IMG/VR virus record: IMGVR_UViG_3300045988_009603
DNA length: 64,000 nucleotides
Origin: a virus
Lineage: Duplodnaviria; Heunggongvirae; Uroviricota; Caudoviricetes
Strand: one strand, 5' to 3'
Notes under the pieces: model-generated
What the model was told of the DNA's origin: nothing
The model's database searches: none
Seen by the model: only the letters and a program-made list of their open reading frames with translations
In this document: positions 1-64,000 of the stretch, piece after piece
Layout of the letters: each line of letters opens with the position of its first letter
How positions within the stretch are numbered: the first letter of the stretch is position 1
Program-made: the position numbers and the translations under genes

Positions 1-732
1 TGAAACACCAACAGCTTCATACTCTTCAATCTGTACTTTATACTTCCACGGTACATAAGCATTAAGCAATGGTGAACGACCTTCTGGGTTACCATACTCA
101 TCGTCATACTTAAACAGCATGAATTTAGCTCGTGGGAGTTTTCTTGTTAGTGGTCTTTCTCCAAGATTAATTGCTCCAGCAATATGTGAAACATTTCTCA
201 GATTTTGTCTGACACCAGTAACTTTTCTAAAGTCTTCGTCAAAATACCACTTATCAAGTGTTGATTGGTTTCTGATTGGTAATTTAGCCCACCCAATTAG
301 ACCATCATCAAATTTTGACTGGTACTTTCCTTTTTTACCCTGACGTTTCTTATAAACCTTTTCGTTAACACAGAACCCATAAGTGCAGAATGACATTACA
401 GAGTTAATAAAATCTGCCCAATCATGCTCCATGTCATCCATTAAAGAATTAAAGAAGTCTGCTCTTTCAAGCATTTTAGGGTCTTGCTCTTTTCCCTTTG
501 GAGGTACGAATCTCCAGTTGACTTTTCTGACAAACATCTTAATAATATTTACAGATGCTGCTACAGCAGGGTCACGCATCATTAATTGGAAAGTTTTAAT
601 ACTTTCAGGGAACCTTAGTGCCTGACGAGGTTCTTCATAGATTCTACCATTCTTAACCTTCAGACCCAAAGAACCTACTTCACCCATTCTAAATGGTGGT
701 AAGCTTTCTTGTGTTTCTGTAATTTCTGCCAT
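1..732 (-). CDS. putative portal protein, N-terminal part; gene runs off the window start
   Basis: Manual translation of minus strand from ATG at 730-732 is open to position 1 (MAEITETQESLPPFRMGEVG...); AGGTGA RBS; lies directly downstream of terL. Function from synteny only. Confidence 0.4.
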   Translation of the reverse strand, partial: MAEITETQESLPPFRMGEVGSLGLKVKNGRIYEEPRQALRFPESIKTFQLMMRDPAVAASVNIIKMFVRKVNWRFVPPKGKEQDPKMLERADFFNSLMDDMEHDWADFINSVMSFCTYGFCVNEKVYKKRQGKKGKYQSKFDDGLIGWAKLPIRNQSTLDKWYFDEDFRKVTGVRQNLRNVSHIAGAINLGERPLTRKLPRAKFMLFKYDDEYGNPEGRSPLLNAYVPWKYKVQIEEYEAVGVS

Positions 733-748
733 TCTTCTCACCTAGCTA

Positions 749-2365
749 TCAACGTCTAAGCCCCTCATATGGGTTTCCTCTCACTAAGTCTGTGTGAGCA
801 CCCATTGATGGTGGCTTGAATAATTTAACTTCGTTAAGACTGTTGAAAGCATCACTGGTAGCATCCACTTGGTCATCTTTAGTTTTACCATCACCACAAA
901 AGCCTTCAAGTTCTTGAAAGTAAGCTTCGTTCCAACTACCTCTTAAGACTTTTACAAGTCCAGCTTCAGAAGCAGCAGAAAATCCCGCAAAGCGGGTAAC
1001 TTTATCTTTATTTGTTGGTTTAGCTCTTGCGCGATAACCTTTCTCGGCAAGTTTCCTGATGAGGGATGTTGCATAGGATTTACCAGCAGCGCCTGGGTCT
1101 TGAGGGATAAAAATACCAGTTCGCTTACCGTCACTTTCAGCAGTCAAATTAATTTGTGTTTCGACTCCAGAGGGTCTATCTCTAAATCTTACTACATCAA
1201 TGATATAATAGCAACCGTCTTTTTTAGATTTACCCATCTTAACACCCGCTGTCCAGTCTGGGTTAGGGTTAATCTCAGATGGTAAAGTTGCTGCTAAGTC
1301 CCATGCTCTGACATCAAATACATCTTCTGGGAGTGAATCAACAATTTCACACCATTGTCTTTGCCAATAGTTTGAACCTTCTGCACGAGCCTTCCAGTTA
1401 CCGAAACGAAGTCTTGCAACGTTTACAGGTGTGTTGTTTTCCAACTTACCACGATATTTAGGTTCTAAGAAGTCAAGAATTGGGTTATCATCAATCGTAC
1501 CAGAGATGAAGGTGTATGTCTGAGGAATCTCAAGAGGGAACATTTCCAGAATCTTGTCTCTTTCCCAATCAGAAACCATCACACCATCATTCATAACATA
1601 CCAACGAATACGACCACACTTCTCAGGGTCTGGATATCCTTCTTCATCTAAGAATGGTTCTACCCAATCATAAATAAAATGGTCTCTGTCTGGGTTCATA
1701 GAAATCTTCATGTATGAATCACCTTCAGCCCCAGAACGTAGACGAGTCTGTAGGTATGAAATCTGTGAAGCAGAGAAGTGTGTACCTTCGTCAAAGTAAA
1801 TGGCTGAGTACTCAATACCCTGATGACCTTCAGCGTGCTTTTCAAGTTCTAGGTAGGTAAACTTGATAGTTGCCCCAGAAGGGAACGTGATAGTCATCTT
1901 CTGCTCGTGAGGAACCCCACCAAACTTACCAAATAGTTTCTTTGCAGCAGGCCATAAACCACCTTGTAACTGTGTTGTATTTCGACGGAAATATACAGCG
2001 TTATAGTTAGGGTCTTCAATAAATCTTAAAGAGTCCATTAACAATGCAGCAGTCTTACCAGCACCAGCAGCACCACCATAGAGAACCAAGTCAGCATTAG
2101 TATTTAAAAAGACCTCTTGAGAACCCGGCTGAGGGGCTACATAGTTCTTATCAGTCATCAATTTGAAGATAAGTCTAACTTGGTCTGGTGTGTATCTTAA
2201 TAAAGTCAGAATTTGAGTTGGAAGGAATTTAGAGGGGTCTTTACCGAATGATTTGATAATTTCTTTTACTTCATCAGAAAGCCCCAACTCTCCAGCTAGG
2301 ACTTTCCTAACATCTTCCACTCGCTTCTGCTTAACAGCATTTAAGTCCATTAAGCACCTCCGCAA
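749..2365 (-). CDS. terL: terminase large subunit
   Basis: 538 aa ORF; Walker A-like LYGGAAGAGKTAALL near N-terminus; C-terminal nuclease-like region with acidic residues. Confidence 0.85.
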   Translation of the reverse strand: MRRCLMDLNAVKQKRVEDVRKVLAGELGLSDEVKEIIKSFGKDPSKFLPTQILTLLRYTPDQVRLIFKLMTDKNYVAPQPGSQEVFLNTNADLVLYGGAAGAGKTAALLMDSLRFIEDPNYNAVYFRRNTTQLQGGLWPAAKKLFGKFGGVPHEQKMTITFPSGATIKFTYLELEKHAEGHQGIEYSAIYFDEGTHFSASQISYLQTRLRSGAEGDSYMKISMNPDRDHFIYDWVEPFLDEEGYPDPEKCGRIRWYVMNDGVMVSDWERDKILEMFPLEIPQTYTFISGTIDDNPILDFLEPKYRGKLENNTPVNVARLRFGNWKARAEGSNYWQRQWCEIVDSLPEDVFDVRAWDLAATLPSEINPNPDWTAGVKMGKSKKDGCYYIIDVVRFRDRPSGVETQINLTAESDGKRTGIFIPQDPGAAGKSYATSLIRKLAEKGYRARAKPTNKDKVTRFAGFSAASEAGLVKVLRGSWNEAYFQELEGFCGDGKTKDDQVDATSDAFNSLNEVKLFKPPSMGAHTDLVRGNPYEGLRR

Positions 2366-2371
2366 ATAGAA

Positions 2372-2572
2372 TTATTCAGAGTCTGTAGCAGTCTCTTCTT
2401 TCTTAACTTCGAACTTTGCATCAACAGCATCAAGAAGTGCATCCATAGATGCTTCTTTGATATCAATACCTGTTGCTACAGACAATCTGTCTGCAATTGC
2501 CATGATAGTATTCTGCATAAATTCTAGCTTCTTATTAGCTTCATAAAGTTCTTTATAAACGGTCTCGCTCAT
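2372..2572 (-). CDS. hypothetical small protein immediately upstream of terL (small terminase not supported)
   Basis: 66 aa ORF, stop 7 nt before terL start; no recognisable motif. Confidence 0.35.
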   Translation of the reverse strand: MSETVYKELYEANKKLEFMQNTIMAIADRLSVATGIDIKEASMDALLDAVDAKFEVKKEETATDSE

Positions 2573-2608
2573 TATGTTTTCTCCAAATAGTTAACCATGT
2601 TTCCCCTT

Positions 2609-2632
2609 AAAAAAGACGGTACAGAGACCGTC
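2609..2632 (-). terminator. rho-independent terminator at distal end of tRNA operon
   Basis: minus-strand hairpin GACGGUCUCUGUACCGUC followed by U6. Confidence 0.6.
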
Positions 2633-2794
2633 AAGGAGAAACCACAATGTACGTCAGAGACATACTGTATAAGGCTTCTTATAAAGTATAACTCTGTAAA
2701 AAAGCCCTGTCTAAAAATACTCTTCGGTAGCGAAAGGAAGAATACTTATAGCAGGGCATTATTATTATTTTAATTGAGAGAGAGTAAAATAACT

Positions 2795-2870
2795 TGGAGA
2801 ATCCGAAGGGACTCGAACCCTTATAAACCTGTTTTGCAGACAGGCACATAGCCATTTCTGTCACGGATTC
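2795..2870 (-). tRNA. tRNA-Cys (anticodon GCA)
   Basis: anticodon stem-loop CCTGT-CTGCAAA-ACAGG; T-loop TTCGAGT; U73 discriminator; CCA encoded. Confidence 0.75.
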
Positions 2871-2874
2871 AAAT

Positions 2875-2967
2875 TGGAGGAAGATACCAGACTTGAACTG
2901 GTACACCGATTTCTCAGCTACTGGCAGTTTAGCAAACTGCTCCCTTACCTTTTAGGGTTAATCTTCC
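2875..2967 (-). tRNA. tRNA-Ser (anticodon GCU), long variable arm
   Basis: acceptor GGAAGAT/ATCTTCC; anticodon loop TGCTAAA; T-loop GTTCAAGTC; about 93 nt. Confidence 0.75.
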
Positions 2968-2968
2968 A

Positions 2969-3703
2969 TTATTTCTGTAATGCGTTCTTCATTTCTGGTG
3001 TTGCAATAGTGTCGATTACACCAGTTTTACAAGCATCATCAAACCAGTCTGGTAAGATACCTGCTAAGAACCCATTGATATTCGTTTTAAGGTACTCTGC
3101 AATAAGGGCAGTTTCTTCTTCAATCATCTGCACAACTTCATCTGCATAAGCTGTAATCTTCGAGATACCTTCATTAATCTTACTAACAGCTTGGTTAGCT
3201 AAATCAGAAATAGTATCAAGACCTTTATCAATAGCATCCTGTAAGTCGCTTAATACATCATTAACGCCATCTAGTGTACTGTTAATTGTATCCATAGCTT
3301 TTTGACCATACTCTGTAGCAACACCCATAATACCACTAAATGGTGTACAACCAACTTGCTCTCCTGCTGCACCCATAACATTAGAGTAGCCTTTTGCTAC
3401 CTGCATACGTGATGAAAACTCATCAATGGACTTTTGACCATAATCTGTCAGTGTCTTAGTAGTTGATGTAGTGCTTGTCAGACTCGTTGTAAAGCTATTA
3501 AGCAGAACTGTTGTAAGTCCAGCAGCAATAAGCTTATCCTTTATTGTGGGGTCTGTTACAGAGCTAATAGAGCTTACAAGTGATGTAGAGGCAGCTACGG
3601 TTCCACCTAGAACTGCTGCACCAGTAATAAGGGGATTAGAAAACCCTCTACCGGTTTTTAAGAGATTAAAAATCTCCTTACCTTGTTCTGTCATCTCTTT
3701 CAT
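2969..3703 (-). CDS. hypothetical protein embedded in tRNA cluster
   Basis: ORF track 2969..3766; internal start MKEMTEQ at 3703 preferred because upstream part overlaps tRNA-Phe; Thr/Ser-rich, no recognised domain. Confidence 0.5.
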   Translation of the reverse strand: MKEMTEQGKEIFNLLKTGRGFSNPLITGAAVLGGTVAASTSLVSSISSVTDPTIKDKLIAAGLTTVLLNSFTTSLTSTTSTTKTLTDYGQKSIDEFSSRMQVAKGYSNVMGAAGEQVGCTPFSGIMGVATEYGQKAMDTINSTLDGVNDVLSDLQDAIDKGLDTISDLANQAVSKINEGISKITAYADEVVQMIEEETALIAEYLKTNINGFLAGILPDWFDDACKTGVIDTIATPEMKNALQK

Positions 3704-3719
3704 TAAGCACCTTTGAAAT

Positions 3720-3795
3720 TGGTAGTCCAGTGGGATTTGAACCCTCTTCTCATGTTTTTCAGACACGCGCTTTAACCATATAAGCTACTTGGACT
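3720..3795 (-). tRNA. tRNA-Phe (anticodon GAA)
   Basis: anticodon loop CTGAAAA; T-loop TTCAAAT; A73; T-stem has one non-WC pair so boundaries +/-2. Confidence 0.6.
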
Positions 3796-3801
3796 ATAAA
3801 T

Positions 3802-3877
3802 TGGGGTGACCTACGGGATTTGAACCCGTATAGACCATGTTCACAGCATGGGTCATTACCATTTATGATAAGGCCAC
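3802..3877 (-). tRNA. tRNA-His (anticodon GUG)
   Basis: anticodon stem CCATG/CATGG, loop CTGTGAA; T-arm ACGGG-TTCAAAT-CCCGT. Confidence 0.8.
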
Positions 3878-3908
3878 ATTTAAGGACTCTCGTAAGAACC
3901 CTTAGAAG

Positions 3909-3984
3909 TGGCAGCGGCATAAGGATTTGAACCTTAATAAGACAGCTTCAGAGACTGCTGCATTGCCAGTTATGCTATACCGCT
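3909..3984 (-). tRNA. tRNA-Gln (anticodon CUG)
   Basis: standard cloverleaf, D-stem GCAT/ATGC, anticodon loop CTCTGAA. Confidence 0.65.
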
Positions 3985-3989
3985 AAATT

Positions 3990-4068
3990 TGGTACTCCAT
4001 ATCGGATTCGAACCGATACATAACACAGATTTTAAGTCTGGCCTCTCTGCCAATTGGAGTAATGGAGC
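3990..4068 (-). tRNA. tRNA with anticodon UAA (Leu isoacceptor by anticodon), short variable arm
   Basis: anticodon loop CTTAAAA; D-loop CAATTGGCAGA; A73; T-arm ATCGG-TTCGAAT-CCGAT. Confidence 0.5.
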
Positions 4069-4070
4069 AT

Positions 4071-4146
4071 TGGCGGGGGATGTTGGAATTGAACCAACTT
4101 CTTCGATTTCAAAGACCGAGGTTTTAACCTTGTAAACTAATCCCCT
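4071..4146 (-). tRNA. tRNA-Gln (anticodon UUG)
   Basis: anticodon stem TCGGT/ATCGA, loop CTTTGAA; T-arm GTTGG-TTCAATT-CCAAC. Confidence 0.6.
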
Positions 4147-4154
4147 TTAAATCT

Positions 4155-4712
4155 TTACTTCCTTAGTGGATGAATAAAGAATGCCAACATAACTCTTTCC
4201 CTTGAGAATGCTCTTTCTTCTGGGACAACACTTTTAAGTTTCCATCCAACATAAATTCTCCAGTAGAATTGTTTACCAAAGACTTTAATTGATGGGATAA
4301 AGGCGAATAACCCCCAAGCATTACTGTTCCACATTAGGAGATAACCTGTCTGATTATCTTCATGGTCAGAACTTACGTTGATATTACCTTTCCACTTAGT
4401 AACATCTTTTACATCTCTTCCTAACACATGGTAAGAGAAGTTATAAGCTTTGTTTCTCCAGAGCCATCCAACTCTCTGCAAATAGACACCAAGCTTACCA
4501 ATCTTTCTAATCTTAGCCCATCTTTTAACGTGACCTTCATCACCATCAATTGGGTTGTCATATGTCTCCATCCATCTGAATCCAAAAGGTAGATGTCCTT
4601 TCTTCTCACTATAGAATGGAACTACAAAAGGTGCTAAGATAACTGCTAAGATTGCTGCCAATGGGTCTAGCAAAGCTAGGAAAATCCATGAAGCATACTT
4701 CAAATATCTCAT
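4155..4712 (-). CDS. hypothetical membrane protein embedded in tRNA cluster
   Basis: 185 aa ORF; hydrophobic N-terminus IFLALLDPLAAILAVILAPFVVPF; Trp-rich. Confidence 0.5.
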   Translation of the reverse strand: MRYLKYASWIFLALLDPLAAILAVILAPFVVPFYSEKKGHLPFGFRWMETYDNPIDGDEGHVKRWAKIRKIGKLGVYLQRVGWLWRNKAYNFSYHVLGRDVKDVTKWKGNINVSSDHEDNQTGYLLMWNSNAWGLFAFIPSIKVFGKQFYWRIYVGWKLKSVVPEERAFSRERVMLAFFIHPLRK

Positions 4713-4731
4713 TTAAATAGCCTCTTTAAAT

Positions 4732-4807
4732 TGGCGCAGGATAAGGGATTCGAACCCCTATTAACAGCTTCGTAGACTGTTGCTCTATCCATTTGAACTA
4801 ATCCTGC
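4732..4807 (-). tRNA. tRNA-Arg (anticodon ACG)
   Basis: acceptor GCAGGAT/ATCCTGC; anticodon loop CTACGAA; T-loop TTCGAAT. Confidence 0.75.
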
Positions 4808-4812
4808 AAAAT

Positions 4813-4890
4813 TGGTGTTCCAAGACGGATTCGAACCGTCACTAGTACAAGGTTTGAGCTTGCATCCTCTGCCAATTGGGATACTGGAAC
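4813..4890 (-). tRNA. tRNA with anticodon CAA (Leu isoacceptor by anticodon), short variable arm
   Basis: anticodon stem GCAAG/CTTGT, loop CTCAAAC; D-loop CAATTGGCAGA; A73. Confidence 0.5.
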
Positions 4891-4891
4891 A

Positions 4892-4966
4892 TGGTACTCA
4901 CTAAAGGACTTGAACCTTTTTCTTCATCTTGTAAGGGTGATGTTTTACCATATAAACTAAGCGAGT
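4892..4966 (-). tRNA. tRNA-Val (anticodon UAC)
   Basis: anticodon loop CTTACAA; T-arm AAAGG-TTCAAGT-CCTTT; one C-A mismatch in anticodon stem. Confidence 0.6.
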
Positions 4967-5061
4967 ATGAAAGAGGTCTGAAGTTGTGCCGCTAACTCAA
5001 CTCCGTGGAATTTGTTACGGTCTTCAGTTGACACCAGCGGTCTTTCACTTGACCTCTGAAT
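4967..5061 (-). ncRNA. structured non-tRNA spacer (pseudoknot-like crossed helices)
   Basis: no T-loop motif; crossed complementarities CTGAAG/CTTCAG and GCCGCT/AGCGGT plus outer GAGGTC/GACCTC. Confidence 0.3.
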
Positions 5062-5138
5062 TGGTGCTGCTCACAGGACTCGAACCTGCATTTCCATCCT
5101 TACAAGGGATGTGTAATAGCCAATTATACGAAAGCAGC
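5062..5138 (-). tRNA. tRNA-Thr (anticodon UGU)
   Basis: anticodon stem CATCC/GGATG, loop CTTGTAA; T-arm GCAGG-TTCGAGT-CCTGT. Confidence 0.8.
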
Positions 5139-5139
5139 A

Positions 5140-5553
5140 TTAAACTTTTATGATACCAGCATGTACTTTTCTGTGACAGTTAGCGCACAAGACAATGCAC
5201 TTTCTGATTTCATCTTTTAATCTTTTTGTGGAGTATGAATAAAGTGATGCAGGATTCAAATCTTTCTGGGAAGGGTCTGTATGGTGTAAATCCAATGCAA
5301 CTGGTTCTTTCTCACCACATATATGACATTTGCATAAAGCTTTGTACCTTCTAGCTAGAGTCTTGTTATACTCTCTCTTGAAGTTACGAGTACTTTTAAT
5401 AGCCTCTTTCCTTTTATCATTTGCTTGATAACTCTTTGCATCACGAAGTCTTGCACAGTCTTTGCATTGACTTTGAAGACCATCTTTCTTGTTCTTATTC
5501 TTATGGAATAAGCTTTCATCTTTTGGTATTCTGCAAGTACTGCATATTTTCAT
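5140..5553 (-). CDS. HNH endonuclease embedded in tRNA cluster
   Basis: 137 aa; Cys-rich, LDLHHTDP...CANCHRKVH HNH motif. Confidence 0.75.
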   Translation of the reverse strand: MKICSTCRIPKDESLFHKNKNKKDGLQSQCKDCARLRDAKSYQANDKRKEAIKSTRNFKREYNKTLARRYKALCKCHICGEKEPVALDLHHTDPSQKDLNPASLYSYSTKRLKDEIRKCIVLCANCHRKVHAGIIKV

Positions 5554-5567
5554 ATCACACCTTAATT

Positions 5568-5642
5568 TGGAGCATCCAGAGGGAATCGAACCCTCAACCT
5601 CAGTTTGGAAGACTGTAATTTTCCCGTTTAAACTATGGATGC
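5568..5642 (-). tRNA. tRNA-Gly (anticodon UCC)
   Basis: acceptor GCATCCA/TGGATGC; anticodon loop CTTCCAA; T-loop TTCGATT. Confidence 0.7.
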
Positions 5643-5648
5643 ACTAAT

Positions 5649-5724
5649 TGGTGGAGTCACTGAGAATTGAACTCAGTTACCGAGTTTGCAAAACTCGAAT
5701 TTTAACCATATAAACTATGACCCC
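5649..5724 (-). tRNA. tRNA-Ala (anticodon UGC)
   Basis: anticodon stem CGAGT/ACTCG, loop TTTGCAA; G3-U70 pair in acceptor stem. Confidence 0.8.
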
Positions 5725-5730
5725 AATGTT

Positions 5731-5806
5731 TGGTACAGGTGGAGGGAATTGAACCCATCGTCTTACTGATTAAGAGTCAGCCGCATAACCATTTTGCTAC
5801 ACCTGC
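5731..5806 (-). tRNA. tRNA-Lys (anticodon CUU)
   Basis: anticodon loop CTCTTAA; paralogous to the UUU copy at 6957-7032; T-stem only GGG/CCC. Confidence 0.6.
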
Positions 5807-5813
5807 ATTAATT

Positions 5814-5891
5814 TGGTAGGAGACAAGGGATTCGAACCCTCAAACACCAACTTCTAAGGATGGTAGGTTTACCAATTACCGTCAATCTCCC
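5814..5891 (-). tRNA. tRNA with anticodon UAG (Leu isoacceptor by anticodon), short variable arm
   Basis: anticodon loop CTTAGAA (stem has U-U mismatch); T-arm GAGGG-TTCGAAT-CCCTT; D-loop TAATTGGTAAA. Confidence 0.45.
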
Positions 5892-5966
5892 ATTAAATCT
5901 TTTTAGAGAACTTCTAAGAACCTAAGCAACAAGGTTCCACAACAAGCTGTAATAACCTTAGAAGCC

Positions 5967-5990
5967 CTCTAAAAAGACCTAAATAGGTCT
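5967..5990 (-). terminator. internal terminator-like hairpin in tRNA operon spacer
   Basis: minus-strand AGACCUAUUUAGGUCU followed by U5. Confidence 0.45.
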
Positions 5991-6146
5991 TTGCATAGTC
6001 TTGTTTAATCCGGTGACTAGAACCTTTGGAGAGCTTGATATTATCTCTTCTCCGTGACACCTACTAGGTGCTTTATCAGTGTGTACGACAATACACGAGG
6101 GATACCAAAGCAACATCCGAATGAAGCTTGGCTTTAAATCTTATTA

Positions 6147-6236
6147 GGCGGTAAGTAAAGGAGTCGAACCCTCACCGTATCTCTACAGTGGCAACAGTTT
6201 TCAAGACTGTTTGGCTGCCATTAGCCGCTACCTACC
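6147..6236 (-). tRNA. tRNA-Ser (anticodon UGA), long variable arm
   Basis: anticodon stem ACAGT/ACTGT, loop CTTGAAA; about 90 nt; G73; 3' CC encoded, terminal A not. Confidence 0.7.
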
Positions 6237-6249
6237 CCTAATAAGACTT

Positions 6250-6332
6250 TGGCATGGGACGGAGGAGTTGAACCCCTTTGAAACGGTTTTGGAGGCCGTT
6301 GCTCATGCCTTAGAGTCTTAACATCGTCCCAC
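6250..6332 (-). tRNA. tRNA-Trp-like (anticodon CCA) with extra nucleotides between acceptor stem and D-stem
   Basis: anticodon arm ACGGC-CUCCAAA-ACCGU resembles E. coli tRNA-Trp; acceptor GTGGGAC/GTCCCAT; about 7 nt longer than canonical. Confidence 0.45.
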
Positions 6333-6474
6333 ACTATAATTCGAAGCTTACCGTATTTTCGCAACACTGTAAAGCCCCTTCTCAGATTATTTACATGTTC
6401 TGGAAAACATGAGATACAGACCACCTCCTTACACGGAGACCCGATAAGGTCGTCTAAGCAATCTGCTAACTATT

Positions 6475-6551
6475 TGGCACACCCTACAGGATTCGAACCT
6501 GTAACTAACGATTTAGAAGACCGTTGCTCTATCCAATTGAACTAAGGGTGC
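6475..6551 (-). tRNA. tRNA-Arg (anticodon UCU)
   Basis: canonical D-arm GTTC-AATTGGATA-GAGC; anticodon loop CTTCTAA. Confidence 0.8.
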
Positions 6552-6798
6552 ATTAATCTTTAAAGACTCTCTTAGAAAGCCCTTAAAGATGCCCACCTTA
6601 TTAATCATACCGTGGGCGAGTACGCCAAATTCTTTGATGAGGGATTGGAAGACCTCACTGGTGTTTAGCCTATCAAGCTACTGCCAGAAAAACATTGTCG
6701 TTTGCATTTATTTTAAATTTGCAAAATAGACGCTACGCAACGAAAACTAAGGTTACTATAAAGTGGTCACATGTTAATGTCAACAACTTTATTGAAAT

Positions 6799-6874
6799 TG
6801 GTACTGGTAGGTGGAATCGAACCACCGATGTTCCCTTATCAGGGGAGTGTTATAACCTTCTTAACTATACCAGC
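6799..6874 (-). tRNA. tRNA-Ile (anticodon GAU)
   Basis: anticodon loop CTGATAA; T-arm GGTGG-TTCGATT-CCACC. Confidence 0.8.
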
Positions 6875-6875
6875 T

Positions 6876-6952
6876 TGGAGGTTCAGATGGGAATCGAACC
6901 CACATTCATAGGGCTTATGAGACCCCTGCATTACCTTATCTGCGACTGAACC
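6876..6952 (-). tRNA. tRNA-Met (anticodon CAU; elongator Met or Ile2 not distinguishable)
   Basis: acceptor GGTTCAG/CTGAACC; anticodon loop CTCATAA. Confidence 0.7.
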
Positions 6953-6956
6953 ATAT

Positions 6957-7032
6957 TGGTAGAAGTGGAGGGATTCGAACCCATCGCCTGTCAGATTAAA
7001 AGTCTGCCGCATCACCATTCTGCTACACTTCC
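6957..7032 (-). tRNA. tRNA-Lys (anticodon UUU)
   Basis: anticodon loop CTTTTAA; same unusual T-stem as the CUU copy. Confidence 0.65.
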
Positions 7033-7179
7033 ATTAAATTATCTTTGTAGATAAGCTACCCAGACTTGCTTAAGGTCTGTAGCGATGTGCTTTGTTGGGT
7101 TTAAATCTAGAATTTACCCTTTCACCCTTTGTGGTCGCATACTCACAGGTAAGCTTAATAACTTATCTACAAAGATAAT

Positions 7180-7316
7180 TACCAGACCGTTGTTTATCAT
7201 CTTAAGTGCTACCATTACACCAACTCGACATCTGCCGAGTGAAGGAATCGAACCTTCGCCTTTTCTTTACCGGAGAAATAGATTGTTTAAGTTTTGCTGT
7301 AAACGGTCTTCTGTAA
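7180..7316 (-). ncRNA. tRNA-like element with permuted arm order, enclosed by a terminal inverted repeat
   Basis: minus strand reads terminal stem AGACCGUU, T-arm GAAGG-UUCGAUU-CCUUC, ACUCGGC, AGAU, GUCGAGU, D-arm-like GUGUAAUGGUAGCAC, closing AACGGUCU; no canonical 5'-to-3' cloverleaf. Confidence 0.3.
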
Positions 7317-7490
7317 ATTTGTTGAGCCAGACCAAGTTTTAAATTTTTTCAAAATTAAATTGGCTTGAAAATATCATACGTACTTGCTGAATTTGGTCTT
7401 CTGCTCCTTTAAAGAATACTCGTAAGAACTCTTTAAGGGAGGGGCTAAATAGCCCTCTCAAAACATCATCTTGAAATACTTATTATAATT

Positions 7491-7568
7491 TGGCGGTTAC
7501 GAAGGGATTTGAACCCTCATCATCTCCCGTGACAGGGGAGTATTTTAACCAGATTAAACTACATAACC
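7491..7568 (-). tRNA. tRNA-Asp (anticodon GUC)
   Basis: anticodon stem CTCCC/GGGAG, loop CTGTCAC; G73. Confidence 0.85.
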
Positions 7569-7574
7569 TTTATT

Positions 7575-7662
7575 TGGTGTGCCGTGTAGGAGTCGAACCT
7601 ACCGAGTCTCAATGACAAGGGATTTACAGTCCCCACCGCTACCATCTACGGGATAACGACAC
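7575..7662 (-). tRNA. tRNA-Tyr (anticodon GUA), long variable arm
   Basis: anticodon loop CTGTAAA; T-arm GTAGG-TTCGACT-CCTAC; about 88 nt. Confidence 0.8.
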
Positions 7663-7671
7663 ATTTAAATT

Positions 7672-7748
7672 TGGCGGTTAGTCAGGGATTCGAACCCTGT
7701 GCCATTCGCTTAACAGGCGACCGCACATACCTTATGTGCTTCCTAACC
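7672..7748 (-). tRNA. tRNA-Asn (anticodon GUU)
   Basis: D-stem GCAC/GTGC; anticodon loop CTGTTAA. Confidence 0.8.
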
Positions 7749-7825
7749 TTAATACATTGCCAGACCGTGTTTTTTCTTTTATCCGCAAAAAGTAGTTTGT
7801 TGCTGCATACGGTCTTCTGCAAAAT

Positions 7826-7902
7826 TGGAGGCGGGTGCAGGAGTCGAACCTGCCGATACCATGCTAATGAGACATGTGAGACGCCCTTTCTCTATACCCG
7901 CA
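7826..7902 (-). tRNA. tRNA with anticodon CAU (second Met-type; initiator or Ile2 possible)
   Basis: anticodon loop CTCATTA; T-arm GCAGG-TTCGACT-CCTGC; 1:72 mismatch. Confidence 0.55.
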
Positions 7903-7993
7903 ATTCTTAATGACCAGACCAAATATCTTCTTTGTCCGATTTATCTTCAGATGAATAAGATTAAGTTTGCTGCAATTGGTCTTCTGTCAAAAC

Positions 7994-8071
7994 TGGCGTT
8001 CCAGAAGGGATTTGAACCCTCAAATATCCACTTTGAAAGAGTGGTGACTTTACCGTTTTGTCTACTGGAAC
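7994..8071 (-). tRNA. tRNA-Glu (anticodon UUC)
   Basis: anticodon stem CCACT/AGTGG, loop CTTTCAA; acceptor GTTCCAG/CTGGAAC. Confidence 0.85.
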
Positions 8072-8078
8072 ATTAATT

Positions 8079-8155
8079 TGGTCTCTGTTGGAGGACTTGA
8101 ACCTCCGGCCTTACCGCCCCAAACGGAACGCTCTACCAAGCTGAGCTAAACAGAG
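8079..8155 (-). tRNA. tRNA-Pro (anticodon UGG)
   Basis: canonical D-arm GCTC-AGCTTGGTA-GAGC; anticodon loop TTTGGGG. Confidence 0.75.
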
Positions 8156-8181
8156 ATAAACTTTTCAAACTCTATGTAACC

Positions 8182-8211
8182 ACTTTAACATTATTTTTTA
8201 GTGGTTGTCAA
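8182..8211 (-). promoter_or_regulatory. putative sigma70-like promoter of tRNA operon
   Basis: minus strand TTGACA-N18-TAAAGT, A/T-rich upstream; about 25 nt upstream of tRNA-Pro 5' end. Confidence 0.45.
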
Positions 8212-8270
8212 GAACTTTTTTAAAATATTTTCAGTATCTTAGAAAAGCTCTCATTTCGTTTCTATGTAGA

Positions 8271-8311
8271 ACATATTAAAGGGTATCAAACACATTGTCA
8301 ATACCCTTTTT
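8271..8311. terminator. bidirectional terminator-like hairpin downstream of the vWA gene
   Basis: GGGTAT-N14-ATACCC flanked by T-runs on both strands. Confidence 0.45.
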
Positions 8312-8319
8312 AAAACTTT

Positions 8320-9735
8320 TTACCAGATGTAACGGTCAATCATTACTGCTTTGAGCATTACGCTGGTTGGGTCAAACTTCTCACCACCAAGCAGAGCTTT
8401 TAAAGTGGCTGGAGAGAACCCTGATACCATCGCTACACCATTATCCTTAACAGATACTTCGCAAGTACCATTACGGTTTGCTAAGTACCAGAATACTAGT
8501 TGTGGCATTTCGTACCCAGCTTTTTTGTACTTACTCTGAATTGCTTCAAAGTTTGTACGACCATTTGCACCATCAACCTGATTAAACTCCATATCAGAGA
8601 AGATAATAAGCTTACTTGGCATATCTTTCTGAGTCAAGTTGTTTCTCTTACCTACCTCAAGAATACGGTCAAAAGCTGCTTGTAAGTTAGTTGAACCATA
8701 TTCAACATGACGCATTACCTGACGATGACGGTTTCGTAAATCACCACTCAGTTCAATGAAATGAGGGTTTGTTGAATAGACCATTAACTCATCTTTAAAG
8801 CAACCTGTATTGCGTTCTGCTACATACAAGGCAAGTGATACACCAATATCAAGGGCAGTAATTGAGCCAAGATTCACCCAAGACATTGAGCTTGAAACAT
8901 CAGTCATACACAAGATGTTTTCACCTTCTGCCATCCAGTTTGGTAGTGCTTTCCACTGCTCATTAGCAACATCTGCATTACCATACTTGATAGATTTAAT
9001 CACATCGTATGGGTAAACAGCACCAGCGTTAATCTTGGCCTCACCTTTTGAGAGGGACTCGATGTAAGCTTTATAACGTTCCCCATCTTTACGGTTAAAG
9101 AGTTTTTGGTAACGTGCAGCAGCGAGTGAAGGAATCTTGCTGTAGTCAATCTTACCAAACTCATTAGCAGAGATTTTTTGCTCAACCGTATCAGACAGTG
9201 CAGATAACAGTGTGCGGTACTCTTTCTCGCTTAAGTTTGCAAACTTGCAGAAACGTTTTACAAACTGTTTGTGGCGTGGTTTTACTCGTGGCAACCACTT
9301 AGCTGCTAAACCTGCTGTTGCAGGGTCTAGTAATGCTGCTTCTAAATGTTTGAAGGCATCCGTCTCAAAGCGAGTACCTACGAAGATTTTGAAGTCATCA
9401 AAACGACCAAGTTCTGCAATCTTGTCCATAATGCGAAGAACCTGTGTAGGTTCTAAAACTTTATCTTCAATTGCTTGAAGTAAAACAGTTCGGAAAGCTT
9501 TACGCTCACCCATACCTTCTCGTACATCTCGCATATGCAGTAAAATACGAACTGCAACATCAACATCCTCACGCAAAGCTTTGTAGAACAGGTCTGGTAA
9601 GATTTCTACATTGCTACGGCTTGAGCCAGCGGCTTTGTAAAAGTCTACCAGAGCAGACATTGATGAAGTATGGTTTACAGCACCATTTTCAGTTCGACCT
9701 GCATGAAGGTGCGCATGTTTAAATAACTCGCTCAT
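8320..9735 (-). CDS. von Willebrand factor A (vWA) domain protein with alpha-helical N-terminal domain
   Basis: 471 aa; MIDAS-like DVSSSMS motif about residue 275. Confidence 0.65.
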   Translation of the reverse strand: MSELFKHAHLHAGRTENGAVNHTSSMSALVDFYKAAGSSRSNVEILPDLFYKALREDVDVAVRILLHMRDVREGMGERKAFRTVLLQAIEDKVLEPTQVLRIMDKIAELGRFDDFKIFVGTRFETDAFKHLEAALLDPATAGLAAKWLPRVKPRHKQFVKRFCKFANLSEKEYRTLLSALSDTVEQKISANEFGKIDYSKIPSLAAARYQKLFNRKDGERYKAYIESLSKGEAKINAGAVYPYDVIKSIKYGNADVANEQWKALPNWMAEGENILCMTDVSSSMSWVNLGSITALDIGVSLALYVAERNTGCFKDELMVYSTNPHFIELSGDLRNRHRQVMRHVEYGSTNLQAAFDRILEVGKRNNLTQKDMPSKLIIFSDMEFNQVDGANGRTNFEAIQSKYKKAGYEMPQLVFWYLANRNGTCEVSVKDNGVAMVSGFSPATLKALLGGEKFDPTSVMLKAVMIDRYIW

Positions 9736-9816
9736 ATTTTACTCTCTTCTCTCATTTGTTGTTTGATGTGACAGACTTTAGAGCAACTTTGTAGAGTCTG
9801 TCAACACCTTTTAAAA

Positions 9817-10188
9817 TTATTTTTTGAGAGTCGCTACAGCAGAGAACGTTGGTTTGTTATCTGTCTGTTGTTGACCACCATTATCAGGAGTCTTCTTAGT
9901 GTCTGCTGCAAGTGCTTTCATCTCACCTGCTGAGTGAGTAAAGATAGTTTTACCGACCTCAATCATACTCTTGATGGTTACGTCATCTGTGTTTAACCCG
10001 AACTCTGCAAGCTTAGCCGCGTCCCTTGTAACAATCGCCTCAAACAGCTTTGCAGCGAACTCAGCAGAATTATCAATGGTCAGTTGAGCTTTTACGAGTG
10101 AGCTTTTGTTACGAGAGCCTTTTGGTCTTCCAGATGGGTTTCCAGACTGGCCTTTTTTAAACTGGCCTTTGTTTGTTCTGTTTTTCAT
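9817..10188 (-). CDS. hypothetical protein with basic Gly/Pro-rich N-terminus
   Basis: 123 aa; KGQSGNPSGRPKGSRN motif. Confidence 0.5.
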   Translation of the reverse strand: MKNRTNKGQFKKGQSGNPSGRPKGSRNKSSLVKAQLTIDNSAEFAAKLFEAIVTRDAAKLAEFGLNTDDVTIKSMIEVGKTIFTHSAGEMKALAADTKKTPDNGGQQQTDNKPTFSAVATLKK

Positions 10189-10363
10189 TGGTATGCCTCT
10201 TATAAGACCTCTTAAAAGGCTTTTAAGATAAAAGATAGATATCCAGAAAGATATCTGTTTAAATAGCCTTTTTAGAGGAACCTTTTAAGTTATCTTCTAA
10301 GTATTTATAAGCCTACACCTTGTCAAGTCCTTTGTCAACAACTTTTTTAACTTGCAATAGTTC

Positions 10364-10392
10364 TTGACTTGTTGTATGGATTACTGTACCAT
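10364..10392 (+). promoter_or_regulatory. putative promoter of plus-strand early block
   Basis: TTGACT-N17-TACCAT; weak -10. Confidence 0.3.
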
Positions 10393-10437
10393 CTTACTTA
10401 AAGCTGTAGGTCTGCCTTGTTCTACAAAGGAGACTTA

Positions 10438-10599
10438 ATGAGAAAATCAAACAACCCGAAGAAAGGTAAAAATACCAATCACTGTAAGGAATCAAAAAGG
10501 GCAGAGTTACTCTACTATTCATCCTCTGAAATTGGTCTGTACCTGTTCTTTCAAAATTACAGAAGACAAGAGGATTATCTATGTGTAGTTCCCAATTAG
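10438..10599 (+). CDS. hypothetical small basic protein
   Basis: ORF with AAGGAG SD before internal ATG. Confidence 0.35.
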   Translation: MRKSNNPKKGKNTNHCKESKRAELLYYSSSEIGLYLFFQNYRRQEDYLCVVPN

Positions 10600-10814
10600 A
10601 AATCGCAGATATTATAGATTTATATCAAACTGCAAAGAGTCATGGCTATATAACCTCAATTGGAAAGAATAGTCACTACGATGCTTTGACTGGAATGTAT
10701 TTCAGGGCAATGGCTCAATCTAGTGAACAGCACTTGATGGTTTCTTCCAGTGAGTTTACTTCGTTTCTCTATTGCAGCAAAATCATAAATCGCAGGAGAA
10801 CTGAAAAATGTTAA
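10581..10814 (+). CDS. hypothetical protein
   Basis: 77 aa ORF with AGAGGA SD; overlaps neighbours. Confidence 0.35.
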   Translation: MCSSQLEIADIIDLYQTAKSHGYITSIGKNSHYDALTGMYFRAMAQSSEQHLMVSSSEFTSFLYCSKIINRRRTEKC

Positions 10815-11398
10815 CAGTAAGTTTTAATTACAATAGTGATGGCTCTGTATCAATTAATTCACCATATGCAAATGACCTATTGAAAGAGCTAGTTAATCAG
10901 TGTGATAGAGGTCTTCACTATGTCCCAAATTCTTTCAAGCAGAAGACTATTGCTAATAACTTGATGCGTGTGACGGTTACAACATCAAATCCAAACTACG
11001 ACATTGATAGTGAAAGCCCTTATTCTTTAGTGGCTCTTGGAGAGTGCAGTCAATTTAAACTTGTATGCCACGACTCAGAAACATTTCTTAAGGTGTTTTC
11101 CAACCTTATTCACAATAATAAGTACGGGTATGTTGACGGTAGTGCAAACTTCTATCCAGCAAACTATACATGCCTATTGATTGATAATATGAGAAGTAGC
11201 AAGCAAGAACCTACAGAAATCTCATTTGATGTGAACTCTAGTCCAGACGCAGAAACAAGTAATAACTTTGATATGAGCTACGCACTATCACTTAGTAAGA
11301 AATCCGAGTTCATTGATTATGTCAATGGATTTGGTTTTAAGTTTGACGAGAACATGAATCTCAAAAAACTTAAGAACCTACTTAAGACCAAAGCTTAA
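10808..11398 (+). CDS. hypothetical protein
   Basis: 196 aa ORF with AGGAGA SD. Confidence 0.5.
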   Translation: MLTVSFNYNSDGSVSINSPYANDLLKELVNQCDRGLHYVPNSFKQKTIANNLMRVTVTTSNPNYDIDSESPYSLVALGECSQFKLVCHDSETFLKVFSNLIHNNKYGYVDGSANFYPANYTCLLIDNMRSSKQEPTEISFDVNSSPDAETSNNFDMSYALSLSKKSEFIDYVNGFGFKFDENMNLKKLKNLLKTKA

Positions 11399-11406
11399 GT
11401 ATAAAC

Positions 11407-11432
11407 AGGGGCTAATGCCCCTTTATCTATTT
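11407..11432 (+). terminator. terminator-like hairpin
   Basis: GGGGC-TAAT-GCCCC followed by T-rich tract. Confidence 0.45.
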
Positions 11433-11445
11433 ATAAGGATATTTA

Positions 11446-11817
11446 ATGAAGGCTAAGAGTGCAAAAGACTTTTATTGCTTCCTACAATCCTATATCAATT
11501 CCGTGGAGAAAGGTGATAGATACAATCTTAAAGATGTTATTGCATCACCTTTAACATGGAGACTTAGCAAATGGCCTGAAGAAGATATCACACCCACTAG
11601 TAAACAACCTACCTACATCCCAGATATTAATCTCCCAGATTCAGATAAGTTATTGTATCCAATGTTCCACATTGTTGGGCTTGGTACATTTCTTATGGAT
11701 ATCCAGTATGTAATCGGTAAAGGTTATAAGGTTGAAGGTATTGTTGTTGGTGATGTATCTCCACAACATAAAGGCTATTTTAGATTAAACGCACGTTTAG
11801 AGGCTAAAAAGAAATGA
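11446..11817 (+). CDS. hypothetical protein, paralogous to N-terminal domain of next gene
   Basis: 123 aa; shares FLMDIQYVIGKGY-type motif with 11814..12698. Confidence 0.55.
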   Translation: MKAKSAKDFYCFLQSYINSVEKGDRYNLKDVIASPLTWRLSKWPEEDITPTSKQPTYIPDINLPDSDKLLYPMFHIVGLGTFLMDIQYVIGKGYKVEGIVVGDVSPQHKGYFRLNARLEAKKK

Positions 11818-12698
11818 TTAAAGCAAAGACTTACCCAGACTTCAAAGAATTTGTAAAGGGTTTCGTTGCAAATGTAAAGGCTGGTAAGAGATATGATTTT
11901 AGAACATACCAAGAAGCTATTTTACCACTCACCTATAGCTCATATTGGCCTGAAGCTGATATTGCAGAGGTTGAGAAGTTTGACTACAAACCAGACTACA
12001 AAGTTCCTTTCAGTGATGAACTTCTTTACAGTGTTGGTGCACAGATGAGAACTTCTGATTTCTTCATGGATTTACAGTATGCAATCATCAATGGTAAAGA
12101 TGTTGACACGGTGTATTGTGAATGGTTGGCAAGAGTTAAGCCGTTCTCAATGTTGAATGCTAAGTTGAAGGATGCCATTAAGCCACCAGTAATTACTCAG
12201 CAGCCAACAAACCAAACAGTCAATGAAGGTGGAGCACTTACCCTAAGTGTTCTCGCAACTAATGCCACTGGGTATCAATGGAAGAAGGATGGTGAGGACA
12301 TCTCCAGTGCCACTTCTGCAACTTACACAAAACAATCCGTAGCGCCTTCTGACGCTGGTTCATACACTTGTGTTGTATCTGGAGAGGGTGGGACAAGTGT
12401 CACCTCAGATGCAGCAACAGTGACTGTGAATGCCTTACCAGTAATTACTCAGCAGCCAACCAATCAAGAAATCACTGAAGGCGAGAACTTAACGCTGAAT
12501 GTTGTGGCTACTGGTGCAACAGGTTACCAGTGGAAGAAAGGCGAGGAAGTCATCCCAGACGCAACTGCTGCAACTTATACCAAAGAAGGTGCAACCGCTG
12601 CTGATGCAGGAAGCTACACCTGTGTAGTGACTGGCGCAGGTGGCTCTGTAACATCTAATGCAGCAACAGTTACAGTTAACCCAACAGGGGAGGCATAA
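11814..12698 (+). CDS. protein with two tandem Ig-like domains
   Basis: 294 aa; duplicated about 80 aa unit VITQQPTNQ...GSYTCVV...ATVTVN. Confidence 0.6.
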   Translation: MIKAKTYPDFKEFVKGFVANVKAGKRYDFRTYQEAILPLTYSSYWPEADIAEVEKFDYKPDYKVPFSDELLYSVGAQMRTSDFFMDLQYAIINGKDVDTVYCEWLARVKPFSMLNAKLKDAIKPPVITQQPTNQTVNEGGALTLSVLATNATGYQWKKDGEDISSATSATYTKQSVAPSDAGSYTCVVSGEGGTSVTSDAATVTVNALPVITQQPTNQEITEGENLTLNVVATGATGYQWKKGEEVIPDATAATYTKEGATAADAGSYTCVVTGAGGSVTSNAATVTVNPTGEA

Positions 12699-13162
12699 TG
12701 CAACTCTCAAGAAAAGGTTTAGATGCTATTAAGTTCTTTGAAGGTCTGAAGTTAGAGGCTTACGAAGACTCTGCCGGAATCCCAACAATTGGGTATGGTA
12801 CAATCCGTATTGACGGAAAACCTGTTAAGATGGGTATGAAAATCACTACTGAACAGGCTGAACAATATCTTCTCGCGGATGTTGAGAAGTTTGTTGCAGC
12901 AGTGAATAAAGCTATCAAGGTTCCAACCTCTCAGAATGAGTTCGATGCACTTGTAAGTGAAACATACAACATCGGTATCACAGCTATGCAGGATTCTACA
13001 TTTATCAAGCGCCACAATGCTGGTAATAAGGTAGGTTGTGCAGAAGCTATGCAGTGGTGGAACAAGGTTACAGTCAAGGGTAAGAAGGTCACTTCAAACG
13101 GTCTGAAAAATAGACGTAGAATGGAAGCTGACATTTATCTTGACAGTGTATATCCAAAGTAA
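12698..13162 (+). CDS. endolysin, T4-lysozyme-like muramidase (GH24)
   Basis: 154 aa; LKLEAYEDSAGIPTIGYGT...NIGITAM typical of lysozyme family. Confidence 0.8.
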   Translation: MQLSRKGLDAIKFFEGLKLEAYEDSAGIPTIGYGTIRIDGKPVKMGMKITTEQAEQYLLADVEKFVAAVNKAIKVPTSQNEFDALVSETYNIGITAMQDSTFIKRHNAGNKVGCAEAMQWWNKVTVKGKKVTSNGLKNRRRMEADIYLDSVYPK

Positions 13163-13172
13163 TATCTTTATA

Positions 13173-13199
13173 GGCTCCTTCGGGAGCCTTTTTTATTTT
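13173..13199 (+). terminator. rho-independent terminator
   Basis: GGCTCC-TTCG-GGAGCC followed by TTTTTTATTTT. Confidence 0.7.
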
Positions 13200-13213
13200 C
13201 TAAGGAGAAAATC

Positions 13214-13612
13214 ATGAAGCTTTGGGCTAGTGACTTTGGGACTTTTAAGTACACTCGTAATGGTTCGCTTGTACGCATTGTTGGAAACAATGTGGTTTCA
13301 AGAGGCGACAAGGTGTATACACGGTTTACTGTAGAGCTTGTTGAACTGTCACCTATTGAGTCTGTGAACAATGGCCTGTTCAAGTTTGAGACTTACAATG
13401 TCAATGAACATGGACAATTCAACCCTCTTGGTGAAAGTGGACTTGATATTATTTCAGAACACCCGTTGACAAAAGAGCAACTTGCAGGTTATTATAAAAC
13501 TGTTCTTGAAAGGCAGTTAGCAACACATGAACAAGAAGCTAACTACCATTTACAACATTGCGAAATTTTAAGAGAAAAAATCGAACAAGCAGAGAGAGGT
13601 TTTTATGAATAA
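13214..13612 (+). CDS. hypothetical protein
   Basis: 132 aa ORF, GGAG SD. Confidence 0.5.
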   Translation: MKLWASDFGTFKYTRNGSLVRIVGNNVVSRGDKVYTRFTVELVELSPIESVNNGLFKFETYNVNEHGQFNPLGESGLDIISEHPLTKEQLAGYYKTVLERQLATHEQEANYHLQHCEILREKIEQAERGFYE

Positions 13613-14000
13613 TAACAGTCATATTCACGTTAAAGTTGATGTCAGCCGTTACAGCGAAAATGAGGAACTAGACCTGCAAGATGCTCTTCTCTTTGAGAAG
13701 AATGGTAATCTCCATTTGCATTTTGAAGGCACAAACACATATCTCCACAGATGTCGAGATGATGCAGATGGTTGCCCTGTTTTTGCTTGGTATAATTTAG
13801 AGTTTCCACTTTACGCAATCCATTATCCAGATGGTGGAGAAGACTGGACAACTCAATCAATCTTTGATGAGCTTAACGGTATTCCGGTTGAGCAGGAAGA
13901 ACAAGAGCCTGTTGAGCTTACCTTCACCTTCGTCAAAGAAGAAACGATTGGTGATTTGTCAGTAACTGAAGCTATTCAGGTAACACAGGTCATTCGCTAA
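13605..14000 (+). CDS. hypothetical protein
   Basis: 131 aa ORF, start overlaps upstream stop. Confidence 0.5.
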   Translation: MNNNSHIHVKVDVSRYSENEELDLQDALLFEKNGNLHLHFEGTNTYLHRCRDDADGCPVFAWYNLEFPLYAIHYPDGGEDWTTQSIFDELNGIPVEQEEQEPVELTFTFVKEETIGDLSVTEAIQVTQVIR

Positions 14001-14293
14001 TGAGTAAAGTACAGGTTATTTTCCCTATTTGTGACTTCTCACTAGAGCGTGAACTTGACCTGTACGAAGAAATTACTGACGAAATCATCTGGTCTGTTGT
14101 AGAAGAGGCTATCAAGAAACTGTATGGTGGCCTCTTAAATCCATCAAGTAAAAAGCTCAACACTAAACAAGTAGCTGATACGTACACTTCATACGATGCC
14201 TACAACAAACCTTTTGAGAATACCTGCTTTGACCTTATGGTAGGTAATAATAAAGTCAACTATTTCTTCGTCAGAGAGTTTAACGATGAGTAA
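14000..14293 (+). CDS. hypothetical protein
   Basis: 97 aa ORF, coupled start. Confidence 0.5.
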   Translation: MSKVQVIFPICDFSLERELDLYEEITDEIIWSVVEEAIKKLYGGLLNPSSKKLNTKQVADTYTSYDAYNKPFENTCFDLMVGNNKVNYFFVREFNDE

Positions 14294-14630
14294 GCTCCAT
14301 GTCACAGTGTACAAAAACTTCTCAGATATCAAAGAGTCTTTAACCAATAAGCTTGACATGCAACGGAAAAGACTCTTTTTAATGTATGACATTGACAACT
14401 ATAACCATCCTAAAGAGTTCAACTACAAAGATGGTACAAAGATTGTTGAATTTGAAGATTCTGTAACGGTGTATGTCAAGCATGACTTACCAGCAAAGTA
14501 TATAGGGATGTTAGAGTACTATATATTCAAACATACAGGTATGCGTGGTGAATCTGTCAAGATATCTTCTATAGAAGTTTTTGAGAAACCTAACACACAA
14601 CTTAAAAAATATTTAATGAGGAAACTGTAA
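14286..14630 (+). CDS. hypothetical protein
   Basis: 114 aa ORF. Confidence 0.5.
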   Translation: MSKLHVTVYKNFSDIKESLTNKLDMQRKRLFLMYDIDNYNHPKEFNYKDGTKIVEFEDSVTVYVKHDLPAKYIGMLEYYIFKHTGMRGESVKISSIEVFEKPNTQLKKYLMRKL

Positions 14631-15220
14631 TGTCCGAAGAGCAACAGGATATCATCCCACAAGTAACATTAGTCCAACATTTTGGAAACATTGAAGGGTG
14701 TGTTGCACTTTTTCAACCAAGTATCAATTCCCCTGCAAAAGTTTGCAAGTTGACTATGAATGTTAATAACATTAGTATCTGCCTTGTTGATGAAGTCCAG
14801 TACTTCAAGTTTAATGACAGAGAGGTTGATGCTGCACTTTTGAAGTATCGAGCTAGTCTCGAAAAAGATATTGACCATAAAGAACTTGTAACACTGTTTG
14901 GTGACCTTCACAAGCTTCTTGAAAAGGTTATGAAGCGCACATACTACATGAACAATGGTTCAATTATCACCACCATGATTTCACCATGTATCTCTGAGCC
15001 AATTTTAACTGATGATGGCGGGTACTATGTTGTAGCATCAGCAGATTCTGATTGGTGGATGAAAAACACAGCACTTAAGACGGTTATTGAGGCTATTCGT
15101 GAGCATATCCCTTCATTCAGCCCGTGGAAAGGCAAAGGTGATGACTTTATCGCATTGTTGAGTGAAGAGAGTAGCAAACGTAGTGCATTAATGCCTAAGA
15201 AATACTCTTGCAGAGTATAA
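14630..15220 (+). CDS. hypothetical protein
   Basis: 196 aa ORF. Confidence 0.5.
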   Translation: MSEEQQDIIPQVTLVQHFGNIEGCVALFQPSINSPAKVCKLTMNVNNISICLVDEVQYFKFNDREVDAALLKYRASLEKDIDHKELVTLFGDLHKLLEKVMKRTYYMNNGSIITTMISPCISEPILTDDGGYYVVASADSDWWMKNTALKTVIEAIREHIPSFSPWKGKGDDFIALLSEESSKRSALMPKKYSCRV

Positions 15221-15236
15221 AATATTATCTATAATG

Positions 15237-15266
15237 GGAGCTATCGAGAGGTAGTTCCCTTTTTAG
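15237..15266 (+). terminator. terminator-like hairpin
   Basis: GGGAGCTA/TAGTTCCC stem followed by TTTTT. Confidence 0.45.
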
Positions 15267-15282
15267 TTTCTGGAGAATAGGT

Positions 15283-15828
15283 ATGGCTAAAGTAAAAGAA
15301 CACGATAAAATTATTTTGTATGTTAAACAGAACCCTTCTAAGAGTGTTGAGGCTGTTGTGACATATGTCTCTCATAATGGTACAGTTTATTTTCGACCAC
15401 TGAAGAACTTAGACTTTGATACAACCCCAAACCACACATTTAGTACCTCTGCTAGACTGTGTGCAGGGACTGTATACTCAACTTCTGAGATTGAGTCCTT
15501 ATCTTTCACAGGTGCTTACAAGAACTTTATCGGGATTGCTTTAAAGGACTCTGAAGAATCTTTTAAATTTTTCATGGAGACTAATAAAGGTTGCTACACA
15601 CATGTTATGCCAGTCTATAAGAAAGTTGACACAGAGCTTACCAGCAAGTGCGAAGAGATTAGTAGTGACTTAATAGAACTTCAAGCATCTACTAAGAATG
15701 CCATTTACATTATCGAGCGAGATTACTTAGAAGTTCTTTTTAGAGACATGTTAAAAGCTGGTTTTACTCCAAATGAAATTACAAAAGAAACTCAACGCCA
15801 GTTCAGAAATGCTATGGTGAAAGAATGA
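15283..15828 (+). CDS. hypothetical protein
   Basis: 181 aa ORF. Confidence 0.5.
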   Translation: MAKVKEHDKIILYVKQNPSKSVEAVVTYVSHNGTVYFRPLKNLDFDTTPNHTFSTSARLCAGTVYSTSEIESLSFTGAYKNFIGIALKDSEESFKFFMETNKGCYTHVMPVYKKVDTELTSKCEEISSDLIELQASTKNAIYIIERDYLEVLFRDMLKAGFTPNEITKETQRQFRNAMVKE

Positions 15829-16043
15829 AAAAACTAACTACAGTTGAAGATTACTACAAGCTGTCCCTGTTAGAGCAATATCGTAGAAGTCAGAATATAA
15901 GAAAGTGCTATGGTAAACACGCTGAAGGTGACTTTTACCGTTGCTACGATGCAGATTTAAAAGGTGTAACACCTAGAGGGAAAGTCCTGCAAAGACTTGT
16001 TGACCTTGAGTGGAACAAACGATTGAGAGAGGTTGGAAAATGA
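15825..16043 (+). CDS. hypothetical protein
   Basis: 72 aa ORF. Confidence 0.4.
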   Translation: MKKLTTVEDYYKLSLLEQYRRSQNIRKCYGKHAEGDFYRCYDADLKGVTPRGKVLQRLVDLEWNKRLREVGK

Positions 16044-16543
16044 TTTACGAAGAGAGATATAAGATAGATTATCAGGATACTCGTCATCACACTTCTTTGA
16101 GAGTAACCAAACCAAATGGAGATACCGGTATTATAGCACATTTTGGTGGTGATTATTGGTACGGCACAGGTTGCTTTGAAGGTTACAGTCAAGAATACTT
16201 GAAAGCATTCTACAGAGACTTTACAAATGACTACAACAGGGTTGTTGACGAAAAGAATAAGTGCATTAAGCATGAACACCATGCCAGAGGTTGTTTAAGT
16301 ACGGTAATGGTACTGGCATTTTTCTTAGCAACATTACTGGCAGTATCAGCAATCAGTTCCATAGCTCAAGACTTAACCATTACACAGATTACTGCAAAGG
16401 TATATGATGTTTGGTACTTGTATGCTGTCCCTTTAGTTGGTATCATCATCGCACTAATGAGATTCAGAGTTCATAAGAAACGTCTTAAGGATTCTGAGGT
16501 TAAACTTGAAGAGGTAAGTAAAGAATGCAACCTACAATTATAG
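16010..16543 (+). CDS. hypothetical membrane protein (two C-terminal TM helices)
   Basis: 177 aa; VMVLAFFLATLLAVSAISSI and VWYLYAVPLVGIIIALM. Confidence 0.5.
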   Translation: MEQTIERGWKMIYEERYKIDYQDTRHHTSLRVTKPNGDTGIIAHFGGDYWYGTGCFEGYSQEYLKAFYRDFTNDYNRVVDEKNKCIKHEHHARGCLSTVMVLAFFLATLLAVSAISSIAQDLTITQITAKVYDVWYLYAVPLVGIIIALMRFRVHKKRLKDSEVKLEEVSKECNLQL

Positions 16544-16619
16544 CTATATGTGTTCGTTTTGCAATCGCTGAAATGATTAACAAGGCAATCTTAAAAGATG
16601 CCTATGGAGAAACTAAGTA

Positions 16620-16844
16620 ATGATTAAGACACCTGTACCAATTTTTGGATTTCCTTCTATTGAAGAGTTCAAAGTTTATCTTGACAAAAACTTCTACAAT
16701 GAGCAGCCTGTTACTCTGCTGAAGAGTGATTTATCAGAGCTTCTTGATATGGTTATCAAGGCAACTTCTGAGAAGGAACCTGAGCAGAAAGCTGAGAAGA
16801 AGACTAGTAAGAAATCCGATAAGAAAACTGAAAAGTCTGAGTAA
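16620..16844 (+). CDS. hypothetical protein with Lys/Glu-rich C-terminus
   Basis: 74 aa ORF. Confidence 0.45.
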   Translation: MIKTPVPIFGFPSIEEFKVYLDKNFYNEQPVTLLKSDLSELLDMVIKATSEKEPEQKAEKKTSKKSDKKTEKSE

Positions 16845-16897
16845 TAACTTGAGGGGTTACTTGATAGCCCCTTTGTAGGAACTTAGAAGGTAGCGAA

Positions 16898-17362
16898 ATG
16901 AAAGTTAAAGTGGTAGTTCAAAAAGCAATGCTTAACAATTCAACGAAAGATAAAATGTACAAAGAGATTTGTGATAAGTTGAATTGTTCAAGACATGCTG
17001 CTAAGGCTCTTGTGCATTGCTTTATCTTGGAATGCTCAGAAGCTTATATGAAACATATAGCTTTTGAAAGTTCTAACTTACTAGGTGATGTAGAAGTTGG
17101 TGAGAAGTTAAAAGAACCTGAGATGAAAACAGTTCCTAAAGTTGGTAATGTATACCATCTTAAAGACTTCAAGGCTGGAAAGGTTGTTGCAAAAGGTGTA
17201 GTAGAGCATGTTTATGATGATGGCGAATACTTACTTAAAGTATTTGAGTATGATAGCCACTATACACACTTATGTGGGCTTACATTCTTTGTAACAAAAG
17301 AAGACCTCATTAAAAACAAAGACAACAAGTTTGCAGTCCCAGATTACCAAGTTTTACGATAA
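16898..17362 (+). CDS. hypothetical protein
   Basis: 154 aa ORF. Confidence 0.5.
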   Translation: MKVKVVVQKAMLNNSTKDKMYKEICDKLNCSRHAAKALVHCFILECSEAYMKHIAFESSNLLGDVEVGEKLKEPEMKTVPKVGNVYHLKDFKAGKVVAKGVVEHVYDDGEYLLKVFEYDSHYTHLCGLTFFVTKEDLIKNKDNKFAVPDYQVLR

Positions 17363-17924
17363 TGGTGTGATAGATATGAAAAAAGATAACTTAAAAGAAG
17401 TTGAAGGCAACTACCTAGTCCTTGACTGGAATGATATTCGGGAAGCACTATCCGAAGAAAACCTTGACATACTAAAGCAACTTATCTTCTCAGTACGTCA
17501 TACCAGAGGTATTGTAAACGGTAAAGAGCCACTTGAAGGAATCTTTGTAGAGAAGTCTTATCCGTTCTATGAAGACACTTTGCAGAAAGTTAAAATGCAC
17601 TTTAGACAGAAGAACCGTAAAGTGGTCACTATGGTATCTCTTGGTGGACAGAGCATGTCTGTGATGGAAGATATCAACCCTAAGAGACCGAGTAAAGGTG
17701 TTTGTATAAAAATCACAGGTCATGAAGAGTACATCTCAGTGGATGACTTTAGTGCATTCTGTAATGGTTCTGCTGTCTTTAATGGGTTCCACTATGATAT
17801 CCGAGTGTATCCAATCAAGGGAGATGATATCATGATGCAGATATTTGATAACAACAATGGATTTACTCATTTTTATCAGACAACTAAGTCATCACTGAAG
17901 ACAGTTCTGGAAACACTGATTTAA
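17331..17924 (+). CDS. hypothetical protein
   Basis: 197 aa ORF. Confidence 0.5.
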   Translation: MQSQITKFYDNGVIDMKKDNLKEVEGNYLVLDWNDIREALSEENLDILKQLIFSVRHTRGIVNGKEPLEGIFVEKSYPFYEDTLQKVKMHFRQKNRKVVTMVSLGGQSMSVMEDINPKRPSKGVCIKITGHEEYISVDDFSAFCNGSAVFNGFHYDIRVYPIKGDDIMMQIFDNNNGFTHFYQTTKSSLKTVLETLI

Positions 17925-17934
17925 AATATCTTAA

Positions 17935-17961
17935 GAGCCTCCTTAATTGGGGGCTTTTTAA
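17935..17961 (+). terminator. terminator-like hairpin at end of plus-strand block
   Basis: AGCCTCC/GGGGGCT stem followed by TTTTT. Confidence 0.5.
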
Positions 17962-17964
17962 TTT

Positions 17965-19525
17965 TTATAAAATTTCATCGGTTGTCCCAACCTCTGGGTC
18001 ACCATCATATGTGAATAAAATATCTACCCTTCTTAACAACCTTCTTAAGCTTACTCTCTATATAGTTATATAGTACTATATAGTATCTTAGTGTCTATCT
18101 AGTGGTCTTAATAGCCCATCTGTATAACCCTTCTAAACACTCTTCTAACAAGCCTTCTTAACAACCTATACAATCACCTTAACCATCCCTCTACACCCTC
18201 TTAGAAGCTCCTATACACCTCTTAATCTCTATGTCAGCTATGTTACCCTCTATAGATGTTCACTAGGTATTACTAAGCCTCTATATAGTCTGTTTTAACA
18301 AACTTAACAGGAATATCTTTACAGACCTTATCTCACAAGGTCTAACACGGTACTAACAAGGTATCTTATAAGCCTGTTTATGCCTGTATTTTTAAAAGAC
18401 TGTCTAGGTAATTATTCAGAATTTTAAAATTTTTATAAAATAGGGCTATCAAGTCATTTTTTAGGGTCTTTGAAGGAACTCAAAAATATCTGTAGAAGAT
18501 GTATATCTGCTTGGTAGCCCTTAACATCCCTGTAACATCCCCTTTGCAGAATTTTAAAATATCATTAACAATCTCTTAACAGTTGCTACATCTTCTTAAC
18601 GACTCTTCAAAGGTCTTAACAGTTTCTTAACAGAACTAACAAGGCTGTAACAGTTTCTTAACAGTTGATACATAGTCTTTACAGATGCTTAACAGATGAC
18701 TAACAAGAGCTAACAAGTTAATTTTTAAGAGTTATTTTGTAGGGATTGGTAACAATACCAATTAAGATAATTAACAAGTTCCTAACAAGTGTTTAATCTT
18801 TTTAACAAGCTATTAACATGGTCACTATCTCTTTTCTTATCGTTCCCTTTCCCTCTTAGTGATTCTTTAAATAGCCCTCTTAAAAGCTCTCTATAGCTTT
18901 TTGTAAGCTCTTTTAAGCCTCTTCCTAGTAATTACACCCCAACTATGTAGAAAGCTCTTTATAGGGCTTTACAGAAGCTTTAAAGGCTATGTCAAAGACT
19001 CTTACAAGGCTTTTACATGGTTTTAACAGAGATTTAACAAGGGGCTAACAAGTTGCTAACAAGTGTCTTAAAAGCATAACTATGTAGGATTTGTTAAGAA
19101 ATTGTTAAGAAAATGTTAAGGGGGCTAGCATTTACGTAACTTTATAGCCTCTTTTACGTAACTTTGAAGTAACTTCATAGCCCCTATAACATACTTTTAA
19201 AACACTAACAAGCCCTTTCTAGTAGTTCACAAGAGACTAACGAGATGGTAAAGCTTACACCCTTATAAGATTCTTTTAAGGCTCTGGGAAGCTTTATAAA
19301 GGGCTTTTAAGGGTGAGGTAATGCAATCCCTTAAGTTGGGTTGATAAGGCTGTTATAGAGCGTTACAGAGCGTTTAAGGGGTTGCCCTTCCCTTTCGGGT
19401 TATGGGCTTATATTTAAGTTGATTTGATAAAAGGCTATAGAGTAAGCTATAGAGTTATTGCTTTTAAGGTCTAGTAAGATTCTAGGAAGGAAAGGGAAAG
19501 GGTTTGTATAAGGATTGTATAAGAC
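17965..19525. repeat. ORF-free repeat-rich region: YTAACAR(G) iterons, 16 bp perfect palindrome, several direct repeats
   Basis: at least 25 copies of CTAACAAG/CTTAACAG-type heptamers on one strand, often 10-12 bp apart; TATATAGTACTATATA at about 18068; TTTACGTAACTTT x2 at about 19140. Confidence 0.7.
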
Positions 19526-19526
19526 G

Positions 19527-19552
19527 TAAAAAAGCCCCTATTCAGAGGGGCT
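19527..19552 (-). terminator. rho-independent terminator at end of minus-strand small-gene array
   Basis: minus-strand AGCCCCUCUGAAUAGGGGCU followed by U6. Confidence 0.6.
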
Positions 19553-19590
19553 GTAAAGGTATCTGGGGCTATTTAGCCCCGTTGCGTCGA

Positions 19591-19839
19591 TTAGTTGTAA
19601 CCTTGTTTGCTGTAGTACAGGGAGACAATCAAATCACCCCAATAATGGTAATGGTGTTCATCGTTTAATGCCTCTTTTACTGCATCTTTCCAGAAGTCAT
19701 CAGTAGGGTTATAATCTGGAATAACTTGCTTGATAACTGTCTTCACTAATGAAAAACACTCATCAGTCCCACCAATATCAAATTTAACGTCCAGAGTATA
19801 ACAGCCATAAGCATTGACAGTTGCGCGGATAGTTGCCAT
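19591..19839 (-). CDS. hypothetical small protein (array gene)
   Basis: 82 aa ORF preceded by conserved cassette and AGGAG SD. Confidence 0.5.
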   Translation of the reverse strand: MATIRATVNAYGCYTLDVKFDIGGTDECFSLVKTVIKQVIPDYNPTDDFWKDAVKEALNDEHHYHYWGDLIVSLYYSKQGYN

Positions 19840-19904
19840 TTTTGAATCTCCTAGTTTAAGGACTTTACTTAGTAGGGAGGTTATCCCTCCCGTTGATTAG
19901 TAAT
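19840..19904 (-). repeat. intergenic cassette type A (hairpin + SD)
   Basis: CAACGGGAGGG-loop-CCTCCC...TAAACTAGGAGATTCAAAAATG. Confidence 0.7.
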
Positions 19905-20168
19905 TTACTGCATGTTGGCGTATGTTGCAAGTCTTTTTTCGTTGTATTTTGTCAGAATCTCACAAGATAAAACATCAAACTTTGTAATAGCGTTGCCTTT
20001 GTCGAGGTCAAAGAATCCAAATGATTTACCATCTTTGAATCCGACCACTTCGTAAGATTCTTTAATGATTTCACCATTGAACAAATCACTTTCGATACGG
20101 TGGAATAATGCTACATCCTCTTTGTCGGTTGCAATTTGTAAAAGTGTGGTCAGTTCGACGTTTTCCAT
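19905..20168 (-). CDS. hypothetical small protein (array gene)
   Basis: 87 aa ORF, cassette upstream. Confidence 0.5.
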   Translation of the reverse strand: MENVELTTLLQIATDKEDVALFHRIESDLFNGEIIKESYEVVGFKDGKSFGFFDLDKGNAITKFDVLSCEILTKYNEKRLATYANMQ

Positions 20169-20234
20169 CTTGATAACTCCAGTTTAGGACTTTATTTAGT
20201 GGGGAAGGTCATTCCCTCCCCGTTGATTGACAAT
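20169..20234 (-). repeat. intergenic cassette type A
   Basis: GGGGAGGGAATGACCTTCCCC hairpin + SD. Confidence 0.7.
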
Positions 20235-20765
20235 TTACAGATTTTTGATTGTCTCGTCAATATCTTTTTCAATATCTTTTAAAGTTTTTTCTAAGTTCTT
20301 GATATTGAACGTTAAACCTTCACCGAGGGTCTGAGAGTAACCGTTAGGACGATGGTCGTAAAGCTCGATATCTTCCACATCGGATAGGCTTACTCTTTCA
20401 CCATTTGCAGCGTAGGCCATTGAAACAGTATTTACAGGGGCTTTATAGAACTTGTTTAAGGACTTGATAGAACGTTCGTAAGCCATTTTATAACCGTTTA
20501 AAAGGCTTTTAACGTGGTTGTGAACGTTTTTACACTCATCCAAGTAAATCCCTAAGAATAGCGGTAATAATTCTGCTACAGCTTGCATAAAGCGAGAGAC
20601 CACAACTGTTGCAACATTACGACGATGAACGTAATAAGCCCCGTTTTCTGATTTAGTGATGGTTGCAAAGTGTACCCCATTGCAGCGAAATTCATAGGTA
20701 TCTTTAACAGGCTTAGACATTACAGCATTTGAGCGAATGTAGTTGATAGCTTGAAATTTGTTCAT
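20235..20765 (-). CDS. hypothetical protein (array gene)
   Basis: 176 aa ORF, cassette upstream. Confidence 0.5.
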   Translation of the reverse strand: MNKFQAINYIRSNAVMSKPVKDTYEFRCNGVHFATITKSENGAYYVHRRNVATVVVSRFMQAVAELLPLFLGIYLDECKNVHNHVKSLLNGYKMAYERSIKSLNKFYKAPVNTVSMAYAANGERVSLSDVEDIELYDHRPNGYSQTLGEGLTFNIKNLEKTLKDIEKDIDETIKNL

Positions 20766-20830
20766 TTTTGAATCTCCTAGTTTAAGGACTTTACTTAGTG
20801 GGGAAGGTCATTCCCTCCCCGTTGATTAGT
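20766..20830 (-). repeat. intergenic cassette type A
   Basis: same conserved hairpin + SD. Confidence 0.7.
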
Positions 20831-20928
20831 AATTTACTTGTTTTGATATCTGATTGCAAGCAATTTTTTAAGTTTATCTTTAAAGAAATCTTTTAAGTGA
20901 ATCCCTTTAAGATAAACCCCCTCGAACA

Positions 20929-20958
20929 ACATTACCAATGTCAAGGGGTATTGTCAAC
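20929..20958 (-). promoter_or_regulatory. putative internal sigma70-like promoter
   Basis: minus strand TTGACA-N18-TAATGT with TTGACA direct repeat. Confidence 0.35.
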
Positions 20959-20989
20959 ACTTTTTTAAAAGTTTTTTGTAAGTTATTGA

Positions 20990-21331
20990 TTAACTGATGA
21001 ATATTTTTTCAGGTTTTACGTAGCTGATACGCTGATTTTTTAGCAAGTCATCCCAGATTAGCGCGGCGATATGGGAGTAACCGGATTCACGTAAAAGCTT
21101 CATTGTTTTACTTCTCGTTTCAAAACGGCTTGCGTAGTACTCACTATTCAGCGTCGTTTTATTCCCTTCATTGTCTACATGGATAATCTGCATCACTTGA
21201 AAGGGGCTGACATCCTCGCCTTTATTCCACTGCTCAAAGTATTTTAGGCACTGCATAGGTGACATCTTATCACTTACTTGAGTTGACCAAGATGAGCCAG
21301 CCTTGTCGGTAATTACGGTTACATAAGCCAT
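20990..21331 (-). CDS. hypothetical protein (array gene)
   Basis: 113 aa ORF. Confidence 0.5.
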   Translation of the reverse strand: MAYVTVITDKAGSSWSTQVSDKMSPMQCLKYFEQWNKGEDVSPFQVMQIIHVDNEGNKTTLNSEYYASRFETRSKTMKLLRESGYSHIAALIWDDLLKNQRISYVKPEKIFIS

Positions 21332-21410
21332 TTTTGAATCTCCAGTTTAGGACTTTACTTAGTGGGGAAGGTCATTCCCTCCCCGTTGATTGACAATTTA
21401 CAGACTTTTA
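21332..21410 (-). repeat. intergenic cassette type A
   Basis: conserved hairpin + SD. Confidence 0.7.
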
Positions 21411-21420
21411 TCAGGCTTGT

Positions 21421-21654
21421 CTAGTCTTTTTCAATGATAATTTCATATTGACCATCGACACTATCAAAATAAACGCCGTCATTATCTTCTGTTTTGAAGT
21501 AGCATTGTATATCATCACTGGCGGGGTAGTCTTGTCTTGCTATCTGGCAAACTTGAATAGCATTTTCTTTACTCCCTGTAAACTCCTCAAGCCCTTTAAA
21601 ATCGCATGAATGACCATTACAAATAGAAAGGATAAGATAAATGGTTGTAAGCAT
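21421..21654 (-). CDS. hypothetical small protein with hydrophobic N-terminus
   Basis: 77 aa; MLTTIYLILSICNGHSC. Confidence 0.45.
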   Translation of the reverse strand: MLTTIYLILSICNGHSCDFKGLEEFTGSKENAIQVCQIARQDYPASDDIQCYFKTEDNDGVYFDSVDGQYEIIIEKD

Positions 21655-21720
21655 GATTTAAGCCTCTTAAAAGCCCCTGTGAGGGGCTAATCAGTGTTTA
21701 TAAGGTGATTGTATAGGTTA

Positions 21721-22263
21721 TTAGAAAAAGCTCTTCAAATCCTCTTCTGCGATGTTTTCCGTTAGTGTGTCCATGATGTCACAAAAAACCTGAATACTGT
21801 CCGATTGTTGAACACTTTTAGCAAGTAGTTCTAATGTCTCATCAAGATAATTCATATTTGGGTTATCCAGTGAAGGAAGACAAAAAGGCGAATACATAGC
21901 GTTAAACTCGGTTACATAAACCTTTTTAATCCAATTTAAATCGAAGTATTCTGTAAAACTTGCTACGCCAGACATATTATCACAAGAATAATCATCATTT
22001 AGGTCATCCTCTGGGATATCAAGCTCTAAGATAACAATATTTTGGGTTTTCATCTGGAAAGCTGCGGTGATAGCGGCATTACCCAGAGATTGTTGGATAC
22101 CTTCAGAGATTATTTCTTCCTCATCGTCACCATAGATTTTATTTTCTGGGTAAACGTAAAAATTCCCATCCATATCCGAACAATTCCATGCACCTGATGG
22201 CTTATCGCCGTTATTAATCAGGTTGATGAAGTTTTCTTGAGTAGTACCGTGGAAACATTTCAT
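21721..22263 (-). CDS. hypothetical acidic protein (array gene)
   Basis: 180 aa ORF. Confidence 0.5.
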   Translation of the reverse strand: MKCFHGTTQENFINLINNGDKPSGAWNCSDMDGNFYVYPENKIYGDDEEEIISEGIQQSLGNAAITAAFQMKTQNIVILELDIPEDDLNDDYSCDNMSGVASFTEYFDLNWIKKVYVTEFNAMYSPFCLPSLDNPNMNYLDETLELLAKSVQQSDSIQVFCDIMDTLTENIAEEDLKSFF

Positions 22264-22350
22264 TTTTGAATCTCCTAGTTTAAGGATTGAGTGATAAAGC
22301 TCTTTATCTGGGGCTTACTTTATCGAACTATAAGCCCCTTGTAAAGTACT
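22264..22350 (-). repeat. intergenic cassette type B (two hairpins + SD)
   Basis: GGGGCTTA-loop-TAAGCCCC and GATAAAG-CTC-TTTATC, then TAGGAGATTCAAAAATG. Confidence 0.7.
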
Positions 22351-22554
22351 TTAACGATTATTTTTGACAACTTTTAAAACTGCGCGATAACCTAAGCAAT
22401 AAGAATCACCGAAGAGTGACCGGCCCATGAAAGAATCCTCTTTGATATCCTTTGAAGTAACAGTTTTTTCTACGCCGTGAAAAAGGACTATATCGCCAAC
22501 TTTAATATCTTTGATGTGAGTAGTTTCAATGTTTAAGCCGTTAATAATAGCCAT
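22351..22554 (-). CDS. hypothetical small protein
   Basis: 67 aa ORF. Confidence 0.45.
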   Translation of the reverse strand: MAIINGLNIETTHIKDIKVGDIVLFHGVEKTVTSKDIKEDSFMGRSLFGDSYCLGYRAVLKVVKNNR

Positions 22555-22653
22555 TTTAGAATCTCCTAGTTTAAGGACTTTACTTAGTGGGGAGGTTATC
22601 CCTCCCGTTGATGTGTAATTTAATCTATCTGAAAACCAGTGTCAACAAAATTT
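22555..22653 (-). repeat. intergenic cassette type A
   Basis: conserved hairpin + SD. Confidence 0.7.
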
Positions 22654-23058
22654 TTATAGTTCTGCGTAAATTGCGTCACAGATATCACGAAAATCATGAT
22701 TTGTTAAATTACGTTGCAACCATGTTGCGAAAAAGTCAGCGATTGCAAAATTTGCGTCATACTCGACAGATAGCCACACTTTAACAGCAAAACGAAACAT
22801 TTTTAAATCAAGCTCTTTATTCATTACCTTAGATTTGCCTAACATGTCAGACATCTCATGTTGTGCACCGTCTAGCGTGATACCTGCTGCAACGTCAGCC
22901 AGTGAGTTTTTTACGTTTTCAACGTCTAAGATAACACTTTGAATCTTCCCGATAATGTTGTGCAATGTCTCATCCGGTGCTGATGATGTAATAACATTAA
23001 TCCGGTTAACGGTCAAACGTGCTTTTAAGATTGATAACTCACGGTTATTAATAGCCAT
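22654..23058 (-). CDS. hypothetical protein
   Basis: 134 aa ORF. Confidence 0.5.
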   Translation of the reverse strand: MAINNRELSILKARLTVNRINVITSSAPDETLHNIIGKIQSVILDVENVKNSLADVAAGITLDGAQHEMSDMLGKSKVMNKELDLKMFRFAVKVWLSVEYDANFAIADFFATWLQRNLTNHDFRDICDAIYAEL

Positions 23059-23143
23059 TTTAGAATCTCCAATTTAGGATTGAGTGATAAAGCTCTTTAT
23101 CTGGGGCTTACTTTATCGAACTATAAGCCCCTTGTAAAGTACT
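23059..23143 (-). repeat. intergenic cassette type B
   Basis: conserved hairpins + SD. Confidence 0.7.
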
Positions 23144-23416
23144 TTATACTAAGTGTAATTTTTTACCTTTTACCATGATGTAACTTGTTGCGCTATTGCT
23201 GTATACATCTTGATAAATTCTACGCAAACGGCCTTCGTAGTATACTTTCCAACTAGTTGGAATCTTTTTCCCGTATCCGGTAGCAGTTTTTTGGAATCCT
23301 GCAAGTTGCCAATCCAAAATGTGCTGTTCAGCTTGTAAATCCTCGAAGTGCATTACACCGTTCACATAGTGGCGCAGGGTTACGTTTAAGGTGTGACCGT
23401 TGTTAGTAGTGTACAT
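23144..23416 (-). CDS. hypothetical protein
   Basis: 90 aa ORF. Confidence 0.5.
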   Translation of the reverse strand: MYTTNNGHTLNVTLRHYVNGVMHFEDLQAEQHILDWQLAGFQKTATGYGKKIPTSWKVYYEGRLRRIYQDVYSNSATSYIMVKGKKLHLV

Positions 23417-23506
23417 TTTTGAATCTCCTAGTTTAAGGACTTTACTTAGTGGGGAAGGTCATTCCCTCCCCGTTGATTAGTAATTTACTTGTTTTAAAAA
23501 CCAAAA
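23417..23506 (-). repeat. intergenic cassette type A
   Basis: conserved hairpin + SD. Confidence 0.7.
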
Positions 23507-23839
23507 TCAAGAGGAATTTTTTCGTTTGCTCAATTCTTGAACTATTACAGCATGATAATCTTTTAAATCACTGATATTTAAAGCATTTATCAGAGAGTTA
23601 TAATCATCGACAAGCTGAAAATCATCTTTGAAAATGTCGCTGATTTGATAAGTTTTTGATTGAAATCTGAAGCTCATTTCTAACCGTTTTATTTGTTCAT
23701 CGCTTAAACGCTCCAGAAAGCTCATCACAAGGTTATTATTGACCTGCTGCGTGATTGCCTTACTTGCCAAATTATATGCGCTATAAGCCTTGTAAAGTGC
23801 TATAATGGCAATGATTGCAGTGATACCCATCATTAACAT
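23507..23839 (-). CDS. hypothetical protein with N-terminal TM helix
   Basis: 110 aa; MLMMGITAIIAIIALY. Confidence 0.5.
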   Translation of the reverse strand: MLMMGITAIIAIIALYKAYSAYNLASKAITQQVNNNLVMSFLERLSDEQIKRLEMSFRFQSKTYQISDIFKDDFQLVDDYNSLINALNISDLKDYHAVIVQELSKRKNSS

Positions 23840-24129
23840 GGTGCTTCCTCTTTACGTGATACCTTGCCATTTACAGTTATCTCATAAGATTCTAATAAAT
23901 CACTTTTAGATTTTACTGGACTTTTAAAAGTATCGTCATAAATATTTACTTGCAATACAGGTTTTTTATACTCCCTGCAACTATTCCATAAGCAAATCAC
24001 TACGCGACGGCCTTTTATTTTGCCGTGCAACCATTCCATAACATCATGATTATTTCTTGATGTTTCAATAAAATCAATTTTATTAAGTAACTTGCTTAGA
24101 TTTTCACGAACTTTATTGGATAATTTCAT
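23833..24129 (-). CDS. hypothetical protein
   Basis: 98 aa ORF. Confidence 0.5.
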   Translation of the reverse strand: MKLSNKVRENLSKLLNKIDFIETSRNNHDVMEWLHGKIKGRRVVICLWNSCREYKKPVLQVNIYDDTFKSPVKSKSDLLESYEITVNGKVSRKEEAPC

Positions 24130-24220
24130 TTTTGAGTCTCCTAGTTTAAGGGTTAATTTGATAAAGCTCTTTATCTGGGGCTATCATATCAGCTTGTTAG
24201 CCCCGTGTAAAGAGGTCTAT
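24130..24220 (-). repeat. intergenic cassette type B (variant)
   Basis: GGGGCTA-loop-TAGCCCC variant hairpin + SD. Confidence 0.65.
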
Positions 24221-24733
24221 TTAGCTCTTAAAGATATTCATCACTGAATCTTTCAACGATTCCAAACGTTCTAATACTTCAGATTCTGCGTCTGCGTTGT
24301 TCACCTCTTCTTTTAGTCTATCCTCTAAATCATCGCCGTCACGATAGCACCAATCGAAAGCATAACCAAGATAAAAACTTTCTAAAACCGTGCTACCGTT
24401 TGCATCCACAACTTTCGCGGCAAGGTTATACTCTGAAGCCTCTAAATCTCTTTCTAGTTCTTTCTGTAAGCTCGTGTAAGCCTCTTTCGATGGATTCTCA
24501 CGGCCTTGTTTTGCATAGTCACTTGAAAGCTGCTTAAGGCTGTAATGCAAAGGGATTGCATATTTAAATTCATTACGCTGACAGTTAGGATTTTTAATCG
24601 TCACACCGCCTTGATGGTCATCTGTAAACTTCCAATTATCAAGATTATGGCTTGCTTCAAAGCAATTGACAGCTTCATAAATAATGGTGAATTTTTCTTT
24701 TACAACTTCAAAGGTAGCATCTACAGTTTTCAT
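24221..24733 (-). CDS. hypothetical protein
   Basis: 170 aa ORF. Confidence 0.5.
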   Translation of the reverse strand: MKTVDATFEVVKEKFTIIYEAVNCFEASHNLDNWKFTDDHQGGVTIKNPNCQRNEFKYAIPLHYSLKQLSSDYAKQGRENPSKEAYTSLQKELERDLEASEYNLAAKVVDANGSTVLESFYLGYAFDWCYRDGDDLEDRLKEEVNNADAESEVLERLESLKDSVMNIFKS

Positions 24734-24828
24734 TTTTGAATCTCCTAGTTTAAGGACTTGATTTAGTGGTAAAGCTCTTTATCTGGGGCTTAAGATATCA
24801 ACTTTTAAGCCCCTTGTAAAGTACTTTA
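24734..24828 (-). repeat. intergenic cassette type B
   Basis: conserved hairpins + SD. Confidence 0.7.
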
Positions 24829-25101
24829 TCAGATTAAATTGCCAGTTAATGATAAGTGCATTTTATAGCCTTTTTTGGTAAAAACGTTCACTTTACCGAG
24901 TGATTTTACACCTTTAAAAAGGTTGTTTGAACTGCGTTTTAAGGTTAGTTGCTTATCAGCTTTCACGCCCCACCTTACAGCAGTTTGTTTTCCGTTGTCA
25001 ACCACTTTTCCGCATAACTTTTTAGCCATAACGCGAGCGTCATCACGAGTCTTTGCAGTAATTACAACGTTTTTTATAATAGCCATTTTTAAGTTCTCCA
25101 A
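24829..25101 (-). CDS. hypothetical basic protein
   Basis: 90 aa ORF. Confidence 0.5.
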   Translation of the reverse strand: MENLKMAIIKNVVITAKTRDDARVMAKKLCGKVVDNGKQTAVRWGVKADKQLTLKRSSNNLFKGVKSLGKVNVFTKKGYKMHLSLTGNLI

Positions 25102-25175
25102 TTTAGGATTTAGTGGTAAAGCTCTTTATCTGGGGCTTACTTTATCGAACTATAAGCCCCTTGTAAAGTACTTTA
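25102..25175 (-). repeat. intergenic cassette type B
   Basis: conserved hairpins + SD. Confidence 0.7.
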
Positions 25176-25556
25176 TCAGTTAATTTTGAAAATTGTCACA
25201 TAGCCGTCACTGCCGATTATTTGAGACACTCCAGCTTTTTCCACTGAATAGCCCATATTTTCAAGATGGTAAACAGCATCATCGTAACCATATGCGCCGC
25301 CCTGATAACGTCTCTTATCGCATCTTACTAATACTTTTCCGCGTCCTGCCAGTGCATTCAGTACGGCTTTTTCACTTGATAGTGTACCGTCTATCATGGT
25401 TGCCGTGTAATGGTTGATTTTATTCCCGTTGATATCATACTTGAAATTGAACGCATGAACAACAATTATTTTACCGTTAAATTTTTCATCAAGTGCCTTC
25501 TCCAGTGCGTTGCGAAAGTTGTCTTTGTTGATGAATTTCGGTGCACGATAAGCCAT
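25176..25556 (-). CDS. hypothetical protein
   Basis: 126 aa ORF. Confidence 0.5.
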   Translation of the reverse strand: MAYRAPKFINKDNFRNALEKALDEKFNGKIIVVHAFNFKYDINGNKINHYTATMIDGTLSSEKAVLNALAGRGKVLVRCDKRRYQGGAYGYDDAVYHLENMGYSVEKAGVSQIIGSDGYVTIFKIN

Positions 25557-25644
25557 TTTTGAATCTCCTAGTTTAAGGTTAATGTGGTAAAGCTCTTTAT
25601 CTGGGGCTTAAGATATCAGCTTTTAAGCCCCTTGTAAAGTACTT
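25557..25644 (-). repeat. intergenic cassette type B
   Basis: conserved hairpins + SD. Confidence 0.7.
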
Positions 25645-25851
25645 TTATCTATCGTAATAGTAAACCGCTGTCTGTTTTATATGTCGCTTTGTATTCTTCG
25701 TAAGGTAGCGATTAGAATTGATTGCCGTTTCTACATAGTTGCAATAATCAGCTTCTGATATTCTACGCCATGCGCCGCACACTTGCATATAAAAACGTTT
25801 TACCTTTGTGTTAACGTTAGTTGTAACCATCAATTCACGACTGTACAGCAT
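25645..25851 (-). CDS. hypothetical small protein, first gene of array
   Basis: 68 aa ORF. Confidence 0.45.
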   Translation of the reverse strand: MLYSRELMVTTNVNTKVKRFYMQVCGAWRRISEADYCNYVETAINSNRYLTKNTKRHIKQTAVYYYDR

Positions 25852-25901
25852 TTTTAGATTCTCCAGTTTAGGAAGTGGGCTGGCTTGCCCGTCTGATGCA
25901 A

Positions 25902-25930
25902 ATATTAGATAACCATACTCAAAGAGTCAA
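25902..25930 (-). promoter_or_regulatory. strong sigma70-like promoter driving the small-gene array
   Basis: minus strand TTGACT-N17-TAATAT with A/T-rich upstream element. Confidence 0.6.
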
Positions 25931-25959
25931 TAGGAATTTTAAAAATATTTTTGCAAAAA

Positions 25960-26330
25960 CTGTAATGAAACGGGCGCACGAGACTACCACAAAACAGAAC
26001 TACAATCAAGAATTATTTTTCAATCCGCTACAAATTTTTCTGTTGACTTTTATTTCCAGATGTGGTAGCCTTGTGAGAAATGGCGACATTCCCACCTGCA
26101 CCCACCTACCTGCACAATTCTAAAATGATTTTTCTTGCCCGACCTGATTTTTATCTGCACGTTTTGAAAATGAAAAAGCTCTTTGGAGATTACCTGCACA
26201 GTTTGAAAATGAATTTTCTCTTTGGAGTTCAAAATTCTCTCTACAGATTTCTCTACAGAACTCTACCTGCACAATCCTGAAATAAAAAAGCCCTCCTTAC
26301 CTGAAAAATTTACCAGATAAGAAAGGCTTA
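25960..26330. repeat. tandem imperfect direct repeats in non-coding region
   Basis: repeated TACCTGCACA (at least 3), TTTTGAAAATGAA (2), CTCTTTGGAG (2), TCTCTACAGA (2). Confidence 0.55.
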
Positions 26331-26358
26331 GCCTATTGTGAATATTCTACAGAGTTTC

Positions 26359-27144
26359 TTAGTTCTTTGCGTCTAAGAAGGTAACTTCCGGTGAAGAGAA
26401 GACCGTCTCGATATCCTCATCAGTTCTTGCATAGATATATGTATCTGCATCACTACCAAACGTTACAGCTATCCTGTGATTGCTCTTCGACAGGTGGGTA
26501 ACTAGAGCGTTACTTAGAGACATCTTCTCAACCGGAGGGTTACTTTGATGTATCTTACCTTTTCTTCGTCTGAAGAGGGTAACTGCATCCTCTGTGAACG
26601 TTACTACACCTGCAAAGTATTCTGGTTCACAGTAGTTATTCCAACCTGAGCGTAACTTGTGGTACATCTCTCCTTCGTAGACATACAGATAAACATCTAC
26701 ACTCTTCATCACCTGATTAATGATAACTGTGACGGCTTGAGGGTCTAGCCCACCGATACCTGCACCAATCATAGGTAACCCAACTTTCTTCAACTGATTA
26801 ACTTCACAGTATCTGTTAAGCTGTTTCAAAGATGACTCTAAAGCACTGTATCTGGCATCTTTACCAGTCTTAAGCTGAGTGTAAAGATTAGCTATACGAC
26901 CTTGTTTTAAACGTGCTACAGAGAAATTACCTAGTAAATTTTCACAGGGTTTGTGACCTATACCACCTGCATACAGATAAACTTCTGTATCAGTCTCATA
27001 TGCTTTTGGGTAAAGTTTAGAAATCTTGTCAGCGATACCTGCACCCATTAAGTTCATACAGTTGCAACCGTGACCAATAATATCAAACTTACCTTTATCA
27101 AATGCGTCAAAGATATCACCTTTGATGATTTTTACAATACCCAT
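26359..27144 (-). CDS. macro-domain-like protein (putative ADP-ribose binding/processing)
   Basis: 261 aa; IKGDIF...DIIGHGCNCMNLMGAGIADKI...GLPMIGAGIGGL resembles macro domain N-x-N, glycine-rich and P-loop-like motifs. Confidence 0.5.
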   Translation of the reverse strand: MGIVKIIKGDIFDAFDKGKFDIIGHGCNCMNLMGAGIADKISKLYPKAYETDTEVYLYAGGIGHKPCENLLGNFSVARLKQGRIANLYTQLKTGKDARYSALESSLKQLNRYCEVNQLKKVGLPMIGAGIGGLDPQAVTVIINQVMKSVDVYLYVYEGEMYHKLRSGWNNYCEPEYFAGVVTFTEDAVTLFRRRKGKIHQSNPPVEKMSLSNALVTHLSKSNHRIAVTFGSDADTYIYARTDEDIETVFSSPEVTFLDAKN

Positions 27145-27145
27145 A

Positions 27146-27346
27146 CTAATAATGCTCCCAACGTTGCATGTCTTCGGATGGTTTTACACGGTTACCTTCA
27201 TGGTCTACATAACCTGCACCACAACCTTCACAGATAACTGGCATAGCCGAGCCAGCTTCAAACTCTTCTTTGGTGAAGAGACCTTTCAAGTCCCCTGTAT
27301 CAACACCAAAATGTTCTATTGCACACTTCTTGCAGAAATCAGCCAT
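27146..27346 (-). CDS. small zinc-ribbon protein
   Basis: CKKC...CEGC; start taken at MADFCKK. Confidence 0.4.
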   Translation of the reverse strand: MADFCKKCAIEHFGVDTGDLKGLFTKEEFEAGSAMPVICEGCGAGYVDHEGNRVKPSEDMQRWEHY

Positions 27347-27566
27347 GAATAATTGCCTCTTGAATGATGATACCTTTACCACAACGACTTTTAAAGTCTT
27401 CCAATGGTTCAGAGATAAAGCCACGTAAGCAGTCAGTGAATACTAAGTTCTTCCGGTAAGCTATCACATCATTTGCTGTAAATGGTATGACCTTATTTCG
27501 TCCAATGAACACCGCTGACCTGATAAGTTTCCGTGTCTTTTTATCTCTGGCTAGTATTACTTTCAT
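27339..27566 (-). CDS. hypothetical protein
   Basis: 75 aa ORF. Confidence 0.4.
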   Translation of the reverse strand: MKVILARDKKTRKLIRSAVFIGRNKVIPFTANDVIAYRKNLVFTDCLRGFISEPLEDFKSRCGKGIIIQEAIIHG

Positions 27567-27867
27567 AGTTTACCTTCTCAGTTAGCTCGTATAAATCAAC
27601 ATGCTCAATACTATCAATGTTGATACCAATCTTTTTGAAGCGTTCTATCACTTCGTTGTCAGTCATCCATATCAGACACCAATGATTATGGATGGATTCT
27701 TCAAGAAGGTCAACACAATCTTTAAAAGTTTTTGTATCACTCCTTGTTCCGACTACTGCGATTGTTCCATACAACCACTTACCATTACCATAAGATACTT
27801 GTGCTACGCCAACTTCTTTATCTTTCTCGTAGTAAACAGCTACAAAGTCTCTTCCATTAATTTGCAT
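27541..27867 (-). CDS. hypothetical protein
   Basis: 108 aa ORF. Confidence 0.45.
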   Translation of the reverse strand: MQINGRDFVAVYYEKDKEVGVAQVSYGNGKWLYGTIAVVGTRSDTKTFKDCVDLLEESIHNHWCLIWMTDNEVIERFKKIGINIDSIEHVDLYELTEKVNYESNTSQR

Positions 27868-27869
27868 AG

Positions 27870-28139
27870 TTACTTCCTCGTTTTAAGAACTGCTAAGATT
27901 TCTTTAGAATCTGGTAAGAACCATGTGTAGTGATTCTCTTTGATTTCTGGATGAGTGTCAACCTTTATTTTGCACTCTTTACCAACATGCTTAAGCTGTG
28001 CTGTGACACCTTGCATAAAGATATGACACATCACATTATCCATAATGGTTGGTGAGAAATCAATTCGCATATAAGTTTCTTTTGGTCGTGGCAACAGTAA
28101 GTAACCTTCTACATAGAAAGTGTCTTGATTCTCTGTCAT
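27870..28139 (-). CDS. hypothetical protein
   Basis: 89 aa ORF. Confidence 0.45.
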   Translation of the reverse strand: MTENQDTFYVEGYLLLPRPKETYMRIDFSPTIMDNVMCHIFMQGVTAQLKHVGKECKIKVDTHPEIKENHYTWFLPDSKEILAVLKTRK

Positions 28140-28405
28140 TGCTGCTTATTCCCTAATAAAATCATGTCAATAAGGTTATTAGTTTTAATTGTACACTGGT
28201 AAAAGCCGTCACGGTAGAACTCAAGTGCTGCTGCTACATCACTACCTGTGTTGCCTTTGATGATATACTGTGACTCTTCTTGAGTGTACTTATCACCCTC
28301 ACTTACTTGGGAGTTTTTGAATGTACTGTTCACTTTGTTCGTTGAACACCCTGACATAATTATCAGTAACACAAACATTATAAAACTCTGGCTTAGTTTT
28401 TTCAT
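28136..28405 (-). CDS. lipoprotein, candidate outer-membrane spanin
   Basis: signal peptide with lipobox-like IIMSGC; overlaps 3' end of upstream TM protein gene in another frame. Confidence 0.45.
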   Translation of the reverse strand: MKKLSQSFIMFVLLIIMSGCSTNKVNSTFKNSQVSEGDKYTQEESQYIIKGNTGSDVAAALEFYRDGFYQCTIKTNNLIDMILLGNKQQ

Positions 28406-28646
28406 ATGTTAGTACCTCTTTTGTATGCTTATTCTTAGCAAGCACATCTTTCAAATCATTTTTGTAATTGGTGCTCAATGTAACTAATCCTTCCTGATAA
28501 GCATCTTTAGCAACACTTATGAGCTTTTGATTGTTTAGCTCAGTTTCAGCAACTTGGTAGTCTCTGTAAGAGTACCCTCCCCAGACACCCGCCCCAACTA
28601 AGAAAACAATTATGAAAGTAGCTTGACAGAACTCTTTAAATGTCAT
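28299..28646 (-). CDS. type II membrane protein, candidate inner-membrane spanin
   Basis: N-terminal TM FIIVFLVGAGVWGG followed by predicted helical periplasmic region. Confidence 0.45.
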   Translation of the reverse strand: MTFKEFCQATFIIVFLVGAGVWGGYSYRDYQVAETELNNQKLISVAKDAYQEGLVTLSTNYKNDLKDVLAKNKHTKEVLTYEKTKPEFYNVCVTDNYVRVFNEQSEQYIQKLPSK

Positions 28647-28666
28647 TTAACAATCTCCTGAAATGA

Positions 28667-28687
28667 AAAAGGCTCCCGAAGGAGCCT
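28667..28687 (-). terminator. rho-independent terminator
   Basis: minus-strand GGCUCC-UUCG-GGAGCC followed by U5. Confidence 0.6.
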
Positions 28688-28698
28688 GTATCTTAACC

Positions 28699-29178
28699 TT
28701 AACTGAGGACTTTAGCAAGGACATTTGCAGCCATCGAAGAAGCTTTTGCAGCAGCAGCTACCCCAGCTTTGACAGTGCTATCCTTAATAGCAGATACCGT
28801 TGCAGCATCAGTAAAGAGATAAGTAGTTGTTTTATAACCACTTGTAAAGGAAAGCATAAGAGCAGTTTCCAGATTGAAAGAGCGATACGGAGCACCTTCT
28901 TTAACGATACCTTCAGCACCTAACTCTGAAGCCATACCCATATCATAGATAGTCATCAGGTTTTCTTTGTGTGCAGTCGTTGAACCAGCACCTTTGACGT
29001 GTTTCTTAACATTCAGAAGAGCACGGTATTCTCGGATGTTACCGTCTGCTTTTACATTGACAGCACGGAAGATTTTACCCTCAAAGTTGCTTTTGATAAT
29101 GTTACGAACTACTTCAGATTTGTTTGCCGTAACGTCCAGTGCTACCGTAATGATATTGTTCATAAGTTTTTCTCTCAA
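28699..29178 (-). CDS. hypothetical protein
   Basis: 159 aa ORF. Confidence 0.5.
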   Translation of the reverse strand: MREKLMNNIITVALDVTANKSEVVRNIIKSNFEGKIFRAVNVKADGNIREYRALLNVKKHVKGAGSTTAHKENLMTIYDMGMASELGAEGIVKEGAPYRSFNLETALMLSFTSGYKTTTYLFTDAATVSAIKDSTVKAGVAAAAKASSMAANVLAKVLS

Positions 29179-29870
29179 TGTTTAACTAACATGGTTTTAA
29201 TGTGTGGAAGGATTCTGTTTACCTTCTGAACATTCTTCTCTGTATCTTCTATAAAGCATACTATATTAAAGTAAGGAAGAATGCAAGACTGAATCATCCT
29301 AACTTTTAAACTTTCTGCACTTATAGAGTTAGTTCCAAAACCACGCATGAAAAGCATGTAATCATGCTCTATGTTATGCCTTAAAAACATCTCAGTAGGT
29401 ATTCTCTGAGATTCACCTCTTGCTGTCAAGAGTCCAATGGCAGCATGATTAGCAATTGCATCAATAATACTAAAAACATACGTTGGTTTTGCTCTTACAG
29501 AGTCAAGAAGATTAGTGTACTGTGAGAATGACCCATCAGTCAATTCCGTTGAGCAATCTTCGTGATTAAAATTTGTAAGAACACCATCAATATCTGCTAA
29601 GATGAGGTTACCTTTTTCTACAAGGTCTTTATTGACTATGACTAAACTGTCACGTCTTACACCTACAGTTTGTCCAGTCTCTTTGTCCACAACGTTCACA
29701 ATTGGTTGTGATGTGTGGAACTCTTCAAGTGAACATACAACTTCTCTTGCAGTGTCTTCAAAATCCCTGCACTGTTCTGGAGTCCATATACAGGAATCAA
29801 GACCTAACTCATGAGGATGCAAGTCGTAAGCATGACACAGTACTTCATCAGACTTTCTTAATTTTTTCAT
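29175..29870 (-). CDS. HAD-superfamily hydrolase-like protein (possible nucleotidase)
   Basis: ILADIDGVLT (DxDGx motif I), GLLTARGES, IEDTEKN. Confidence 0.45.
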   Translation of the reverse strand: MKKLRKSDEVLCHAYDLHPHELGLDSCIWTPEQCRDFEDTAREVVCSLEEFHTSQPIVNVVDKETGQTVGVRRDSLVIVNKDLVEKGNLILADIDGVLTNFNHEDCSTELTDGSFSQYTNLLDSVRAKPTYVFSIIDAIANHAAIGLLTARGESQRIPTEMFLRHNIEHDYMLFMRGFGTNSISAESLKVRMIQSCILPYFNIVCFIEDTEKNVQKVNRILPHIKTMLVKH

Positions 29871-30396
29871 GATTTACCTTAGAAATGTTTGTTGCAAATT
29901 CACATTGAGCAATGACTTTCATATTGTTATAGACATCTTGAGAGTATTTCTTAGCTTTAGGGATTTTGTACGAATACCCAGCATTATATGATGCTAAAAC
30001 TTTTTGTAAAGTCTTCTTTGACTTTGGTTGACCGTGTACCTTAGTCCAAAATTCAAGCTCTTTGTGTGTTTCCTTTGCAGCATAGTCAAAATCTTTTAAG
30101 AGTTTCTTTTTAGCCACATTAGGACTAATTTTGTTACGCTTTACAACAGTCTTCAAGTGATTCTGGAAAATACCATAGTCATGGGTCTTTTTATTCTCTA
30201 CCTTCAGACCTAACTCTGACTCTTGTAAGGCTATAGCAGCTAGAGTAATACCCCAACCTTTACCCATATTATTCTCACCATACTGGTAAGCTTTTAACAT
30301 GTTTACTTTTTGGCTAATTGATAGCTCTGGGCAGTCAACTGCATAAGATAAGTGTGCTGTAAACATTAAGCACAAACCTAGAATCAACTTCTTCAT
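29848..30396 (-). CDS. secreted lytic transglycosylase-like protein
   Basis: signal peptide MKKLILGLCLMFTAHLSYA; ALQESELGL...HDYGIFQ resembles SLT catalytic region. Confidence 0.45.
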   Translation of the reverse strand: MKKLILGLCLMFTAHLSYAVDCPELSISQKVNMLKAYQYGENNMGKGWGITLAAIALQESELGLKVENKKTHDYGIFQNHLKTVVKRNKISPNVAKKKLLKDFDYAAKETHKELEFWTKVHGQPKSKKTLQKVLASYNAGYSYKIPKAKKYSQDVYNNMKVIAQCEFATNISKVNHEKIKKV

Positions 30397-30456
30397 TGGT
30401 TCTCCTGTTTAGTTTATCGTGACAACAATTATACAGCACTCTACACAAAATACAAA

Positions 30457-30484
30457 TAAAAAAAGGCCGCCGAAGCAGCCTTTT
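30457..30484. terminator. bidirectional terminator-like hairpin
   Basis: A8-GGCCGCCGAAGCAGCC-T4. Confidence 0.45.
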
Positions 30485-30497
30485 AAGAAATTACTTA

Positions 30498-31607
30498 TTA
30501 GATTTCACGTTTACGTTGAGAAATGAGTTCACCAGCAGTACCAACGATGACATGCAAAGCTTCAGTCTTACCATCCCACGCTTTCAGCACTTTACGCTGA
30601 TTATCAACGATTGCTGCAACTTCATAACGGGATGAACGCATCTTCATATCGTTGTAATCAGTTGGAACAGATACAACATCTCGTGGATGGACACGAACCT
30701 TCAGGATTGTATCACCTGAGAAGCAACGAACATAATCCCAAGCACCAACATGAAGACCCTGAGAGCAAGTTACGTTACGGTTGTTATCAACCATCCAACG
30801 TGGCATTTCTACAATATTACCTAAATCATTAGGTACTTTATAGGTGTGGGAGTCAACCAACTTGCCTTCACGAGTAGAGACTTTCTTCCAACCAATGATG
30901 TAACCTTCTTCATCAATTTCAACATCAAGGTGAGATACGAATCCCCAAAGTTGTTCTACAGAATCTTTAGATGGGTTTTCCATCAGTTTTTCGAAGAACA
31001 TTACAAGTCGTTCAAAACCTTTATCACCAGTCTTCATCATGTGAAGAATACGGTCAACCAGAGTAGAACGCATCTCAACAGCACCGTAGAATAACTTGTC
31101 ACCTTTGATTGTGATAGCACCCTGAGTGAAGTTTTCGATAGACTTACGAATGTTCATCAGTTCAAAAGCTTTCTTGTACTCACCACCTACAACAGCCATT
31201 ACGATTTCTTTGTAGTTTGGATGGGTAGACTCAACGATTTCAGAATCTGCACCGAAAGTCATGATAACAGAATCGCCAGTAATCATATACTCAATCTGGT
31301 TACCATTCTGCATAGCTTCGTGTAGTTTATTTACTGGAGCTTCCTGTACAGCCTCTTTAACAACCTTTTCAACTGGTTTTCCAGCTTTCTTTTTAACTGA
31401 TTTAGCAACTTGCTTCAAAGTCTTCGTAGCTGGTTTAGAAGCTACCTTTTTCTTACCTTTTAAGGTTGCTTCATGACGCTCTACAGCACGACCAACTGAA
31501 CGGGTTGAAGTATTGAACTTCTGTGCAATAGCTGTTTTAGTCAGCTTACCTTCTTTCACCAGTTCGTAAATTTCTGCGTCAATCTGTGCTTTAGTTTTAA
31601 TAGTCAT
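30498..31607 (-). CDS. rIIB-like protein (by position next to rIIA-like gene)
   Basis: 369 aa ORF immediately downstream of GHKL-ATPase gene; no independent motif recognised. Confidence 0.35.
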   Translation of the reverse strand: MTIKTKAQIDAEIYELVKEGKLTKTAIAQKFNTSTRSVGRAVERHEATLKGKKKVASKPATKTLKQVAKSVKKKAGKPVEKVVKEAVQEAPVNKLHEAMQNGNQIEYMITGDSVIMTFGADSEIVESTHPNYKEIVMAVVGGEYKKAFELMNIRKSIENFTQGAITIKGDKLFYGAVEMRSTLVDRILHMMKTGDKGFERLVMFFEKLMENPSKDSVEQLWGFVSHLDVEIDEEGYIIGWKKVSTREGKLVDSHTYKVPNDLGNIVEMPRWMVDNNRNVTCSQGLHVGAWDYVRCFSGDTILKVRVHPRDVVSVPTDYNDMKMRSSRYEVAAIVDNQRKVLKAWDGKTEALHVIVGTAGELISQRKREI

Positions 31608-31686
31608 CTTATTACTCTCTCTTGTTAGTTAATAAATCATTTTGTAAGGCTATTCTAAGGGGCTTCAAAGCCCCTTGTCAAACACT

Positions 31687-34053
31687 TTAATCGTAAATTG
31701 TAGTCCCTTCTGGAACACACTTCACATCAAAGCCTAAGAATTTACTCACTTCAATGGGTGACACTTTATTCCAATCTAAATGAGAAAGCAAGAAGTTTTC
31801 TTGTTTTCTTTTTGAAAGATAGTTTGTCACCTTAATAATCATACGGTCACCAGCTTTCTTAATTTTCTTGTATAGCTTTGTATCGTTGTCAAGGCATTCT
31901 TTCAAAGTTTGCAACCGACTAATAGTGTAGGTGTATGCAAACGGTGCAGCAACGTATTGGATTTTACCAAACATTGCCTCAACAGCATCTTCATTACCTT
32001 CTAAGAAGATAGTTTTGTTTGTGTCTCGTGAATAGCAATAGCCACGAGAAATCTTCTTGTTATTGAACGTAAAGTTTCTGGCAATAATCCAACTGCTTGT
32101 AAGGTCTAGAACACCATTCATATAGATACGTGTCATATACCTGTTATGATTAATCCAGTGAACATCAGTTAAGCTGTCGTTCAAGAGTTTCTCATCTACT
32201 TCAATCCAGTCTTCTGGTATCTTTTTCCAATTTGCTTTTCGGAAAACATAGACTGTCTTTTCAATGACATTGGCAACTGACTTAGCTACATCTTCTGGAG
32301 ACGAGCAAAAACATTCACCATCAACAGTATCACCTACTGCCTTGATATAAAGTTGAGGCTCTTCAATTGTGTCTAAGTCTTCTGACACCTCTTTATAGGA
32401 AGCTACACCTTCTGCTGGAACAGCTTTCCAGAGTTTTACAACACCTCTTACAGCTTCTTTACGCTGATAATGATGTTCCTTATCAGACATCTTCACAATC
32501 TTTAACAAGCTTTTATCAAGTTTGTGCAGATTGATTAGGTCGTCTAACTCTTTTTCAGTCGAGAATACAAAGACAATACCATTATATCTGTGAAACAGAC
32601 TTGACTCACTGGCATAGTCTCGACATGCACCACGCAAGATTTGGTTGCGTCCTACAGTCTTCTCAGTACCATTTTTATTGCGACGGTCATTGATAACAAA
32701 CAAAAACTGTTCAATTTGGCTTTTGCGCATTGCGCCAAAGATATTGAACATACTTGCCTCTTGAGTGTAGGAAAGTGCTGTTGCACGAATCTTACTTTCT
32801 AAAGAGTTGAACTTAACATAAGCAACTGGATTATAAAGATAATCTACTTTAGGGATGTTGTTTCCGTTCCTATCAACCTTAATATTACCTTTACCATCAC
32901 GTTCATAAATAACTGAGCCGTCTTCTGCGTAGATAATTCCACGACGAATGTTTAGTAATTCTTCTTCCAGAGAATCAAGCTTAACACCACCCCACTCTAG
33001 CTTTGGACACACAGCATTAAACATCTCTCGTGAGTTCAAACGTAACTCAGCATAAGCCTGTGCAGCATCCATGAGTGTAGGTTGGCTATTAACTTTCTTG
33101 ATAACATCCTTTGTAATGGCTTCAGTTATCTTTTTAGTAGCCTCAATGATAACATTTTTTGTCGTGTCATTCATCTGTAATGCTTCACGAGAAGCTGCGA
33201 TAGCAACTGAACCAATAGGCATATAGATGTTTACAAGGTCTACGCTCCTACGGAAAAATTCTGGCAAGACTTTGAAGAAATCATCACCAAGTAATGCTTC
33301 CATGTTAACAGGGTATGCAATGTTACCCATCACCACATTAAACTCTGTCCTGTTACCACTAGAACGCCAACTTTGCTTATGAATCATAGCATCATAAACA
33401 CCTTCTTCACGGGCAATGACGTTCATATCTGCTAATACATCGTCATACTCGATATTGCTTTCTGGTTTTACAGCAAAGTATGAGTATACGTGACCAGCTT
33501 CTTCAAAGAATTTTGAGATACGATGGTCAGCAACTGCTACACGTACAGCTAAACCATTAGGTTCTTTTGTTGGATTGGTGGTCAGCTTAGTTACTTGAGG
33601 GATACCATTCTCAAGATAAACAGAGTACTTATTAACAACACCATCAACATAACTGGACACTGTGAATGACTGAGCAATTGCAAATGGGGATTTTGAGCCG
33701 ATACCCATTGCACCAATGTAGTCATTAGAGTCATTCTTCGTAGAAGCCCCGTAGTTTAGATACAAACTCATAACTTTATCATGAGTCAATCCAGTTCCAA
33801 AATCACGAACTTCAAAGTAAGGCTCAAAACGAGTAGGTAAATGCACATGGAACGGGATGTTCTCTTTTCCAGCTTCTTTCTGAGCATCCACTGCGTTACA
33901 TGACAGTTCACGAATAACTGCCCTTTCTTTAAAGGTGTATACACCAGAACTCAAAAGGCTGAACATTTCGGGTGTCATTGTAATCTGTGCTTGAGACGTC
34001 TCTAAAGAAGTTGAACTCTTAATCACTTCTGCGTGGTCATTTACCATGCGCAT
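31687..34053 (-). CDS. rIIA-like protein with N-terminal GHKL (HATPase_c) ATPase domain
   Basis: 788 aa; ELSCNAVDA, DFGTGL, GAMGIGSKS Bergerat-fold motifs. Confidence 0.55.
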   Translation of the reverse strand: MRMVNDHAEVIKSSTSLETSQAQITMTPEMFSLLSSGVYTFKERAVIRELSCNAVDAQKEAGKENIPFHVHLPTRFEPYFEVRDFGTGLTHDKVMSLYLNYGASTKNDSNDYIGAMGIGSKSPFAIAQSFTVSSYVDGVVNKYSVYLENGIPQVTKLTTNPTKEPNGLAVRVAVADHRISKFFEEAGHVYSYFAVKPESNIEYDDVLADMNVIAREEGVYDAMIHKQSWRSSGNRTEFNVVMGNIAYPVNMEALLGDDFFKVLPEFFRRSVDLVNIYMPIGSVAIAASREALQMNDTTKNVIIEATKKITEAITKDVIKKVNSQPTLMDAAQAYAELRLNSREMFNAVCPKLEWGGVKLDSLEEELLNIRRGIIYAEDGSVIYERDGKGNIKVDRNGNNIPKVDYLYNPVAYVKFNSLESKIRATALSYTQEASMFNIFGAMRKSQIEQFLFVINDRRNKNGTEKTVGRNQILRGACRDYASESSLFHRYNGIVFVFSTEKELDDLINLHKLDKSLLKIVKMSDKEHHYQRKEAVRGVVKLWKAVPAEGVASYKEVSEDLDTIEEPQLYIKAVGDTVDGECFCSSPEDVAKSVANVIEKTVYVFRKANWKKIPEDWIEVDEKLLNDSLTDVHWINHNRYMTRIYMNGVLDLTSSWIIARNFTFNNKKISRGYCYSRDTNKTIFLEGNEDAVEAMFGKIQYVAAPFAYTYTISRLQTLKECLDNDTKLYKKIKKAGDRMIIKVTNYLSKRKQENFLLSHLDWNKVSPIEVSKFLGFDVKCVPEGTTIYD

Positions 34054-34081
34054 AATACTTTCCTCTTAGTTTACTGTTAAA

Positions 34082-34258
34082 TTACTTATTAAACATTTTA
34101 CCAGAACCACCACATATAGGGCAACAGCCTGTTCTTGTATAACCTTCCCCATTACAGAAGTCACATTTTTTGTGCTCTGCGTAGTACTTGCAAAGAAGGT
34201 AAACAAACACTGCTACACTACCAAGTGACAGTAAAATTTCTATCCAATATGCTTGCAT
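34082..34258 (-). CDS. small membrane zinc-ribbon protein (below ORF-track size cutoff)
   Basis: manual translation MQAYWIEILLSLGSVAVFVYLL...CDFCNGEGYTRTGCCPICGGSGKMFNK. Confidence 0.3.
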   Translation of the reverse strand: MQAYWIEILLSLGSVAVFVYLLCKYYAEHKKCDFCNGEGYTRTGCCPICGGSGKMFNK

Positions 34259-34587
34259 GACTCACCTCTCATATTTTTGTAAAGGATAAAGCTTCTGTCA
34301 TGGACGATACTTGTAGATACTGCAAAGTTACTTTCAAGCATCTGTTTGTTTGGATTGTAGAAGTTTTCTTTAAACTCGTCAAGTGCAAATTGGTGATTGT
34401 CTGGAAGACCTTTTACACAGACCTTTATTGTAATTGCTGCTGCAACCTTGCCAGTCAGTTCTTCTTTAGCTGCTACTAAGATTTTGTTGAGGAACTTATG
34501 ACCATTTTCAGGCTTCTTGATATTCTCCCAGCGTTCTTCTAAGACAATATTGATGTTCATTTCTTTGATTTTCATAATTTTCACCAA
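34240..34587 (-). CDS. hypothetical protein
   Basis: 115 aa ORF. Confidence 0.45.
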   Translation of the reverse strand: MVKIMKIKEMNINIVLEERWENIKKPENGHKFLNKILVAAKEELTGKVAAAITIKVCVKGLPDNHQFALDEFKENFYNPNKQMLESNFAVSTSIVHDRSFILYKNMRGESCKHIG

Positions 34588-34925
34588 GTCCAGTTAACGA
34601 GTATACCATCAAAACCTTTTGCTAAGGGTACACCCTCATGCTCATAAAATTCAGGATTAACTTCGAATCCACGATTTTCAATATAATCTATCATATATTT
34701 CATTACAAAGCTAATCTCTTCGTGGTCATCTGGGTCTCTGCCAAAGAACTGTTCTATGACAAACATACCTTCTTTTGTAGCAAATTGGCAGTGGTGATTG
34801 TGGATACCTTCACAAAACTTTTCAAACTTTTCTTTACCGAGAACTTCAAGGATGTCTGTATAGGCAACTTGTAAGTATTTCGGTTGTACAGGTTTCTTGT
34901 TAAACCATATGGAAAGGTTGTCCAT
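34581..34925 (-). CDS. hypothetical protein
   Basis: 114 aa ORF. Confidence 0.45.
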   Translation of the reverse strand: MDNLSIWFNKKPVQPKYLQVAYTDILEVLGKEKFEKFCEGIHNHHCQFATKEGMFVIEQFFGRDPDDHEEISFVMKYMIDYIENRGFEVNPEFYEHEGVPLAKGFDGILVNWTW

Positions 34926-34942
34926 AGCATTCTCCAGAAATT

Positions 34943-34963
34943 AAAAAGGCTCCCGTAGGAGCC
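34943..34963 (-). terminator. rho-independent terminator
   Basis: minus-strand GGCUCC-UACG-GGAGCC followed by U5. Confidence 0.6.
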
Positions 34964-34978
34964 TCTTATCATATACTT

Positions 34979-36760
34979 TTAAAGCTGCTTGTCAATATTA
35001 TTTCGAATATCACCAAGAGATGTGTAACCGAACTGCTCAGAGTCACTAAAGACTAAACGTAAAGCACAAGCTGGATGTTCAAGCACATCTGCAAAGCTCT
35101 GGAATCCATAGCCATCTACAGCTTGCAGCTTATCACCATCCCACATAGGTGCTACACCACCAAAAGCAGACTTCTTAACACCACTATCTGTTTTAGGGTC
35201 TTTTGCAAGCATAATCTCTTTACCGCCAATGCTTGCAAGAGTTGCTTTGACAGCAAATGCAAAGGTGTCACGAGTCATGTACTGGTAAGTGTAAGAACCT
35301 ACACCAAACACTACGTTAGAGCTTGCAAAACCCATTTCATACAAACGCTTCAAGATTTCGTTTGCACGTTCCAACGTGATAGAGTCACCATAAATAAGTC
35401 CGATGTGCTCATCCAGTACTTTAAAACCTTTAGAGTTGATAGTTCCCCCAAAGATGTTATACAGTGTCTTGATAGCTCCATCAATCTCTGCTACAGGACG
35501 TGTTACAACGTTTGCAGAACCAACCATATAAGCGTTTTTCAACATCACTGTATCAGCAACTTCAAAGTCTTCTCTGTCAACAACCATTTCGTAGCCTTCT
35601 GACAGTAGCCACCCAGCAATACCATAGTTGATGTTTTCAAGCTTCATGTTCAGAACAGCATTCAACATTGTGTCGCTGGCTTCCAGCTTGCTTAGGTGTT
35701 CGTAATAAGATTTTTTAGCGCACTCTAAATGGATTGCTTTGTATCCTGTGACAATATGTACAGGGTCTCCAGAGTCAGGACGGATTACCAGTTTACCATC
35801 ACGTTCCATAATCTCTTTACGAAGTGCTGGTAAGATTTCTGATACAGTTCTCCAGAAATTATAAGTGTCTGAAACAACACTTGCAATACCAGTTGGGTAA
35901 GTTTCTGTTAAGAAACGACGGAAGGTTTGTAACTCACCTTTAAAGCGTCTTTCTTCTTCAACCAACTCGTTACCACCTTCCCAAGCAATGTTTGCACACA
36001 TTACAGAGTGTTCAGTGGCTGGTACAGAACCACCAATATCAGAGATTGGGTAAGATTGTCCGTAGATGCGTTTAGCTGTATATACAGCAGGGAAGCTATC
36101 AGTCCCTTTAAAGCTGGTTAAGTGGCCTACAGCGTTAAATGCGTCATCGGTAAAGCCAGACATACCACGCATAGCAAAGTCATGGCACTGATAAGGTAAA
36201 TGCAAGGTATTGTCGCAAGTAAGGTCAGCCCACTTCTTACAGATACGTTTGTAGTGCAATGCAATAGTTGCAATGGTACAAGCCTTCCAAATCTCAGCAG
36301 AGAAAGCATCTTCAAGATACCCCGCTACCCAATGGAAACCTGAAACAGTGTTCTGGAAGATAATCATTGGTACACGCATAGGGACAACTGTGCCTTCTTC
36401 TACAGCGTATACTTCAACTGGTAGATAACCTAAGTCGTGAAGTGCTTCCCAATGTTCTCGACCAATAGCATCTTTACCCAGAACACCGTTCATGACTTCT
36501 AAGATTTCGTCAATTGCTTCTTTTTTGTCACGTTCAAAGAAAGTGGCGTTCCAATGGTCTATCAAGTAATCTTTAACGAAACGTTGAATACCAAAAGCCA
36601 CTACACCGTCAATTGCTAAAGGACTGTTAAACCATTTATCACTACGTGGTGTCAGGTTCAACATAAGATATTGCGTAGCATCTGGATACTGATATACATG
36701 TGATGCCTTGTAAGCATCTGCATTAAGACCTGCTGGTACTGCATAAAGTGATTTAGTCAT
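34979..36760 (-). CDS. nicotinamide phosphoribosyltransferase family protein (NadV/Nampt-like; possibly Namat of NARP1)
   Basis: 593 aa; N-terminal TDAYKASHVYQYP matches Nampt signature region. Confidence 0.75.
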   Translation of the reverse strand: MTKSLYAVPAGLNADAYKASHVYQYPDATQYLMLNLTPRSDKWFNSPLAIDGVVAFGIQRFVKDYLIDHWNATFFERDKKEAIDEILEVMNGVLGKDAIGREHWEALHDLGYLPVEVYAVEEGTVVPMRVPMIIFQNTVSGFHWVAGYLEDAFSAEIWKACTIATIALHYKRICKKWADLTCDNTLHLPYQCHDFAMRGMSGFTDDAFNAVGHLTSFKGTDSFPAVYTAKRIYGQSYPISDIGGSVPATEHSVMCANIAWEGGNELVEEERRFKGELQTFRRFLTETYPTGIASVVSDTYNFWRTVSEILPALRKEIMERDGKLVIRPDSGDPVHIVTGYKAIHLECAKKSYYEHLSKLEASDTMLNAVLNMKLENINYGIAGWLLSEGYEMVVDREDFEVADTVMLKNAYMVGSANVVTRPVAEIDGAIKTLYNIFGGTINSKGFKVLDEHIGLIYGDSITLERANEILKRLYEMGFASSNVVFGVGSYTYQYMTRDTFAFAVKATLASIGGKEIMLAKDPKTDSGVKKSAFGGVAPMWDGDKLQAVDGYGFQSFADVLEHPACALRLVFSDSEQFGYTSLGDIRNNIDKQL

Positions 36761-36806
36761 CTTTTAATCTCTCTCAAAATGGGGCTTGAAAGCCCCCTAT
36801 AAAGTT

Positions 36807-37706
36807 TTAATCAAGGTTTGCTACAGTAACTTGACCATAATGTGTTAAACCACGGTCTTTAGCTTCCCCTAAAGAGTTTGTAGTGTAGATGTGGTCAATA
36901 CCATTGTCAAGAAGGTTTTCAACCCCTTTAGAGAAGATACCATGTGTTACATAGAGTTCCACACGTTTTGCACCTGCTTCACGAAGATGTTTAGCTGCTT
37001 CTATGAAGGTTCGACCGCCATCACAGATGTCGTCGAGAATCATAACAGTTTTATCGGTCAAATCAACATCATCAAGGATTCGCATACCAGTAATTTCACC
37101 AGTTTTGAGGTTACGTACTTTAGACATTGTGATGTATGGCTTATCCACCTCTTTAGCAGTTTCTGCAATCTTCTTAGAAGCACCTGCATCTGGGGCTACT
37201 AAGTAATCAACCAGTGGGTCATTTGCATAGTGGACTGCAATTTCATTTTGAGGAATACTTTGGAAGCAGTTAAACAGGTTATCTGGTACATAACTGTGAG
37301 GGTCAACTGCACAGACTGCACCAAACCCCATTGCATTGACCTGTTTAGCAAAAACCTTTAAAGCTGCTGCATCACCTTTAAACATGTGACGGTCATATCG
37401 TGCATTTGGTAAGTAGTAAAAAATGACAGTCTTTAAGGCATAGTCATGAGGGACTAAATCATCAATTGCTTCTTTAGCAAGTGCCACAGCAAACAATGTG
37501 TCCTTGTCATAACCTTTCACAATAATAATCACATTGTTGATAGACGATGCTGCATAAGCAGTAAAATCAACAAGCTCTTGTGAAAAATGTCCACCAATCT
37601 CACCAGAAGGGAATTGGATGATGTTAAACTCTTCTTCATGAGTTCCTTTAGTCGGTGAATGAACTGTAACACGGATAGATGTTTTCATAGTTTCTCTCTT
37701 AGTCAA
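36807..37706 (-). CDS. ribose-phosphate pyrophosphokinase family protein (Prs-like; possibly ADPR-PP synthetase Adps of NARP1)
   Basis: 299 aa; VAPDAGASKK and PRPP-binding VMILDDICDGGRT motifs. Confidence 0.7.
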   Translation of the reverse strand: MTKRETMKTSIRVTVHSPTKGTHEEEFNIIQFPSGEIGGHFSQELVDFTAYAASSINNVIIIVKGYDKDTLFAVALAKEAIDDLVPHDYALKTVIFYYLPNARYDRHMFKGDAAALKVFAKQVNAMGFGAVCAVDPHSYVPDNLFNCFQSIPQNEIAVHYANDPLVDYLVAPDAGASKKIAETAKEVDKPYITMSKVRNLKTGEITGMRILDDVDLTDKTVMILDDICDGGRTFIEAAKHLREAGAKRVELYVTHGIFSKGVENLLDNGIDHIYTTNSLGEAKDRGLTHYGQVTVANLD

Positions 37707-37977
37707 AAGTTACGTTTGTTACTGCCATTGCAGATTTGCATTTTGCAGGGTCTACAACGTGATAAAGTACACTACAGTTACCTGTGCTGTCTGGTACAGG
37801 CTTTACCCATTGATGCTTTATAGTTGGCTCTCCTAAGTCTTTGTAAGAACCATCTGTAAAGTTGTTTACCATCTCAAGTGCAATTGGTTCTGGAACATGA
37901 CCACGTATCATGTACATCTCACAACCATTACCACCTTCACTGACTAATGGTAAAATCTCCCACTTTTCTTTAGCCAT
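37699..37977 (-). CDS. hypothetical protein
   Basis: 92 aa ORF. Confidence 0.45.
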   Translation of the reverse strand: MAKEKWEILPLVSEGGNGCEMYMIRGHVPEPIALEMVNNFTDGSYKDLGEPTIKHQWVKPVPDSTGNCSVLYHVVDPAKCKSAMAVTNVTFD

Positions 37978-38485
37978 TGTAAGTTGCCCTATAAACTGTC
38001 TCGAACTTCAACAGGAGAGATATTGCCAAATCTGTATAGTTGTTGTCAAGCACATCTGGCATATTATTTTTGATATATTTCTCTTGCTCTTCATAGGTCA
38101 TCTTAGGGGTGCTTAAAAGATTATCCCCTTGCTTCTGGTTATCAAGTTTAGTCTGGATAAACCAGTTTGCACAGTGGTGCTCACCACCCTTTGTAACAGG
38201 TTTGTGGTGGCCTAATGTGAAGGATTGACTACCTGTATATCTGCAAAGTTTATTGAGTACTGTAATGGTGTTCTTCACAACAAAACATTCATACAGGTTG
38301 TCTATGGTGTAGTATGGGTAATATCGGAATAATACTCTTTCACGAGTACTCTCACGATTCCAGAGAATCATGTGATTGGAGTTGGAAGGGTCATATTGGT
38401 GGGAGTCAATGAACTCTTGACGTTCCTCAAAGCTGAGCCTTAACACTGACATTGCAGCCGAACGTTTCAGGTTTGACAGGTACAT
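37970..38485 (-). CDS. hypothetical protein, possible HNH-type nuclease
   Basis: GHHKPVTKGGEHHCANW...KQGDN motif; weak. Confidence 0.35.
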   Translation of the reverse strand: MYLSNLKRSAAMSVLRLSFEERQEFIDSHQYDPSNSNHMILWNRESTRERVLFRYYPYYTIDNLYECFVVKNTITVLNKLCRYTGSQSFTLGHHKPVTKGGEHHCANWFIQTKLDNQKQGDNLLSTPKMTYEEQEKYIKNNMPDVLDNNYTDLAISLLLKFETVYRATYNG

Positions 38486-38537
38486 ATTGTCTCCAAAATA
38501 AAAAAGGGAACCTTTACAGTTCCCTAATCATAGACTC

Positions 38538-38849
38538 TTACTGAACTAATTTCAATACTTTGAAGAAACCTTCTTCGCCAATTGCATCATAGACCTTTTC
38601 AGTTGGCTTGATAAGGTTGTTCAAGCAGATTATTTTCTTACGTTTCTTATCATAAGAGAGTTTAAGCTGCTTCAGCTCTTTATCATCTTCAGGGTGCTCA
38701 TTGTACATCTTTACAGCCTCTTTGAAGCTAATGTAACCGCCACCAAGAGTAAGGAAACCTGTGCCACAATAATGTGAATTGTGTTTATCAGCCATAAACT
38801 GACACAGAACAGAAATCTGAATTTTACGGGTGTTATAAATCTTTTCCAT
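38538..38849 (-). CDS. hypothetical protein
   Basis: 103 aa ORF. Confidence 0.45.
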   Translation of the reverse strand: MEKIYNTRKIQISVLCQFMADKHNSHYCGTGFLTLGGGYISFKEAVKMYNEHPEDDKELKQLKLSYDKKRKKIICLNNLIKPTEKVYDAIGEEGFFKVLKLVQ

Positions 38850-38860
38850 TTTAGTTATCC

Positions 38861-39109
38861 TTACTTGTTGCGTTTACGGTTACGAGCTTTCTTAGCTGCC
38901 CGTTTAATAGCTGCTGCACCAGTTGGTCGATGTGCTTGTTTCTTACCACCTTTACCACGGCCTACATAGATACTTTTCATAATCTCATTAGCCAACTTCT
39001 CATCCATCTTGAAGTTCTGCATGAGATGAGTCACATCAACACCAGTGAGCATACCTAGTGATGCCAGTGCTGCTTTTACTTTTGATTTAAAACTGTTCCA
39101 GATTCCCAT
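38861..39109 (-). CDS. hypothetical protein with basic C-terminus
   Basis: 82 aa ORF. Confidence 0.4.
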   Translation of the reverse strand: MGIWNSFKSKVKAALASLGMLTGVDVTHLMQNFKMDEKLANEIMKSIYVGRGKGGKKQAHRPTGAAAIKRAAKKARNRKRNK

Positions 39110-39453
39110 TTCTTATCTCTCTCAATCTTTTCACAAAATGTTTTAAGTTCTTCTTCAGTGACACCAACAACACTGTCACCAACGTTTAAATTTGTTCTAT
39201 AGAACATTGTAAAGTGGCCTTTACCAATAACTTCAAATGTTCCAGCCTTCTCAATCTCTGCTAAGGCTTCCATTCCAACATTACCGAAGAGTGAGTTTGT
39301 ATACTTTTTCCACTCATCAAGGAGTTCGGTCTTAACCTTATAAGTGCCTAATAGGGCACTGTTGAAAGAGATAATCATTATCTCACCTTTTCCGTAGCCA
39401 ATTTTACGGCGAGATTTATTCTGCTCGCCATTGACAATCACCTTGCCACCCAT
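39076..39453 (-). CDS. hypothetical protein
   Basis: ORF 39076..39534 trimmed to internal Met to limit overlap with nrdG. Confidence 0.35.
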   Translation of the reverse strand: MGGKVIVNGEQNKSRRKIGYGKGEIMIISFNSALLGTYKVKTELLDEWKKYTNSLFGNVGMEALAEIEKAGTFEVIGKGHFTMFYRTNLNVGDSVVGVTEEELKTFCEKIERDKKWESGTVLNQK

Positions 39454-39901
39454 ACTCTTTTCTCCAGAGGTTTTGGTTATCAGAACCACGATATGGTTTA
39501 ACTGTTGGTTTAGATGAATCATACTTACCATCAATCACCACGTCAACATATTTCATCACATCAAGGTGGATTTTTTCGTGTAACTGAAAACCTGTCCAAA
39601 GCCATATAGACTTTTCTGGATAAACAGTTTTAATACGCTTGCATATGTTGGTGACTTCTTGAATGTTTCTGTCATCCAGAGGCTCCCCACCAAGTATTGA
39701 CAGCCCACTGATAGCATTATCATCCATTAACTTAATAATGCCATAGAGGTTTGCATAAGTAAACTCTTTACCAGCATTAAATTTCCAAGACTCCCTGTTA
39801 AAGCAGCCTTCACAGTGATGTTTGCAGCCAGCTACGAAGAGGCTTACACGAACCCCTTCACCATTAGCTGTGTCAAATGGTCTAATCTCCATGTAATTCA
39901 T
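39416..39901 (-). CDS. nrdG: anaerobic ribonucleotide reductase activating enzyme (radical SAM)
   Basis: 161 aa; CKHHCEGC cluster, GGEP motif; collinear with E. coli NrdG. Confidence 0.8.
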   Translation of the reverse strand: MNYMEIRPFDTANGEGVRVSLFVAGCKHHCEGCFNRESWKFNAGKEFTYANLYGIIKLMDDNAISGLSILGGEPLDDRNIQEVTNICKRIKTVYPEKSIWLWTGFQLHEKIHLDVMKYVDVVIDGKYDSSKPTVKPYRGSDNQNLWRKEYGWQGDCQWRAE

Positions 39902-39936
39902 CTAGTTACCTCACCAATATTATTTAAGCCTTTTAC

Positions 39937-40332
39937 TCATTCAAACACCACCTGACAAGGAACTTGTTTAGTAATAAATTCTTCACAGTGTTCTTTAATG
40001 AAGTTTTGTAATGGCACACAGTCTTGTGCACAAGTCATTAGCATAATGTACTCTGGATTCATAATATTTTCAATGGTGTAGAAGACAACATTGTCAAATA
40101 ATTCATGACCGTCTTCTTCAGACCAAGTTCCAGTGACTATAGCTAATTTGTCAAGCAATTCATTAGGCAACGCTACACCATCTTCTACGGAATCACTTAG
40201 AACGTTGTCACCTATGTACAATGTGAAGACCGTATGAAATGTTGAGTATCTTACGTGATTCTTTTCACAAGAGCCACACTCTGAGGCGTAATCTTTAATC
40301 CACTCTAACTGTTTTTTGTTCAACTTAATCAT
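39937..40332 (-). CDS. hypothetical Cys-containing protein
   Basis: 131 aa ORF. Confidence 0.45.
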   Translation of the reverse strand: MIKLNKKQLEWIKDYASECGSCEKNHVRYSTFHTVFTLYIGDNVLSDSVEDGVALPNELLDKLAIVTGTWSEEDGHELFDNVVFYTIENIMNPEYIMLMTCAQDCVPLQNFIKEHCEEFITKQVPCQVVFE

Positions 40333-40544
40333 AATTTCACCTTAGTTGGTAATGCACTGAATGCTATAGCTAACCCTAAAAATGGTTTGAAGCATGACCA
40401 TAAATCCATTTGTCCATGATATGATAAACTCCATTGTGGGTCTGAAAAACCCCATACCATAACACTAACCCCAAAGAAGAAGATTGCTATGTATAGTATG
40501 GGTGCTAATACCCTTAAGAGTGTTGTCATTATTAATTCCACCAT
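40329..40544 (-). CDS. small membrane protein
   Basis: 71 aa, two hydrophobic segments. Confidence 0.4.
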   Translation of the reverse strand: MVELIMTTLLRVLAPILYIAIFFFGVSVMVWGFSDPQWSLSYHGQMDLWSCFKPFLGLAIAFSALPTKVKL

Positions 40545-40918
40545 ATAGTTTTACCATTATCACATGTGTAAAGATACTCTACAGAAGTTTGTGGGACAAG
40601 TATAGTGGTGTTCCCACTAAGTACACTCACAAAATAAGTAGCCTCACGATGTTGATGAGTTTTTACACAATGGTTTGCCTCCATCCATATCACAGTTTTG
40701 TATGAATAGAACACCGCCAAGACACAAAGTGTAATAACCCCAACTATCATGGCAAACTCAGGCAAAAAATCTGACTGTATGATGTCTCTAAATCTCATTA
40801 TTCCAAGAATAAATAAGATTATCAGACATACAATCCCACAAACTGCTACATAAAGCCACAAGTCCATAATGCAACTCCAAAGAAAAAGGTGATGTAAGCC
40901 TATCAAGAACCACATCAC
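40532..40918 (-). CDS. membrane protein
   Basis: 128 aa, multiple hydrophobic helices. Confidence 0.45.
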   Translation of the reverse strand: MMWFLIGLHHLFLWSCIMDLWLYVAVCGIVCLIILFILGIMRFRDIIQSDFLPEFAMIVGVITLCVLAVFYSYKTVIWMEANHCVKTHQHREATYFVSVLSGNTTILVPQTSVEYLYTCDNGKTIWWN

Positions 40919-40939
40919 CTTGTCAAGTTTTACATAAGG

Positions 40940-41548
40940 TTATTTTTTCTTACAATTGTCAAAATGATATCGAGTCATGTTACCAGCACCACCAGTCATA
41001 CCACAATGAGGGCAAGTTTTCTTTTTCTTTGGCTTTTTTCCGGCTTCTGACATCTTCTTCCTTGTTTCTATAGACCTTTTACAACCTTTTGATTTTGTAT
41101 TGCCTATTTGAGATTCTCCTAACCGTCTTCGATGTTCTTCAGTGAAAACCCTACCTTTATTCACAATAGATAGAGCTTTCGAGTTCAAAGCCCTTACCTT
41201 TTCATAGTCTCTGGATGATATTTTCCTATCTAGGCCATCATGGGCTAACCTGTTCCATGCAAACCATAACTTATGATTGTTTGGATACATCTTAACCAGT
41301 AATTTATGAGCTATATAATGCTCTCTAGGTGTAAGTAAAGCAATATTATCTCCACTAATTTTATCGCCACCTAGACATACTGGTGTGATATGGTGTCTTT
41401 CATAACCCTTACCTTGACATTTGTAGTATGTAAGAGGCACACCCCTTTCAGAATGTGCCTTCTTAATAATTGCATTATATATTAGTTCGTAATTCATTTG
41501 TATGCTACATAGAAACCCTATCCTTAATTTCTGCCATCTTAGCGTCAT
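40940..41548 (-). CDS. HNH homing endonuclease with NUMOD-like repeats
   Basis: ERHHITPVCLGGDKISGDNIALLTPREHYIAH; repeated basic K/R helix motifs; overlaps 3' end of nrdD. Confidence 0.7.
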   Translation of the reverse strand: MTLRWQKLRIGFLCSIQMNYELIYNAIIKKAHSERGVPLTYYKCQGKGYERHHITPVCLGGDKISGDNIALLTPREHYIAHKLLVKMYPNNHKLWFAWNRLAHDGLDRKISSRDYEKVRALNSKALSIVNKGRVFTEEHRRRLGESQIGNTKSKGCKRSIETRKKMSEAGKKPKKKKTCPHCGMTGGAGNMTRYHFDNCKKK

Positions 41549-42473
41549 TCATTCGAGACTGACCTTTAATTTTTGTGAATGACAAGTACCCGCACACCCT
41601 GTTAATCACAGAGATGTCATGTGAATGGCAAACCTCACATTCTTCAACATCAGCCTTTGGTCTGTTACCACAATGTTCACAGATTGCTAAGTCAAAGTTA
41701 AGTCCCTGATAGAAGCCTTTCAACATCCCTCTTGTAATACAACTTTTAAGTGCTGGTAAGTTTTCTGGGTTAGCTACCCTTACATACTGGATTCTGCCAC
41801 CTCTACAAATATGGAAGAATGGTTCTTCTAAGTCCTGCTTCTCAAATGGTGAGATATCTGCTGCAACATTCATATGAAAACTGTTTGTAAAGTATTCCTT
41901 ATCAGAAACACCTTTGATAACGCCAAACATATCTCTGAACTGTTTTAGTTGAGTCCCACAAAGTGATTCTGCTGGAGTACCATATACCGCATATAAGAAG
42001 CCATCTTCATTCTTAAACTCTTCAGTTTTCATGTTAATGTATGCCAGAACATCGTATGCAAAACTACAGCTTCCAACTTCATGAAGTCGTTTACCCTCAG
42101 CAAGAACAGATAACTCATCAAGCGCAGTAACACCAAAAGAAGCTGTGAAAGACTTCACAATATCCCAGCCAACCTTGTCAGTAGGTTTCTTAGTCCCTTT
42201 GTACAGACCACCTTGTGTGAATGCAAGAGGGTTAGAGCTTGCTGGCATATTAGCAATCATTTCGTAGCGTTTCTTGTGGAAGCTGCGAATCATCTCTAGG
42301 TACTTATCAAGCTCTTTCCAGAAATCTAAGCCATTCTCTTTAGAATACTGGTAAATCATTGGTAAGTTCAAAGATACAGCACCAATGTTAGCACGACCTA
42401 CATAAAACTCTTCACCATCTTCGTTATGGTATGGTGATAAAAACGCTCTACACTTGTTGTTCAGGTAAGTTCG
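41505..42473 (-). CDS. nrdD: anaerobic ribonucleotide reductase, C-terminal exon region
   Basis: glycyl-radical motif RVCGY, Zn-ribbon CEHCGN...CEVC; upstream in-frame region contains NIGAVSLNLP. Confidence 0.75.
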   Translation of the reverse strand, partial: RTYLNNKCRAFLSPYHNEDGEEFYVGRANIGAVSLNLPMIYQYSKENGLDFWKELDKYLEMIRSFHKKRYEMIANMPASSNPLAFTQGGLYKGTKKPTDKVGWDIVKSFTASFGVTALDELSVLAEGKRLHEVGSCSFAYDVLAYINMKTEEFKNEDGFLYAVYGTPAESLCGTQLKQFRDMFGVIKGVSDKEYFTNSFHMNVAADISPFEKQDLEEPFFHICRGGRIQYVRVANPENLPALKSCITRGMLKGFYQGLNFDLAICEHCGNRPKADVEECEVCHSHDISVINRVCGYLSFTKIKGQSRMNDAKMAEIKDRVSM

Positions 42474-43215
42474 CTACGCTTACCCCGCTTTATTCAAGCT
42501 GCTTACTGTCACCAGTAAGTCCAGACTATATCTTCTACTTATTTCTAAGTAGCGTACCATTTCGAGTCGCTTGACCCTACACCGCTACATTCATCACGGT
42601 TAGTCGTTTGGCATTTAGATGTACTCAAATTCATGTTCAAAGTTATTATATTCTTTTACACCCTTCAGTATTGAAGAGATAGTCTTGCGATTATACCCAA
42701 GTATCTTGGATAACTCTCGTATCGAGTTCGCAACAATAACTTCTTTTGTTACTTTGTGTGTAGCCTTCACAGCATATGAACGCTTACAAAACTTGTAGCA
42801 ACCATTCTCATAACCTTCTTTAACATTCTCAGAATGAGTTCCCCATTCTAAGTTAGAAGCATGGTTATTCAGTTTGTTGTCATCTTTGTGTTTTACAATT
42901 GGAAGATTGTTCGGGTTAGGTACATATTTCTCAGCAACTAACCTATGAACATACATGTCACGATTCTTCTTACCGTAAAACCTCACTTTCATATACCCAG
43001 TGTTGGATTTCCACTGCTTAAGTTCTACACCATTTTTCCTAAAGACTCTTCCATCTTCAGTAACATGATAATTTGGCATGTAATACTCCTATGTTATATA
43101 GTTTCTTACATCGTACATCATTTAGCACAGGATTGTCTACATCTGTAGAGTTTCCCTGTTTAGGCACGTTTTAGATGAGCTATAGAGCTTGTTAACCCAT
43201 CGGTGAAATTACCTT
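42460..43215 (-). other. group I intron-like insertion in nrdD (boundaries approximate)
   Basis: separates N- and C-terminal NrdD ORFs; contains HNH ORF; 3' region has P7-like GACUA...UAGUCUGG and a P9-like hairpin. Confidence 0.5.
42615..43079 (-). CDS. intron-encoded HNH homing endonuclease
   Basis: 154 aa; HKDDNKLNNHASNLEWGTHSEN. Confidence 0.75.
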   Translation of the reverse strand: MPNYHVTEDGRVFRKNGVELKQWKSNTGYMKVRFYGKKNRDMYVHRLVAEKYVPNPNNLPIVKHKDDNKLNNHASNLEWGTHSENVKEGYENGCYKFCKRSYAVKATHKVTKEVIVANSIRELSKILGYNRKTISSILKGVKEYNNFEHEFEYI

Positions 43216-44391
43216 GCCAGAACGCTCAAAAGCCTCTGCTACAGCACCATGACCAGATACACTTAAGAAATCTGGATACATAGCTTTAGAGCAACACTCT
43301 ATAGCTTTTTCAAACAACCTTGCTTGGCATACATCAAGCTTATGTCTTGTCTCTTCATAGATATACACAAGTTTAGGGAACACCACAGGTTTTTTGCTTT
43401 TACCTTGCCCATTCATTCTTACATTAAGAATTGTATTAGCAATCATAAACTGAAGACGGTTATCTTCATTGTGCATATCTGGTTCCAGCAAACCAAATGT
43501 CAGAGTAGTAAATGCAAAATCACCGCGACTGCAAGGAACAGTGTTAAGTTTCATTTCAAGAGATTGGAAACCCTGTGTTAACTCATTCTGTAGTTGTTCC
43601 ATTACGTAATTATAGTGTTGCTCTTTAGGGATTCCGTACTCTTCAGCTTTCTCTGAATGGTACACTAAAGACTTCTTAGCATACGGTACAAGCACCTTAT
43701 CAATCTCTGCTAAAGTAAATCCACCAAATTGCTGTGCAGTTGCTGAAAGAACTACATCACCAATAACCTGTAAGGCTGACAGCACAGACTTTGGTTCACA
43801 GTATTCAATGCCAGACATTTCAAAGCCACCTTTTAGTACTTTACCAATGTCAAACAGGCAACAGTTGATACCACCAAAAATTAGGTCTCTTAAGTCATGG
43901 ATGTAGATAAATCCTTTTTCAATGGCTTCAAGTTCCTCTGGTGTTAAATGGTACTGTTTAAAGATTTCTTTAGTCAGGTAACCACGAATAATTGAACCTT
44001 TTGTAGAAATTAAACTGCTGTCAAAGTTAGCATTTTCACGGTCACCTAAGAAGAGTGTGTCTTTAGTCTTCTGGTAAAGCTCATCCCAATTTTGAGCAAC
44101 CTCTTTACGGTAATTTCTATATGTTGAGTAAGACTCATAAATCTCGTGATTTACTTCTGCCAAAGCACCCTCAACAATGCTGTGAATATCGTTTACTGAG
44201 ATGAGCAAATTATTCTGCTTAGTGGACTTTACCAGAATCCTCATAAATGCTGATTCAAGAGCTTGGGTAACATCTGGTGGCAGTTCTTTATATCCAACCC
44301 TGTTAGCTGACTTAGTTACTGCTGCTAAAACTTTTTTGATATCCGGTTCTTCAAGTGAGCCATTCTTTTTAATAATTTGTACTTTGTTCAT
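43192..44391 (-). CDS. nrdD: anaerobic ribonucleotide reductase, N-terminal exon region (3' end reads into intron)
   Basis: ATP-cone-like N-terminus VQIIKKNGSLEEPDIKKVLAAV; 399 aa ORF. Confidence 0.7.
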   Translation of the reverse strand: MNKVQIIKKNGSLEEPDIKKVLAAVTKSANRVGYKELPPDVTQALESAFMRILVKSTKQNNLLISVNDIHSIVEGALAEVNHEIYESYSTYRNYRKEVAQNWDELYQKTKDTLFLGDRENANFDSSLISTKGSIIRGYLTKEIFKQYHLTPEELEAIEKGFIYIHDLRDLIFGGINCCLFDIGKVLKGGFEMSGIEYCEPKSVLSALQVIGDVVLSATAQQFGGFTLAEIDKVLVPYAKKSLVYHSEKAEEYGIPKEQHYNYVMEQLQNELTQGFQSLEMKLNTVPCSRGDFAFTTLTFGLLEPDMHNEDNRLQFMIANTILNVRMNGQGKSKKPVVFPKLVYIYEETRHKLDVCQARLFEKAIECCSKAMYPDFLSVSGHGAVAEAFERSGKVISPMG

Positions 44392-44410
44392 TATTGCCCC
44401 TTTACATGCT

Positions 44411-44431
44411 AAAAAGGTCTCCGAAGAGACC
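44411..44431 (-). terminator. rho-independent terminator
   Basis: minus-strand GGUCUC-UUCG-GAGACC followed by U5. Confidence 0.55.
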
Positions 44432-44439
44432 CTTTCATT

Positions 44440-44646
44440 TTAAATCTTTTTAGAAAACTTCGAAAAGAGTTCTCTTAGTTTTTCAGTGATACCTAACTGT
44501 ATTTCTAATATTTCAAAGATAACCCATAGTAACATGGCTCCGAACAACGAACCTTGTTCAAAATCAGTAAATAGGTTAACAACAAGCATACCAATCACAA
44601 TAACTGGTGCATCAACAACCAAACCTTCCCAAAGGCGTTTAAGCAT
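44440..44646 (-). CDS. small membrane protein
   Basis: 68 aa, hydrophobic. Confidence 0.4.
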   Translation of the reverse strand: MLKRLWEGLVVDAPVIVIGMLVVNLFTDFEQGSLFGAMLLWVIFEILEIQLGITEKLRELFSKFSKKI

Positions 44647-44881
44647 TATTCACCTCTGCCATGAAATTCTGTAGCGTTCCAACAGGTTTTAGGTTTTGAC
44701 CGTCAGTTTTCATGATGAATGGCATCTGACGAACTGGCATCTGTGCAATATCCATCAGGTCTGACAGCTCATAATCCTGCCCTAACATTCTCACAACATG
44801 GTCAATACCACGAGCTTTCGCAAAATTCTTTGCAGTCTCACACTGAGGGCATCCAGTTTTGGAGTAAATTACATAAGTCAT
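44639..44881 (-). CDS. glutaredoxin/NrdH-like redoxin
   Basis: 80 aa; CPQC active site after beta1. Confidence 0.7.
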   Translation of the reverse strand: MTYVIYSKTGCPQCETAKNFAKARGIDHVVRMLGQDYELSDLMDIAQMPVRQMPFIMKTDGQNLKPVGTLQNFMAEVNNA

Positions 44882-45954
44882 TAAGGAACCTCTAAAAATC
44901 CACTATTCAAATCATCTACAACAGTATTCAATAGATACGCACCGTTCTGTTGCTCCTGATTAGCATTCTGCTCTTTATCAATTTCCATCTTCTTAATCAT
45001 ATACTTCAAAGGTGGTTCTTTAGGAGCTACAAAATCTCTAGGAATGCCAAACATATCATACAGTGGGGCAGCATTATAGTAAACCCACTCATGAAGAAGC
45101 TTTGTATTTAACCCAACTACAGCACGTCCTTCGGAGAAGATATAATACGACCATTTCTCTTCACTTTCAACTACTTCATCTAAGATTACTTTAATCTCTG
45201 GAAGAATTTGTTGGAAAGCTTTTTGCCACTCATCATCTCTTAAAGTTTCTTTTAAAACTTCAATATCAATTTTAGTGTGAAGGATTTCGTCAAGCATAAT
45301 TTTCTGGACAGCTTGAGCAATACCTTGAAATTTATCTTGAGCATCAAGTGCAAAAGTACATGCAAAGGATGCCATAAAAGAAATGCCTTCAAGTGCAGTC
45401 ACTGCAAATAGACCTTTTAGAATCACTTTATGGAAGTGCAAAGGGTCTTTGTCCAGAAGTGAGTCACGGACATAGCTTAGCCGATAGTTTATACCTTCAT
45501 CTAGTAATTCTTCAAGAACACGATTCACAGTTTTTAATCGGTCTTGTACAGCAATATTCTGGTTAATCTCATCTAAGATTGTTTCAGGATTTTTAATACA
45601 TTGTCTTACAATCTCCGAGTAAGTAAGAGCATGTAGGTTTTCAATCTCAGACTGCTTCATAATTGAAGTTGCATAAATGTCATCAGAGATAAATGGTGCA
45701 AAGGCAAATGCTAAGCTCTTAGCAACTTGGGTGTCTGCTTCCCACTGCCACTTAAGAATCTCAAGCATTACACCTGACATTGATGCTGGCACACTCTCAA
45801 AATCAAGACGTGATTGCTCAAAAGGGAACTCATCTTCTGACCAATCTTGTGCTTTTTGTTGTTTATAGAGTTCAAAGATTTTTGGGTAGTGCTTATTAAG
45901 TGAGTCAAATGTTTTTCTCTCACCACCTAAAAAGATTGGGTGTTGGTTAATCAT
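44881..45954 (-). CDS. nrdB: ribonucleotide reductase class Ia beta subunit
   Basis: ferritin-like diiron fold motifs; ORF track 44881..46014, start trimmed to MINQHPIF. Confidence 0.85.
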   Translation of the reverse strand: MINQHPIFLGGERKTFDSLNKHYPKIFELYKQQKAQDWSEDEFPFEQSRLDFESVPASMSGVMLEILKWQWEADTQVAKSLAFAFAPFISDDIYATSIMKQSEIENLHALTYSEIVRQCIKNPETILDEINQNIAVQDRLKTVNRVLEELLDEGINYRLSYVRDSLLDKDPLHFHKVILKGLFAVTALEGISFMASFACTFALDAQDKFQGIAQAVQKIMLDEILHTKIDIEVLKETLRDDEWQKAFQQILPEIKVILDEVVESEEKWSYYIFSEGRAVVGLNTKLLHEWVYYNAAPLYDMFGIPRDFVAPKEPPLKYMIKKMEIDKEQNANQEQQNGAYLLNTVVDDLNSGFLEVP

Positions 45955-46208
45955 AGTGTGATTTCTCCTTTCTTTATCATCTCTAAGGCTTGTTTTCTGT
46001 CTAAAACTTCCCAATTTTCTTTGTTAAACATGTCATAAGGTCTTGCATAGATTTTACCATCTGCTGTAGAGATGTAAGAGACACCAGCGACCCATGAGTC
46101 ATCATTTTGTTTTATCATCATATCTGTGCTACTCACATAGTACAGCGTTTTCCGAGGTTTGTGGAGCAAATATATGGGCCACTCGTGATTTGCTATTAAA
46201 TCTTTCAT
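45951..46208 (-). CDS. hypothetical small protein between nrdA and nrdB
   Basis: ORF 45951..46292 trimmed to MKDLIANHEW; ATGA overlap with nrdB start. Confidence 0.35.
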   Translation of the reverse strand: MKDLIANHEWPIYLLHKPRKTLYYVSSTDMMIKQNDDSWVAGVSYISTADGKIYARPYDMFNKENWEVLDRKQALEMIKKGEITL

Positions 46209-46263
46209 AGTTTCTCCAAAGTTAATTTTAGAGGGTCTTTTACGACCCTCATAGTTATTAAAA

Positions 46264-48498
46264 CTAAACACCACAACCCTCGCAATAAGCATCTTGCAGT
46301 GCAGATTTACCTACACCAATGCGACTGTTAAGGTAGTACATGGTTTTCATACCTACTGAGTTGGCATAAATCATGTACTTCAAAGCCTGAGCCAATGATA
46401 CCTTCTTAGACTTTGCGTAGTCAACATAGAAGTCTGAAGAGATAGCTTGACCAGTGAACTTTTGAACAATTGCATAACAATCAATCAGGTCAAAGGTGTC
46501 AATACCCCAAGCAATTTCATAGACATACTTCAACTCTTCATAATCTGGAACAATAAACAGTACGTTACCAGTTGCAGACTTTTTAGTTAAAATAAAGTCA
46601 CGAATTGGATACAAGCCATTTGTCGTATTAGTTGCCAGTGAAGAACTCTCATTAGGCATGTAAGCCTCTAATACAGAGTTACGGATTCCACCGTTTTCTT
46701 TAATACGTTGTGCTAAGTCATCCCAATCATAACGAAGTTTTGCATCATGCTTCTCATCAATCTTCTTGTTAGCTGTCTTCGGAGGAACCCAACCTTCAGG
46801 GTATTTAGTGAACTGCATATACTCAGGCACACCACGTTCTTTAGCAAGTCTTAAAGAAGCTTCGTGTAAGTAGTAAGAGTGCATTTCAGCAAGCTCATGA
46901 AGCTTTGTCTTACCCGCTCTTGAAGAATAGTTCACGTAGTTTTTCGCAAGGTAATGAGCCACATTTGTAAGGCCAATCCCAACAGAACGACGCTTCTGAA
47001 CATGGTTACGCATCGACGGATACGGATAATCCATAAGGTCAATAACGGAGTCAACCATTGCAAGAGCATAATAAGCAACGTCAGCGTATTCATCTTCTGA
47101 AATTCTCCCTGCAACCAAACTAGCTAGGAAGCAAAGAGCTACCTCACCATCCTCTTTCACAGCGTCATCTCTGTAAAGGTCTGTCTCTTTCTCAAAGCCG
47201 TACACTGGCAACACAATTTCCATACAAAGGTTTGACATCTTCAAAGGCTCTTTAAATGGTGTATGTGTGTTTGCATTATTTGTGAAGAATGGATACACAC
47301 GGCCTGTTGCATAACGCTGCTGGATAAACAGTTTAGCAATTTCACGAGCCTTCACACGTCTGTGTTTGACACCTGAATGTACTGCATGACCAACTGCCAT
47401 AGCAAACTCATCAGCAGATGCTGTGTAGAACATGTCATAGAGCTTTGGTGCATCCTTGTAAGAGAATAACAACCAGTCTGTATCATATTGAACACACTGC
47501 CAGAAGTAATCATTTGTACCAAATGAGTAGTCCATCTCGTTAATACGTTTCGAAGGAACCGTTGTAGGGTGCTTCAAACGCAGTAAATCTTCAATCTGTG
47601 GGTCTAGAGCAGTGTAGAAGTTGTTAGCTGAACCACCACGACTCTTCTGTTTGTTTGCCTCTACAGATGAGCGTACAAGCTTGTAATAAGGCAGTTTACC
47701 CATGTGCTCAATAGTATTTTGACGGATACCATCACCAATAGTACGAGTCTCCATCAGCATCCCAATGCCAGCTTGCTTTGTAGTCATATCATAAGCAACC
47801 TTTGCAGCAATACCGAGAGATTCAGCGGTATCATTCGCCTTAATCAAACAGCACGACGCATAACCTGATTTAGTAGCTCTTAAACCATTCAGATAAGGCG
47901 TAGGAGCGTTAATCTTCAGGTCAGATAGGTAAGTGTACAGCTTAATCACATCTTGCAGCCTACGGTGCTTTGGTTGCTTCTCAAAGGCTTTCATAGCCAT
48001 ACCCATAAACATAAATTGTGGTGACTCAAAAAGTCTTCCTGTTTTAATATCACGGATACCATACTTGTCTCTGAACTGTTTCAGGACTGCATAACCGTAA
48101 GAGATATCCTTTGAGTGCACAATGTACCCTTGCAGATATTCAAGCTCTTCCTGAGAATAGTCCATCTTCTCCCAAAGTCCTGCTCTCTCCATATTTTTAA
48201 CGAAGGTAACCAGCGTAGGAACCTTAGTAAAGCCTCCAAAGGCTTCTTTGTAGATAATTCCCAGAAGTAGCCGTCCAGCCATGTCTGAGTACTCTTGAGT
48301 TTGTTTATCAACACAAACATCAATCATGGCTTGGTGCATCTCTTTTGTAGTGCAACCTTCATAGACACGTTTCATAGCTTCCATAGTGACTTCTGACCAG
48401 ATAATCCCACGCTTATCTGCCCATGATGCCCACTTATTCAATCTTTCTGGGTCAAAGCTTACTACTGTACCATTTGATTTTTTAATTGTCTTAATCAT
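46264..48498 (-). CDS. nrdA: ribonucleotide reductase class Ia alpha subunit
   Basis: 744 aa; NLCMEI active-site region; C-terminal CEGCGV. Confidence 0.9.
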   Translation of the reverse strand: MIKTIKKSNGTVVSFDPERLNKWASWADKRGIIWSEVTMEAMKRVYEGCTTKEMHQAMIDVCVDKQTQEYSDMAGRLLLGIIYKEAFGGFTKVPTLVTFVKNMERAGLWEKMDYSQEELEYLQGYIVHSKDISYGYAVLKQFRDKYGIRDIKTGRLFESPQFMFMGMAMKAFEKQPKHRRLQDVIKLYTYLSDLKINAPTPYLNGLRATKSGYASCCLIKANDTAESLGIAAKVAYDMTTKQAGIGMLMETRTIGDGIRQNTIEHMGKLPYYKLVRSSVEANKQKSRGGSANNFYTALDPQIEDLLRLKHPTTVPSKRINEMDYSFGTNDYFWQCVQYDTDWLLFSYKDAPKLYDMFYTASADEFAMAVGHAVHSGVKHRRVKAREIAKLFIQQRYATGRVYPFFTNNANTHTPFKEPLKMSNLCMEIVLPVYGFEKETDLYRDDAVKEDGEVALCFLASLVAGRISEDEYADVAYYALAMVDSVIDLMDYPYPSMRNHVQKRRSVGIGLTNVAHYLAKNYVNYSSRAGKTKLHELAEMHSYYLHEASLRLAKERGVPEYMQFTKYPEGWVPPKTANKKIDEKHDAKLRYDWDDLAQRIKENGGIRNSVLEAYMPNESSSLATNTTNGLYPIRDFILTKKSATGNVLFIVPDYEELKYVYEIAWGIDTFDLIDCYAIVQKFTGQAISSDFYVDYAKSKKVSLAQALKYMIYANSVGMKTMYYLNSRIGVGKSALQDAYCEGCGV

Positions 48499-48516
48499 TT
48501 TTGAATCCTACAGATG

Positions 48517-48538
48517 AAAAGAGCCTCCGAAGAGGCTC
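48517..48538 (-). terminator. terminator-like hairpin
   Basis: minus-strand GAGCCUC-UUCG-GAGGCUC followed by U4. Confidence 0.5.
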
Positions 48539-48544
48539 CCTAGT

Positions 48545-48883
48545 TTAAATCTTGAAAATTTGCTCATTCTGCCACATATCGTAAAACTTATCACTTACTT
48601 TTGTGACTGAAGAAGTGTGCATACAATTCAGGGAGAACCATGATGATGTATTATCATCCATAATTGTTTCAAGTTTTTGTGTAACGTTCACATCCATGTC
48701 TGCAACAACGTAATTACCTCGCATCTTGCAAACAATTCTTCCAAACAAGATTGCACTTCTGCCTCTTCGGTCATCACAGTACATAACTGTGTCTCCGTGC
48801 TTAACGTCTTGTCCGATACTGTCAACACCTAACTTAGCACCTGAGATAATGTCATCATAAGATAACTTTTTTGCTTTAGACAC
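48545..48883 (-). CDS. hypothetical protein
   Basis: 112 aa ORF. Confidence 0.45.
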   Translation of the reverse strand: MSKAKKLSYDDIISGAKLGVDSIGQDVKHGDTVMYCDDRRGRSAILFGRIVCKMRGNYVVADMDVNVTQKLETIMDDNTSSWFSLNCMHTSSVTKVSDKFYDMWQNEQIFKI

Positions 48884-49208
48884 GGTATTTCTCCAAGTTT
48901 CTTTTTAGATATAACCAACCATAGTCAGTTCTTTCTACACCCATGAAGAGTGGAGCCATTACAACTTTACCAAAAGTATTTCTGTGTAGGCAGATTTCAA
49001 AGGAATACTCTTTCTCAATATCAATCCCATATTTGTACAGGACTGCTTTTAAAACTTGTTCATTATCCAGAAGTGTATCTGGAGTCTCACCATACTTCTC
49101 AAGTAACGGGTCATTCATAAACACCGTCATCGAAATATTGTAGTTTGAGAAGTGGCTCTTCTGAGCCACAACCTCTTTATTAATGTTCTGTGAATCCATT
49201 ATAACCAA
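48876..49208 (-). CDS. hypothetical protein
   Basis: 110 aa ORF. Confidence 0.45.
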   Translation of the reverse strand: MVIMDSQNINKEVVAQKSHFSNYNISMTVFMNDPLLEKYGETPDTLLDNEQVLKAVLYKYGIDIEKEYSFEICLHRNTFGKVVMAPLFMGVERTDYGWLYLKRNLEKYRV

Positions 49209-49935
49209 CCCCTTTTAACCAGCACTTCAGGTTATTAGCATCATAATTCAGTTTCGGGTATGAGGTTACATGGAACTGCTCACCATCATAGTAGACAATA
49301 TCTGCAATCCATAGTCCATTCTCTTTACAGAAATCTTTATCTGCTTTAGAGGTAATTGGATTAACTTCTACAAAACCATCTACACCCAAATCCTTTAAGC
49401 TACCTACAATACCTTTGCAGATAACGCATGTCTCAGATACTACCACAAAAAGTTCTTGGCTTTCAAGCTCTACAATGTATTCACCAAGCTGTACTTTAGG
49501 GAGATTTGATTGCTTCATAATCTTCCCATCGGCTGCACGGACAATCGCATACCACTCTTTACCATCAACCACTGACATTCTGATGATACACTCTTGACCA
49601 GTACGCTTCTCAATATCTGCAAGACGTTTTAAAGCTTCTTCATAGTCATCTGTGTACTTCAGGTCATTATTATGACAAACAGCTTTCATCGCACCGTTAT
49701 GGTCATGTTGTGACAGGTAAATCAAACCGTCAAGAACATATTGCAAATCTGCCTGAGCATCCAATGTCTCAATTGGGTCTTTCTCTTCAATTGCTTTCAC
49801 AAGCTCTTTTGCTTCTTCAAGCATACATAAAGATTGAGACTTTAAAGATTCCCAATACTCATCACTGTAAGGTTGCTTTTGAGTGTTCCCACAACGAAGG
49901 TTCCAGTTTTTTACTGATTCTCTTGAGTTAAACAT
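49180..49935 (-). CDS. hypothetical protein
   Basis: 251 aa ORF. Confidence 0.5.
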   Translation of the reverse strand: MFNSRESVKNWNLRCGNTQKQPYSDEYWESLKSQSLCMLEEAKELVKAIEEKDPIETLDAQADLQYVLDGLIYLSQHDHNGAMKAVCHNNDLKYTDDYEEALKRLADIEKRTGQECIIRMSVVDGKEWYAIVRAADGKIMKQSNLPKVQLGEYIVELESQELFVVVSETCVICKGIVGSLKDLGVDGFVEVNPITSKADKDFCKENGLWIADIVYYDGEQFHVTSYPKLNYDANNLKCWLKGVGYNGFTEH

Positions 49936-50174
49936 TCGGACTCCTTAAAATATTTGTTAACCTTTATCTCTCGTGTTTCAATATATTCCAGATGCTCACG
50001 TAGCTCTTGACGTTTAAGCATTAGGTGCTGCATTTGAGATTCAACAGCTTCAACCTCTTTAATTATTGACTCTCTGGCATTTGCAAGAATGCGCTCAAGT
50101 TCTTCAATCTTACTGTCAACTTTTGCTACATGACTCACAGCTTTACTTTTGTTAAACATTTTATTCTCTCTCAA
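49911..50174 (-). CDS. hypothetical coiled-coil protein
   Basis: 87 aa. Confidence 0.4.
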   Translation of the reverse strand: MRENKMFNKSKAVSHVAKVDSKIEELERILANARESIIKEVEAVESQMQHLMLKRQELREHLEYIETREIKVNKYFKESECLTQENQ

Positions 50175-50180
50175 TAGTTA

Positions 50181-50678
50181 TCAAGCACAGTTTGCTTTCA
50201 TTACCTTATGGATTCTTTTTTCAGCATCTTCATAAGTTTCTTTAGTAATAAACTTAATTGCTGCAATATTGGCATTGTAGAAGAGTCTGAGCTTAGAGTC
50301 AATCCTTTTTGTCATTACATCGAATTTATGTTGGAGGTTTGCTTCACCATAAACTAGGCCACCTTTCGTGTAGTAGGTTTGGATAATGTAAAAGTCAAAA
50401 AATTCCTTTCCAAAGCTCTCGATATCTTTTTTAATATACTCAGAAGAAGTCTCATAAGTCATCCAATCACTCTCCTTAGTGACTACCTTCTTCCGAGTCT
50501 TGCCAGCAACTTTTCTTTTGGTCACACTATTAAGCTGTTTCTTTCCTATGTAATATTGTCCGGTTTTCTTACAGTGTACTAAATAGACAAAACCAAAATG
50601 TTTAGTGGGGTCAACTTCCCCACATAAAGATACCCAATGACCATAGGTGGGACAATTGCCAAATCCTTTAATCTTCAT
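50181..50678 (-). CDS. GIY-YIG-like endonuclease
   Basis: FGFVYLVHCKKTGQYYIGKK resembles GIY...YIG motif. Confidence 0.45.
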   Translation of the reverse strand: MKIKGFGNCPTYGHWVSLCGEVDPTKHFGFVYLVHCKKTGQYYIGKKQLNSVTKRKVAGKTRKKVVTKESDWMTYETSSEYIKKDIESFGKEFFDFYIIQTYYTKGGLVYGEANLQHKFDVMTKRIDSKLRLFYNANIAAIKFITKETYEDAEKRIHKVMKANCA

Positions 50679-51708
50679 TCATACACGGCTCCCAATTATA
50701 TTTCTTAAAAGAGAAATTATCTTTTGGATTTCTCTCTTGATATGCTACCCAGAAATGCTGCTCCATTAACTCTAACGGTGTCTTTGTAACAGTTTGTCCA
50801 TCCCATGACACATAGGTATAAGACTCTTTTTTAGCATAGAGTTCATAGATAGCGTCAAGACACTCTTTATAGGTCTCTTTACCATCTAAAGCATTCATCA
50901 CAGCTACTTTTCCAGCACCTTTAAGTCCGAAGTAGTTGTCTGCATTATCCCCAGCAACAGCCTGATAACACAAGAATTTAAAACCTACACCAACTGTTTT
51001 TGCAGCTTTTGGTTTTGATTTGATAGGGCAATCCCAGATATCACCAACATTATTGTCAGCAATAAAAATTAGTGGTGACTTTTCATAAGTCATGTCAATA
51101 CAATAAGTCCCTTCAGCTTGTCGAAGGTCTTTGTCAATACTCATAAGAGCAGCCTTTTTACCCATCTTCTCAGCTTTAGCAATTACGATTGAATCAGCTT
51201 CGAATCCACCCTTTAAGAGTTTGAACTCTGGTCTGGATAAAAGATATTCACGACAAGCGACTAAATGTGTTGGTGTGACAGCATCTTTACGGTTACCTTG
51301 ATATTGGTGCTCAAGACCTTTAATGTCTTTATGTTTATGTACACCCTTCTCTGTTAAATAACCTAACCAAGTTCTTTCTTTACCAACAACCTTAAGCCAT
51401 TCCTGAAGAACCTGCTGAGTAGCCATGATAGCTTCTTTTTCACTCTTAGCTTCTTTCCAAGTCTGTCTTTCCCATTCATCTTCATCAAATGTTAGGCCAA
51501 GCTCTTCTACAAGGATTCTCTGGTCTGCTAACCATCTTGCAGCATCTTTTGCATTATCAAATGGTTCAGATTCTTCTGCTGTGAGTTTATTGACGTATTT
51601 ATATTTTGCTTTCTCAACTACACAAGCACCTTTATAGGCAATACTGTCAGAGTCAATAAAGACATGTGTAACTGAATCGGGAAGTTTTGTTAGTGTATAC
51701 TTCTCCAT
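50668..51708 (-). CDS. 5'-3' exonuclease, T7 gene 6-like
   Basis: SIDKDL...IWDCPIKS...AVAGDNADNYFGLKGAGKV parallels T7 gp6 CDKDF...LWDCIKS...IKGDITDGYSGIAGWG. Confidence 0.6.
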   Translation of the reverse strand: MEKYTLTKLPDSVTHVFIDSDSIAYKGACVVEKAKYKYVNKLTAEESEPFDNAKDAARWLADQRILVEELGLTFDEDEWERQTWKEAKSEKEAIMATQQVLQEWLKVVGKERTWLGYLTEKGVHKHKDIKGLEHQYQGNRKDAVTPTHLVACREYLLSRPEFKLLKGGFEADSIVIAKAEKMGKKAALMSIDKDLRQAEGTYCIDMTYEKSPLIFIADNNVGDIWDCPIKSKPKAAKTVGVGFKFLCYQAVAGDNADNYFGLKGAGKVAVMNALDGKETYKECLDAIYELYAKKESYTYVSWDGQTVTKTPLELMEQHFWVAYQERNPKDNFSFKKYNWEPCMNED

Positions 51709-51770
51709 TATGACTCTCCATATGAAAAAGCCCCATACTAAGTACAGGGCTTCAAAGTAACTTTTAGAGA

Positions 51771-52628
51771 TTAGTCTTCTGTATCGAAGTCTTCATCTTC
51801 TTCGTCATCTGGGTCTGGCAAGTCTTCATCATCGCCATCATCAGAGTGATTCGAAGGTTTGTGGTCTGTTGCGTCTTCTTCAGTGATTTCACCGTTATCT
51901 TCAACACCATCAAGACCAAGCATAGCCAGTTCGTCTTCATCCAGCTCAGGTTCACCGTTAGCACCGTTACCACCAGTGTAAGGTACAAGAGTATCAATGA
52001 TAAACTGTTCCTGAATAGGTTTTGTCAGAACATTGTTCTCAAAAGTGTAGAAGTGAGTAGAAAGAATCACACTACCAAAAGAACCGTTACCAACTGCAAT
52101 ATCTGGATGAATCACATCATAGTTCTTGTCATCTTCATGTTTATCAGATGCTTGAGCTTTGATTTTCTTCATCGGCTGCTTAACAGCTACACGCTTACCA
52201 TTTACTTCTTCAATCAGCATTACAGGGAATGACTGTTTAGCTGTCCACACAGCACCATCTTTATAAGCTGCTGCACGACTTACTTTCAGGATGTAGTAAG
52301 TGTCTGCTTCAAATGGTGGTTTACAACCAAACTTCTCTTCGAAGTCATCTGCATCAACTGCTTCAGTAGTAACTTTATCCCAACCTTCTGGGTTTTTCTT
52401 AGACTTAGTAAACTCTTTAAACAGCTTGTTACCATCTTCTGCCAGAATTGAAACACTGTAGTTGCAGTCTTTGCCTGGGAATTTCTTATCAATGGATTTA
52501 CCTTTTCCCGGACGTGGTGAAGTGTTCAGGTAATAAAACCAAACATCTTTCAGCAGGTAACGCAGAGTTTGACGTTCAGTACCGTTGTACTTCTCTACCG
52601 GAGCTTTCATTTTAACAACTTTAGACAT
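51771..52628 (-). CDS. single-stranded DNA-binding protein-like (acidic C-terminal tail)
   Basis: 285 aa; C-terminus DEDLPDPDDEEDEDFDTED as in T7 gp2.5-type SSBs. Confidence 0.45.
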   Translation of the reverse strand: MSKVVKMKAPVEKYNGTERQTLRYLLKDVWFYYLNTSPRPGKGKSIDKKFPGKDCNYSVSILAEDGNKLFKEFTKSKKNPEGWDKVTTEAVDADDFEEKFGCKPPFEADTYYILKVSRAAAYKDGAVWTAKQSFPVMLIEEVNGKRVAVKQPMKKIKAQASDKHEDDKNYDVIHPDIAVGNGSFGSVILSTHFYTFENNVLTKPIQEQFIIDTLVPYTGGNGANGEPELDEDELAMLGLDGVEDNGEITEEDATDHKPSNHSDDGDDEDLPDPDDEEDEDFDTED

Positions 52629-52700
52629 TATTTAAACCTCTATCTCAATTTATGAAGAGTACCAATTCTAGTTTGTTGATACTCTATTGTCAAATATTAA

Positions 52701-52850
52701 TTACTGGAAGTTGTGCTTATCTTTAGAAGCTGCTTTACGTGCAGTTTTTCCAGTTCTTACACGCTTCTCTTCATAGTATTTTGCTGGTTTGCCAGCAGTG
52801 GCTTTTAAGGAATCCCCAAAAACTTTTTCAAATGCTTTAGAGTGTTTCAT
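52701..52850 (-). CDS. small basic protein (below ORF-track cutoff)
   Basis: manual translation MKHSKAFEKVFGDSLKATAGKPAKYYEEKRVRTGKTARKAASKDKHNFQ; GGAGAA SD. Confidence 0.3.
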   Translation of the reverse strand: MKHSKAFEKVFGDSLKATAGKPAKYYEEKRVRTGKTARKAASKDKHNFQ

Positions 52851-53102
52851 GATATTCTCCGATATACTTGATATTCAAACACATTTTCTTTTATTACAAA
52901 CAGCCAACCAATATTATGTTGAGGTATAGTAATAGTGACTGTGATAATGCTGTGATGGAACTTTTCTTCTACCTAAACGCCTCCATCACATTTCATGTAG
53001 AGCATTCTATAGAACCTATCAACCTTTGTCAAACACTCTTCCTGAAATTCATTTAAACTTTTTTCTTCAAAGAAGGGTATGAACCCCTCTCTTTTATAAC
53101 TT

Positions 53103-55094
53103 TCACTCAGTTTCGAACGGGCAGTCATCTGCATCCTCACTTAATACAGGTGGAATCGTTGAGCTTTGACGCTGCTCTTCAGTATAAACTTCACCAGTCT
53201 CACGGTCAAACACTTCATCCTCATAATGAGGTAAAGAGTCATCGTAATGGTCTTCAGCTTCACCAATACCAAACTGCTGGCGAATATTTTCTGCTGCACC
53301 GTCAATATCAACACCACATCCAGAAGCTTTGATAAGACGTCCTGTATCTGGATTGTACCAAGTATGACCAGCAATACCTGTTGACTTACCATGACGACGA
53401 CACTTAGTTAACTTGATTTTTGTCAAGTTTTTCTTAACAGGGTCTGGGTCAACCTTGTTACGCATTAACAGAATGTTGTTCATAGAAATCTGGAAATACG
53501 CACCAGAACCTTTAATATCCTCTTCAGAGATATCTCCACCTTCAGAGTTGGCTTTCTGACCACCTGCACTCTTACGAACGTGACATACGTTTACCTGTGC
53601 ATACTGGTAGCGTTTGCAACGACGCAATAGCTCAGACAAAACTTCCTCTTCATCCGTATCTGAACGTGACAGAGCCAACGTAATAGGGTCAAGAATAATA
53701 ATCTTGCAATCTAAGCTGTTAACAAGATAGTCAACAAACTCCAGCAAATTATCTTGGTCAATTGCCCCTTGATGGTCTACGATATGGATACGACGACCTT
53801 TAGATAGCTCTGCGTGTGCTCCCTTTAGTTCATCCCAATCCCGTTCATCATAAGGAATCTCAGAAATCTGCTTGCTCAGGTGGATTGCACAGAGCATTTC
53901 CATAAGTTCTTCGTAAGTATCTTCTACAGGAATTACACCGATATTATAATCAGTTTCTTTCCAAGCTGAATAAATCATCTCACGAGTGTAAGCTGACTTA
54001 CCTACTGAAGATGGTGCTGCAATAGTTGTAATCTCACCTAAACCATAACCACCATAAGTCAGCCTGTTCAAATCTCCGAAAGACTCTGGGAAAGGAATCA
54101 ATGGAATCTGACCACGATTCTTCATCGCCTCAAAACCATCTGCAAAGTTCTTGATACCAGCAGGGCAGTAACGAGGTGCGTTGTAGATACGCTGTTTAAA
54201 TCCTTCCAGAACTGTGTCTTTCTCTTTATAGAACTTTGTCCACCATTCATTAAGGTCTTTTACACCTTCTGGATACTGGAATAAACGAACCTTCTCAATA
54301 GGTAGGATGCCAGCGGCCTCTTTGGTAGCTTTAGCACCTGCTTCATCGTTATCAAAGCACAAGTAAATCTCATCAAATGATGTGATGTACTGATAGTTGT
54401 CTTTGATAGACTTAATGTTTGCACCTGATGGAACAGATACGTGACAGTAATTCTTACGACGAGACTTATCTTTAATTGCCAGAGAAGTCATGTAGATTGC
54501 TGTAGCACATTCCATCTCACCTTCCCAGATGAATAAACGGTTACCACCTTCTGGAGCAATCCATGAACCGAACATTGCCAGTTCACCTTTAATATCCCCA
54601 ACACCACCTGAAAAGTCTTTTAGCTTACCACGTAGGTGTTCTTTTGGATGGTCTTCTGGGTAACGGTGACGAACACGGTAACCAACATGTTCTAGTTTGC
54701 CATCTTCATTACGTTTGTAAGTTGGATAGAAATGTGCATCAATTTCACCATCACTATCAATGTCAACCTTGATACCTAAACGTTCAAGGACTTTTGCAGG
54801 GATTTTCCTGTCTTTCAAGTCCATTGCTTCTAGGTTTTCTTTTACATCATCTAAATCCATTCCACGGAAAGTACGGTTTTTATTATCTGAACCAGTAGAA
54901 TAAGTGCTCACGATTTGTCCTTTATCAAAATCCCACTCTGGGAAACCTTTGTTACAGCTAAAGCAAGTCATCGAATAAGAATCATCGTCATGATGGTAGA
55001 TTGAACCAGCATCTGATGAACCACAACGTGGACATGCACAATGACCAACAAACTGACCAGCCTCTTTCAATTTACGACCTTTAGACATTAGCAC
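53103..55094 (-). CDS. DNA primase/helicase (zinc-binding primase domain + DnaB-like helicase)
   Basis: Cys4 cluster CACPRCGS...CFSCNK; Walker A GLGEITTIAAPSSVGKS. Confidence 0.8.
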   Translation of the reverse strand: MLMSKGRKLKEAGQFVGHCACPRCGSSDAGSIYHHDDDSYSMTCFSCNKGFPEWDFDKGQIVSTYSTGSDNKNRTFRGMDLDDVKENLEAMDLKDRKIPAKVLERLGIKVDIDSDGEIDAHFYPTYKRNEDGKLEHVGYRVRHRYPEDHPKEHLRGKLKDFSGGVGDIKGELAMFGSWIAPEGGNRLFIWEGEMECATAIYMTSLAIKDKSRRKNYCHVSVPSGANIKSIKDNYQYITSFDEIYLCFDNDEAGAKATKEAAGILPIEKVRLFQYPEGVKDLNEWWTKFYKEKDTVLEGFKQRIYNAPRYCPAGIKNFADGFEAMKNRGQIPLIPFPESFGDLNRLTYGGYGLGEITTIAAPSSVGKSAYTREMIYSAWKETDYNIGVIPVEDTYEELMEMLCAIHLSKQISEIPYDERDWDELKGAHAELSKGRRIHIVDHQGAIDQDNLLEFVDYLVNSLDCKIIILDPITLALSRSDTDEEEVLSELLRRCKRYQYAQVNVCHVRKSAGGQKANSEGGDISEEDIKGSGAYFQISMNNILLMRNKVDPDPVKKNLTKIKLTKCRRHGKSTGIAGHTWYNPDTGRLIKASGCGVDIDGAAENIRQQFGIGEAEDHYDDSLPHYEDEVFDRETGEVYTEEQRQSSTIPPVLSEDADDCPFETE

Positions 55095-55281
55095 CTCTTC
55101 GTTGTAGTTCTGCCTTCAATCCGTTTTCAATCTTGTCCAGTTCATGAATTTCATCTGCAATCTCTTTCCTTCGTGATTCAACTCTCTTAAGACGTTCAAT
55201 CATTACCTCATTGGAAAGAGATGAGAGTTCCACTAAACGATGGTCAATAACTTTAAAATTATCTTTTACTCTCATCTTCAT
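55081..55281 (-). CDS. hypothetical small protein
   Basis: 66 aa. Confidence 0.4.
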   Translation of the reverse strand: MKMRVKDNFKVIDHRLVELSSLSNEVMIERLKRVESRRKEIADEIHELDKIENGLKAELQRRGANV

Positions 55282-55289
55282 TCTCTCTT

Positions 55290-56033
55290 TTAAATTTTCA
55301 GGATAGCTCTTAGCTTACTTTCAAGGTCTTCAAGAGTACCATTATTATGGATAATGTCACGCGCATATTTGGTAGAAATTCCATTTTCTGAAACATGTGA
55401 TGAAACTTTATCCACATTGTCTCTTTTTACTTCAATAGTTTGGTGTGCAAATCTGCTCAACCACTCAGCTTCAGAGTCAAACCTTAAGTCACTGATTAAA
55501 ACAACACCTTCTTGATTTCTAAGTGAACAAGATTCAAAGAATCGAACCATCCGTTTTTCGAGGTCTTTAGACCAGAACTTGTCACCCATAACTTTACGGA
55601 TAACTTCAGTGCCCCAAATCTGTTGAATTTGCCTTGATGAGAATTTATACTTTTTACTAAACCCCAGACGTGTCAATATGGTCGGTTTAGCGACCTTCTT
55701 AAGCTCCATGATTAATCGTCCTGTTAGCTCTGACATAAGTTTAAAGTCCATATGGTAACGTTCATCTCTGAAGGTGAACTCAATAGCTTCCGTAACTTTA
55801 GGCATAAGTTCAGAGTATGATAAATCAAAAACCTGTGGAGTCTCTTTAGTTTCGCCGTAAAGGTCATTCCATGTCAGGTCAAATATCTTTGATGCAGATA
55901 GCTTAAGATTGTCTGCATAGGCCATTACTGCAACATTGTAGCCATACTCATCTTCTAAGATATTCTTGACAATAGAACATGAGGTATCCTTTCCAGAACG
56001 TGCTTTTCCAGTAAATGCGATAATATTACTCAT
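55290..56033 (-). CDS. deoxynucleoside monophosphate kinase
   Basis: N-terminal P-loop FTGKARSGKDT. Confidence 0.7.
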   Translation of the reverse strand: MSNIIAFTGKARSGKDTSCSIVKNILEDEYGYNVAVMAYADNLKLSASKIFDLTWNDLYGETKETPQVFDLSYSELMPKVTEAIEFTFRDERYHMDFKLMSELTGRLIMELKKVAKPTILTRLGFSKKYKFSSRQIQQIWGTEVIRKVMGDKFWSKDLEKRMVRFFESCSLRNQEGVVLISDLRFDSEAEWLSRFAHQTIEVKRDNVDKVSSHVSENGISTKYARDIIHNNGTLEDLESKLRAILKI

Positions 56034-56094
56034 TTTATCTCCATTAATTACTAAAAAGCCCCCAATTAAGGAGGCTTGTAAGGTTTATAAAGAC

Positions 56095-56907
56095 TTAGTG
56101 CAGTTGGTCAGTACTAATCTGTGAATACTCTTTTTCAGCCATAGCTGAGACTTGCTTCACAAAATCGTCACCAAAGTGGATGCGAAGCTTCTCTTCAATG
56201 ATTGAAGCGCCAATGTTTACCAAAACATCATTGATTGCTTGCATACTGACACCACCAGTCATCTCCTCAACGAACTCAATGGTTACACCCAACATCTGAG
56301 AAAGTTGGATTAGTGCAACAATATTCATCATTGTAGAAATAGCTGGAATCATCAGAGCGACCTTCACCTGTAGTGGTTCTACATCAGCTACAGAATCATC
56401 TTTCACAGCTTCTGCTAAAGAGTCTTTAGTTTGCTGGATAATCTCTTTGATTCGTGGGTTTAACTCTTCTACACCCCAATCAAGTTTTTCATATCGTGAC
56501 AGCTTCTCTTCCATGCGCTTCTCAAGAGCAGCCATAACAGCACTCGTTGACGAAATTAATAGGTCAACTAGCTCATTATTACCTAAGAGCAGTAGTGAGT
56601 CTTTTTCTTCAGAGGTCATGGCAATATAGTCATTTTTCTGCATCTCATAAAAAATGAACTCTGCAAGGGCATCAACACCTACAACGATAGATGCTAAGGC
56701 AAGTGTTTTGTCACACAGCATCATGTTAACCTGTTCTGCAAAAGCACCGTTATCAGACTTATCTTTAGGCAAGTTATAGCTTGCAGGCATAAACTGTTCT
56801 GTGTAGTTGTTTCCACGAAGAATCATAGCCATGCTTTCTACGGCATTGATTAAGAATGCTTCGTCAATACCTTTTTCTTTAAGCATTTGGTCTACAGTAG
56901 TGTTCAT
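56095..56907 (-). CDS. hypothetical protein
   Basis: 270 aa ORF. Confidence 0.5.
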   Translation of the reverse strand: MNTTVDQMLKEKGIDEAFLINAVESMAMILRGNNYTEQFMPASYNLPKDKSDNGAFAEQVNMMLCDKTLALASIVVGVDALAEFIFYEMQKNDYIAMTSEEKDSLLLLGNNELVDLLISSTSAVMAALEKRMEEKLSRYEKLDWGVEELNPRIKEIIQQTKDSLAEAVKDDSVADVEPLQVKVALMIPAISTMMNIVALIQLSQMLGVTIEFVEEMTGGVSMQAINDVLVNIGASIIEEKLRIHFGDDFVKQVSAMAEKEYSQISTDQLH

Positions 56908-56908
56908 A

Positions 56909-57331
56909 TTATTTCTCTCTCAGTTGGTTAAGTTTCTTTCTAGAACATTTTAAGTTTTCTGATGAAGAAAAGTCAAGTGTCTTTTCAGAACGTGGATAGT
57001 AATGTCTATCCCAAGAAGTTTCAACATCGTTAATCAGTGACGCTAGATTACACAGGTCTGTACCACTTTGCAACCTCTTTTTAAGAGAATCTAGTAAAGC
57101 AACTGTATCTTTAGCTTTACGCCTTGCTGTAGCAACATCTTTCATATGCTCAAATACAGAGCATTTTAAGTCATCTTCATAGTTTTCAGACAACTCTATT
57201 TCATGTTGTATATCAACCATCCTCCTGTGATGGTGAGCATATTCCCGTTGAGCAGCAATGTCAAGTTCTTCCAACTTCTGCAAAGCTCTAACAAAGTCAG
57301 CTATGTCTGGGTGAACAAACATTTTCTGCAT
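56909..57331 (-). CDS. hypothetical protein
   Basis: 140 aa ORF. Confidence 0.5.
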   Translation of the reverse strand: MQKMFVHPDIADFVRALQKLEELDIAAQREYAHHHRRMVDIQHEIELSENYEDDLKCSVFEHMKDVATARRKAKDTVALLDSLKKRLQSGTDLCNLASLINDVETSWDRHYYPRSEKTLDFSSSENLKCSRKKLNQLREK

Positions 57332-57493
57332 GTAAGCCTCTTTTAAGTAACTATTAAGTTTTAATCTTTTATCTTAACGTATTCTATACGTTATACTTTA
57401 AAGCTTTTTAAAAGCTATTAAATAATCTTTTAAGAGTTTTAAAGTAACTGTATAGTTAAACTGTTAAGTAACCTTTTAAGTAAAAACCCACTT

Positions 57494-57530
57494 CGCAAAG
57501 ATTAACACCTTGTCAAGTACATTGTCAACT
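57494..57530. promoter_or_regulatory. divergent promoter region with conserved TTGTCAA direct repeat
   Basis: CCTTGTCAAGTACATTGTCAAC...TATAAT; near-identical motif at 10321-10350. Confidence 0.4.
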
Positions 57531-57587
57531 TGCTTTTTATAATTTTTTGCAGTAATGTATGAGGTTAATGAATTAGAGGGAGTACAA

Positions 57588-59730
57588 ATGGAAAACGTAG
57601 ATTTTAAAAACTTACACTTAGTTGGTGATACAGAAACTGATGGTTTACTCCTTGAGTTCACTAAAGTCCACGTCATGGCTTTCGCAGACTATAAATCTGA
57701 CGATGAAGAGCCACCTGTATGGGTCTTTACAGATGAGCCTATCCTCGGTCACAAGTATACCAAGTACATTAAAGGTGGTTTGCGTGAAGGTATTGAGTTT
57801 GCGTTAAAGGCAAAACGGCTTTGCATCCATAATGGTCTGGGGTATGACTGGTGGGTTTTCAATCACATTGCACCTGATTTGTGGAACTTTGATAATCCAA
57901 AGTGTAAGCCGTGGAGTAATTTCTTTCAGGATTCTCTTATCCAGTCTCGTGTTCAGTGGATGGATAGACCAACTCCAAAAGGCTATAAAGGTGCTCATGG
58001 CTTGGCAGCATGGGGTGCTCGTGTTGGTGTACGTAAACCAGAGATTGAACATTGGGGTGTGTGGAATGCAGAAATCTTCACTCGTGTTGTAGAGGATATC
58101 CGTATTAACGCCAAAACTAAACGAGCACTGGATAATGAATATCTCAAGTTAAAGAAGTGTGGTATAGACACTTATGAAACCTATATGCGAGCTAAAGAGA
58201 CATCTTTCTGGATGAGTCAACAAGCTATTAATGGTTGGAAAGCTGATAAGGAGCTTATGGAGTTCCATGTAAAGGAACTTGACAAGTTGACTAATGAGCT
58301 TGCTTCAGAAGTTGAACCACACCTTCCACCAACTATTAAGACCAAAGGTAAAGTCACTGGAGAAGAGTTTGCAAAAGCTTGGAATGAGTATGTTGAAGCG
58401 TTTGGTCATGCAGATGGACTGAAAAGAATTACCAAGTACCCTAAGACAAAGTATCGTCAGCAGGTACGTAACGGTGAGATGCAGACATATGAAATCAAGC
58501 CATTTGGTAAGCCAACTACAAAGATTTTTAACATTGAAAAGCGGAATTGCTATACACCAACCAACACTGTAACTGGCGAAGAGTACAAAGAAGGTTTTGT
58601 AGCAATGAAGGATGCTCGTGCAATTTGCAATGAGTTGAATGCAAAGATTGGTAAGAAATGCAAAGACTGGAAGCCAGTAAAAACAGTCAAAACTGTGAAG
58701 TACTATAACAGTCACGTTGTTAACCACTTTGAACTTGAGTCAAGTCGCTACACAGGATTGATTGATGCACCATATACACCAATTGAGTTTGAAGTTTCTC
58801 GTATGACTCAGGTAGCAGTTGTTAAAGACTACTTGAAATCAGTTGGTTGGATTCCAGATGACTGGAACTACAAGAAAGACTCAGACGGTCGCCCTGTCAA
58901 AGTTTGTCGTTTCAAAGACAATAAAAAGATGATTACAAAGCATCCTAAGTGGCAGGAGATGGTTGAGCGTTGTGGATTGAGCTATGTTGAACATGAAGGT
59001 GTACAGTACATTGAGCATAACTGGTCTGTGAAGAAGTACACAGATTTGCTTGAACCTTGTCTGATTAGGACTTCACCAAAACTTACTGAATCATCTTATG
59101 ATACGATTGAAGGTGAGCTTGGACAGAAGATTGCTAAGTACTACACTTTGATGCACCGACGCAGAACTATTGAGAACTCAAAGGATGATGAAAAAGGTTG
59201 GTTGAACCAGATTCGTCCTGATGGTCGCCTTAGTGCTGGCGCAATGGTGTTTGGTACTTCAACTGGACGTATGACACAATATGGTATTGTAAACGTACCG
59301 TCTGGCGCTGCTGTCTATGGAGCACCCATGAGGGAAGTTTGGACTTGTGAAGAGGGTACTAATATTGTTTCAGCCGACATGAATAGCGCCCAACTTGTGC
59401 TACTGTGTAACTTTATGGGTGATAAAGATTTCACTAAAGCGGTGACAGAGGGTAAAGAAGAGGTTGAGTTTGTTAAACAAGATGATGGTAGATACTATTG
59501 CAAACATTTTGACCAGTATCTAAACCCAGCTATTGACAAGTATTTACATTATGATTCGGAAAATGACTTATACGTGGTGTACTCAGGGACTGATGCACAT
59601 ACTTTAAATAGTATCTACTTCAGTCTTAATAAAGAGGAAGACATCTTGACGTGTCGAGCTACTCAGGATACAAATCTTCTTCAAGAAATTAGTAAAGGTC
59701 GTAAGAAAGCCAAAAATGGCATTTATGCGT
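57588..59730 (+). CDS. DNA polymerase I family (family A), exon 1: 3'-5' exonuclease and N-terminal polymerase region
   Basis: Exo I VGDTETDG; motif A-like SADMNSAQLVLL; first half of motif B RKKAKNGIYA. Confidence 0.8.
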
Positions 59731-60534
59731 CAGTGGCGCATGTAAAACGTTGTGAATTGCTGGAAGCCTAAGTCTGTAAAGATATGGTAATCAGCAGCGA
59801 AGTCTCTGTTAGGACTCCTAAAACAAAGGAGAGAGAGACAATGGCAGGTTACGAAGAGAGATTATGCACTGAGTGTGGCACGGAGTTTAAACCATACCAA
59901 TACAATCAGAAACGGTGCAGAAGCTGTGTATTAAAATTTGACAGAAGGGCAGAACACAGGGTTCTTACTAAGAAATGCCCTAGCTGCGAGAAGGTGTTCA
60001 TGCCGAGAACAGCAAGGCAAGTTTATTGCTCTTCACATTGCGGTGAGAAAGGTAGAGTTAAAAATTACTACCTAAGAACATATGGCTTGGAAAGGGAAGA
60101 GGTTGAAGCTCTACTCCGCAACTGTGATTACAAATGTCAAATTTGTGGCGGTGAAGGTTTTATCATGAATGGTTCACGACACAAGGCTAAACTTGTTGTT
60201 GACCATGACCACAAAACCGGAAAGGTAAGAGGTATGCTATGCCACAATTGCAACAGAGCTTTGGGGTTGCTTGCAGATAGCGTTGATAATATGCAAAGAG
60301 CAATTGACTACCTAAGCAAATAATATAATTGTAGAGATTCCTAACAGAGAAACGTTCAGAGACTATCGAAAAGCATACTTAACGTATGAACTGAGTAGAG
60401 TAGGGTGGTAAGCTAATGACCATCCCCAAGTGCAACGGTAGCACCAATGCTACGTGATATAGTCCGACACTCCGTAGAAATGCGGAGAAGTTCATAAGAG
60501 AACTGGTACACCTTGCGAGTGTATTGACCAGATG
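59731..60534 (+). other. group I-like intron in DNA polymerase motif B
   Basis: exon 1 ends with U, intron ends with G; joining gives IYALLFGAGDEK (T7: IYGFLYGAGDEK); P7-like GACUA...UAGUCC in 3' region. Confidence 0.55.
59784..60323 (+). CDS. intron-encoded HNH endonuclease
   Basis: LVVDHDHKTGKVRGMLCHNCN HNH motif plus Cys4; true start may be MAGYEERL. Confidence 0.8.
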   Translation: MVISSEVSVRTPKTKERETMAGYEERLCTECGTEFKPYQYNQKRCRSCVLKFDRRAEHRVLTKKCPSCEKVFMPRTARQVYCSSHCGEKGRVKNYYLRTYGLEREEVEALLRNCDYKCQICGGEGFIMNGSRHKAKLVVDHDHKTGKVRGMLCHNCNRALGLLADSVDNMQRAIDYLSK

Positions 60535-61091
60535 TATTGTTCGGGGCTGGCGATGAGAAATTTGCTAAGACGATTAAAGCATCTACAACTGAGGAAGGTG
60601 CTTTAACTAAGCAAACATACTTTGTACGCCTCCCTAAAATTAAGAAGTTGATAGATGATTTAGAAGCAGACTTCAAAGCCACTAAGAAGGCTCTTGAAGA
60701 GGTATTTGGTAAGACTGCTGCAATCTCTAAAGGGGGGTTTGTAAAGGTTGCTGGAGCTTGGTTGTGGTGCAAATCTCCACATAAGTTATTGAATTATTTG
60801 CTCATGGGTTCGGAAAGTCAGGTTCAGAATGAAGCCATCAACCTTGCTTGTAGAAGAACTTGTGAAGAAGGTCTTACAAAGTTGAATGGTCGAAAACCAG
60901 CTATTGGTGCTAGATTGCTTTTGGCATATCACGATGAGAATAGTTGGGAGTGTCCAGAAGACATGACGCAGGATGTTAAAGCAGTAATTGACTGGATGTA
61001 TGGTCAAGCATCAAGAAATTTAGGGCTTAAGGAGGAAACTCTTGTAACTGGCACTGGTAAAGTTGGTAAAAATTGGCTTGAGGTACACTGA
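60535..61091 (+). CDS. DNA polymerase I family, exon 2 (second half of motif B, motif C)
   Basis: LFGAGDEKFAKTI; LLLAYHDEN (motif C HDE). Confidence 0.8.
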
Positions 61092-61152
61092 TTAGTATTG
61101 ACAAGGTGCTCATGGAAGAGTACCTTATACAATATCTTATATAGGAGGGCTT

Positions 61153-61362
61153 ATGAGCCACCGTGGAAGAACCCATGCAGCGATGATGAAAGGTGCTTCA
61201 AAGGAAACTATCAAGAATCGTAAACAGAAGTTGTTTGAGAGGATGAACAGGTTAATTGACAATTCATCTCTGTCAGGTTCTGAGAAGGTTTTCTTGAAAG
61301 GTAATCTGAAAAGCATTGCACAAGAGCTTATTGATATTGAATATTGGAGACACCAAAAATGA
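61153..61362 (+). CDS. hypothetical small protein
   Basis: 69 aa. Confidence 0.45.
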   Translation: MSHRGRTHAAMMKGASKETIKNRKQKLFERMNRLIDNSSLSGSEKVFLKGNLKSIAQELIDIEYWRHQK

Positions 61363-61577
61363 AACTTGCAGATGTTATCCAACAACTTCACGACAACTGC
61401 TACACTCCAGAGTTGATTCAAGAGATGCTTATTGTGGTGATGCCTAGTAAGTTCTTAAAAGGTTTTAATCGTGAGGCTTTAAAGGTCGCGCATATCCTTA
61501 TCGTTGACGGTAAGATTGCAAGAGACCGTACAGGTGTTCTTAAGGGTGAACGTATTGATATCTTGGAATTGCTATGA
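61344..61577 (+). CDS. hypothetical small protein
   Basis: 77 aa. Confidence 0.45.
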   Translation: METPKMKLADVIQQLHDNCYTPELIQEMLIVVMPSKFLKGFNREALKVAHILIVDGKIARDRTGVLKGERIDILELL

Positions 61578-61734
61578 ATAAGTTATATAGTCTCTGGGGA
61601 AGGATGGGTAAAGATTCTGACTGGAATCTGCTCAAAACAAATGTAAAAAGTAATGAGATAGCGTACTACAAAATTCATTACTACAAAACTTTCAGAGAGC
61701 TTGAGTATCGTGAACAACAGACAGGAGAAGTATT

Positions 61735-61980
61735 ATGTGGAAATCAGTAATTGTGCTTGGTGTTATTTTTCTAGCTGGCTGCAACCCTTCTTATGAAGAT
61801 AAAAATGCTTCTTATAGTCTCCCACCAGAGATGCAAGATTGTAAAGTCTATAAGCTAAATGGTGATACTATAAGCAGGGATATTGTTGTTGTCAGATGCC
61901 CCAACTCTCAAACAACAACATCTTATAGATATGGCAAAAATGGTCAATCTCACACCACTGTTATTGATGGAGGGTACTGA
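61735..61980 (+). CDS. small lipoprotein
   Basis: signal peptide with canonical lipobox MWKSVIVLGVIFLAGC. Confidence 0.6.
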   Translation: MWKSVIVLGVIFLAGCNPSYEDKNASYSLPPEMQDCKVYKLNGDTISRDIVVVRCPNSQTTTSYRYGKNGQSHTTVIDGGY

Positions 61981-62188
61981 TATGCAAATTTTAGTAAACT
62001 ATATCTATTGCTACGATGTTGTTTATTCCACTGCAACCGTGGCCCAACAAAACCCAATAGTACCACGAGAGGGTGAATGGGTTCGTATTGATGGTTGGAC
62101 TTACACTGTGGAGAGTATTACTCACAAGTTTGATGTTGCTGGTGATGTTCAAGTTATCGACGTAGAGATTGGTGGTAAGAGAAAATGA
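61883..62188 (+). CDS. hypothetical protein
   Basis: 101 aa ORF overlapping lipoprotein gene end. Confidence 0.35.
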   Translation: MLLSDAPTLKQQHLIDMAKMVNLTPLLLMEGTDMQILVNYIYCYDVVYSTATVAQQNPIVPREGEWVRIDGWTYTVESITHKFDVAGDVQVIDVEIGGKRK

Positions 62189-62403
62189 CTGTAGAAGACA
62201 AATTTAAGAACGCAGTTCTTACAGAAGATGGTGAGCTTGAAACATTCATTCTCCGTGTTGATGGTAAACTATTCCGGTGTCGTTGTGGGTCAAACTGTTT
62301 TCATAAACCAGATAAAAATGACTTAGAGCTTTACGCATGTAATGCTTGTTACACTTGGTATCACTCAGAGGTTAAAAATGACAATTCTGTACAAACAAAA
62401 TAA
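62185..62403 (+). CDS. small zinc-ribbon protein
   Basis: CRCGSNC...CNAC. Confidence 0.45.
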   Translation: MTVEDKFKNAVLTEDGELETFILRVDGKLFRCRCGSNCFHKPDKNDLELYACNACYTWYHSEVKNDNSVQTK

Positions 62404-63481
62404 AGATGGTTCTTTCAATGTCTGGTCATGTGTCGCTGTAGGTGACAAAGTTATTACAACCTATGGTAAAGAAAATGGCAAGATGATGTTTGAAGAGTAT
62501 ACAGCAGAACCTAAAAACATCGGTAAAAAGAATGAGCGTAACGCTGGACAGCAAGCTCTCTTTGAAGTTTCTGCTAAGTACAAGAAACAAGTAGACCGTA
62601 AAGGTTATGCTTACACAAAAGAGTCTGCACAGAATACTGAGAAGGTAGGTGTACAGCTTGCTCATGATGCTGCAAAGGTTAGTCATGCAAAGTATCTGAA
62701 GTTCCCTGCTGATGCTCAACCAAAACTTGATGGTGTACGTTGTAGGATTTCAAGGCACTTAAGTATTGGCAGTGTATTCACAGCATACTCTCGTGAAAAT
62801 ACTGTTTACAAAATCCCTACTGAACTAATACCTGACATTATGGCAATGTTAAGGCTCCACAAAGATGTTGATGAATTTGATGGAGAGATTTATGCTCATG
62901 GGTGGGACTTAGAAGATATTGTCTCTATGATTAAAAATGAAGACAATCCTGACAGACACTTGCTCAAATTTTACTGGTATGATATCTGTGACAGTACTAA
63001 GACGTGGCCTGAGCGTAGAGATATTATTGAGACTTCACCATTGAATGACTTTAGAGATGGCTGTAAAGTTATCCCTGTTAAGTCTCGTCGTGTAAATTCT
63101 TGGGAAGAGTTTGATGAAGCTCATGATAAGTGGGTTGAAGCTCAGTTTGAAGGTGCAATGTACCGTTCAATCTCTGAAGACTCATTCTATGAGTGTTGTC
63201 ACCGTTCATACTTCTTGATTAAGCACAAGAAGATGCACACTGAAGAGTTTAAAGTGACTGGTGTAAAGACCGATAAACGTGGTCATGGCAAGTTTGTTGT
63301 AGAGACTCTCCCTAACGTCTTTGTAGATGTCTCATGGAAGACTACTCATGAGAAGAAACAGTATCTTGCTGAACATCCTGAAGAGTTTATCGGGAAGCCT
63401 TTAACGGTTCAGTTCCAGAAGATGACTCGTAAGGGTTCTTTACAGTTCCCTGTCGGGCTAGTTATTAGGGATTATGAATAA
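62378..63481 (+). CDS. ATP-dependent DNA ligase
   Basis: adenylation motif I PKLDGVR; EGAMYR motif; start trimmed to MTILYK. Confidence 0.75.
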   Translation: MTILYKQNKDGSFNVWSCVAVGDKVITTYGKENGKMMFEEYTAEPKNIGKKNERNAGQQALFEVSAKYKKQVDRKGYAYTKESAQNTEKVGVQLAHDAAKVSHAKYLKFPADAQPKLDGVRCRISRHLSIGSVFTAYSRENTVYKIPTELIPDIMAMLRLHKDVDEFDGEIYAHGWDLEDIVSMIKNEDNPDRHLLKFYWYDICDSTKTWPERRDIIETSPLNDFRDGCKVIPVKSRRVNSWEEFDEAHDKWVEAQFEGAMYRSISEDSFYECCHRSYFLIKHKKMHTEEFKVTGVKTDKRGHGKFVVETLPNVFVDVSWKTTHEKKQYLAEHPEEFIGKPLTVQFQKMTRKGSLQFPVGLVIRDYE

Positions 63482-63484
63482 ACT

Positions 63485-63631
63485 ATGTTCAGTACAGTCA
63501 TTCTGTTTATACTGGTTGTCTTTGTATTGTCATACGTTGCAAGTAAGCTTTTGGACACATCTTTTGCAATGGGTGTCTTGTTTACAATCTTTTGTTTCGT
63601 GACACATATAGCTATCAGGACTTTTATATAA
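63485..63631 (+). CDS. small membrane protein (below ORF-track cutoff)
   Basis: manual translation MFSTVILFILVVFVLSYVASKLL... Confidence 0.3.
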   Translation: MFSTVILFILVVFVLSYVASKLLDTSFAMGVLFTIFCFVTHIAIRTFI

Positions 63632-63699
63632 AAAGCTGTTGACATAGAAAATTTGGTGAGTATACTGAGCAGCATAAACCAACAGGTACTCACCAGCAT

Positions 63700-63970
63700 C
63701 ACTTAAGAGTCTTTCTAAGAGGGTTTTTAAGTGATGTGTAGCTCGGTCAGGTATGGTGCGGTGGTGTAAGGTGGTGTCAGGTGTAGTATGGTGCGGTGAT
63801 GTGAGGTATGGGTAGTTAGTCTCAGCTACATTAAAATGAGACTTACCTTTTTAAAAGGCCTTTTAAGAGGGTCTTTTAATGAGGTGGGGTGGTGTAAGGT
63901 GGTGTAAGGTCTGGTTCGGTGTGTCGCGGTATGGGTGGATGGTAGTAGCCACGTTAAAAATCTACCAAGT
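63700..63970. repeat. G/T-rich direct repeats at window edge
   Basis: two about 80 bp units rich in GGTGTAAGG/GGTATGG each ending near ACRTTAAAA. Confidence 0.45.
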
Positions 63971-64000
63971 TTCTAAAGAGTCTTCTGTTGAGGGTTCTTT

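Follow-up and report, generated by a model that had tools for sequence, protein, structure and literature searches.

Motif arrays in a gene-free region at the putative genome-end junction of a Felix O1-like bacteriophage

Introduction

The 160-bp terminal repeat of bacteriophage T7, reportedly described by Dunn and Studier in 1983, is accompanied by the short-repeat arrays SRL and SRR, and to our knowledge the function of these arrays was never settled. Repeated terminase-binding elements are also a feature of pac and cos sites, these include the hexamers of P1 pac, pacL and pacR of SPP1 and the R sites of lambda cosB. Short repeats are likewise found at iteron-type origins, of which plasmid oriV and lambda ori are examples.

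Direct terminal repeats (DTRs) have been described in several Felix O1-like phages. Bal31 digestion and run-off sequencing of UAB_Phi87 yielded a DTR of 608 bp, and the large terminases of UAB_Phi87, Felix O1 and wV8 were reported in a clade of DTR-forming enzymes (PMC4837284). The DTR of Pr103Blw was determined as 581 bp with PhageTerm, which was also used in the study that reported DTRs for E9, D4 and H12. Felix O1 possesses a large terminase, gp52, and no recognisable small terminase.

The DNA analysed here is a stretch of 64,000 nucleotides (IMG/VR record IMGVR_UViG_3300045988_009603), referred to throughout as the window, and its source is a Felix O1-like myovirus (Felixounavirus). A gene-free region of the window contains the same element as the DTRs of UAB_Phi87 and Pr103Blw, here 613 bp in length. 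The published accounts of these DTRs that were consulted give a size or a sequence and make no mention of arrays, conserved flanks, cut-site blocks or end symmetry. The novelty of the present description is modest: the terminal repeat was already known for the Felix O1-like group, and it is the description of the motif arrays that was not found in the literature searched. Searches of the literature on Felix O1-like phages for their origin, for transcription mapping or for an account of the region returned nothing relevant, and the text of a Bas63 knockout screen, in which genes were targeted, does not mention the region.

Results

The region between positions 17965 and 19525 contains no ORF of 60 amino acids or more, which bears out the gap of approximately 1.6 kb reported in the initial annotation of the window. 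The sole ORF of at least 30 amino acids between the stop at 17924 (+ strand) and the gene at 19591–19839 (− strand) is a GTG ORF of 35 amino acids. Two convergent transcription units, each with its own terminator, had also been proposed, and intrinsic-terminator-like hairpins were indeed located at 17933–17958 (+ strand) and 19552–19533 (− strand). The former ends the rightward unit and the latter the leftward unit, and the two bound the non-coding region on the left and right respectively; transcription is thereby stopped ahead of the DTR from both sides. In the AYO145A record the left hairpin carries the annotation of a rho-independent terminator. A scan of positions 17800–19700 against Rfam gave three weak matches, all far under the family thresholds, and identified no known RNA, while a sigma-70 promoter scan of the region gave nine sites against 7.5 ± 2.3 in shuffled sequences and no promoter array. 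The nine proteins flanking the region had no Pfam match and all fell into PHROG families of unknown function. Four of the nine were compared with solved structures and gave no meaningful match; a match of one flanking protein to CsoS2B was set aside, as it covered a short, weak stretch.

Comparison with related phages identifies the gene-free region as a concatemer junction, composed of a left unique flank (17965–18512, + strand), a DTR of 613 bp (18513–19125, + strand) and a right unique flank (19126–19525, + strand). The records of E9, SPJ41, CRP22 and NBSal004 carry repeats that are 100% identical at both ends, measuring 580, 613, 579 and 694 bp respectively, and the DTR of the window matches these repeats. 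BLAST places the ends of the E9, SPJ41 and CRP22 records exactly at 18513 and 19125, NBSal004 shares the boundary sequences of 18513–19125, and in the SPJ41 record the copy of the repeat at the right end is preceded by the same sequence as the left flank. At least seven further records, among the 60 matches listed, start or stop with the DTR element; it begins at position 1 in five of these seven and at position 15 in BPS15Q2, and in Seyj1-1 it terminates at the end of the record. The ends are fixed and sequence-specific rather than circularly permuted, the boundary nucleotides being identical in four independent records. PC79-13, which ends near the left boundary, was excluded as evidence, as its 127-bp 'repeat_region' resembles an assembly overlap.

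As the GenBank entry for UAB_Phi87 does not start at the physical ends, the sequence printed in the supplementary figure was used for comparison. This printed DTR is the reverse complement of window positions ∼18511–19117; its ends are 2 and 8 nt off the boundaries derived from the records, the Sanger-derived right end falling short of the NGS-record boundary by 8 nt, and 614 bp separate its boundary blocks. The physical genome ends, which went unrecognised in the initial annotation, become apparent from the repeats of the relatives and from the DTR of UAB_Phi87. The repeat is present in a single copy in the window, between both unique flanks, as in a replicative or concatemeric form, and we infer the ends of the window's own phage from relatives with 73–94% identity.

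The left cut-site block (18501–18527, + strand) consists of GTATATCTGCTT followed by GGTAGCCCTTAACAT, with the predicted cut between 18512 and 18513. The left boundary nucleotide is the same in E9, SPJ41, CRP22 and NBSal004, and the 27-mer carries no more than three substitutions, all past the cut, in 10 relatives belonging to three genera. Positions 18505–18524, which span this cut, form the only 20-nt block with a conservation of 1.00. The right cut-site block (19113–19140, + strand) consists of ATGTTAAGGGGGC followed by TAGCATTTACGTAAC, with the predicted cut between 19125 and 19126. Both boundary blocks are near-invariant in three genera and the cut sites are the best-conserved spots of the region. 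When the mature ends are read inwards they are similar, 5′-GGTAGCCCTTAACATCCCTGTAACAT and 5′-GCCCCCTTAACATTTTCTTAACAATTTCTTAACAA, and TGCTW precedes both cuts; the inverted likeness of the two sites is short and requires a gap of 2 nt. Hairpin or cruciform potential was no better than in shuffled sequences, either at the cut sites (z = 0.1 and −0.2) or at the 16-bp palindrome of the left flank (z = −1.0), and a hairpin intermediate of the T7 style was set aside for want of sequence support.

Strict copies of YTAACAR within 17965–19525 number 23 on the + strand and two on the − strand; the initial annotation had counted at least 25 copies of YTAACAR(G). The expectation from 1000 dinucleotide-preserving shuffles of the region was 1.18 ± 1.04 with a maximum of five, an excess of ∼20-fold. 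The motif reaches a density of 14.7 per kb in the region, compared with 0.38 per kb for the + strand of the rest of the window, and the count for the whole window (82, with 70 expected) gives no excess beyond the region; no clusters were found elsewhere in the window, nor was the motif found upstream of other genes. A position weight matrix added degenerate copies, bringing the total on the + strand to ∼36. Start-to-start distances between copies peak at 11 bp (15 pairs), followed by 22, 31/33 and 42/44 bp, and of the arrays detected by Tandem Repeats Finder nine have a period of 11 and two a period of 10. These values agree with the phasing of 10–12 bp noted previously and place its mode at 11 bp; to call the motifs iterons is premature. 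The columns of the TAACA core are conserved at 0.90, compared with 0.85 for the spacers, and the per-position conservation profile peaks at T-A-A-C-A.

The left flank holds six strict YTAACAR copies, at 18033, 18145, 18158, 18295, 18304 and 18353, in addition to an AT-rich block and units of the CTATATAG type. The perfect 16-bp palindrome TATATAGTACTATATA described in the initial annotation is present at 18067–18082, within a tandem of CTATATAGTA with a period of 10 (18058–18085), and the 20-nt block around it (18065–18084) has a majority conservation of 0.98 across 12 phages. The most AT-rich 40-mer of the region (18403–18442, 12.5% GC, conservation 0.88–0.98) contains CAGAATTTTAAAAT, a second copy of which is located at 18547, just within the DTR.

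The DTR carries 16 copies of YTAACAR on the + strand and two on the − strand. Directly inside the left cut are two phased copies of CCCTTAACAT with a period of 11 (18518–18541, + strand). The right cut has three inverted copies of TTGTTAAGAAA directly inside it, also with a period of 11 (19091–19120, − strand, conservation 0.89–0.96). The main unidirectional array (18565–18819, + strand) comprises 12 strict and several degenerate copies, mostly 9–11 bp apart, and is split by a lineage-variable palindromic insert at ∼18745–18764. Further to the right, six units with an exact spacing of 11 bp occupy 19001–19063 (+ strand), beginning with CTTACAAG and TTTACATG and continuing with strict YTAACAR at 19023, 19034, 19045 and 19056. 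The DTR thus has 18 strict copies in total, 16 of which, including those of the arrays at 18565–18819 and 19001–19063, are located 50–500 bp from either cut.

The right flank contains one YTAACAR, at 19205, and other short repeats which are also ∼11 bp apart. These consist of TTTACGTAACT in approximately four copies (19131–19175), YTTWWAAGG-type units (19258–19315) and GTTACAGAGC in approximately two copies (19352–19374). The further repeats listed in the initial annotation were each recovered: TTTACGTAACTTT at 19131 and 19153, AGAGCGTT at 19357 and 19367, CTATAGAG at 19435 and 19447 and GGAAAGGGAAAGGG at 19489. The TTTACGTAACTTT unit, 33 bp in length, was duplicated locally and recently, and its conservation is low (0.48–0.56).

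A comparison with related phages had been proposed when the region was first described, and it showed that the region is kept across three genera, in which the conservation of the left flank, the DTR and the right flank in each case equals or exceeds that of the neighbouring genes. Almost the whole of the left flank can be aligned with Suspvirus and Mooglevirus phages (76–78% identity), the right flank has 74–88% identity with other genera, and the non-coding region as a whole also gives 74–88% across genera; the flanking genes align in part only. The length of the repeat ranges from 558 to 694 bp among the relatives by means of indels inside the arrays, namely an indel of ∼33 bp at 18745–18764 and a duplication of 80 bp in NBSal004, which indicates that copy number is not critical. 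The DNA of Erwinia phage phiEa104 barely aligns and yet retains arrays of TTAACA at the corresponding position of the genome, where there are 18 copies of TTAACA (0.8 expected), seven of TGTTAA and 12 of TTAGAA (1.5 expected), with recurrent spacings of 10–13 bp; the sequence GTATATCTGCTT is also present. On this basis a terminal repeat is predicted in phiEa104 from ∼2472 to ∼2914.

Discussion

As linear DNA begins and ends within it, the region is regarded here as one of DNA-end formation and packaging and not as a demonstrated replication origin. It is probable, in our judgement, that the region is the genome-end junction of a Felix O1-like phage and that the arrays are putative cis-acting sites for the formation and packaging of the ends. 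The initial annotation had offered three readings, an origin, a binding array for partition or packaging proteins and a regulatory sink, of which the packaging option is favoured by the DTR at 18513–19125 and by the position of the arrays on and around the cuts. A partition site is implausible for a virulent phage and the flanking proteins include no ParAB-like matches, and there is no support for a regulatory sink.

We infer that the arrays act as protein-binding sites in end formation and packaging. The YTAACAR arrays and the 11-bp-phased motifs of the right flank would be candidate cis-acting sites, at which the phasing could allow protein to bind side by side on roughly one face of the helix. 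The binding protein may be the terminase, or a recognition partner that takes the place of the missing small terminase. Its role would be to flag the junction and to guide two strand-specific nicks, which would be separated by 613 bp and each located 6–8 nt 5′ of a short inward-pointing run of TTAACA. Strand-displacement synthesis across the repeat, a step which belongs to the textbook model for T7 and T3, would then give a full repeat at both ends of every packaged genome. The positioning of nicks alone needs no arrays 50–500 bp from the cuts, an observation that counts against the packaging reading.

A more specific form of this proposal is put forward tentatively, and we consider it possible rather than probable. 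The arrays may constitute a loading platform of ∼1.6 kb for a recognition protein that replaces the missing small terminase and sets the two strand-specific nicks one repeat-length apart; such a platform might also be a replication origin. If this were so, the T7 SRL and SRR arrays would, by analogy, at last be given a function.

Origin function has nothing specific in its support. The arrays, alone or besides a function at the ends, could be origin iterons at which a phage or host initiator binds and opens the AT-rich block. The phased direct repeats do adjoin the conserved 40-mer of 12.5% GC at 18403–18442, a combination that is not confined to origins, and the region is gene-free and shielded from transcription. 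Secondary origins are located close to the genome ends of T7, and no paper locating the origin of Felix O1-like phages was found in our search. The initial annotation had recognised no DnaA-box-like sequence; one relaxed box, TTATTCACA, is in fact present at 18010–18018 (− strand), but DnaA-type boxes are not enriched, with seven in the window against 11.6 expected. GC skew, which had been suggested as a check, follows gene orientation in the window and carries no origin signal, and the strong negative skew at 18001–19000 is due to the one-stranded motif. No initiator was recognised among the nine flanking proteins with Pfam and PHROG. The arrays are, moreover, organised about two cuts, the right one of which is accompanied by inverted copies, an arrangement that an origin leaves unexplained, and we consider origin iterons unlikely. 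A protein bound to the arrays might instead act on the ends of the incoming or resident genome, by protecting them from RecBCD, controlling DNA ejection or pairing ends for concatemer formation. The terminal repeat of T5 offers a precedent in its repeat-rich injection-stop region, through which ejection is controlled. The arrays are mostly inside the repeat and so are present at both ends of virion DNA, where inward-pointing TTAACA units lie within 6–8 nt of the tip. However, the left and right unique flanks, each of which is found at one end only, are conserved equally well, and we know of no end-acting protein or two-step ejection in Felix O1-like phages; this explanation appears quite unlikely.

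We regard it as very unlikely that the repeats are functionless products of slippage or unequal recombination in a stretch that must be non-coding, with selection on the cut sites only. Processes of this kind would fit the range of repeat length (558–694 bp), which arises from the ∼33-bp indel and the 80-bp duplication of NBSal004, and the recent duplication of the poorly conserved TTTACGTAACTTT unit. Against this, the core of the motif is conserved above its spacers, the whole 1.6 kb is conserved no worse than the neighbouring genes, and the same hexamer is present at ∼20-fold excess in phiEa104, where the surroundings have diverged beyond alignment. The resemblance of TTAACA to the −35 hexamer TTGACA, from which it differs by one base, together with some promoter-like matches in the region, could point to a non-coding RNA or to a sink for promoters or sigma factors. 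The promoter-like sites are no more frequent than the shuffles described above would give, no Rfam family reached threshold, both sides are shielded by terminators and the motif does not precede other genes of the window; an explanation of this kind is extremely improbable.

The location of the junction shows annotators where Felix O1-like genomes truly begin and end, as most of the ∼250 records in GenBank start at some other point, and the exact cut-site sequences may be used to orient new assemblies. Several GenBank records carry spurious small ORFs in the gene-free stretch. Despite its empty appearance, the 1.6-kb stretch matches the genes in strength of conservation and is therefore unsafe for insertions, a caution that is relevant to the engineering of Felix O1-like phages for therapy or diagnostics. 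The arrays also provide a concrete DNA bait for a packaging-recognition factor in a group with no recognisable small terminase.

Phased direct repeats beside an AT-rich block are shared with iteron-type origins, but here there is no recognisable adjacent initiator gene and the arrays coincide with the genome ends. The pac and cos sites resemble the present region in that short repeated motifs flank the cut, some of them oppositely oriented on the two sides. In the phages concerned a small terminase or gpNu1 has been identified and the ends are permuted or cohesive, whereas the present ends consist of exact repeats and no small terminase is recognisable in Felix O1.

The closest analogue is the CCTAAAG arrays (SRL and SRR) that flank the terminal repeat of T7. 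Both systems have a short exact repeat, arrays of a 7-bp motif on one strand inside the repeat and in both flanks, regular spacing and non-coding genome ends. When the T7 sequence was inspected for C[CA]TAA[AG]G, all copies were on one strand, with four inside the 160-bp repeat (17, 41, 60 and 94), 11 to the right (175–355) and five to the left (39621–39700), commonly 13 bp apart. The systems differ in motif and spacing (CCTAAAG at 13 bp in T7, YTAACAR at 11 bp here) and in the size of the junction (∼450 bp against ∼1600 bp), and most copies are outside the repeat in T7 and inside it here. The right flank described here also uses motifs other than YTAACAR, and the flanks of T7 carry promoters, of which none is evident in this region. 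No Autographiviridae records were among the DNA matches listed; the T7 family is unrelated, and the T7 arrays are therefore considered an analogue and not a homologue. The parallel between them suggests a common design among phages whose terminal repeats are short.

Position of the physical genome ends

A database DNA search with 1.7 kb around the gene-free region (17965-19525) matched 257 phage records, nearly all of which were Felixounavirus (Felix O1-like myoviruses) from Escherichia, Salmonella, Shigella and Citrobacter; query coverage was at least 80% in 198 and identity was mostly 78-93%. The organism name of one matching record begins 'Staphylococcus', which suggests a mislabelled or contaminated record. 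Several matching records break off inside the region at one shared query position, and both ends were retrieved for four of these, E9, SPJ41, CRP22 and NBSal004. Each harboured a repeat with 100% identity at both record ends, of 580, 613, 579 and 694 bp respectively. All four end repeats correspond to window 18513-19125 with identical boundary nucleotides, the left cut falling before 18513, between GTATATCTGCTT and GGTAGCCCTTAACAT, and the right cut after 19125, between ATGTTAAGGGGGC and TAGCATTTACG. Seven further records among the 60 matches listed start or stop with the repeat element. The window carries a single repeat copy between both unique flanks, as expected for assembly through a concatemer junction. 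These data demonstrate that 18513-19125 represents the physical genome ends, in position and exactness.

Independent experiments agree with this assignment from record ends. The UAB_Phi87 repeat was determined as 608 bp by Bal31 digestion and run-off sequencing (PMC4837284), and the sequence printed in Figure S1B of that paper corresponds, in reverse complement, to window ~18511-19117. In the UAB_Phi87 record the boundary blocks lie 614 bp apart, a discrepancy with the printed repeat of 2 nt at one end and 8 nt at the other. A terminal repeat of 581 bp was assigned to Pr103Blw by PhageTerm. PhageTerm was also run in the source study of E9, D4 and H12, which reported direct terminal repeats, and the Felix O1 paper inferred short terminal repeats from genome size. 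PC79-13 (OR687644.2) is labelled circular and has a 127-bp 'repeat_region' at each end (L004 1-127 and L005 2374-2500); this was rejected as a terminal repeat, as it looks like a k-mer assembly overlap. Even so, the PC79-13 record is opened within the true terminal repeat, at about window 18542-18658.

To the left of the region, rightward genes run up to 17924; to its right lies a block of leftward genes, the last of which is 19591-19839. The Felix O1 paper provides a map with four transcription units, on which we infer that the region lies where two units converge, between genes 23 and 24. Terminator-like hairpins close both units, as the initial annotation had proposed, and the same two were annotated by the authors of AYO145A. 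The absence of ORFs of 60 aa or more was also borne out, the gap holding a single 35-aa ORF. Several GenBank records, differing from one another, annotate ORFs of 25-66 aa here (L006 241-1157 in E9, L023 295-1082 in UAB_Phi87 and L015 655-1276 in ESh21), which are probably over-annotation. Elsewhere in the window, 26 tRNA genes form one block on the − strand (2795-8155), including two tRNA-Met, three tRNA-Leu and two each for Ser, Gln, Arg and Lys.

Phased motif arrays

Strict copies of YTAACAR, one of the features on which the initial annotation had rested its putative origin or protein-binding array, numbered 23 on the + strand and two on the − strand of 17965-19525, against 1.18 ± 1.04 (maximum 5) in dinucleotide-preserving shuffles. 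The + strand density was 14.7 per kb in the region and 0.38 per kb elsewhere, and no excess or cluster was found in the remainder of the window. Spacings peaked at 11 bp and its multiples, in keeping with the phasing originally described, and the palindrome and all other repeats named with it were found in place. Of the arrays identified by TRF, nine have a period of 11 and two a period of 10; some are made of other units, e.g. AAGCTCTTTT, TTTACGTAACT and GTTACAGAGC.

The left flank (17965-18512) contains an AT-rich block, six YTAACAR and CTATATAG-type units with the 16-bp palindrome. The repeat (18513-19125) opens with two phased CCCTTAACAT units, followed by the main one-strand array (18565-18819), a central part with other period-11 units (~18820-18995), a six-unit array spaced at exactly 11 bp (19001-19063) and three inverted units (TTGTTAAGAAA, 19091-19120) just inside the right cut. 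The right flank (19126-19525) has different motifs, likewise ~11 bp apart. Read inward, the mature ends are alike (5'-GGTAGCCCTTAACATCCCTGTAACAT and 5'-GCCCCCTTAACATTTTCTTAACAATTTCTTAACAA), and TGCTW precedes both cuts; this symmetry is short, requires a 2-nt gap and is suggestive only. CAGAATTTTAAAAT occurs only twice in the window, at 18417 (96 bp before the left cut) and 18547 (35 bp after), both copies within well-conserved AT-rich segments.

Conservation and length variation

The region was conserved in an alignment of 12 sequences from Felixounavirus, Suspvirus and Mooglevirus, with a mean majority conservation of 0.85. The sole 20-mer at 1.00 was 18505-18524, spanning the left cut, and the right cut block reached 0.96; across ten relatives scanned, the boundary 27-mers had at most three (left) and five (right) substitutions. 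TAACA core columns scored 0.90 against 0.85 for other columns (Mann-Whitney p about 1e-5, a guide only since alignment columns are not independent), and the per-position profile peaked on the five core bases. Left flank, repeat and right flank aligned near full length with other genera at 74-88% identity, whereas the flanking genes aligned only partially, at identity no better. Block 19375-19424 of the right flank is conserved at 0.95-0.96, and its hairpin potential as single-stranded DNA is above chance (z = -2.3, equalled by 6 of 200 shuffles).

The length of the repeat differed between relatives: boundary blocks were 558-601 bp apart in one set of relatives and 614 bp apart in UAB_Phi87, and the repeat was 613 bp in SPJ41 and the window and 694 bp in NBSal004, differences attributable to the insert ATTGGTAACAATACCAAT and other indels. 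This palindromic insert (18745-18764, inside the repeat) is lacking from most aligned relatives (block conservation 0.15). At the left record end of NBSal004 (L021 364-492), the repeat contains an 80-bp internal duplication (copies 98.75% identical, offset 49 bp), which in part explains its unusual length.

Only about 84 bases of Erwinia phage phiEa104 (Kolesnikvirus) could be aligned with the region. At the corresponding genome position this phage has a gene-free gap of 1.4 kb with 18 TTAACA on one strand (0.8 expected) and seven inverted copies toward the right; GTATATCTGCTT is kept and spacings of 10-13 bp recur in the arrays. That the motif persists where the sequence around it has not is an argument that the motif itself is under selection. 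The right flank of the presumed phiEa104 repeat (L018 3025-3322) has 12 TTAGAA(G) (1.5 expected), spaced 10-12 bp within clusters, and the window has looser YTTWWAAGG-type units ~11 bp apart at 19258-19315. These right-flank motifs may represent a second binding specificity.

Interpretation of the arrays

We infer that the arrays are putative cis-acting protein-binding sites by which the packaging machinery would find the concatemer junction. The ~11-bp spacing would allow protein to bind side by side on roughly one helix face, with its orientation set by the inward-pointing units beside each cut. A pair of strand-specific nicks, separated by the length of the repeat, would then allow strand-displacement synthesis to duplicate the repeat. 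Weak points of this mechanism are that the majority of motif copies lie far from the cuts, that indels in the arrays cause the repeat to range between 558 and 694 bp, and that folding against shuffles found no hairpin potential at either cut. In Felix O1 the large terminase is gp52 and a small terminase is not recognisable.

An iteron-type replication origin would share the phased repeats and the AT-rich block at 18403, but these are generic features; no initiator gene was recognisable among nine flanking proteins searched against Pfam and PHROG, four of them also against solved structures, and DnaA boxes were not enriched. GC skew was uninformative, and a literature search found no paper locating the origin of Felix O1-like phages. 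An origin role, one of those first suggested, is thus unsupported and less probable; the centre of the region is the genome-end repeat. A role as an RNA or promoter sink likewise gained no support from Rfam and promoter scans.

The terminal repeat of Felix O1-like phages is already known, its sequence being printed in a supplement, and a specialist would not find the junction surprising. In the searchable literature no description was found of the motif arrays in these ends, the conserved flanks, the invariant cut-site blocks or the retention of all three across the subfamily. The region is of use for annotation and phage engineering, and could help to identify the missing recognition factor.

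By analogy, the region is a concatemer junction of the T7 type, with arrays of short repeats. In the standard model for T7 and T3, nicks and strand-displacement synthesis duplicate the terminal repeat. The T7 sequence itself was checked: every copy of C[CA]TAA[AG]G in these arrays is on the same strand, with four inside the 160-bp repeat (at 17, 41, 60 and 94), 11 at 175-355 and five at 39621-39700, and 13 bp is a common spacing. The junction design is shared, but motif, spacing, size and phage family differ, which makes T7 an analogue rather than a relative.

Follow-up and report, generated by a model that had tools for sequence, protein, structure and literature searches.

A PeSL-like array of small genes in a Felixounavirus, with intergenic cassettes carrying predicted promoters and RNA stem-loops

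The closest described relatives of the locus analysed here are the PeSLs (promoter-early stem-loops), intergenic elements of the T4-like phages RB49/phi1, T4/PST and KVP40/nt-1 (PMC2839356; PMC4122927). When T4-type PeSLs were assayed with lacZ, the promoter was active and the stem-loop lowered downstream expression. Other systems share single features with this locus. In phage T7, Dunn and Studier reportedly described sites between early genes that RNase III processes, the cleavage leaving the upstream mRNA with a protective 3' hairpin. Stem-loops at the 5' terminus, as in the ompA leader, are said to have been described as mRNA stabilisers by Emory, Bouvet and Belasco in 1992, and a hairpin placed near the mRNA 5' end shields the message from decay that depends on that end. 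Finally, the start-associated sequences (SAS/ESAS) of cluster K mycobacteriophages have been brought into comparison for phage Mordin (PMC4611695).

The window that we analysed is a 64-kb stretch of DNA from a Felixounavirus (Felix O1-type; Ounavirinae), and all features given below are on its minus strand. From the ORF list and a parse of the intergenic regions we counted 15 small ORFs, g01 to g15, from 25851 to 19591, where the original prediction had about 15. They encode proteins of 67 to 180 aa (68, 126, 85, 170, 98, 110, 90 and 134 aa for g01-g08; 67, 180, 77, 113, 176, 87 and 82 aa for g09-g15). That none has a recognisable domain was borne out by an empty Pfam search of the 15 ORFs and by PHROG matches that were all of 'unknown function'; the homologues in all relatives are annotated as hypothetical. 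Two hints bear on the suggested enrichment for anti-defence genes: modelling of the g10 protein suggests an ADP-ribosyltransferase-like fold, and most Bas63 homologues of the array genes are dispensable (S17 host data). Seven array ORFs have been tested in Felix O1 and all are transcribed; ORF16, 20, 21 and 22 peak at 5 min but ORF17, 19 and 23 at 25 min, so that the predicted early expression has partial support. Mapped transcript 5' or 3' ends were not found for any Ounavirinae phage in the searchable literature.

Two intrinsic terminators were located by a terminator scan at the borders of the array. A strong one with a 17-bp stem and T-run (26288..26329, corresponding to Felix O1 t13) separates it from the upstream macro-domain operon, and the predicted closing terminator was recovered at 19528..19552 (Felix O1 t23). 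Between the ORFs are 12 repeated cassettes, six of type A and six of type B, and a related lead element; the 13 cassette gaps counted previously are reached only by adding the leader of the lead promoter. Both types were recovered as repeat families, D1 (86 nt, type A) and D2 (90 nt, type B), and in fuzzy searches of the window the cassette motifs were restricted to 19.8-25.65 kb. The initiation region said to be common to all cassettes is shared less strictly than that, the 17-mer TAGGAGATTCAAAAATG having six exact occurrences and 10 copies at two or fewer mismatches. Two junctions are free of cassettes: g05 and g06 overlap, and the g10-g11 gap, the sole one having neither cassette nor gene overlap, contains instead a terminator-like hairpin (AGCCCCT-CAC-AGGGGCT then TTTT, 21669..21688).

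The lead cassette upstream of g01 (25852..25930) consists of a -35 TTGACT (25925-25930), a -10 TAATAT (25902-25907), a mini-hairpin GGGC-AAGCCA-GCCC (25877-25890) and the SD GGAG (25861-25864), and its leader ends CCTAAACTGGAG...ATG like those of the other cassettes. Type B cassettes are laid out as TTTACA-N17-TAnnnT, with the -10 located in the "loop" of a hairpin. The copy preceding g02 (25557..25647) has its -35 TTTACA at 25633-25638, -10 TATCTT at 25610-25615, upper stem-loop at 25603-25631, long hairpin at 25588-25647 and SD at 25565-25568. The remaining five precede g03 (25087..25176; -35 25162-25167, -10 TAAAGT 25139-25144, long hairpin 25117-25176), g04 (24734..24829; -35 24815-24820, -10 TATCTT 24792-24797, long hairpin 24770-24829), g05 (24130..24220; -35 24206-24211, -10 TATGAT 24183-24188, long hairpin 24162-24220), g08 (23059..23147; -35 23133-23138, -10 TAAAGT 23110-23115, long hairpin 23088-23147) and g10 (22264..22354; -35 22340-22345, -10 TAAAGT 22317-22322, long hairpin 22295-22354).

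In type A cassettes TTGnnn-N17-TAAATT is followed by a G-run/C-run hairpin and then by the standard GGAG leader, and several are fitted closely onto the upstream gene. The cassette of g07 (23417..23510) has a -35 TTGATT (23505-23510) overlapping the g06 stop codon, a -10 TAAATT at 23482-23487, the hairpin at 23451-23471 and the SD at 23425-23428. That of g12 (21332..21423) has a -35 TAGACA (21418-21423) containing the g11 stop codon, a -10 TAAATT at 21395-21400 and the hairpin at 21364-21384. For g14 (20169..20260) and g15 (19840..19930) the -35 lies inside the preceding gene (TTGACG, 20255-20260, in g13; TTGCAA, 19925-19930, in g14) and the TAA of the -10 TAAATT (20232-20237 and 19902-19907) is that gene's stop codon; the g14 hairpin is at 20201-20221 and that of g15, GGGAGG-GATAA-CCTCCC, at 19875-19891. 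The same GGGAGG-GATAA-CCTCCC hairpin (22589-22606) occurs upstream of g09 (22555..22645; -35 TTGACA 22640-22645, -10 TAAATT 22617-22622), where the promoter part resembles, with one mismatch, a 39-bp repeat listed for Felix O1. The g13 cassette (20766..20859) has its -35 TTGCAA at 20854-20859, -10 TAAATT at 20831-20836 and hairpin at 20800-20820. An extra promoter-like site (20916..20957; TTGACA-N17-TAATGT, 20929-20957), together with a CCCC...GGGG inverted repeat that overlaps it (20916-20949), was found in the 224-bp gap upstream of this cassette, and all Felixounavirus loci have a similarly sized gap here. Outside the array, the rIIA-rIIB gap holds a compact relative, TTGACA-[GGGGCTT-TGA-AGCCCC]-TAGAAT (31652..31681), whose stem-loop is located within the promoter spacer.

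Taken together, each cassette is probably a self-contained expression module serving one small accessory gene, or a pair in two places. It would consist of a host sigma-70 promoter (A-tract, -35 hexamer, 17-bp spacer and TAnnnT -10), an RNA stem-loop, and a standard leader with the GGAG Shine-Dalgarno and ATG. From the sequence signature we infer that every cassette is itself a sigma-70-type promoter, a point absent from the original prediction. Among 162 cassettes from 17 Ounavirinae genomes, hexamers and 17-bp spacing are conserved and flanking bases vary. In type A, each of the 76 instances from 14 genomes combines TTGnnn or TAGACA with TAnnnT across a 17-bp spacer, and most of their -35/spacer modules lie wholly or partly within the 3' ends of different upstream ORFs. 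For type B, 83/86 instances have TTTACA, 17 bp and TAnnnT, and two others have an 18-bp spacer. Positions 1, 2 and 6 of this -10 hexamer are fixed and positions 3-5 take at least 12 forms, so that the type B loops do vary, as had been noted, but not freely, TAnnnT being held 17 bp from TTTACA. Six TTTACA-N17-TAnnnT sites are found in the array versus about 0.2 expected per strand. The type B -10 hexamers are weak (3-5 of 6 positions match TATAAT), and a generic sigma-70 scan gave modest enrichment in the array region (32 sites versus 20.7 +/- 4.7) and no enrichment in the whole window (65 versus 52).

Perhaps the array is instead a single operon transcribed from the lead promoter only, in which case the cassettes would be purely RNA processing, stability or translation elements and the hexamers incidental. 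The near-consensus lead promoter and the flanking terminators frame the array in this way, the type B sense-strand RNA structure needs read-through transcription, and AT-rich DNA yields many chance promoter-like sites. This is nevertheless improbable. The invariant TAnnnT, 17 bp from TTTACA and with free positions 3-5, is not explicable by RNA structure because these bases lie in the loop, and type A upstream modules of at least seven unrelated kinds all have TTGnnn at -35 and an A-tract 5' of the module. The 17-bp spacer also remains intact in the g05 cassette, a 7-bp upper-stem variant (GGGGCTA/TAGCCCC), despite a compensated stem indel. Finally, the lead promoter and the cassette promoters are interchangeable: in four relatives the type A ATCAAC-GGGGAGGG-SD leader follows the lead promoter directly, as a fusion, and by its sequence the lead promoter belongs to the same family. 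The strong promoter predicted ahead of the array, TTGACT-N17-TAATAT, was recovered by our scan, but with a -35/17-bp/-10 signature in each cassette it would not be the sole driver.

The type A stem is GGGGAGGG/CCTTCCCC with the GGGAGG/CCTCCC variant, exactly as originally drawn. It folds at one position in 47/47 distinct copies (dG -7.2 to -16 kcal/mol), with frequent G.U pairs and a sense strand that folds more stably than the antisense (p = 4e-6). The predicted start lies 3-4 nt 5' of the hairpin (3 nt in the fold of the g13 leader), and therefore the hairpin would cap the 5' end of the gene's own mRNA, whereas on read-through RNA it would sit immediately 3' of the upstream gene's stop codon.

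In the classical PeSL reading of the same promoter/stem-loop/SD modules, the stem-loops are mainly transcription attenuators or terminators that insulate each gene. An RB49 and phi1 PeSL stem-loop placed before lacZ cut expression about as much as rrnB T1, the stems here are directly 3' of stop codons, and GenBank MZ726791 annotates a 'terminator' under a type A cassette match. We regard this reading as doubtful, however, since the cassette hairpins lack a U-tract and none was flagged by the scan that found both array-bounding terminators. Moreover, the type A hairpin would fall inside the first ~25 nt of the transcript that its own cassette starts, and an efficient terminator so placed would abort that transcript. 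A promoter-less remnant 3' of g15 (GGGGCTA-AAT-AGCCCC-AGATACCTTTAC, 19553..19580), with its stem kept in 12/12 relatives checked regardless of the g15 allele, is followed by the separate canonical terminator, which suggests that the stem alone does not terminate. Tentatively, the hairpins may serve to mark the upstream message at its 3' end and to protect it there, as nuclease barriers or processing sites rather than classical terminators. Processing at type B would be RNase III-like, and type A hairpins would also stabilise the 5' end.

For type B, the first stem GGGGCTTA/TAAGCCCC proved correct and has three loop variants in the window. The second predicted hairpin, GAUAAAG-CUC-UUUAUC, was rejected: the actual sequence is GATAAAGAGCTTTAyC, giving an A.C mismatch in a 6-bp all-AU stem in 29/44 distinct copies, and the conserved stretch instead forms the 3' strand of a long helix by pairing with the -35 region. 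Selection on structure is upheld for the type A stem and the upper stem of type B, but not for that second hairpin. Covariation and G.U pairs on the sense strand favour a single interrupted hairpin of ~60 nt on read-through RNA, in which the -35 region would pair with an invariant "+1 element". This is the fold of minimum energy in 61/63 distinct cores, is given independently by RNAalifold, and has a dG of -25 to -27 kcal/mol with z of -2.9 to -3.9 (g03, -25.1 kcal/mol, z = -3.9; g04, -27.1 kcal/mol, z = -2.9). Three pairs show compensatory changes: G:C has become U:A at 9-60 and at 22-47, and U:A has become A:U at 5-64. The covariation score, 0.123, compares with 0.066 in shuffles (0/500 reach 0.123) and at most 0.043 in slid controls; independent events are few, and exchange of sequence among the cassette copies makes these non-independent. 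In type B, too, G.U pairs are frequent and the sense strand gives the more stable fold (p = 0.002). The two outermost predicted pairs are not supported. The entire promoter would be buried in this hairpin, with a 3x3 internal loop between the lower stem and the upper stem GGGGCUUA/UAAGCCCC, whose loop would hold the -10. Only RNA coming from upstream could form the hairpin; the start site predicted for new transcripts is the A of the AGA internal loop, which would leave them without it.

The dyads could also act on DNA, as operators for a phage or host regulator (ATAAAGnnCTTTAC at -44..-31 and +3..+16), cruciforms or recombinase sites. Both half-elements are near-palindromic and at classical operator positions, and the PeSL authors speculated on a protein binding the GGGG...CCCC motif. 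Against this, position 9 of the upstream element covaries with position 60 of the downstream one and the local partners C12 and G57 never change; the frequent G.U pairs would turn into A.C mismatches on the opposite strand, where the fold is significantly less stable. No DNA-binding or recombinase domain was found among the array proteins, and variant and standard cassettes coexist within a single genome. An action on DNA is therefore highly improbable.

The SD itself always forms part of a weak stem of 3-4 bp, either (U)CCU-UAAACU-AGG(A) or UCC-UAAACU-GGA, two forms that differ by co-deletion of one base pair. This, and the comparison with start-associated sequences that the Mordin authors drew for a 26-bp repeat, CCAACAATCCTAAACTGGAGAATCTA, would suit a translation-level signal for a dedicated factor as the main reason for conservation of the SD-proximal block. 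Such a signal leaves the promoter signature and the large upstream hairpins unexplained, start-associated sequences themselves have no established function, and no candidate factor was found, the RegB idea having failed. We consider it very unlikely as the main explanation.

Alignment, folding and covariation analysis of the cassettes revealed structure-preserving substitutions, and comparison of relatives, as proposed with the original prediction, revealed cassette-bounded gain, loss, duplication and allele swaps. Presence or absence is cassette-bounded for g14, g02-g03, g03-g04 and g09-g11, and g12 is duplicated in the same manner in relatives. The g10 and g15 alleles assort independently, the g14 deletion has two distinct crossover points within the cassette, and hairpin and loop variants are swapped between orthologous positions. 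The 60-100-bp repeats would double as recombination homology, through which single genes could be gained, lost, duplicated or exchanged with expression intact.

Compared with known systems, the cassettes resemble T7 RNase III sites in being intercistronic hairpins of about two helical turns with an internal loop in a polycistronic early RNA, but the T7 sites are without promoters, no Rfam or sequence match of the cassettes to them was found, and cleavage in the array would be by analogy. Like SAS/ESAS, the array has a conserved SD-containing block directly 5' of the start codons of a gene subset, some copies of which are preceded by inverted repeats; host and motif differ, however, and the array block accounts for just the last (3') third of a larger, promoter-containing cassette. 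The type A hairpin, 3-4 nt from a 5' end that is itself predicted, recalls the ompA leader. The proposed likeness to PeSLs holds as an analogy. Both are intergenic modules in which the upstream stop codon is followed by an AT-rich tract, a sigma-70 -35/N17/-10, a stem-loop, SD and ATG; both have a Gn-loop-Cn stem-loop of variable position relative to the promoter, and both cluster among small ORFans, at places where indels or replacements distinguish close relatives. TTTACA, the type B -35, agrees with the T4/PST PeSL consensus TTTACW-N17-TAYWAT. Type B corresponds to the PeSL subclass with the stem-loop overlapping the -10, type A to that with it downstream of the -10, and the rIIA-rIIB element to that with it between -35 and -10. 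Unlike PeSLs, the cassettes belong to the Ounavirinae lineage, are unrelated in sequence and comprise just two sharply defined types with a common leader, and the covarying type B helix of ~19-20 bp, joining the -35 region to the start-site region, has no described counterpart in PeSLs. Experiments have demonstrated promoter activity, terminator activity and mini-circles in PeSLs; in the cassettes promoter activity is predicted. The array is a PeSL-like system outside the T4-like phages, of which earlier papers noted only fragments.

The window belongs to a Felix O1-like myovirus. The fifteen small ORFs of the array (g01 to g15 in order of transcription, 67-180 aa each) occupy the minus strand between 25851 and 19591. 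This region shares 88-92% identity with the Escherichia phages JN01, ECP2307, adrianh and Bas63 and has matches in 258 phage records. Repeat finding in the window returned two families, one of 86 nt (type A) and one of 90 nt (type B), and a fuzzy search of the whole 64 kb found the cassette motifs confined to 19.8-25.65 kb. The repeated cassettes of the original prediction are therefore two real families restricted to the array, although the count comes to six type A and six type B copies plus a g01 leader related to type A, and two junctions have no cassette. At g05/g06 the genes overlap, and between g10 and g11 there is instead a terminator-like hairpin (21669-21688) with only four T after the stem. 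A promoter element is found at 13 of the 14 array junctions, and GGAG stands 6-9 nt ahead of the ATG in all 13 elements. Intrinsic terminators with a stem and a U-run mark both edges of the array, at 26288-26329 (t13 of Felix O1) and at 19528-19552 (t23 of Felix O1), the latter being the array-ending terminator that had been predicted.

Counting from the stop codon of the preceding gene, all 12 cassettes in the window present a -35-like hexamer, a spacer of exactly 17 bp and TAnnnT. We extended this to the window plus 16 relatives (Felixounavirus, Mooglevirus, Kolesnikvirus), which together gave 162 cassette instances. Type A presented TTGnnn or TAGACA, 17 bp and TAnnnT in 76 of 76 instances, with TAAATT as the -10 in 59 of them. 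The -35 and spacer exist in at least seven unrelated versions, most of them wholly or partly within the 3' ends of different preceding genes, with an A-tract directly 5' of the -35 in every module; in the g14 and g15 cassettes the TAA of TAAATT doubles as the stop codon of the preceding gene. Type B presented TTTACA, 17 bp and TAnnnT in 83 of 86 instances, with an 18-bp spacer in two more. Positions 1, 2 and 6 of its -10 hexamer are invariant and positions 3-5 take at least 12 forms, which in sequence terms is the pattern expected of a -10 element; RNA structure offers no explanation for this pattern, since these bases sit in a hairpin loop. The variant with a 7-bp rather than an 8-bp stem retains the 17-bp spacer. 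There are six TTTACA-N17-TAnnnT sites in 6 kb versus roughly 0.2 expected per strand; a lone further site at about 6345 (minus strand) lies in the cluster of 24 tRNA genes (2798-8155, minus strand).

A single strong promoter upstream of g01 (TTGACT-N17-TAATAT, 25902-25930) had been proposed to drive the array, and this view has to be abandoned, as each cassette has its own promoter signature. The lead promoter itself is, judged by its context, a member of the same family and not a separate driver, because in four relatives it is joined directly to the type A ATCAAC-GGGGAGGG-SD leader. Plain sigma-70 consensus matches were weakly enriched in the region (32 versus 20.7 +/- 4.7) and their number in the whole window did not differ from shuffles (65 versus 52), therefore the argument for promoters rests on the conservation pattern. 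From that pattern we infer that the cassettes are promoters, with the activity and start sites that it predicts; a literature search on Felix O1-like phages found no transcript maps and no mapped transcript start. An extra promoter-like sequence, TTGACA-N17-TAATGT, overlapped by a CCCC...GGGG inverted repeat, is located at 20916-20957 (minus strand) within the 224-bp gap that precedes the g13 cassette. All Felixounavirus loci have a gap of comparable size there, and some records annotate a 36-46-aa ORF in it.

The type A hairpin was predicted to be conserved, and it does fold at the same position in all 47 distinct variants, with a dG of -7.2 to -16.0 kcal/mol (median -12.6). The variants combine arms and loops in about 30 ways, some of them with matching deletions in the two arms. 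If TAAATT is the -10, transcription would start some 7-8 nt further on, at CAAC directly 5' of the G-run, and only 3-4 nt of its own mRNA would precede the hairpin. The SD of all cassettes is found within a weak stem of 3-4 bp, (U)CCU-UAAACU-AGG(A) or UCC-UAAACU-GGA (for example 20774-20790, minus strand), with a dG of -2 to -3.6 kcal/mol. These two forms correspond to the co-deletion of one base pair, and in Erwinia phages the stem reads CCUU-AUA-AAGG or CCUC-AAA-GAGG.

For type B, two local hairpins had been described, of which only the first stands. Its stem, GGGGCUUA/UAAGCCCC, is 98% paired and carries a compensatory G:C to U:A change in Erwinia phages, C:G to U:G in half of the distinct sequences and a compensated indel that shortens it from 8 to 7 bp, all of which is evidence, at the level of sequence, for selection on this stem. 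The second, an all-AU stem of 6 bp, does not covary, and 29 of its 44 distinct copies contain an A.C mismatch. When the whole cassette is folded as read-through RNA, a single long interrupted hairpin is obtained (dG -25 to -27 kcal/mol, z -2.9 to -3.9), in which the invariant sequence UAAAGAGCUUUA, directly 3' of the predicted start, is the pairing partner of the -35 region UAAAGUACUUUA. A lower stem of 11 pairs is followed by a 3x3 internal loop, the upper stem of 8-9 pairs and the -10 in the terminal loop. RNAalifold independently returns the same structure, and it is the best fold in 61 of 63 distinct type B cores. A compact promoter between rIIA and rIIB, TTGACA-[GGGGCTT-TGA-AGCCCC]-TAGAAT (31652-31681, minus strand), has a stem resembling the type B upper stem, wholly inside the promoter spacer.

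About 95% of cells in the lower stem are paired. Its changes include G:C to U:A at alignment columns 9-60 (eight distinct sequences) and U:A to A:U at 5-64 (four), along with a G.U pair at 7-62. The covariation score is 0.123 versus 0.066 in shuffles, none of 500 reaching it, and slid controls gave at most 0.043 (across two structure counts). In a wider sample, T at column 9 was always paired with A at column 60. Each half of the long hairpin contains its own dyad, so we considered that the conserved symmetry marks two palindromic operators or a DNA cruciform. Columns 9 and 60 lie in separate half-palindromes, however, and covary while their local palindrome partners never vary, which argues that the signal is long-range pairing. 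G.U pairs are also frequent in both stem types, and folds of the sense strand are more stable than those of the antisense (p = 4e-6 for type A, p = 0.002 for type B); both observations point to stems acting as RNA rather than as cruciform DNA, and together with the 9-60 covariation they dismiss operators and cruciform alike. Conversion between the two dyads as direct repeats was rejected too, given that column 57 is constant whenever column 9 changes. Our reading of the alignment is thus that the type B signal is long-range RNA pairing.

How the hairpins act we infer from the same sequences. A terminator scan found no U-tract, the canonical terminator signature, on any of the 12 cassette hairpins, so they are not canonical rho-independent terminators; one GenBank record annotates a terminator under its type A cassette match. 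Rfam searches of the region by E-value and of the whole window at the gathering threshold matched tRNAs alone. A promoter-less stem, GGGGCUA-AAU-AGCCCC-AGA, lies 3' of the last gene ahead of the real terminator and is kept in 12 of 12 relatives checked, which suggests that the stem has a role at the 3' end of the message for which no promoter is needed. The predicted type B start is the A of AGAUAAAG, in the AGA internal loop, about 7-8 nt after the -10, and the long hairpin could therefore be formed only by RNA arriving from upstream. Its geometry fits a T7-type RNase III signal, in which some 20 bp of intercistronic RNA form a hairpin interrupted by an internal loop. Perhaps type B is a dual-entry device, a full promoter encoded in an RNA hairpin that a host RNase cuts at the start of the embedded promoter; we regard this as speculative and rather unlikely. 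The cut would be made by RNase III in the internal loop or by RNase E immediately downstream of the upper stem, so that the read-through and the new mRNAs of each gene would gain an identical 5' end and leader, and the preceding mRNA would retain a protective 3' hairpin. If true, this would be a compact means of identical expression for any shuffled gene, wherever it landed. The Mordin annotation also led us to a RegB-like nuclease cutting GGAG SDs, and this was discarded: the window homologue (29848-30396) gave a sub-threshold SLT match and no RegB match.

Gain and loss of genes bounded by cassettes was seen among the relatives, as had been anticipated, and includes crossovers inside the cassette. 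Six genomes, namely those of the window and of five Felixounavirus relatives, have g14 together with one type A cassette, and five lack them. Genomes without g14 carry a hybrid cassette, made of the g13-end promoter and the g15 leader, joined either at TAAATT or past the discriminator and hairpin; two different junctions, both inside the cassette, indicate from sequence comparison at least two separate g14 events. Felix O1 has neither g02-g03 nor g09-g11, LNA1 has no g03-g04, and three phages show a replacement of g01. In Mooglevirus, type B cassettes flank additional genes. In Sf14 the g12 homologue has been duplicated in tandem, the two copies being separated by a type B cassette (locus L016, 10512-11269), and in Mordin one gene is preceded by two type B cassettes in direct tandem (locus L011, 6474-6621). 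Two alleles each of g10 and g15 (about 95% and 54-63% identity) assort independently. At orthologous positions the promoter module is constant, and the hairpin or loop variant differs between genomes and reappears at other positions, a pattern that exchange between cassette copies would produce.

In the phage collection and IMG/VR, cassettes were seen only in Ounavirinae records and Ounavirinae-sized contigs, and the window and all reliably classified cassette-bearing relatives belong to the Ounavirinae. Two matches on smaller contigs had no hairpin and are due to chance. GenBank PP892526, phage vB_EcoM_I14.1, is filed as a Tequintavirus (T5-like), yet it is Felix O1-like across this region; matches named for Staphylococcus and Campylobacter are probably similar mislabelling.

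As predicted, no recognisable domain was found in the array proteins: g01 to g15 had no Pfam match, and every PHROG match was to a family of unknown function. In Felix O1, RT-PCR detected transcripts of all seven array ORFs tested, peaking at 5 min for ORF16, 20, 21 and 22 and at 25 min for ORF17, 19 and 23. In the Bas63 data examined for host S17, most array-gene disruptions are neutral or beneficial, and the sole array gene with clearly negative fitness scores is gene 103, which is homologous to g06. The g06 gene (23507-23839, minus strand) encodes a hydrophobic N-terminus and starts inside the end of g05 (ATGTTAATGA, 23833-23839), an arrangement that suggests translational coupling of the two. 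Bas63 gene 107, the homologue of g10, is reported as conditionally important; g10 may have an ADP-ribosyltransferase-like fold, and a macro-domain gene lies a few kilobases upstream of it.

Some features around the array deserve mention. A motif, CCTATACAATCACCTTATAAACAC, lies at 21689-21717 (minus strand) ahead of the g10-g11 terminator-like hairpin and recurs as TCTTATACAATCCTTATACAAACC past the array-ending terminator (19500-19525, minus strand). Between the end of the array and a convergent plus-strand gene ending at 17924, about 1.6 kb (17925-19530) has no ORF of 50 aa or more and is dense in 8-mers of the CTTAACAG and CTAACAAG type, often at a distance of 11 bp, which gives it an iteron-like look; its counterpart is unannotated in Felix O1 and Bas63. 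Because Erwinia phage records stop just past the array, the physical genome ends or an origin may be located here.

The repeats themselves have been recorded before. Two repeats, one of 57 bp (type B) and one of 39 bp (the promoter part of type A), were reported in Felix O1 without interpretation (Whichard 2010), and a 26-bp SD-proximal repeat in Mordin was compared to the start-associated sequences of mycobacteriophages, its role being left unknown (Guan 2015, PMC4611695). Our literature search found no link between these Ounavirinae repeats and the promoter-early stem-loops (PeSLs), which have been described in T4-like phages only (Arbiol 2010, PMC2839356; Comeau 2014, PMC4122927). The resemblance to PeSLs noted in the original prediction is upheld, as the published definition fits trait by trait. 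Like PeSLs, the cassettes lie between small, mostly non-essential ORFs in a plastic region, have sigma-70-like boxes that are spaced by about 17 bp and preceded by an AT-rich tract (here at the sequence level), a stable G-run/C-run stem-loop overlapping or adjoining the promoter, and an SD and start codon at the 3' end, and they coincide with indels and replacements among close relatives. Type B also matches the T4/PST PeSL consensus TTTACW-N17-TAYWAT. PeSLs have the further traits of strong promoter activity in vivo, blocking or attenuation of upstream transcription, and mini-circles from recombination of neighbouring copies.

The two systems differ in lineage, PeSLs belonging to T4-like myoviruses and these cassettes to the Ounavirinae, and the cassettes are therefore an analogue of PeSLs rather than members by descent. 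This brings two Felix O1 "direct repeats" and the "SAS-like" repeat of Mordin, so far scattered notes, together in a single testable model, gives the 15 unknown genes exact module boundaries, and offers about 13 predicted early promoters and leaders for engineering Felix O1-like phages, which are used in diagnostics, biocontrol and therapy. The best reading is that the cassettes are a PeSL-like system in a second phage lineage, with the added feature of a predicted promoter inside a covarying RNA hairpin some 60 nt long. Portable cassettes of promoter, stem-loop and SD, an idea that came from T4-like phages, are thereby extended to unrelated and much-used ones, which suggests that large lytic phages have arrived convergently at this solution for the turnover of accessory genes.

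Follow-up and report, generated by a model that had tools for sequence, protein, structure and literature searches.

Results

Gene organization of the adps-namat locus

The window, a stretch of 64,000 nucleotides of viral DNA analysed at its full length, carries on its minus strand two co-oriented genes separated by a spacer of 46 nt (36761..36806). The upstream gene, adps (36807..37688), encodes a Prs-like protein of 293 amino acids (counted from the ATG), a putative ADPR-pyrophosphate synthetase (Adps), and the downstream gene, namat (34979..36760), a Nampt-like protein of 593 amino acids, a putative nicotinamide ADPR-transferase (Namat). A previous description made from the letters alone (the sequence-only reading) had reported two such genes 46 nt apart with a terminator at their end, and both ORFs, the spacer and the terminator were located. 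It had also let the Prs-like ORF run over 36807..37706. This is the longest ORF there (299 amino acids, TTG start at 37706), but the ATG at 37688 is the likelier start: the protein read from it begins with MKT as does the 293-amino-acid product of bas63_0079, AAGAGAGAA lies 5' of this ATG, and residues encoded 5' of it are not conserved between phages. Both PRPP-synthetase motifs named in that description are found in the Prs-like protein, VAPDAGASKK at amino acids 164–173 and VMILDDICDGGRT at amino acids 215–227. The N-terminal Nampt signature is likewise present in the Nampt-like protein, but it reads ADAYKASHVYQYP and not TDAYK..., one letter having been misread.

An intrinsic terminator (34944..34967, minus strand) with a 10-bp stem, five GC pairs and a T-run follows right after the namat stop codon and closes the unit. 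Its folding energy is −16.6 kcal/mol (z = −3.7 relative to shuffled sequences), and its sequence is identical in the phages Bas63 and adrianh. The number of terminator-like sites across the region equals the shuffled expectation, and the call therefore rests on position, stem strength and conservation. The spacer between the two genes contains a conserved GC hairpin, GGGGCTTTCAAGCCCC followed by ATTTT (36781..36796, minus strand), with a centroid fold of −11.4 kcal/mol (z = −2.1). Its stem is kept in Bas63 and adrianh, while the loop of Bas63 differs. Because its T-run is too short, this hairpin was not scored as a terminator by the scan; it is possibly an attenuator or an RNA-stability element.

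Two small ORFs on the same strand, encoding 92 (37699..37977) and 171 amino acids (37970..38485), lie upstream of adps. They share 8 nt and stop 10 nt short of the adps ATG, and they are probably co-transcribed with adps. The 171-amino-acid protein is 98% identical to the product of bas63_0077, which was reported to counter retron Ec67. A domain scan detected neither a Macro nor an RyR domain in the two proteins, and we regard both ORFs as genomic context outside the NAD+ pathway. Further upstream, a terminator-like hairpin (38505..38525, minus strand; centroid −11.5 kcal/mol), whose position is conserved in Bas63 and adrianh, probably delimits the transcription unit at its 5' end, and a σ70-like promoter match (38555..38527, minus strand) is found near it. 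An Rfam scan yielded tRNAs as the only matches.

Phage lineage and synteny with Bas63

The window is part of the genome of a Felixounavirus (Felix O1-type phage) and spans about 64 of its 88 kb. A 2.9-kb block comprising the locus was matched by 258 phage records (95.7–96.4% nucleotide identity for the best of them), and about 250 sequenced phages have it at 80–96% identity. Judged by sequence and gene order, adps and namat are syntenic orthologs of the neighbouring genes 79 and 80 of Escherichia phage Bas63 (JohannRWettstein; MZ501086): NrdG is followed by homologs of genes 77 to 80 and these by rIIA, as in Bas63. The two phages have in common the genus, the genomic position, the gene lengths (293 and 593 amino acids), the 45–46-nt spacer with the same hairpin, and the terminator.

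Namat is identical to the bas63_0080 product at 575 of 593 positions (97%), and the clamp residues as well as both Namat insertions described below are common to window and Bas63. Adps aligns with the bas63_0079 product over its full length (293/293 amino acids) with 230 of 293 residues identical (78%). The N-terminal third of Adps, by contrast, represents another allele than that of Bas63, with 61% identity over amino acids 1–90. At the nucleotide level, identity to Bas63 is about 60–65% over 37700..37400, yet 99% immediately upstream. The N-terminus of Felixounavirus Adps occurs in two sharply distinct allele classes, and the window carries the commoner one: among sequenced relatives, 157 records match it with at least 80% and 97 with 60–80% identity. 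A reading weaker than that of a split pathway discussed below is that these classes may have arisen under selection from a host factor which senses or inhibits Adps.

Adps groups with phage enzymes

The Prs-like protein matches TIGR01251 (E = 1.7e-34) and the Pribosyltran domain (E = 1.8e-11). Of the models searched, it passes only the broad subfamily model TIGR01251, with 119.2 bits at a cut-off of 113, and fails all Prs equivalog models (42–105 bits vs cut-offs of 296–536), the best of which is NF002095 with 104.6 bits at a cut-off of 296. In BLASTP comparisons with Adps proteins that are validated or of a validated type, it scores 119 bits with Adps of phage Chazly21 and 100 bits with Adps of Bacillus phage SPbetaL1, as compared with 60 bits for Prs of E. 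coli. By these two measures, BLASTP bits and equivalog cut-offs, the protein appears to belong with phage Adps and apart from cellular Prs. Its fold, its catalytic lysine, its RxDR motif and its PRPP-type loop (DDICDGGRT) are also those of E. coli Prs (b1207), but identity is 29% over 195 amino acids. The catalytic residue K190 aligns with K162 of SPbetaL1 and K192 of Gary and sits in an invariant K-x-R-N/D-x-x-T-G-E/D-I block.

No structure of an Adps was present among the PDB entries searched or found in the literature, nor did we find a published description of residues that recognize the ADP moiety of ADPR in Adps. Since no Adps structure was found, the comparison of residues for ADPR with those for ribose-5-phosphate concerns Namat.

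Specificity residues of Namat

In Pfam, the Nampt-like protein matches NAPRTase (E = 6e-35) and also NAMPT_N, and in NCBIfam it matches NF006629 (E = 3e-141). Its best matches in the PDB are 9w5w and 9w5x (phmmer, E = 4e-128), which are identical in sequence to the SPbetaL1 Namat gene. They are followed by 9ke8 (1e-104) and by the Nampt proteins of Xanthomonas campestris (Xcc; 2e-51) and human (about 1e-41). True Nampt structures thus match at E-values at least 75 orders of magnitude weaker than the Namat match, although fold, catalytic core, catalytic histidine and the RPDSGD motif of human and X. campestris Nampt are common to the window protein.

A published comparison gives the sequence features by which Namat can be told from Nampt, and reports the clamp motif to be absent from Nampt (PMC12774641). 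All of these features were found in the window protein. Its SCH motif GSYTYQYMTRD (G488–D498) fits the signature GSX-φ-X-φ-X-φ-TRD, and its SCL loop, P38-R-S-D-K42-W43, is the same as in Bas63. The SCL is described as providing a residue that stacks on adenine, with R, K or Y in third place and, if this is K or Y, stacking by the fourth residue (PMC12774641); by this criterion, K42-W43 is the predicted adenine-stacking element of the window protein. The residues of the Nampt-like catalytic core, which comprises the catalytic histidine, Arg and Asp of the RPDSGD motif and an Asp/Tyr/Phe pocket for nicotinamide, align with residues of the SPbetaL1 enzyme (H251, R327, D329, D15, Y17, F195, R198 and D221 in the window protein), and all NAD+ contacts in the crystal structure of the latter are conserved or conservatively replaced. 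Two contacts differ (S190 to A196 and A362 to S460), and at both of them Bas63 is identical to the window. The comparison of structure, HMMs and active sites between Namat and Nampt that had been put forward as a check thus favours Namat by clamp, NAD+ contacts and PDB ranking.

The NARP1 enzymes of SPbetaL1 (Adps, WIT26982; Namat, WIT26983; PDB 9w5w/9w5x) resemble those of the window in the two-gene order, the catalytic lysine (K162, corresponding to K190), the catalytic histidine (H245, corresponding to H251) and the SCH motif. They are, however, only 47% (Namat) and 33–35% (Adps, the one such enzyme characterized in vitro) identical to the window proteins, and the SCL of SPbetaL1 Namat uses R40 where that of the window protein uses K42-W43. 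SPbetaL1 Namat also lacks two insertions of the window protein, one of 15 amino acids (amino acids 258–272) and one of approximately 77–85 amino acids (amino acids 341–427). The larger insertion is lineage-specific: within the phage collection, it turned up in 254 records of the Felixounavirus type and in no others.

An unlinked gene for a Macro-domain protein

All other ORFs of the window with at least 60 amino acids were scanned for NAD+ genes as concatenated pseudo-proteins, and only a Macro-domain gene emerged. It lies at 26359..27144, on the same strand as the pair, about 7.8 kb and about 14 genes downstream, and encodes a Poa1p-like protein of 261 amino acids (Pfam Macro, E = 1e-7), a candidate accessory factor. 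Eleven published Adpp sequences associated with NARP1 were combined into an HMM, with which the protein aligns end to end at 109 bits (E = 1e-33), and its residues H25 and N28 align with H24 and N27, which were mutated in Adpp of Gary. As this HMM gives 104 bits also for a Tk.4-type Macro protein from Tequatrovirus Bas43, a T4-like phage, the match was dropped as a sign of a specific link to NARP1.

Bas63 has a homolog of this gene, bas63_0095, with 97% conservation and the annotation 'putative phosphatase'; nothing was found on gene 95 of Bas63 in the PhageMaP preprint. The protein has an additional C-terminal domain of about 100 amino acids (160–261), for which the 'phosphatase' family phrog_335 was the sole match and a PDB search remained empty even at an E-value of 10. 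Neither a Macro-domain Adpp nor an RyR-domain RyDEP is encoded by the four nearest neighbours of the operon.

Discussion

Our analysis indicates that the adps-namat pair very probably represents NARP1 (Adps plus Namat). The arrangement corresponds to the operon definition of Osterman et al., by which genes of the Adps and Namat clades are found in close proximity. What was computed for the window pair comprises orthology, synteny, catalytic and specificity residues, and the finding that the window holds no NARP2 partner. The claim of the sequence-only reading that the genes encode NARP1 rather than classical salvage thus agrees with the orthology to genes 79 and 80 of Bas63, with the Namat determinants and with the grouping of Adps. 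NARP1 was discovered in these very genes of Bas63 (bioRxiv 10.1101/2024.02.11.579819); its occurrence here is hence already known, Felixounavirus being the prototype lineage of the pathway.

The functional data come from orthologs. The chemistry was demonstrated with the SPbetaL1 enzymes, ADPR-pyrophosphate (ADPR-PP) was seen only when NARP1 genes were present (bioRxiv 10.1101/2024.02.11.579819), and single deletion of gene 79 or 80 of Bas63 lowered the efficiency of plating on a Sir2-HerA strain by factors of 1e4 to 1e6, which was rescued by complementation; in a different study of Bas63 the loss was about 20-fold (bioRxiv 10.1101/2024.02.11.579819). From sequence relationships we infer that the window proteins behave like their SPbetaL1 and Bas63 orthologs, slightly less firmly so for Adps, since window and Bas63 differ in the allele of its N-terminal third. 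The pathway would become relevant when an effector of the SIR2, TIR or SEFIR type splits NAD+ into ADP-ribose and nicotinamide. Adps (36807..37688) would transfer pyrophosphate from ATP onto ADP-ribose to yield ADPR-PP, and Namat (34979..36760) would join ADPR-PP with nicotinamide directly to NAD+, with release of pyrophosphate. Rebuilding NAD+ in this way would neither pass through NMN nor depend on NadR or PncC of the host. Since it is rebuilt from its cleavage products, the pathway would cancel the consequence of immunity and not the immune protein itself. Among the NAD-depleting defences on which the pair had been claimed to act, CBASS was named too firmly: the source paper considers this effect only likely (bioRxiv 10.1101/2024.02.11.579819).

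It is tempting to ask whether the Macro-domain protein extends this pathway. In NARP1-AP of the Vibrio phages Gary and Chazly21, whose Namat and Adps are homologous to those of the window (Adps with 38% identity and 119 bits), a Macro-domain Adpp is encoded within two genes of NARP1. The window phage, too, has a Macro protein of the Poa1p-like kind in which both key residues are present, but its gene, the sole Macro gene found, lies outside the operon, 7.8 kb away, and is fused to a C-terminal domain. In a split version of NARP1-AP, this protein would remove the phosphate from ADPR-1''-phosphate, which aRES (antiphage RES-domain NAD+ phosphorylase) produces, and thus supply ADPR to Adps. The Poa1p/Tk.4-like domain matching end to end with 109 bits, the conserved H25 and N28, and the 97% conservation of the gene in Bas63 are compatible with such a role. 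Moreover, the published survey covered only two genes around NARP1, and its list contains no Escherichia or Salmonella phage. Against it stand the equal score of the Tk.4-type protein, the distance of about 14 genes, and the extra domain of about 100 amino acids that has no known relative. In addition, 2854 phage records (999 from Escherichia phages) contain Macro homologs and 2016 (189 from Escherichia phages) contain Namat/Nampt homologs, and most Macro-bearing coliphages therefore lack NARP1. We consider the split arrangement a doubtful, though not far-fetched, extension of the two-gene pathway.

Classical salvage, in which a true Prs makes PRPP, a true Nampt/NadV makes NMN and host NadR or PncC completes NAD+, is the reading implied by the names of the Pfam, NCBIfam and PHROG families and by almost all gene labels in the 258 phage records matched. 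Namat retains the catalytic core of Nampt and, in vitro, can make NMN from PRPP (PMC12774641). However, Adps of SPbetaL1 does not function as a Prs (bioRxiv 10.1101/2024.02.11.579819), the window Adps reaches no Prs equivalog threshold, and the window Namat contains the Namat-specific adenine clamp. Taking these points together, we regard salvage of the classical type as very unlikely.

A pathway of the NARP2 type, which also restores NAD+ during infection but does so from PRPP with a true Nampt-family enzyme and an Nmnat (NadV and NatV of Vibrio phage KVP40), can practically be dismissed: although about 20% of the Namat/Nampt homologs of phages fall into this second clade (bioRxiv 10.1101/2024.02.11.579819), the window protein carries the adenine clamp and has 97% identity to the Namat of a NARP1 pair, its partner gene 46 nt upstream is adps, neither the ORFs next to the pair nor any window ORF of at least 60 amino acids outside 34–39 kb showed an Nmnat, cytidylyltransferase-like, NUDIX, NadR, PnuC or RyR domain, and no Nmnat is among the annotated features of Bas63 that were inspected, which span about 72 of 87 kb.

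For NAD+ biology as such, the NARP1 assignment adds nothing new, the pathway being published and the lineage its prototype. The practical gain lies in the annotation of Felixounavirus records, among them those of Felix O1-type phages that serve in typing and biocontrol. With few exceptions, the roughly 250 matches listed bear the labels Prs and NadV/nicotinate phosphoribosyltransferase or leave the genes unnamed, and the NCBIfam equivalog model itself would name Namat 'nicotinate phosphoribosyltransferase'. Reading the pair as Adps and Namat predicts infection of hosts that carry SIR2-HerA, DSR, type I Thoeris or SEFIR. The Macro gene, the dimorphism of the Adps N-terminus and the Namat insertion could help to refine the known spread of the extended pathway. 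If the split form of NARP1-AP were true, surveys of two-gene neighbourhoods would under-count the extended pathway, and this lineage would resist aRES despite a NARP1 operon that looks as if it consisted of two genes.

Identity of the adps-namat pair

The ORF calls bore out two minus-strand genes at the positions proposed by a sequence-only reading of this DNA, separated by a 46-nt spacer (36761..36806), and the profile family matches of both products are far beyond chance. The Nampt-like gene namat (nicotinamide ADPR-transferase) occupies 34979..36760 and encodes 593 aa. In its longest reading, the Prs-like gene adps (ADPR-PP synthetase) extends over 36807..37706 from a TTG codon (299 aa). 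Its start is most likely the ATG at 37688, giving 293 aa, because the MKT start is shared with the 293-aa bas63_0079 of Escherichia phage JohannRWettstein (Bas63, MZ501086), a AAGAGAGAA stretch precedes this codon, and the residues before it differ between related phages. Both PRPP-synthetase motifs noted earlier are present in the adps product (VAPDAGASKK, aa 164-173; VMILDDICDGGRT, aa 215-227), whereas the Nampt N-terminal motif had been misspelled: it reads ADAYKASHVYQYP, not TDAYK.... The terminator said to close the pair was recovered on the minus strand after the namat stop (34967..34944; 10-bp stem, T-run, dG -16.6 kcal/mol, z -3.7), with the same sequence in two related phages.

A 2.9-kb block carrying the pair has matches in 258 phage records, all but a few of them Felix O1-type phages of Escherichia, Salmonella, Shigella and Citrobacter; 243 of the 258 cover at least 80% of its length, and the best are 95.7-96.4% identical. 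NARP1, the pathway in which Adps and Namat rebuild NAD+ from ADPR and nicotinamide, was discovered in Bas63 genes 79-80, whose loss sensitised the phage to SIR2-HerA; ADPR-pyrophosphate was seen only when these genes and the defence were present together (10.1101/2024.02.11.579819). With the SPbetaL1 enzymes the same study found conversion of ADPR and ATP to ADPR-PP and of ADPR-PP and nicotinamide to NAD+, and the Prs-like enzyme lacked Prs-type activity. In an independent knockout screen, deletion of g79 or g80 cut plating on Sir2-HerA cells 1e4-1e6, and complementation restored it (10.1101/2024.10.10.617714). Window Namat is identical to bas63_0080 at 575 of 593 positions (97%) and window Adps to bas63_0079 at 230 of 293 (78%). 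Judged by sequence and gene order, the window pair and Bas63 genes 79-80 are syntenic orthologs, and we infer that the pair is NARP1, here in the very phage lineage of its original discovery. The earlier proposal of NARP1 rather than classical salvage is thus supported by this orthology and synteny as well as by the Namat clamp residues described below.

Classical salvage, in which the two products would be a Prs and a Nampt, is contradicted by these clamp residues and by the independence of the Bas63 ortholog from host NadR and PncC, even though Namat has been shown in vitro to retain some PRPP-dependent NMN synthesis. NARP2 (Nampt plus Nmnat) needs an Nmnat, and Pfam detected no Nmnat, NUDIX, NadR, PnuC or RyR domain in the flanking ORFs or in any of the remaining window ORFs of 60 aa or more.

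Residues distinguishing Namat and Adps from their relatives

Namat and Nampt have a common catalytic core, to which Namat adds a two-part adenine "selectivity clamp". One part is the helix motif GS-X-phi-X-phi-X-phi-TRD, in which X is aromatic; the other is a variable loop with R, K or Y in third position and, in the case of K or Y, a fourth residue that stacks on adenine (PMC12774641). The SPbetaL1 Namat numbering of that paper was confirmed on the fetched sequence before the proteins were aligned. Window Namat carries the helix motif as G488-S-Y-T-Y-Q-Y-M-T-R-D498 and the loop as P-R-S-D-K42-W43, the same as in Bas63. All NAD+-contacting residues of SPbetaL1 align with an identical or conservative residue in the window protein: D13 with D15, Y15 with Y17, F189 with F195, S190 with A196, R192 with R198, D215 with D221, A242 with A248, H245 with H251, R306 with R327, D308 with D329, G360, D361 and A362 with G458, D459 and S460, F392 with Y490, Y396 with Y494, and T398, R399 and D400 with T496, R497 and D498. 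The comparison with Namat and Nampt suggested by the sequence-only reading comes out on the side of Namat: the clamp residues are present, and in the PDB 9w5w/9w5x, both SPbetaL1 Namat, rank first (E 4e-128), ahead of Xanthomonas Nampt (2e-51) and human Nampt (about 1e-41).

Unlike SPbetaL1 Namat, the window and Bas63 proteins carry insertions of 15 aa and approximately 77-85 aa, located in the window at aa 258-272 (35945..35989, minus) and aa 341-427 (35480..35740, minus). The larger one goes unmentioned in the structural paper (PMC12774641), has no Pfam match and was found only in 254 Felixounavirus-type records, whereas Namat/Nampt homologs are present in about 2000 phage records.

In the alignment window Adps keeps the catalytic lysine as K190, whose equivalents K162 of SPbetaL1 and K192 of phage Gary have been targeted by mutation. 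The surrounding block K-x-R-N/D-x-x-T-G-E/D-I is common to Adps proteins and absent from E. coli Prs. BLASTP gave 119 bits with Adps of Vibrio phage Chazly21, a relative of Gary, 100 with SPbetaL1 Adps and 60 with E. coli Prs. The protein just exceeds the cut-off of the broad NCBIfam ribP_PPkin subfamily model (119 vs 113), as against 42-105 bits with the Prs equivalog models, whose cut-offs are 296-536. The PDB contains no Adps, only distant Prs relatives matching the window protein (best E 7e-18), and we found no published Adps structure in the literature.

A sharp mosaic boundary lies at the adps start codon, the divergent segment being the 5' third of the gene (37290..37690). Immediately before the start codon the nucleotide sequence is 99% identical to Bas63; the value falls to about 60-65% along the first 300 nt and then rises to about 90%. 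At the protein level, aa 1-90 are 61% and aa 181-293 are 96.5% identical. The 254 Felixounavirus records show a bimodal distribution in this segment, 157 being at least 80% and 97 being 60-80% identical to the window, with a gap between 89.5% and about 75% in the phage collection. The N-terminal domain of Adps thus exists in two allele classes. Bas63 and Felix O1 belong to the minority class, so that the Adps validated by experiment, that of Bas63, differs from window Adps in its N-terminal allele. Separately, the first half of phrog_12872 (PHROG, 547 positions) matches Adps and the second half Namat, a pattern that suggests fused or truncated Adps-Namat proteins in some phages.

Genomic context of the pair

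A conserved GC hairpin lies in the adps-namat spacer (36796..36781, minus). Two closely packed small ORFs (171 and 92 aa) adjoin adps, and a terminator-like hairpin precedes both (38525..38505, minus); the transcription unit probably comprises four genes. At two minus-strand sites, 34995..34944 and 38555..38505, a good match to a sigma70-like promoter (TTGACA-16-TATGAT and TTGAAA-17-TATGAT) stands directly before a terminator hairpin. Both resemble the promoter-plus-stem-loop cassettes described for T4-type phages. In Escherichia phage adrianh the upstream hairpin is the reverse complement of the window version.

The gene order NrdG, small ORFs, pair, three small ORFs, rIIA, rIIB is common to the window, adrianh and Bas63. 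The 171-aa ORF directly upstream of the operon (37970..38485, minus) shares 98% identity with Bas63 gp77, for which activity against retron Ec67 is reported. The preprint labels this protein GIY-YIG, but its sequence contains an HNH-like motif (HHKPVTKGGEHHCANW) and weakly matches HNH in PHROG. Directly downstream lie homologs of rIIA (788 aa) and rIIB (369 aa) (30498..34053, minus), whose Bas63 counterparts g84 and g85 reportedly act against QatABCD. The pair therefore sits within an anti-defence-rich stretch (genes 77-85).

Accessory genes known for NARP1 encode Adpp, a Macro-domain phosphatase (NARP1-AP), and RyDEP, a glycosidase with an RyR domain; a domain scan of the flanking genes placed neither within nor adjoining the operon. 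A minus-strand gene 7.8 kb away (26359..27144) has a product of 261 aa that consists of an N-terminal Macro domain (aa 1-157, Pfam E 1e-7) resembling OARD1/TARG1 and yeast Poa1p (Poa1p/Tk.4-like) and a C-terminal domain of about 100 aa without known relative. Its Bas63 homolog, at 97% identity, is bas63_0095, which bears the annotation "putative phosphatase". The antiphage RES-domain defence aRES makes ADPR-1''-phosphate, which NARP1 cannot use, and the Poa1p-like Adpp of some NARP1 operons restores the pathway; that survey covered genes within two of NARP1 and included no Escherichia or Salmonella phage (Osterman et al. 2026). Against an HMM built from 11 Adpp sequences of that study, the window protein matches end to end (109 bits, E 1e-33), and the mutated residues H24 and N27 are kept as H25 and N28. 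Caution is nevertheless required because a Tk.4-type control from a T4-like phage scores 104 bits and Macro homologs are far more widespread in coliphages (999 Escherichia phage records vs 189 with Namat/Nampt homologs). This protein may act as an unlinked Adpp, although we consider this less likely than not.

Other features of the window

A cluster of 26 tRNA genes (2795..8155, minus) is directly preceded upstream by a gene for a 471-aa DUF2828/DUF7788 protein (8320..9735), presumably the counterpart of Bas63 g130 (Ro60-like). Bas63 g130 is reported to counter the ppl defence system. Where plus- and minus-strand genes switch, 1.7 kb without an ORF (17924..19591) contains dense TTAACA(G/A) repeats, many phased at 11 nt, together with several inverted repeats, and so resembles an iteron-type origin or regulatory region. 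Endonuclease ORFs interrupt two essential genes, those for NrdD (41508..44391) and DNA polymerase (57573..61088). In NrdD the interruption lies at aa ~400 and spans about 730 bp with an HNH_3 ORF (42615..43079), as in Bas63; in the polymerase it lies at aa ~725-762 and spans about 700-760 bp with an Endonuclease VII-like ORF (59784..60323), whereas the Bas63 polymerase is contiguous.

The NARP1 pair itself is already known and is common to about 250 sequenced relatives. The remaining value of the present analysis lies in its re-annotation and in three side observations: the Macro gene, the N-terminal alleles of Adps and the Namat insertion.
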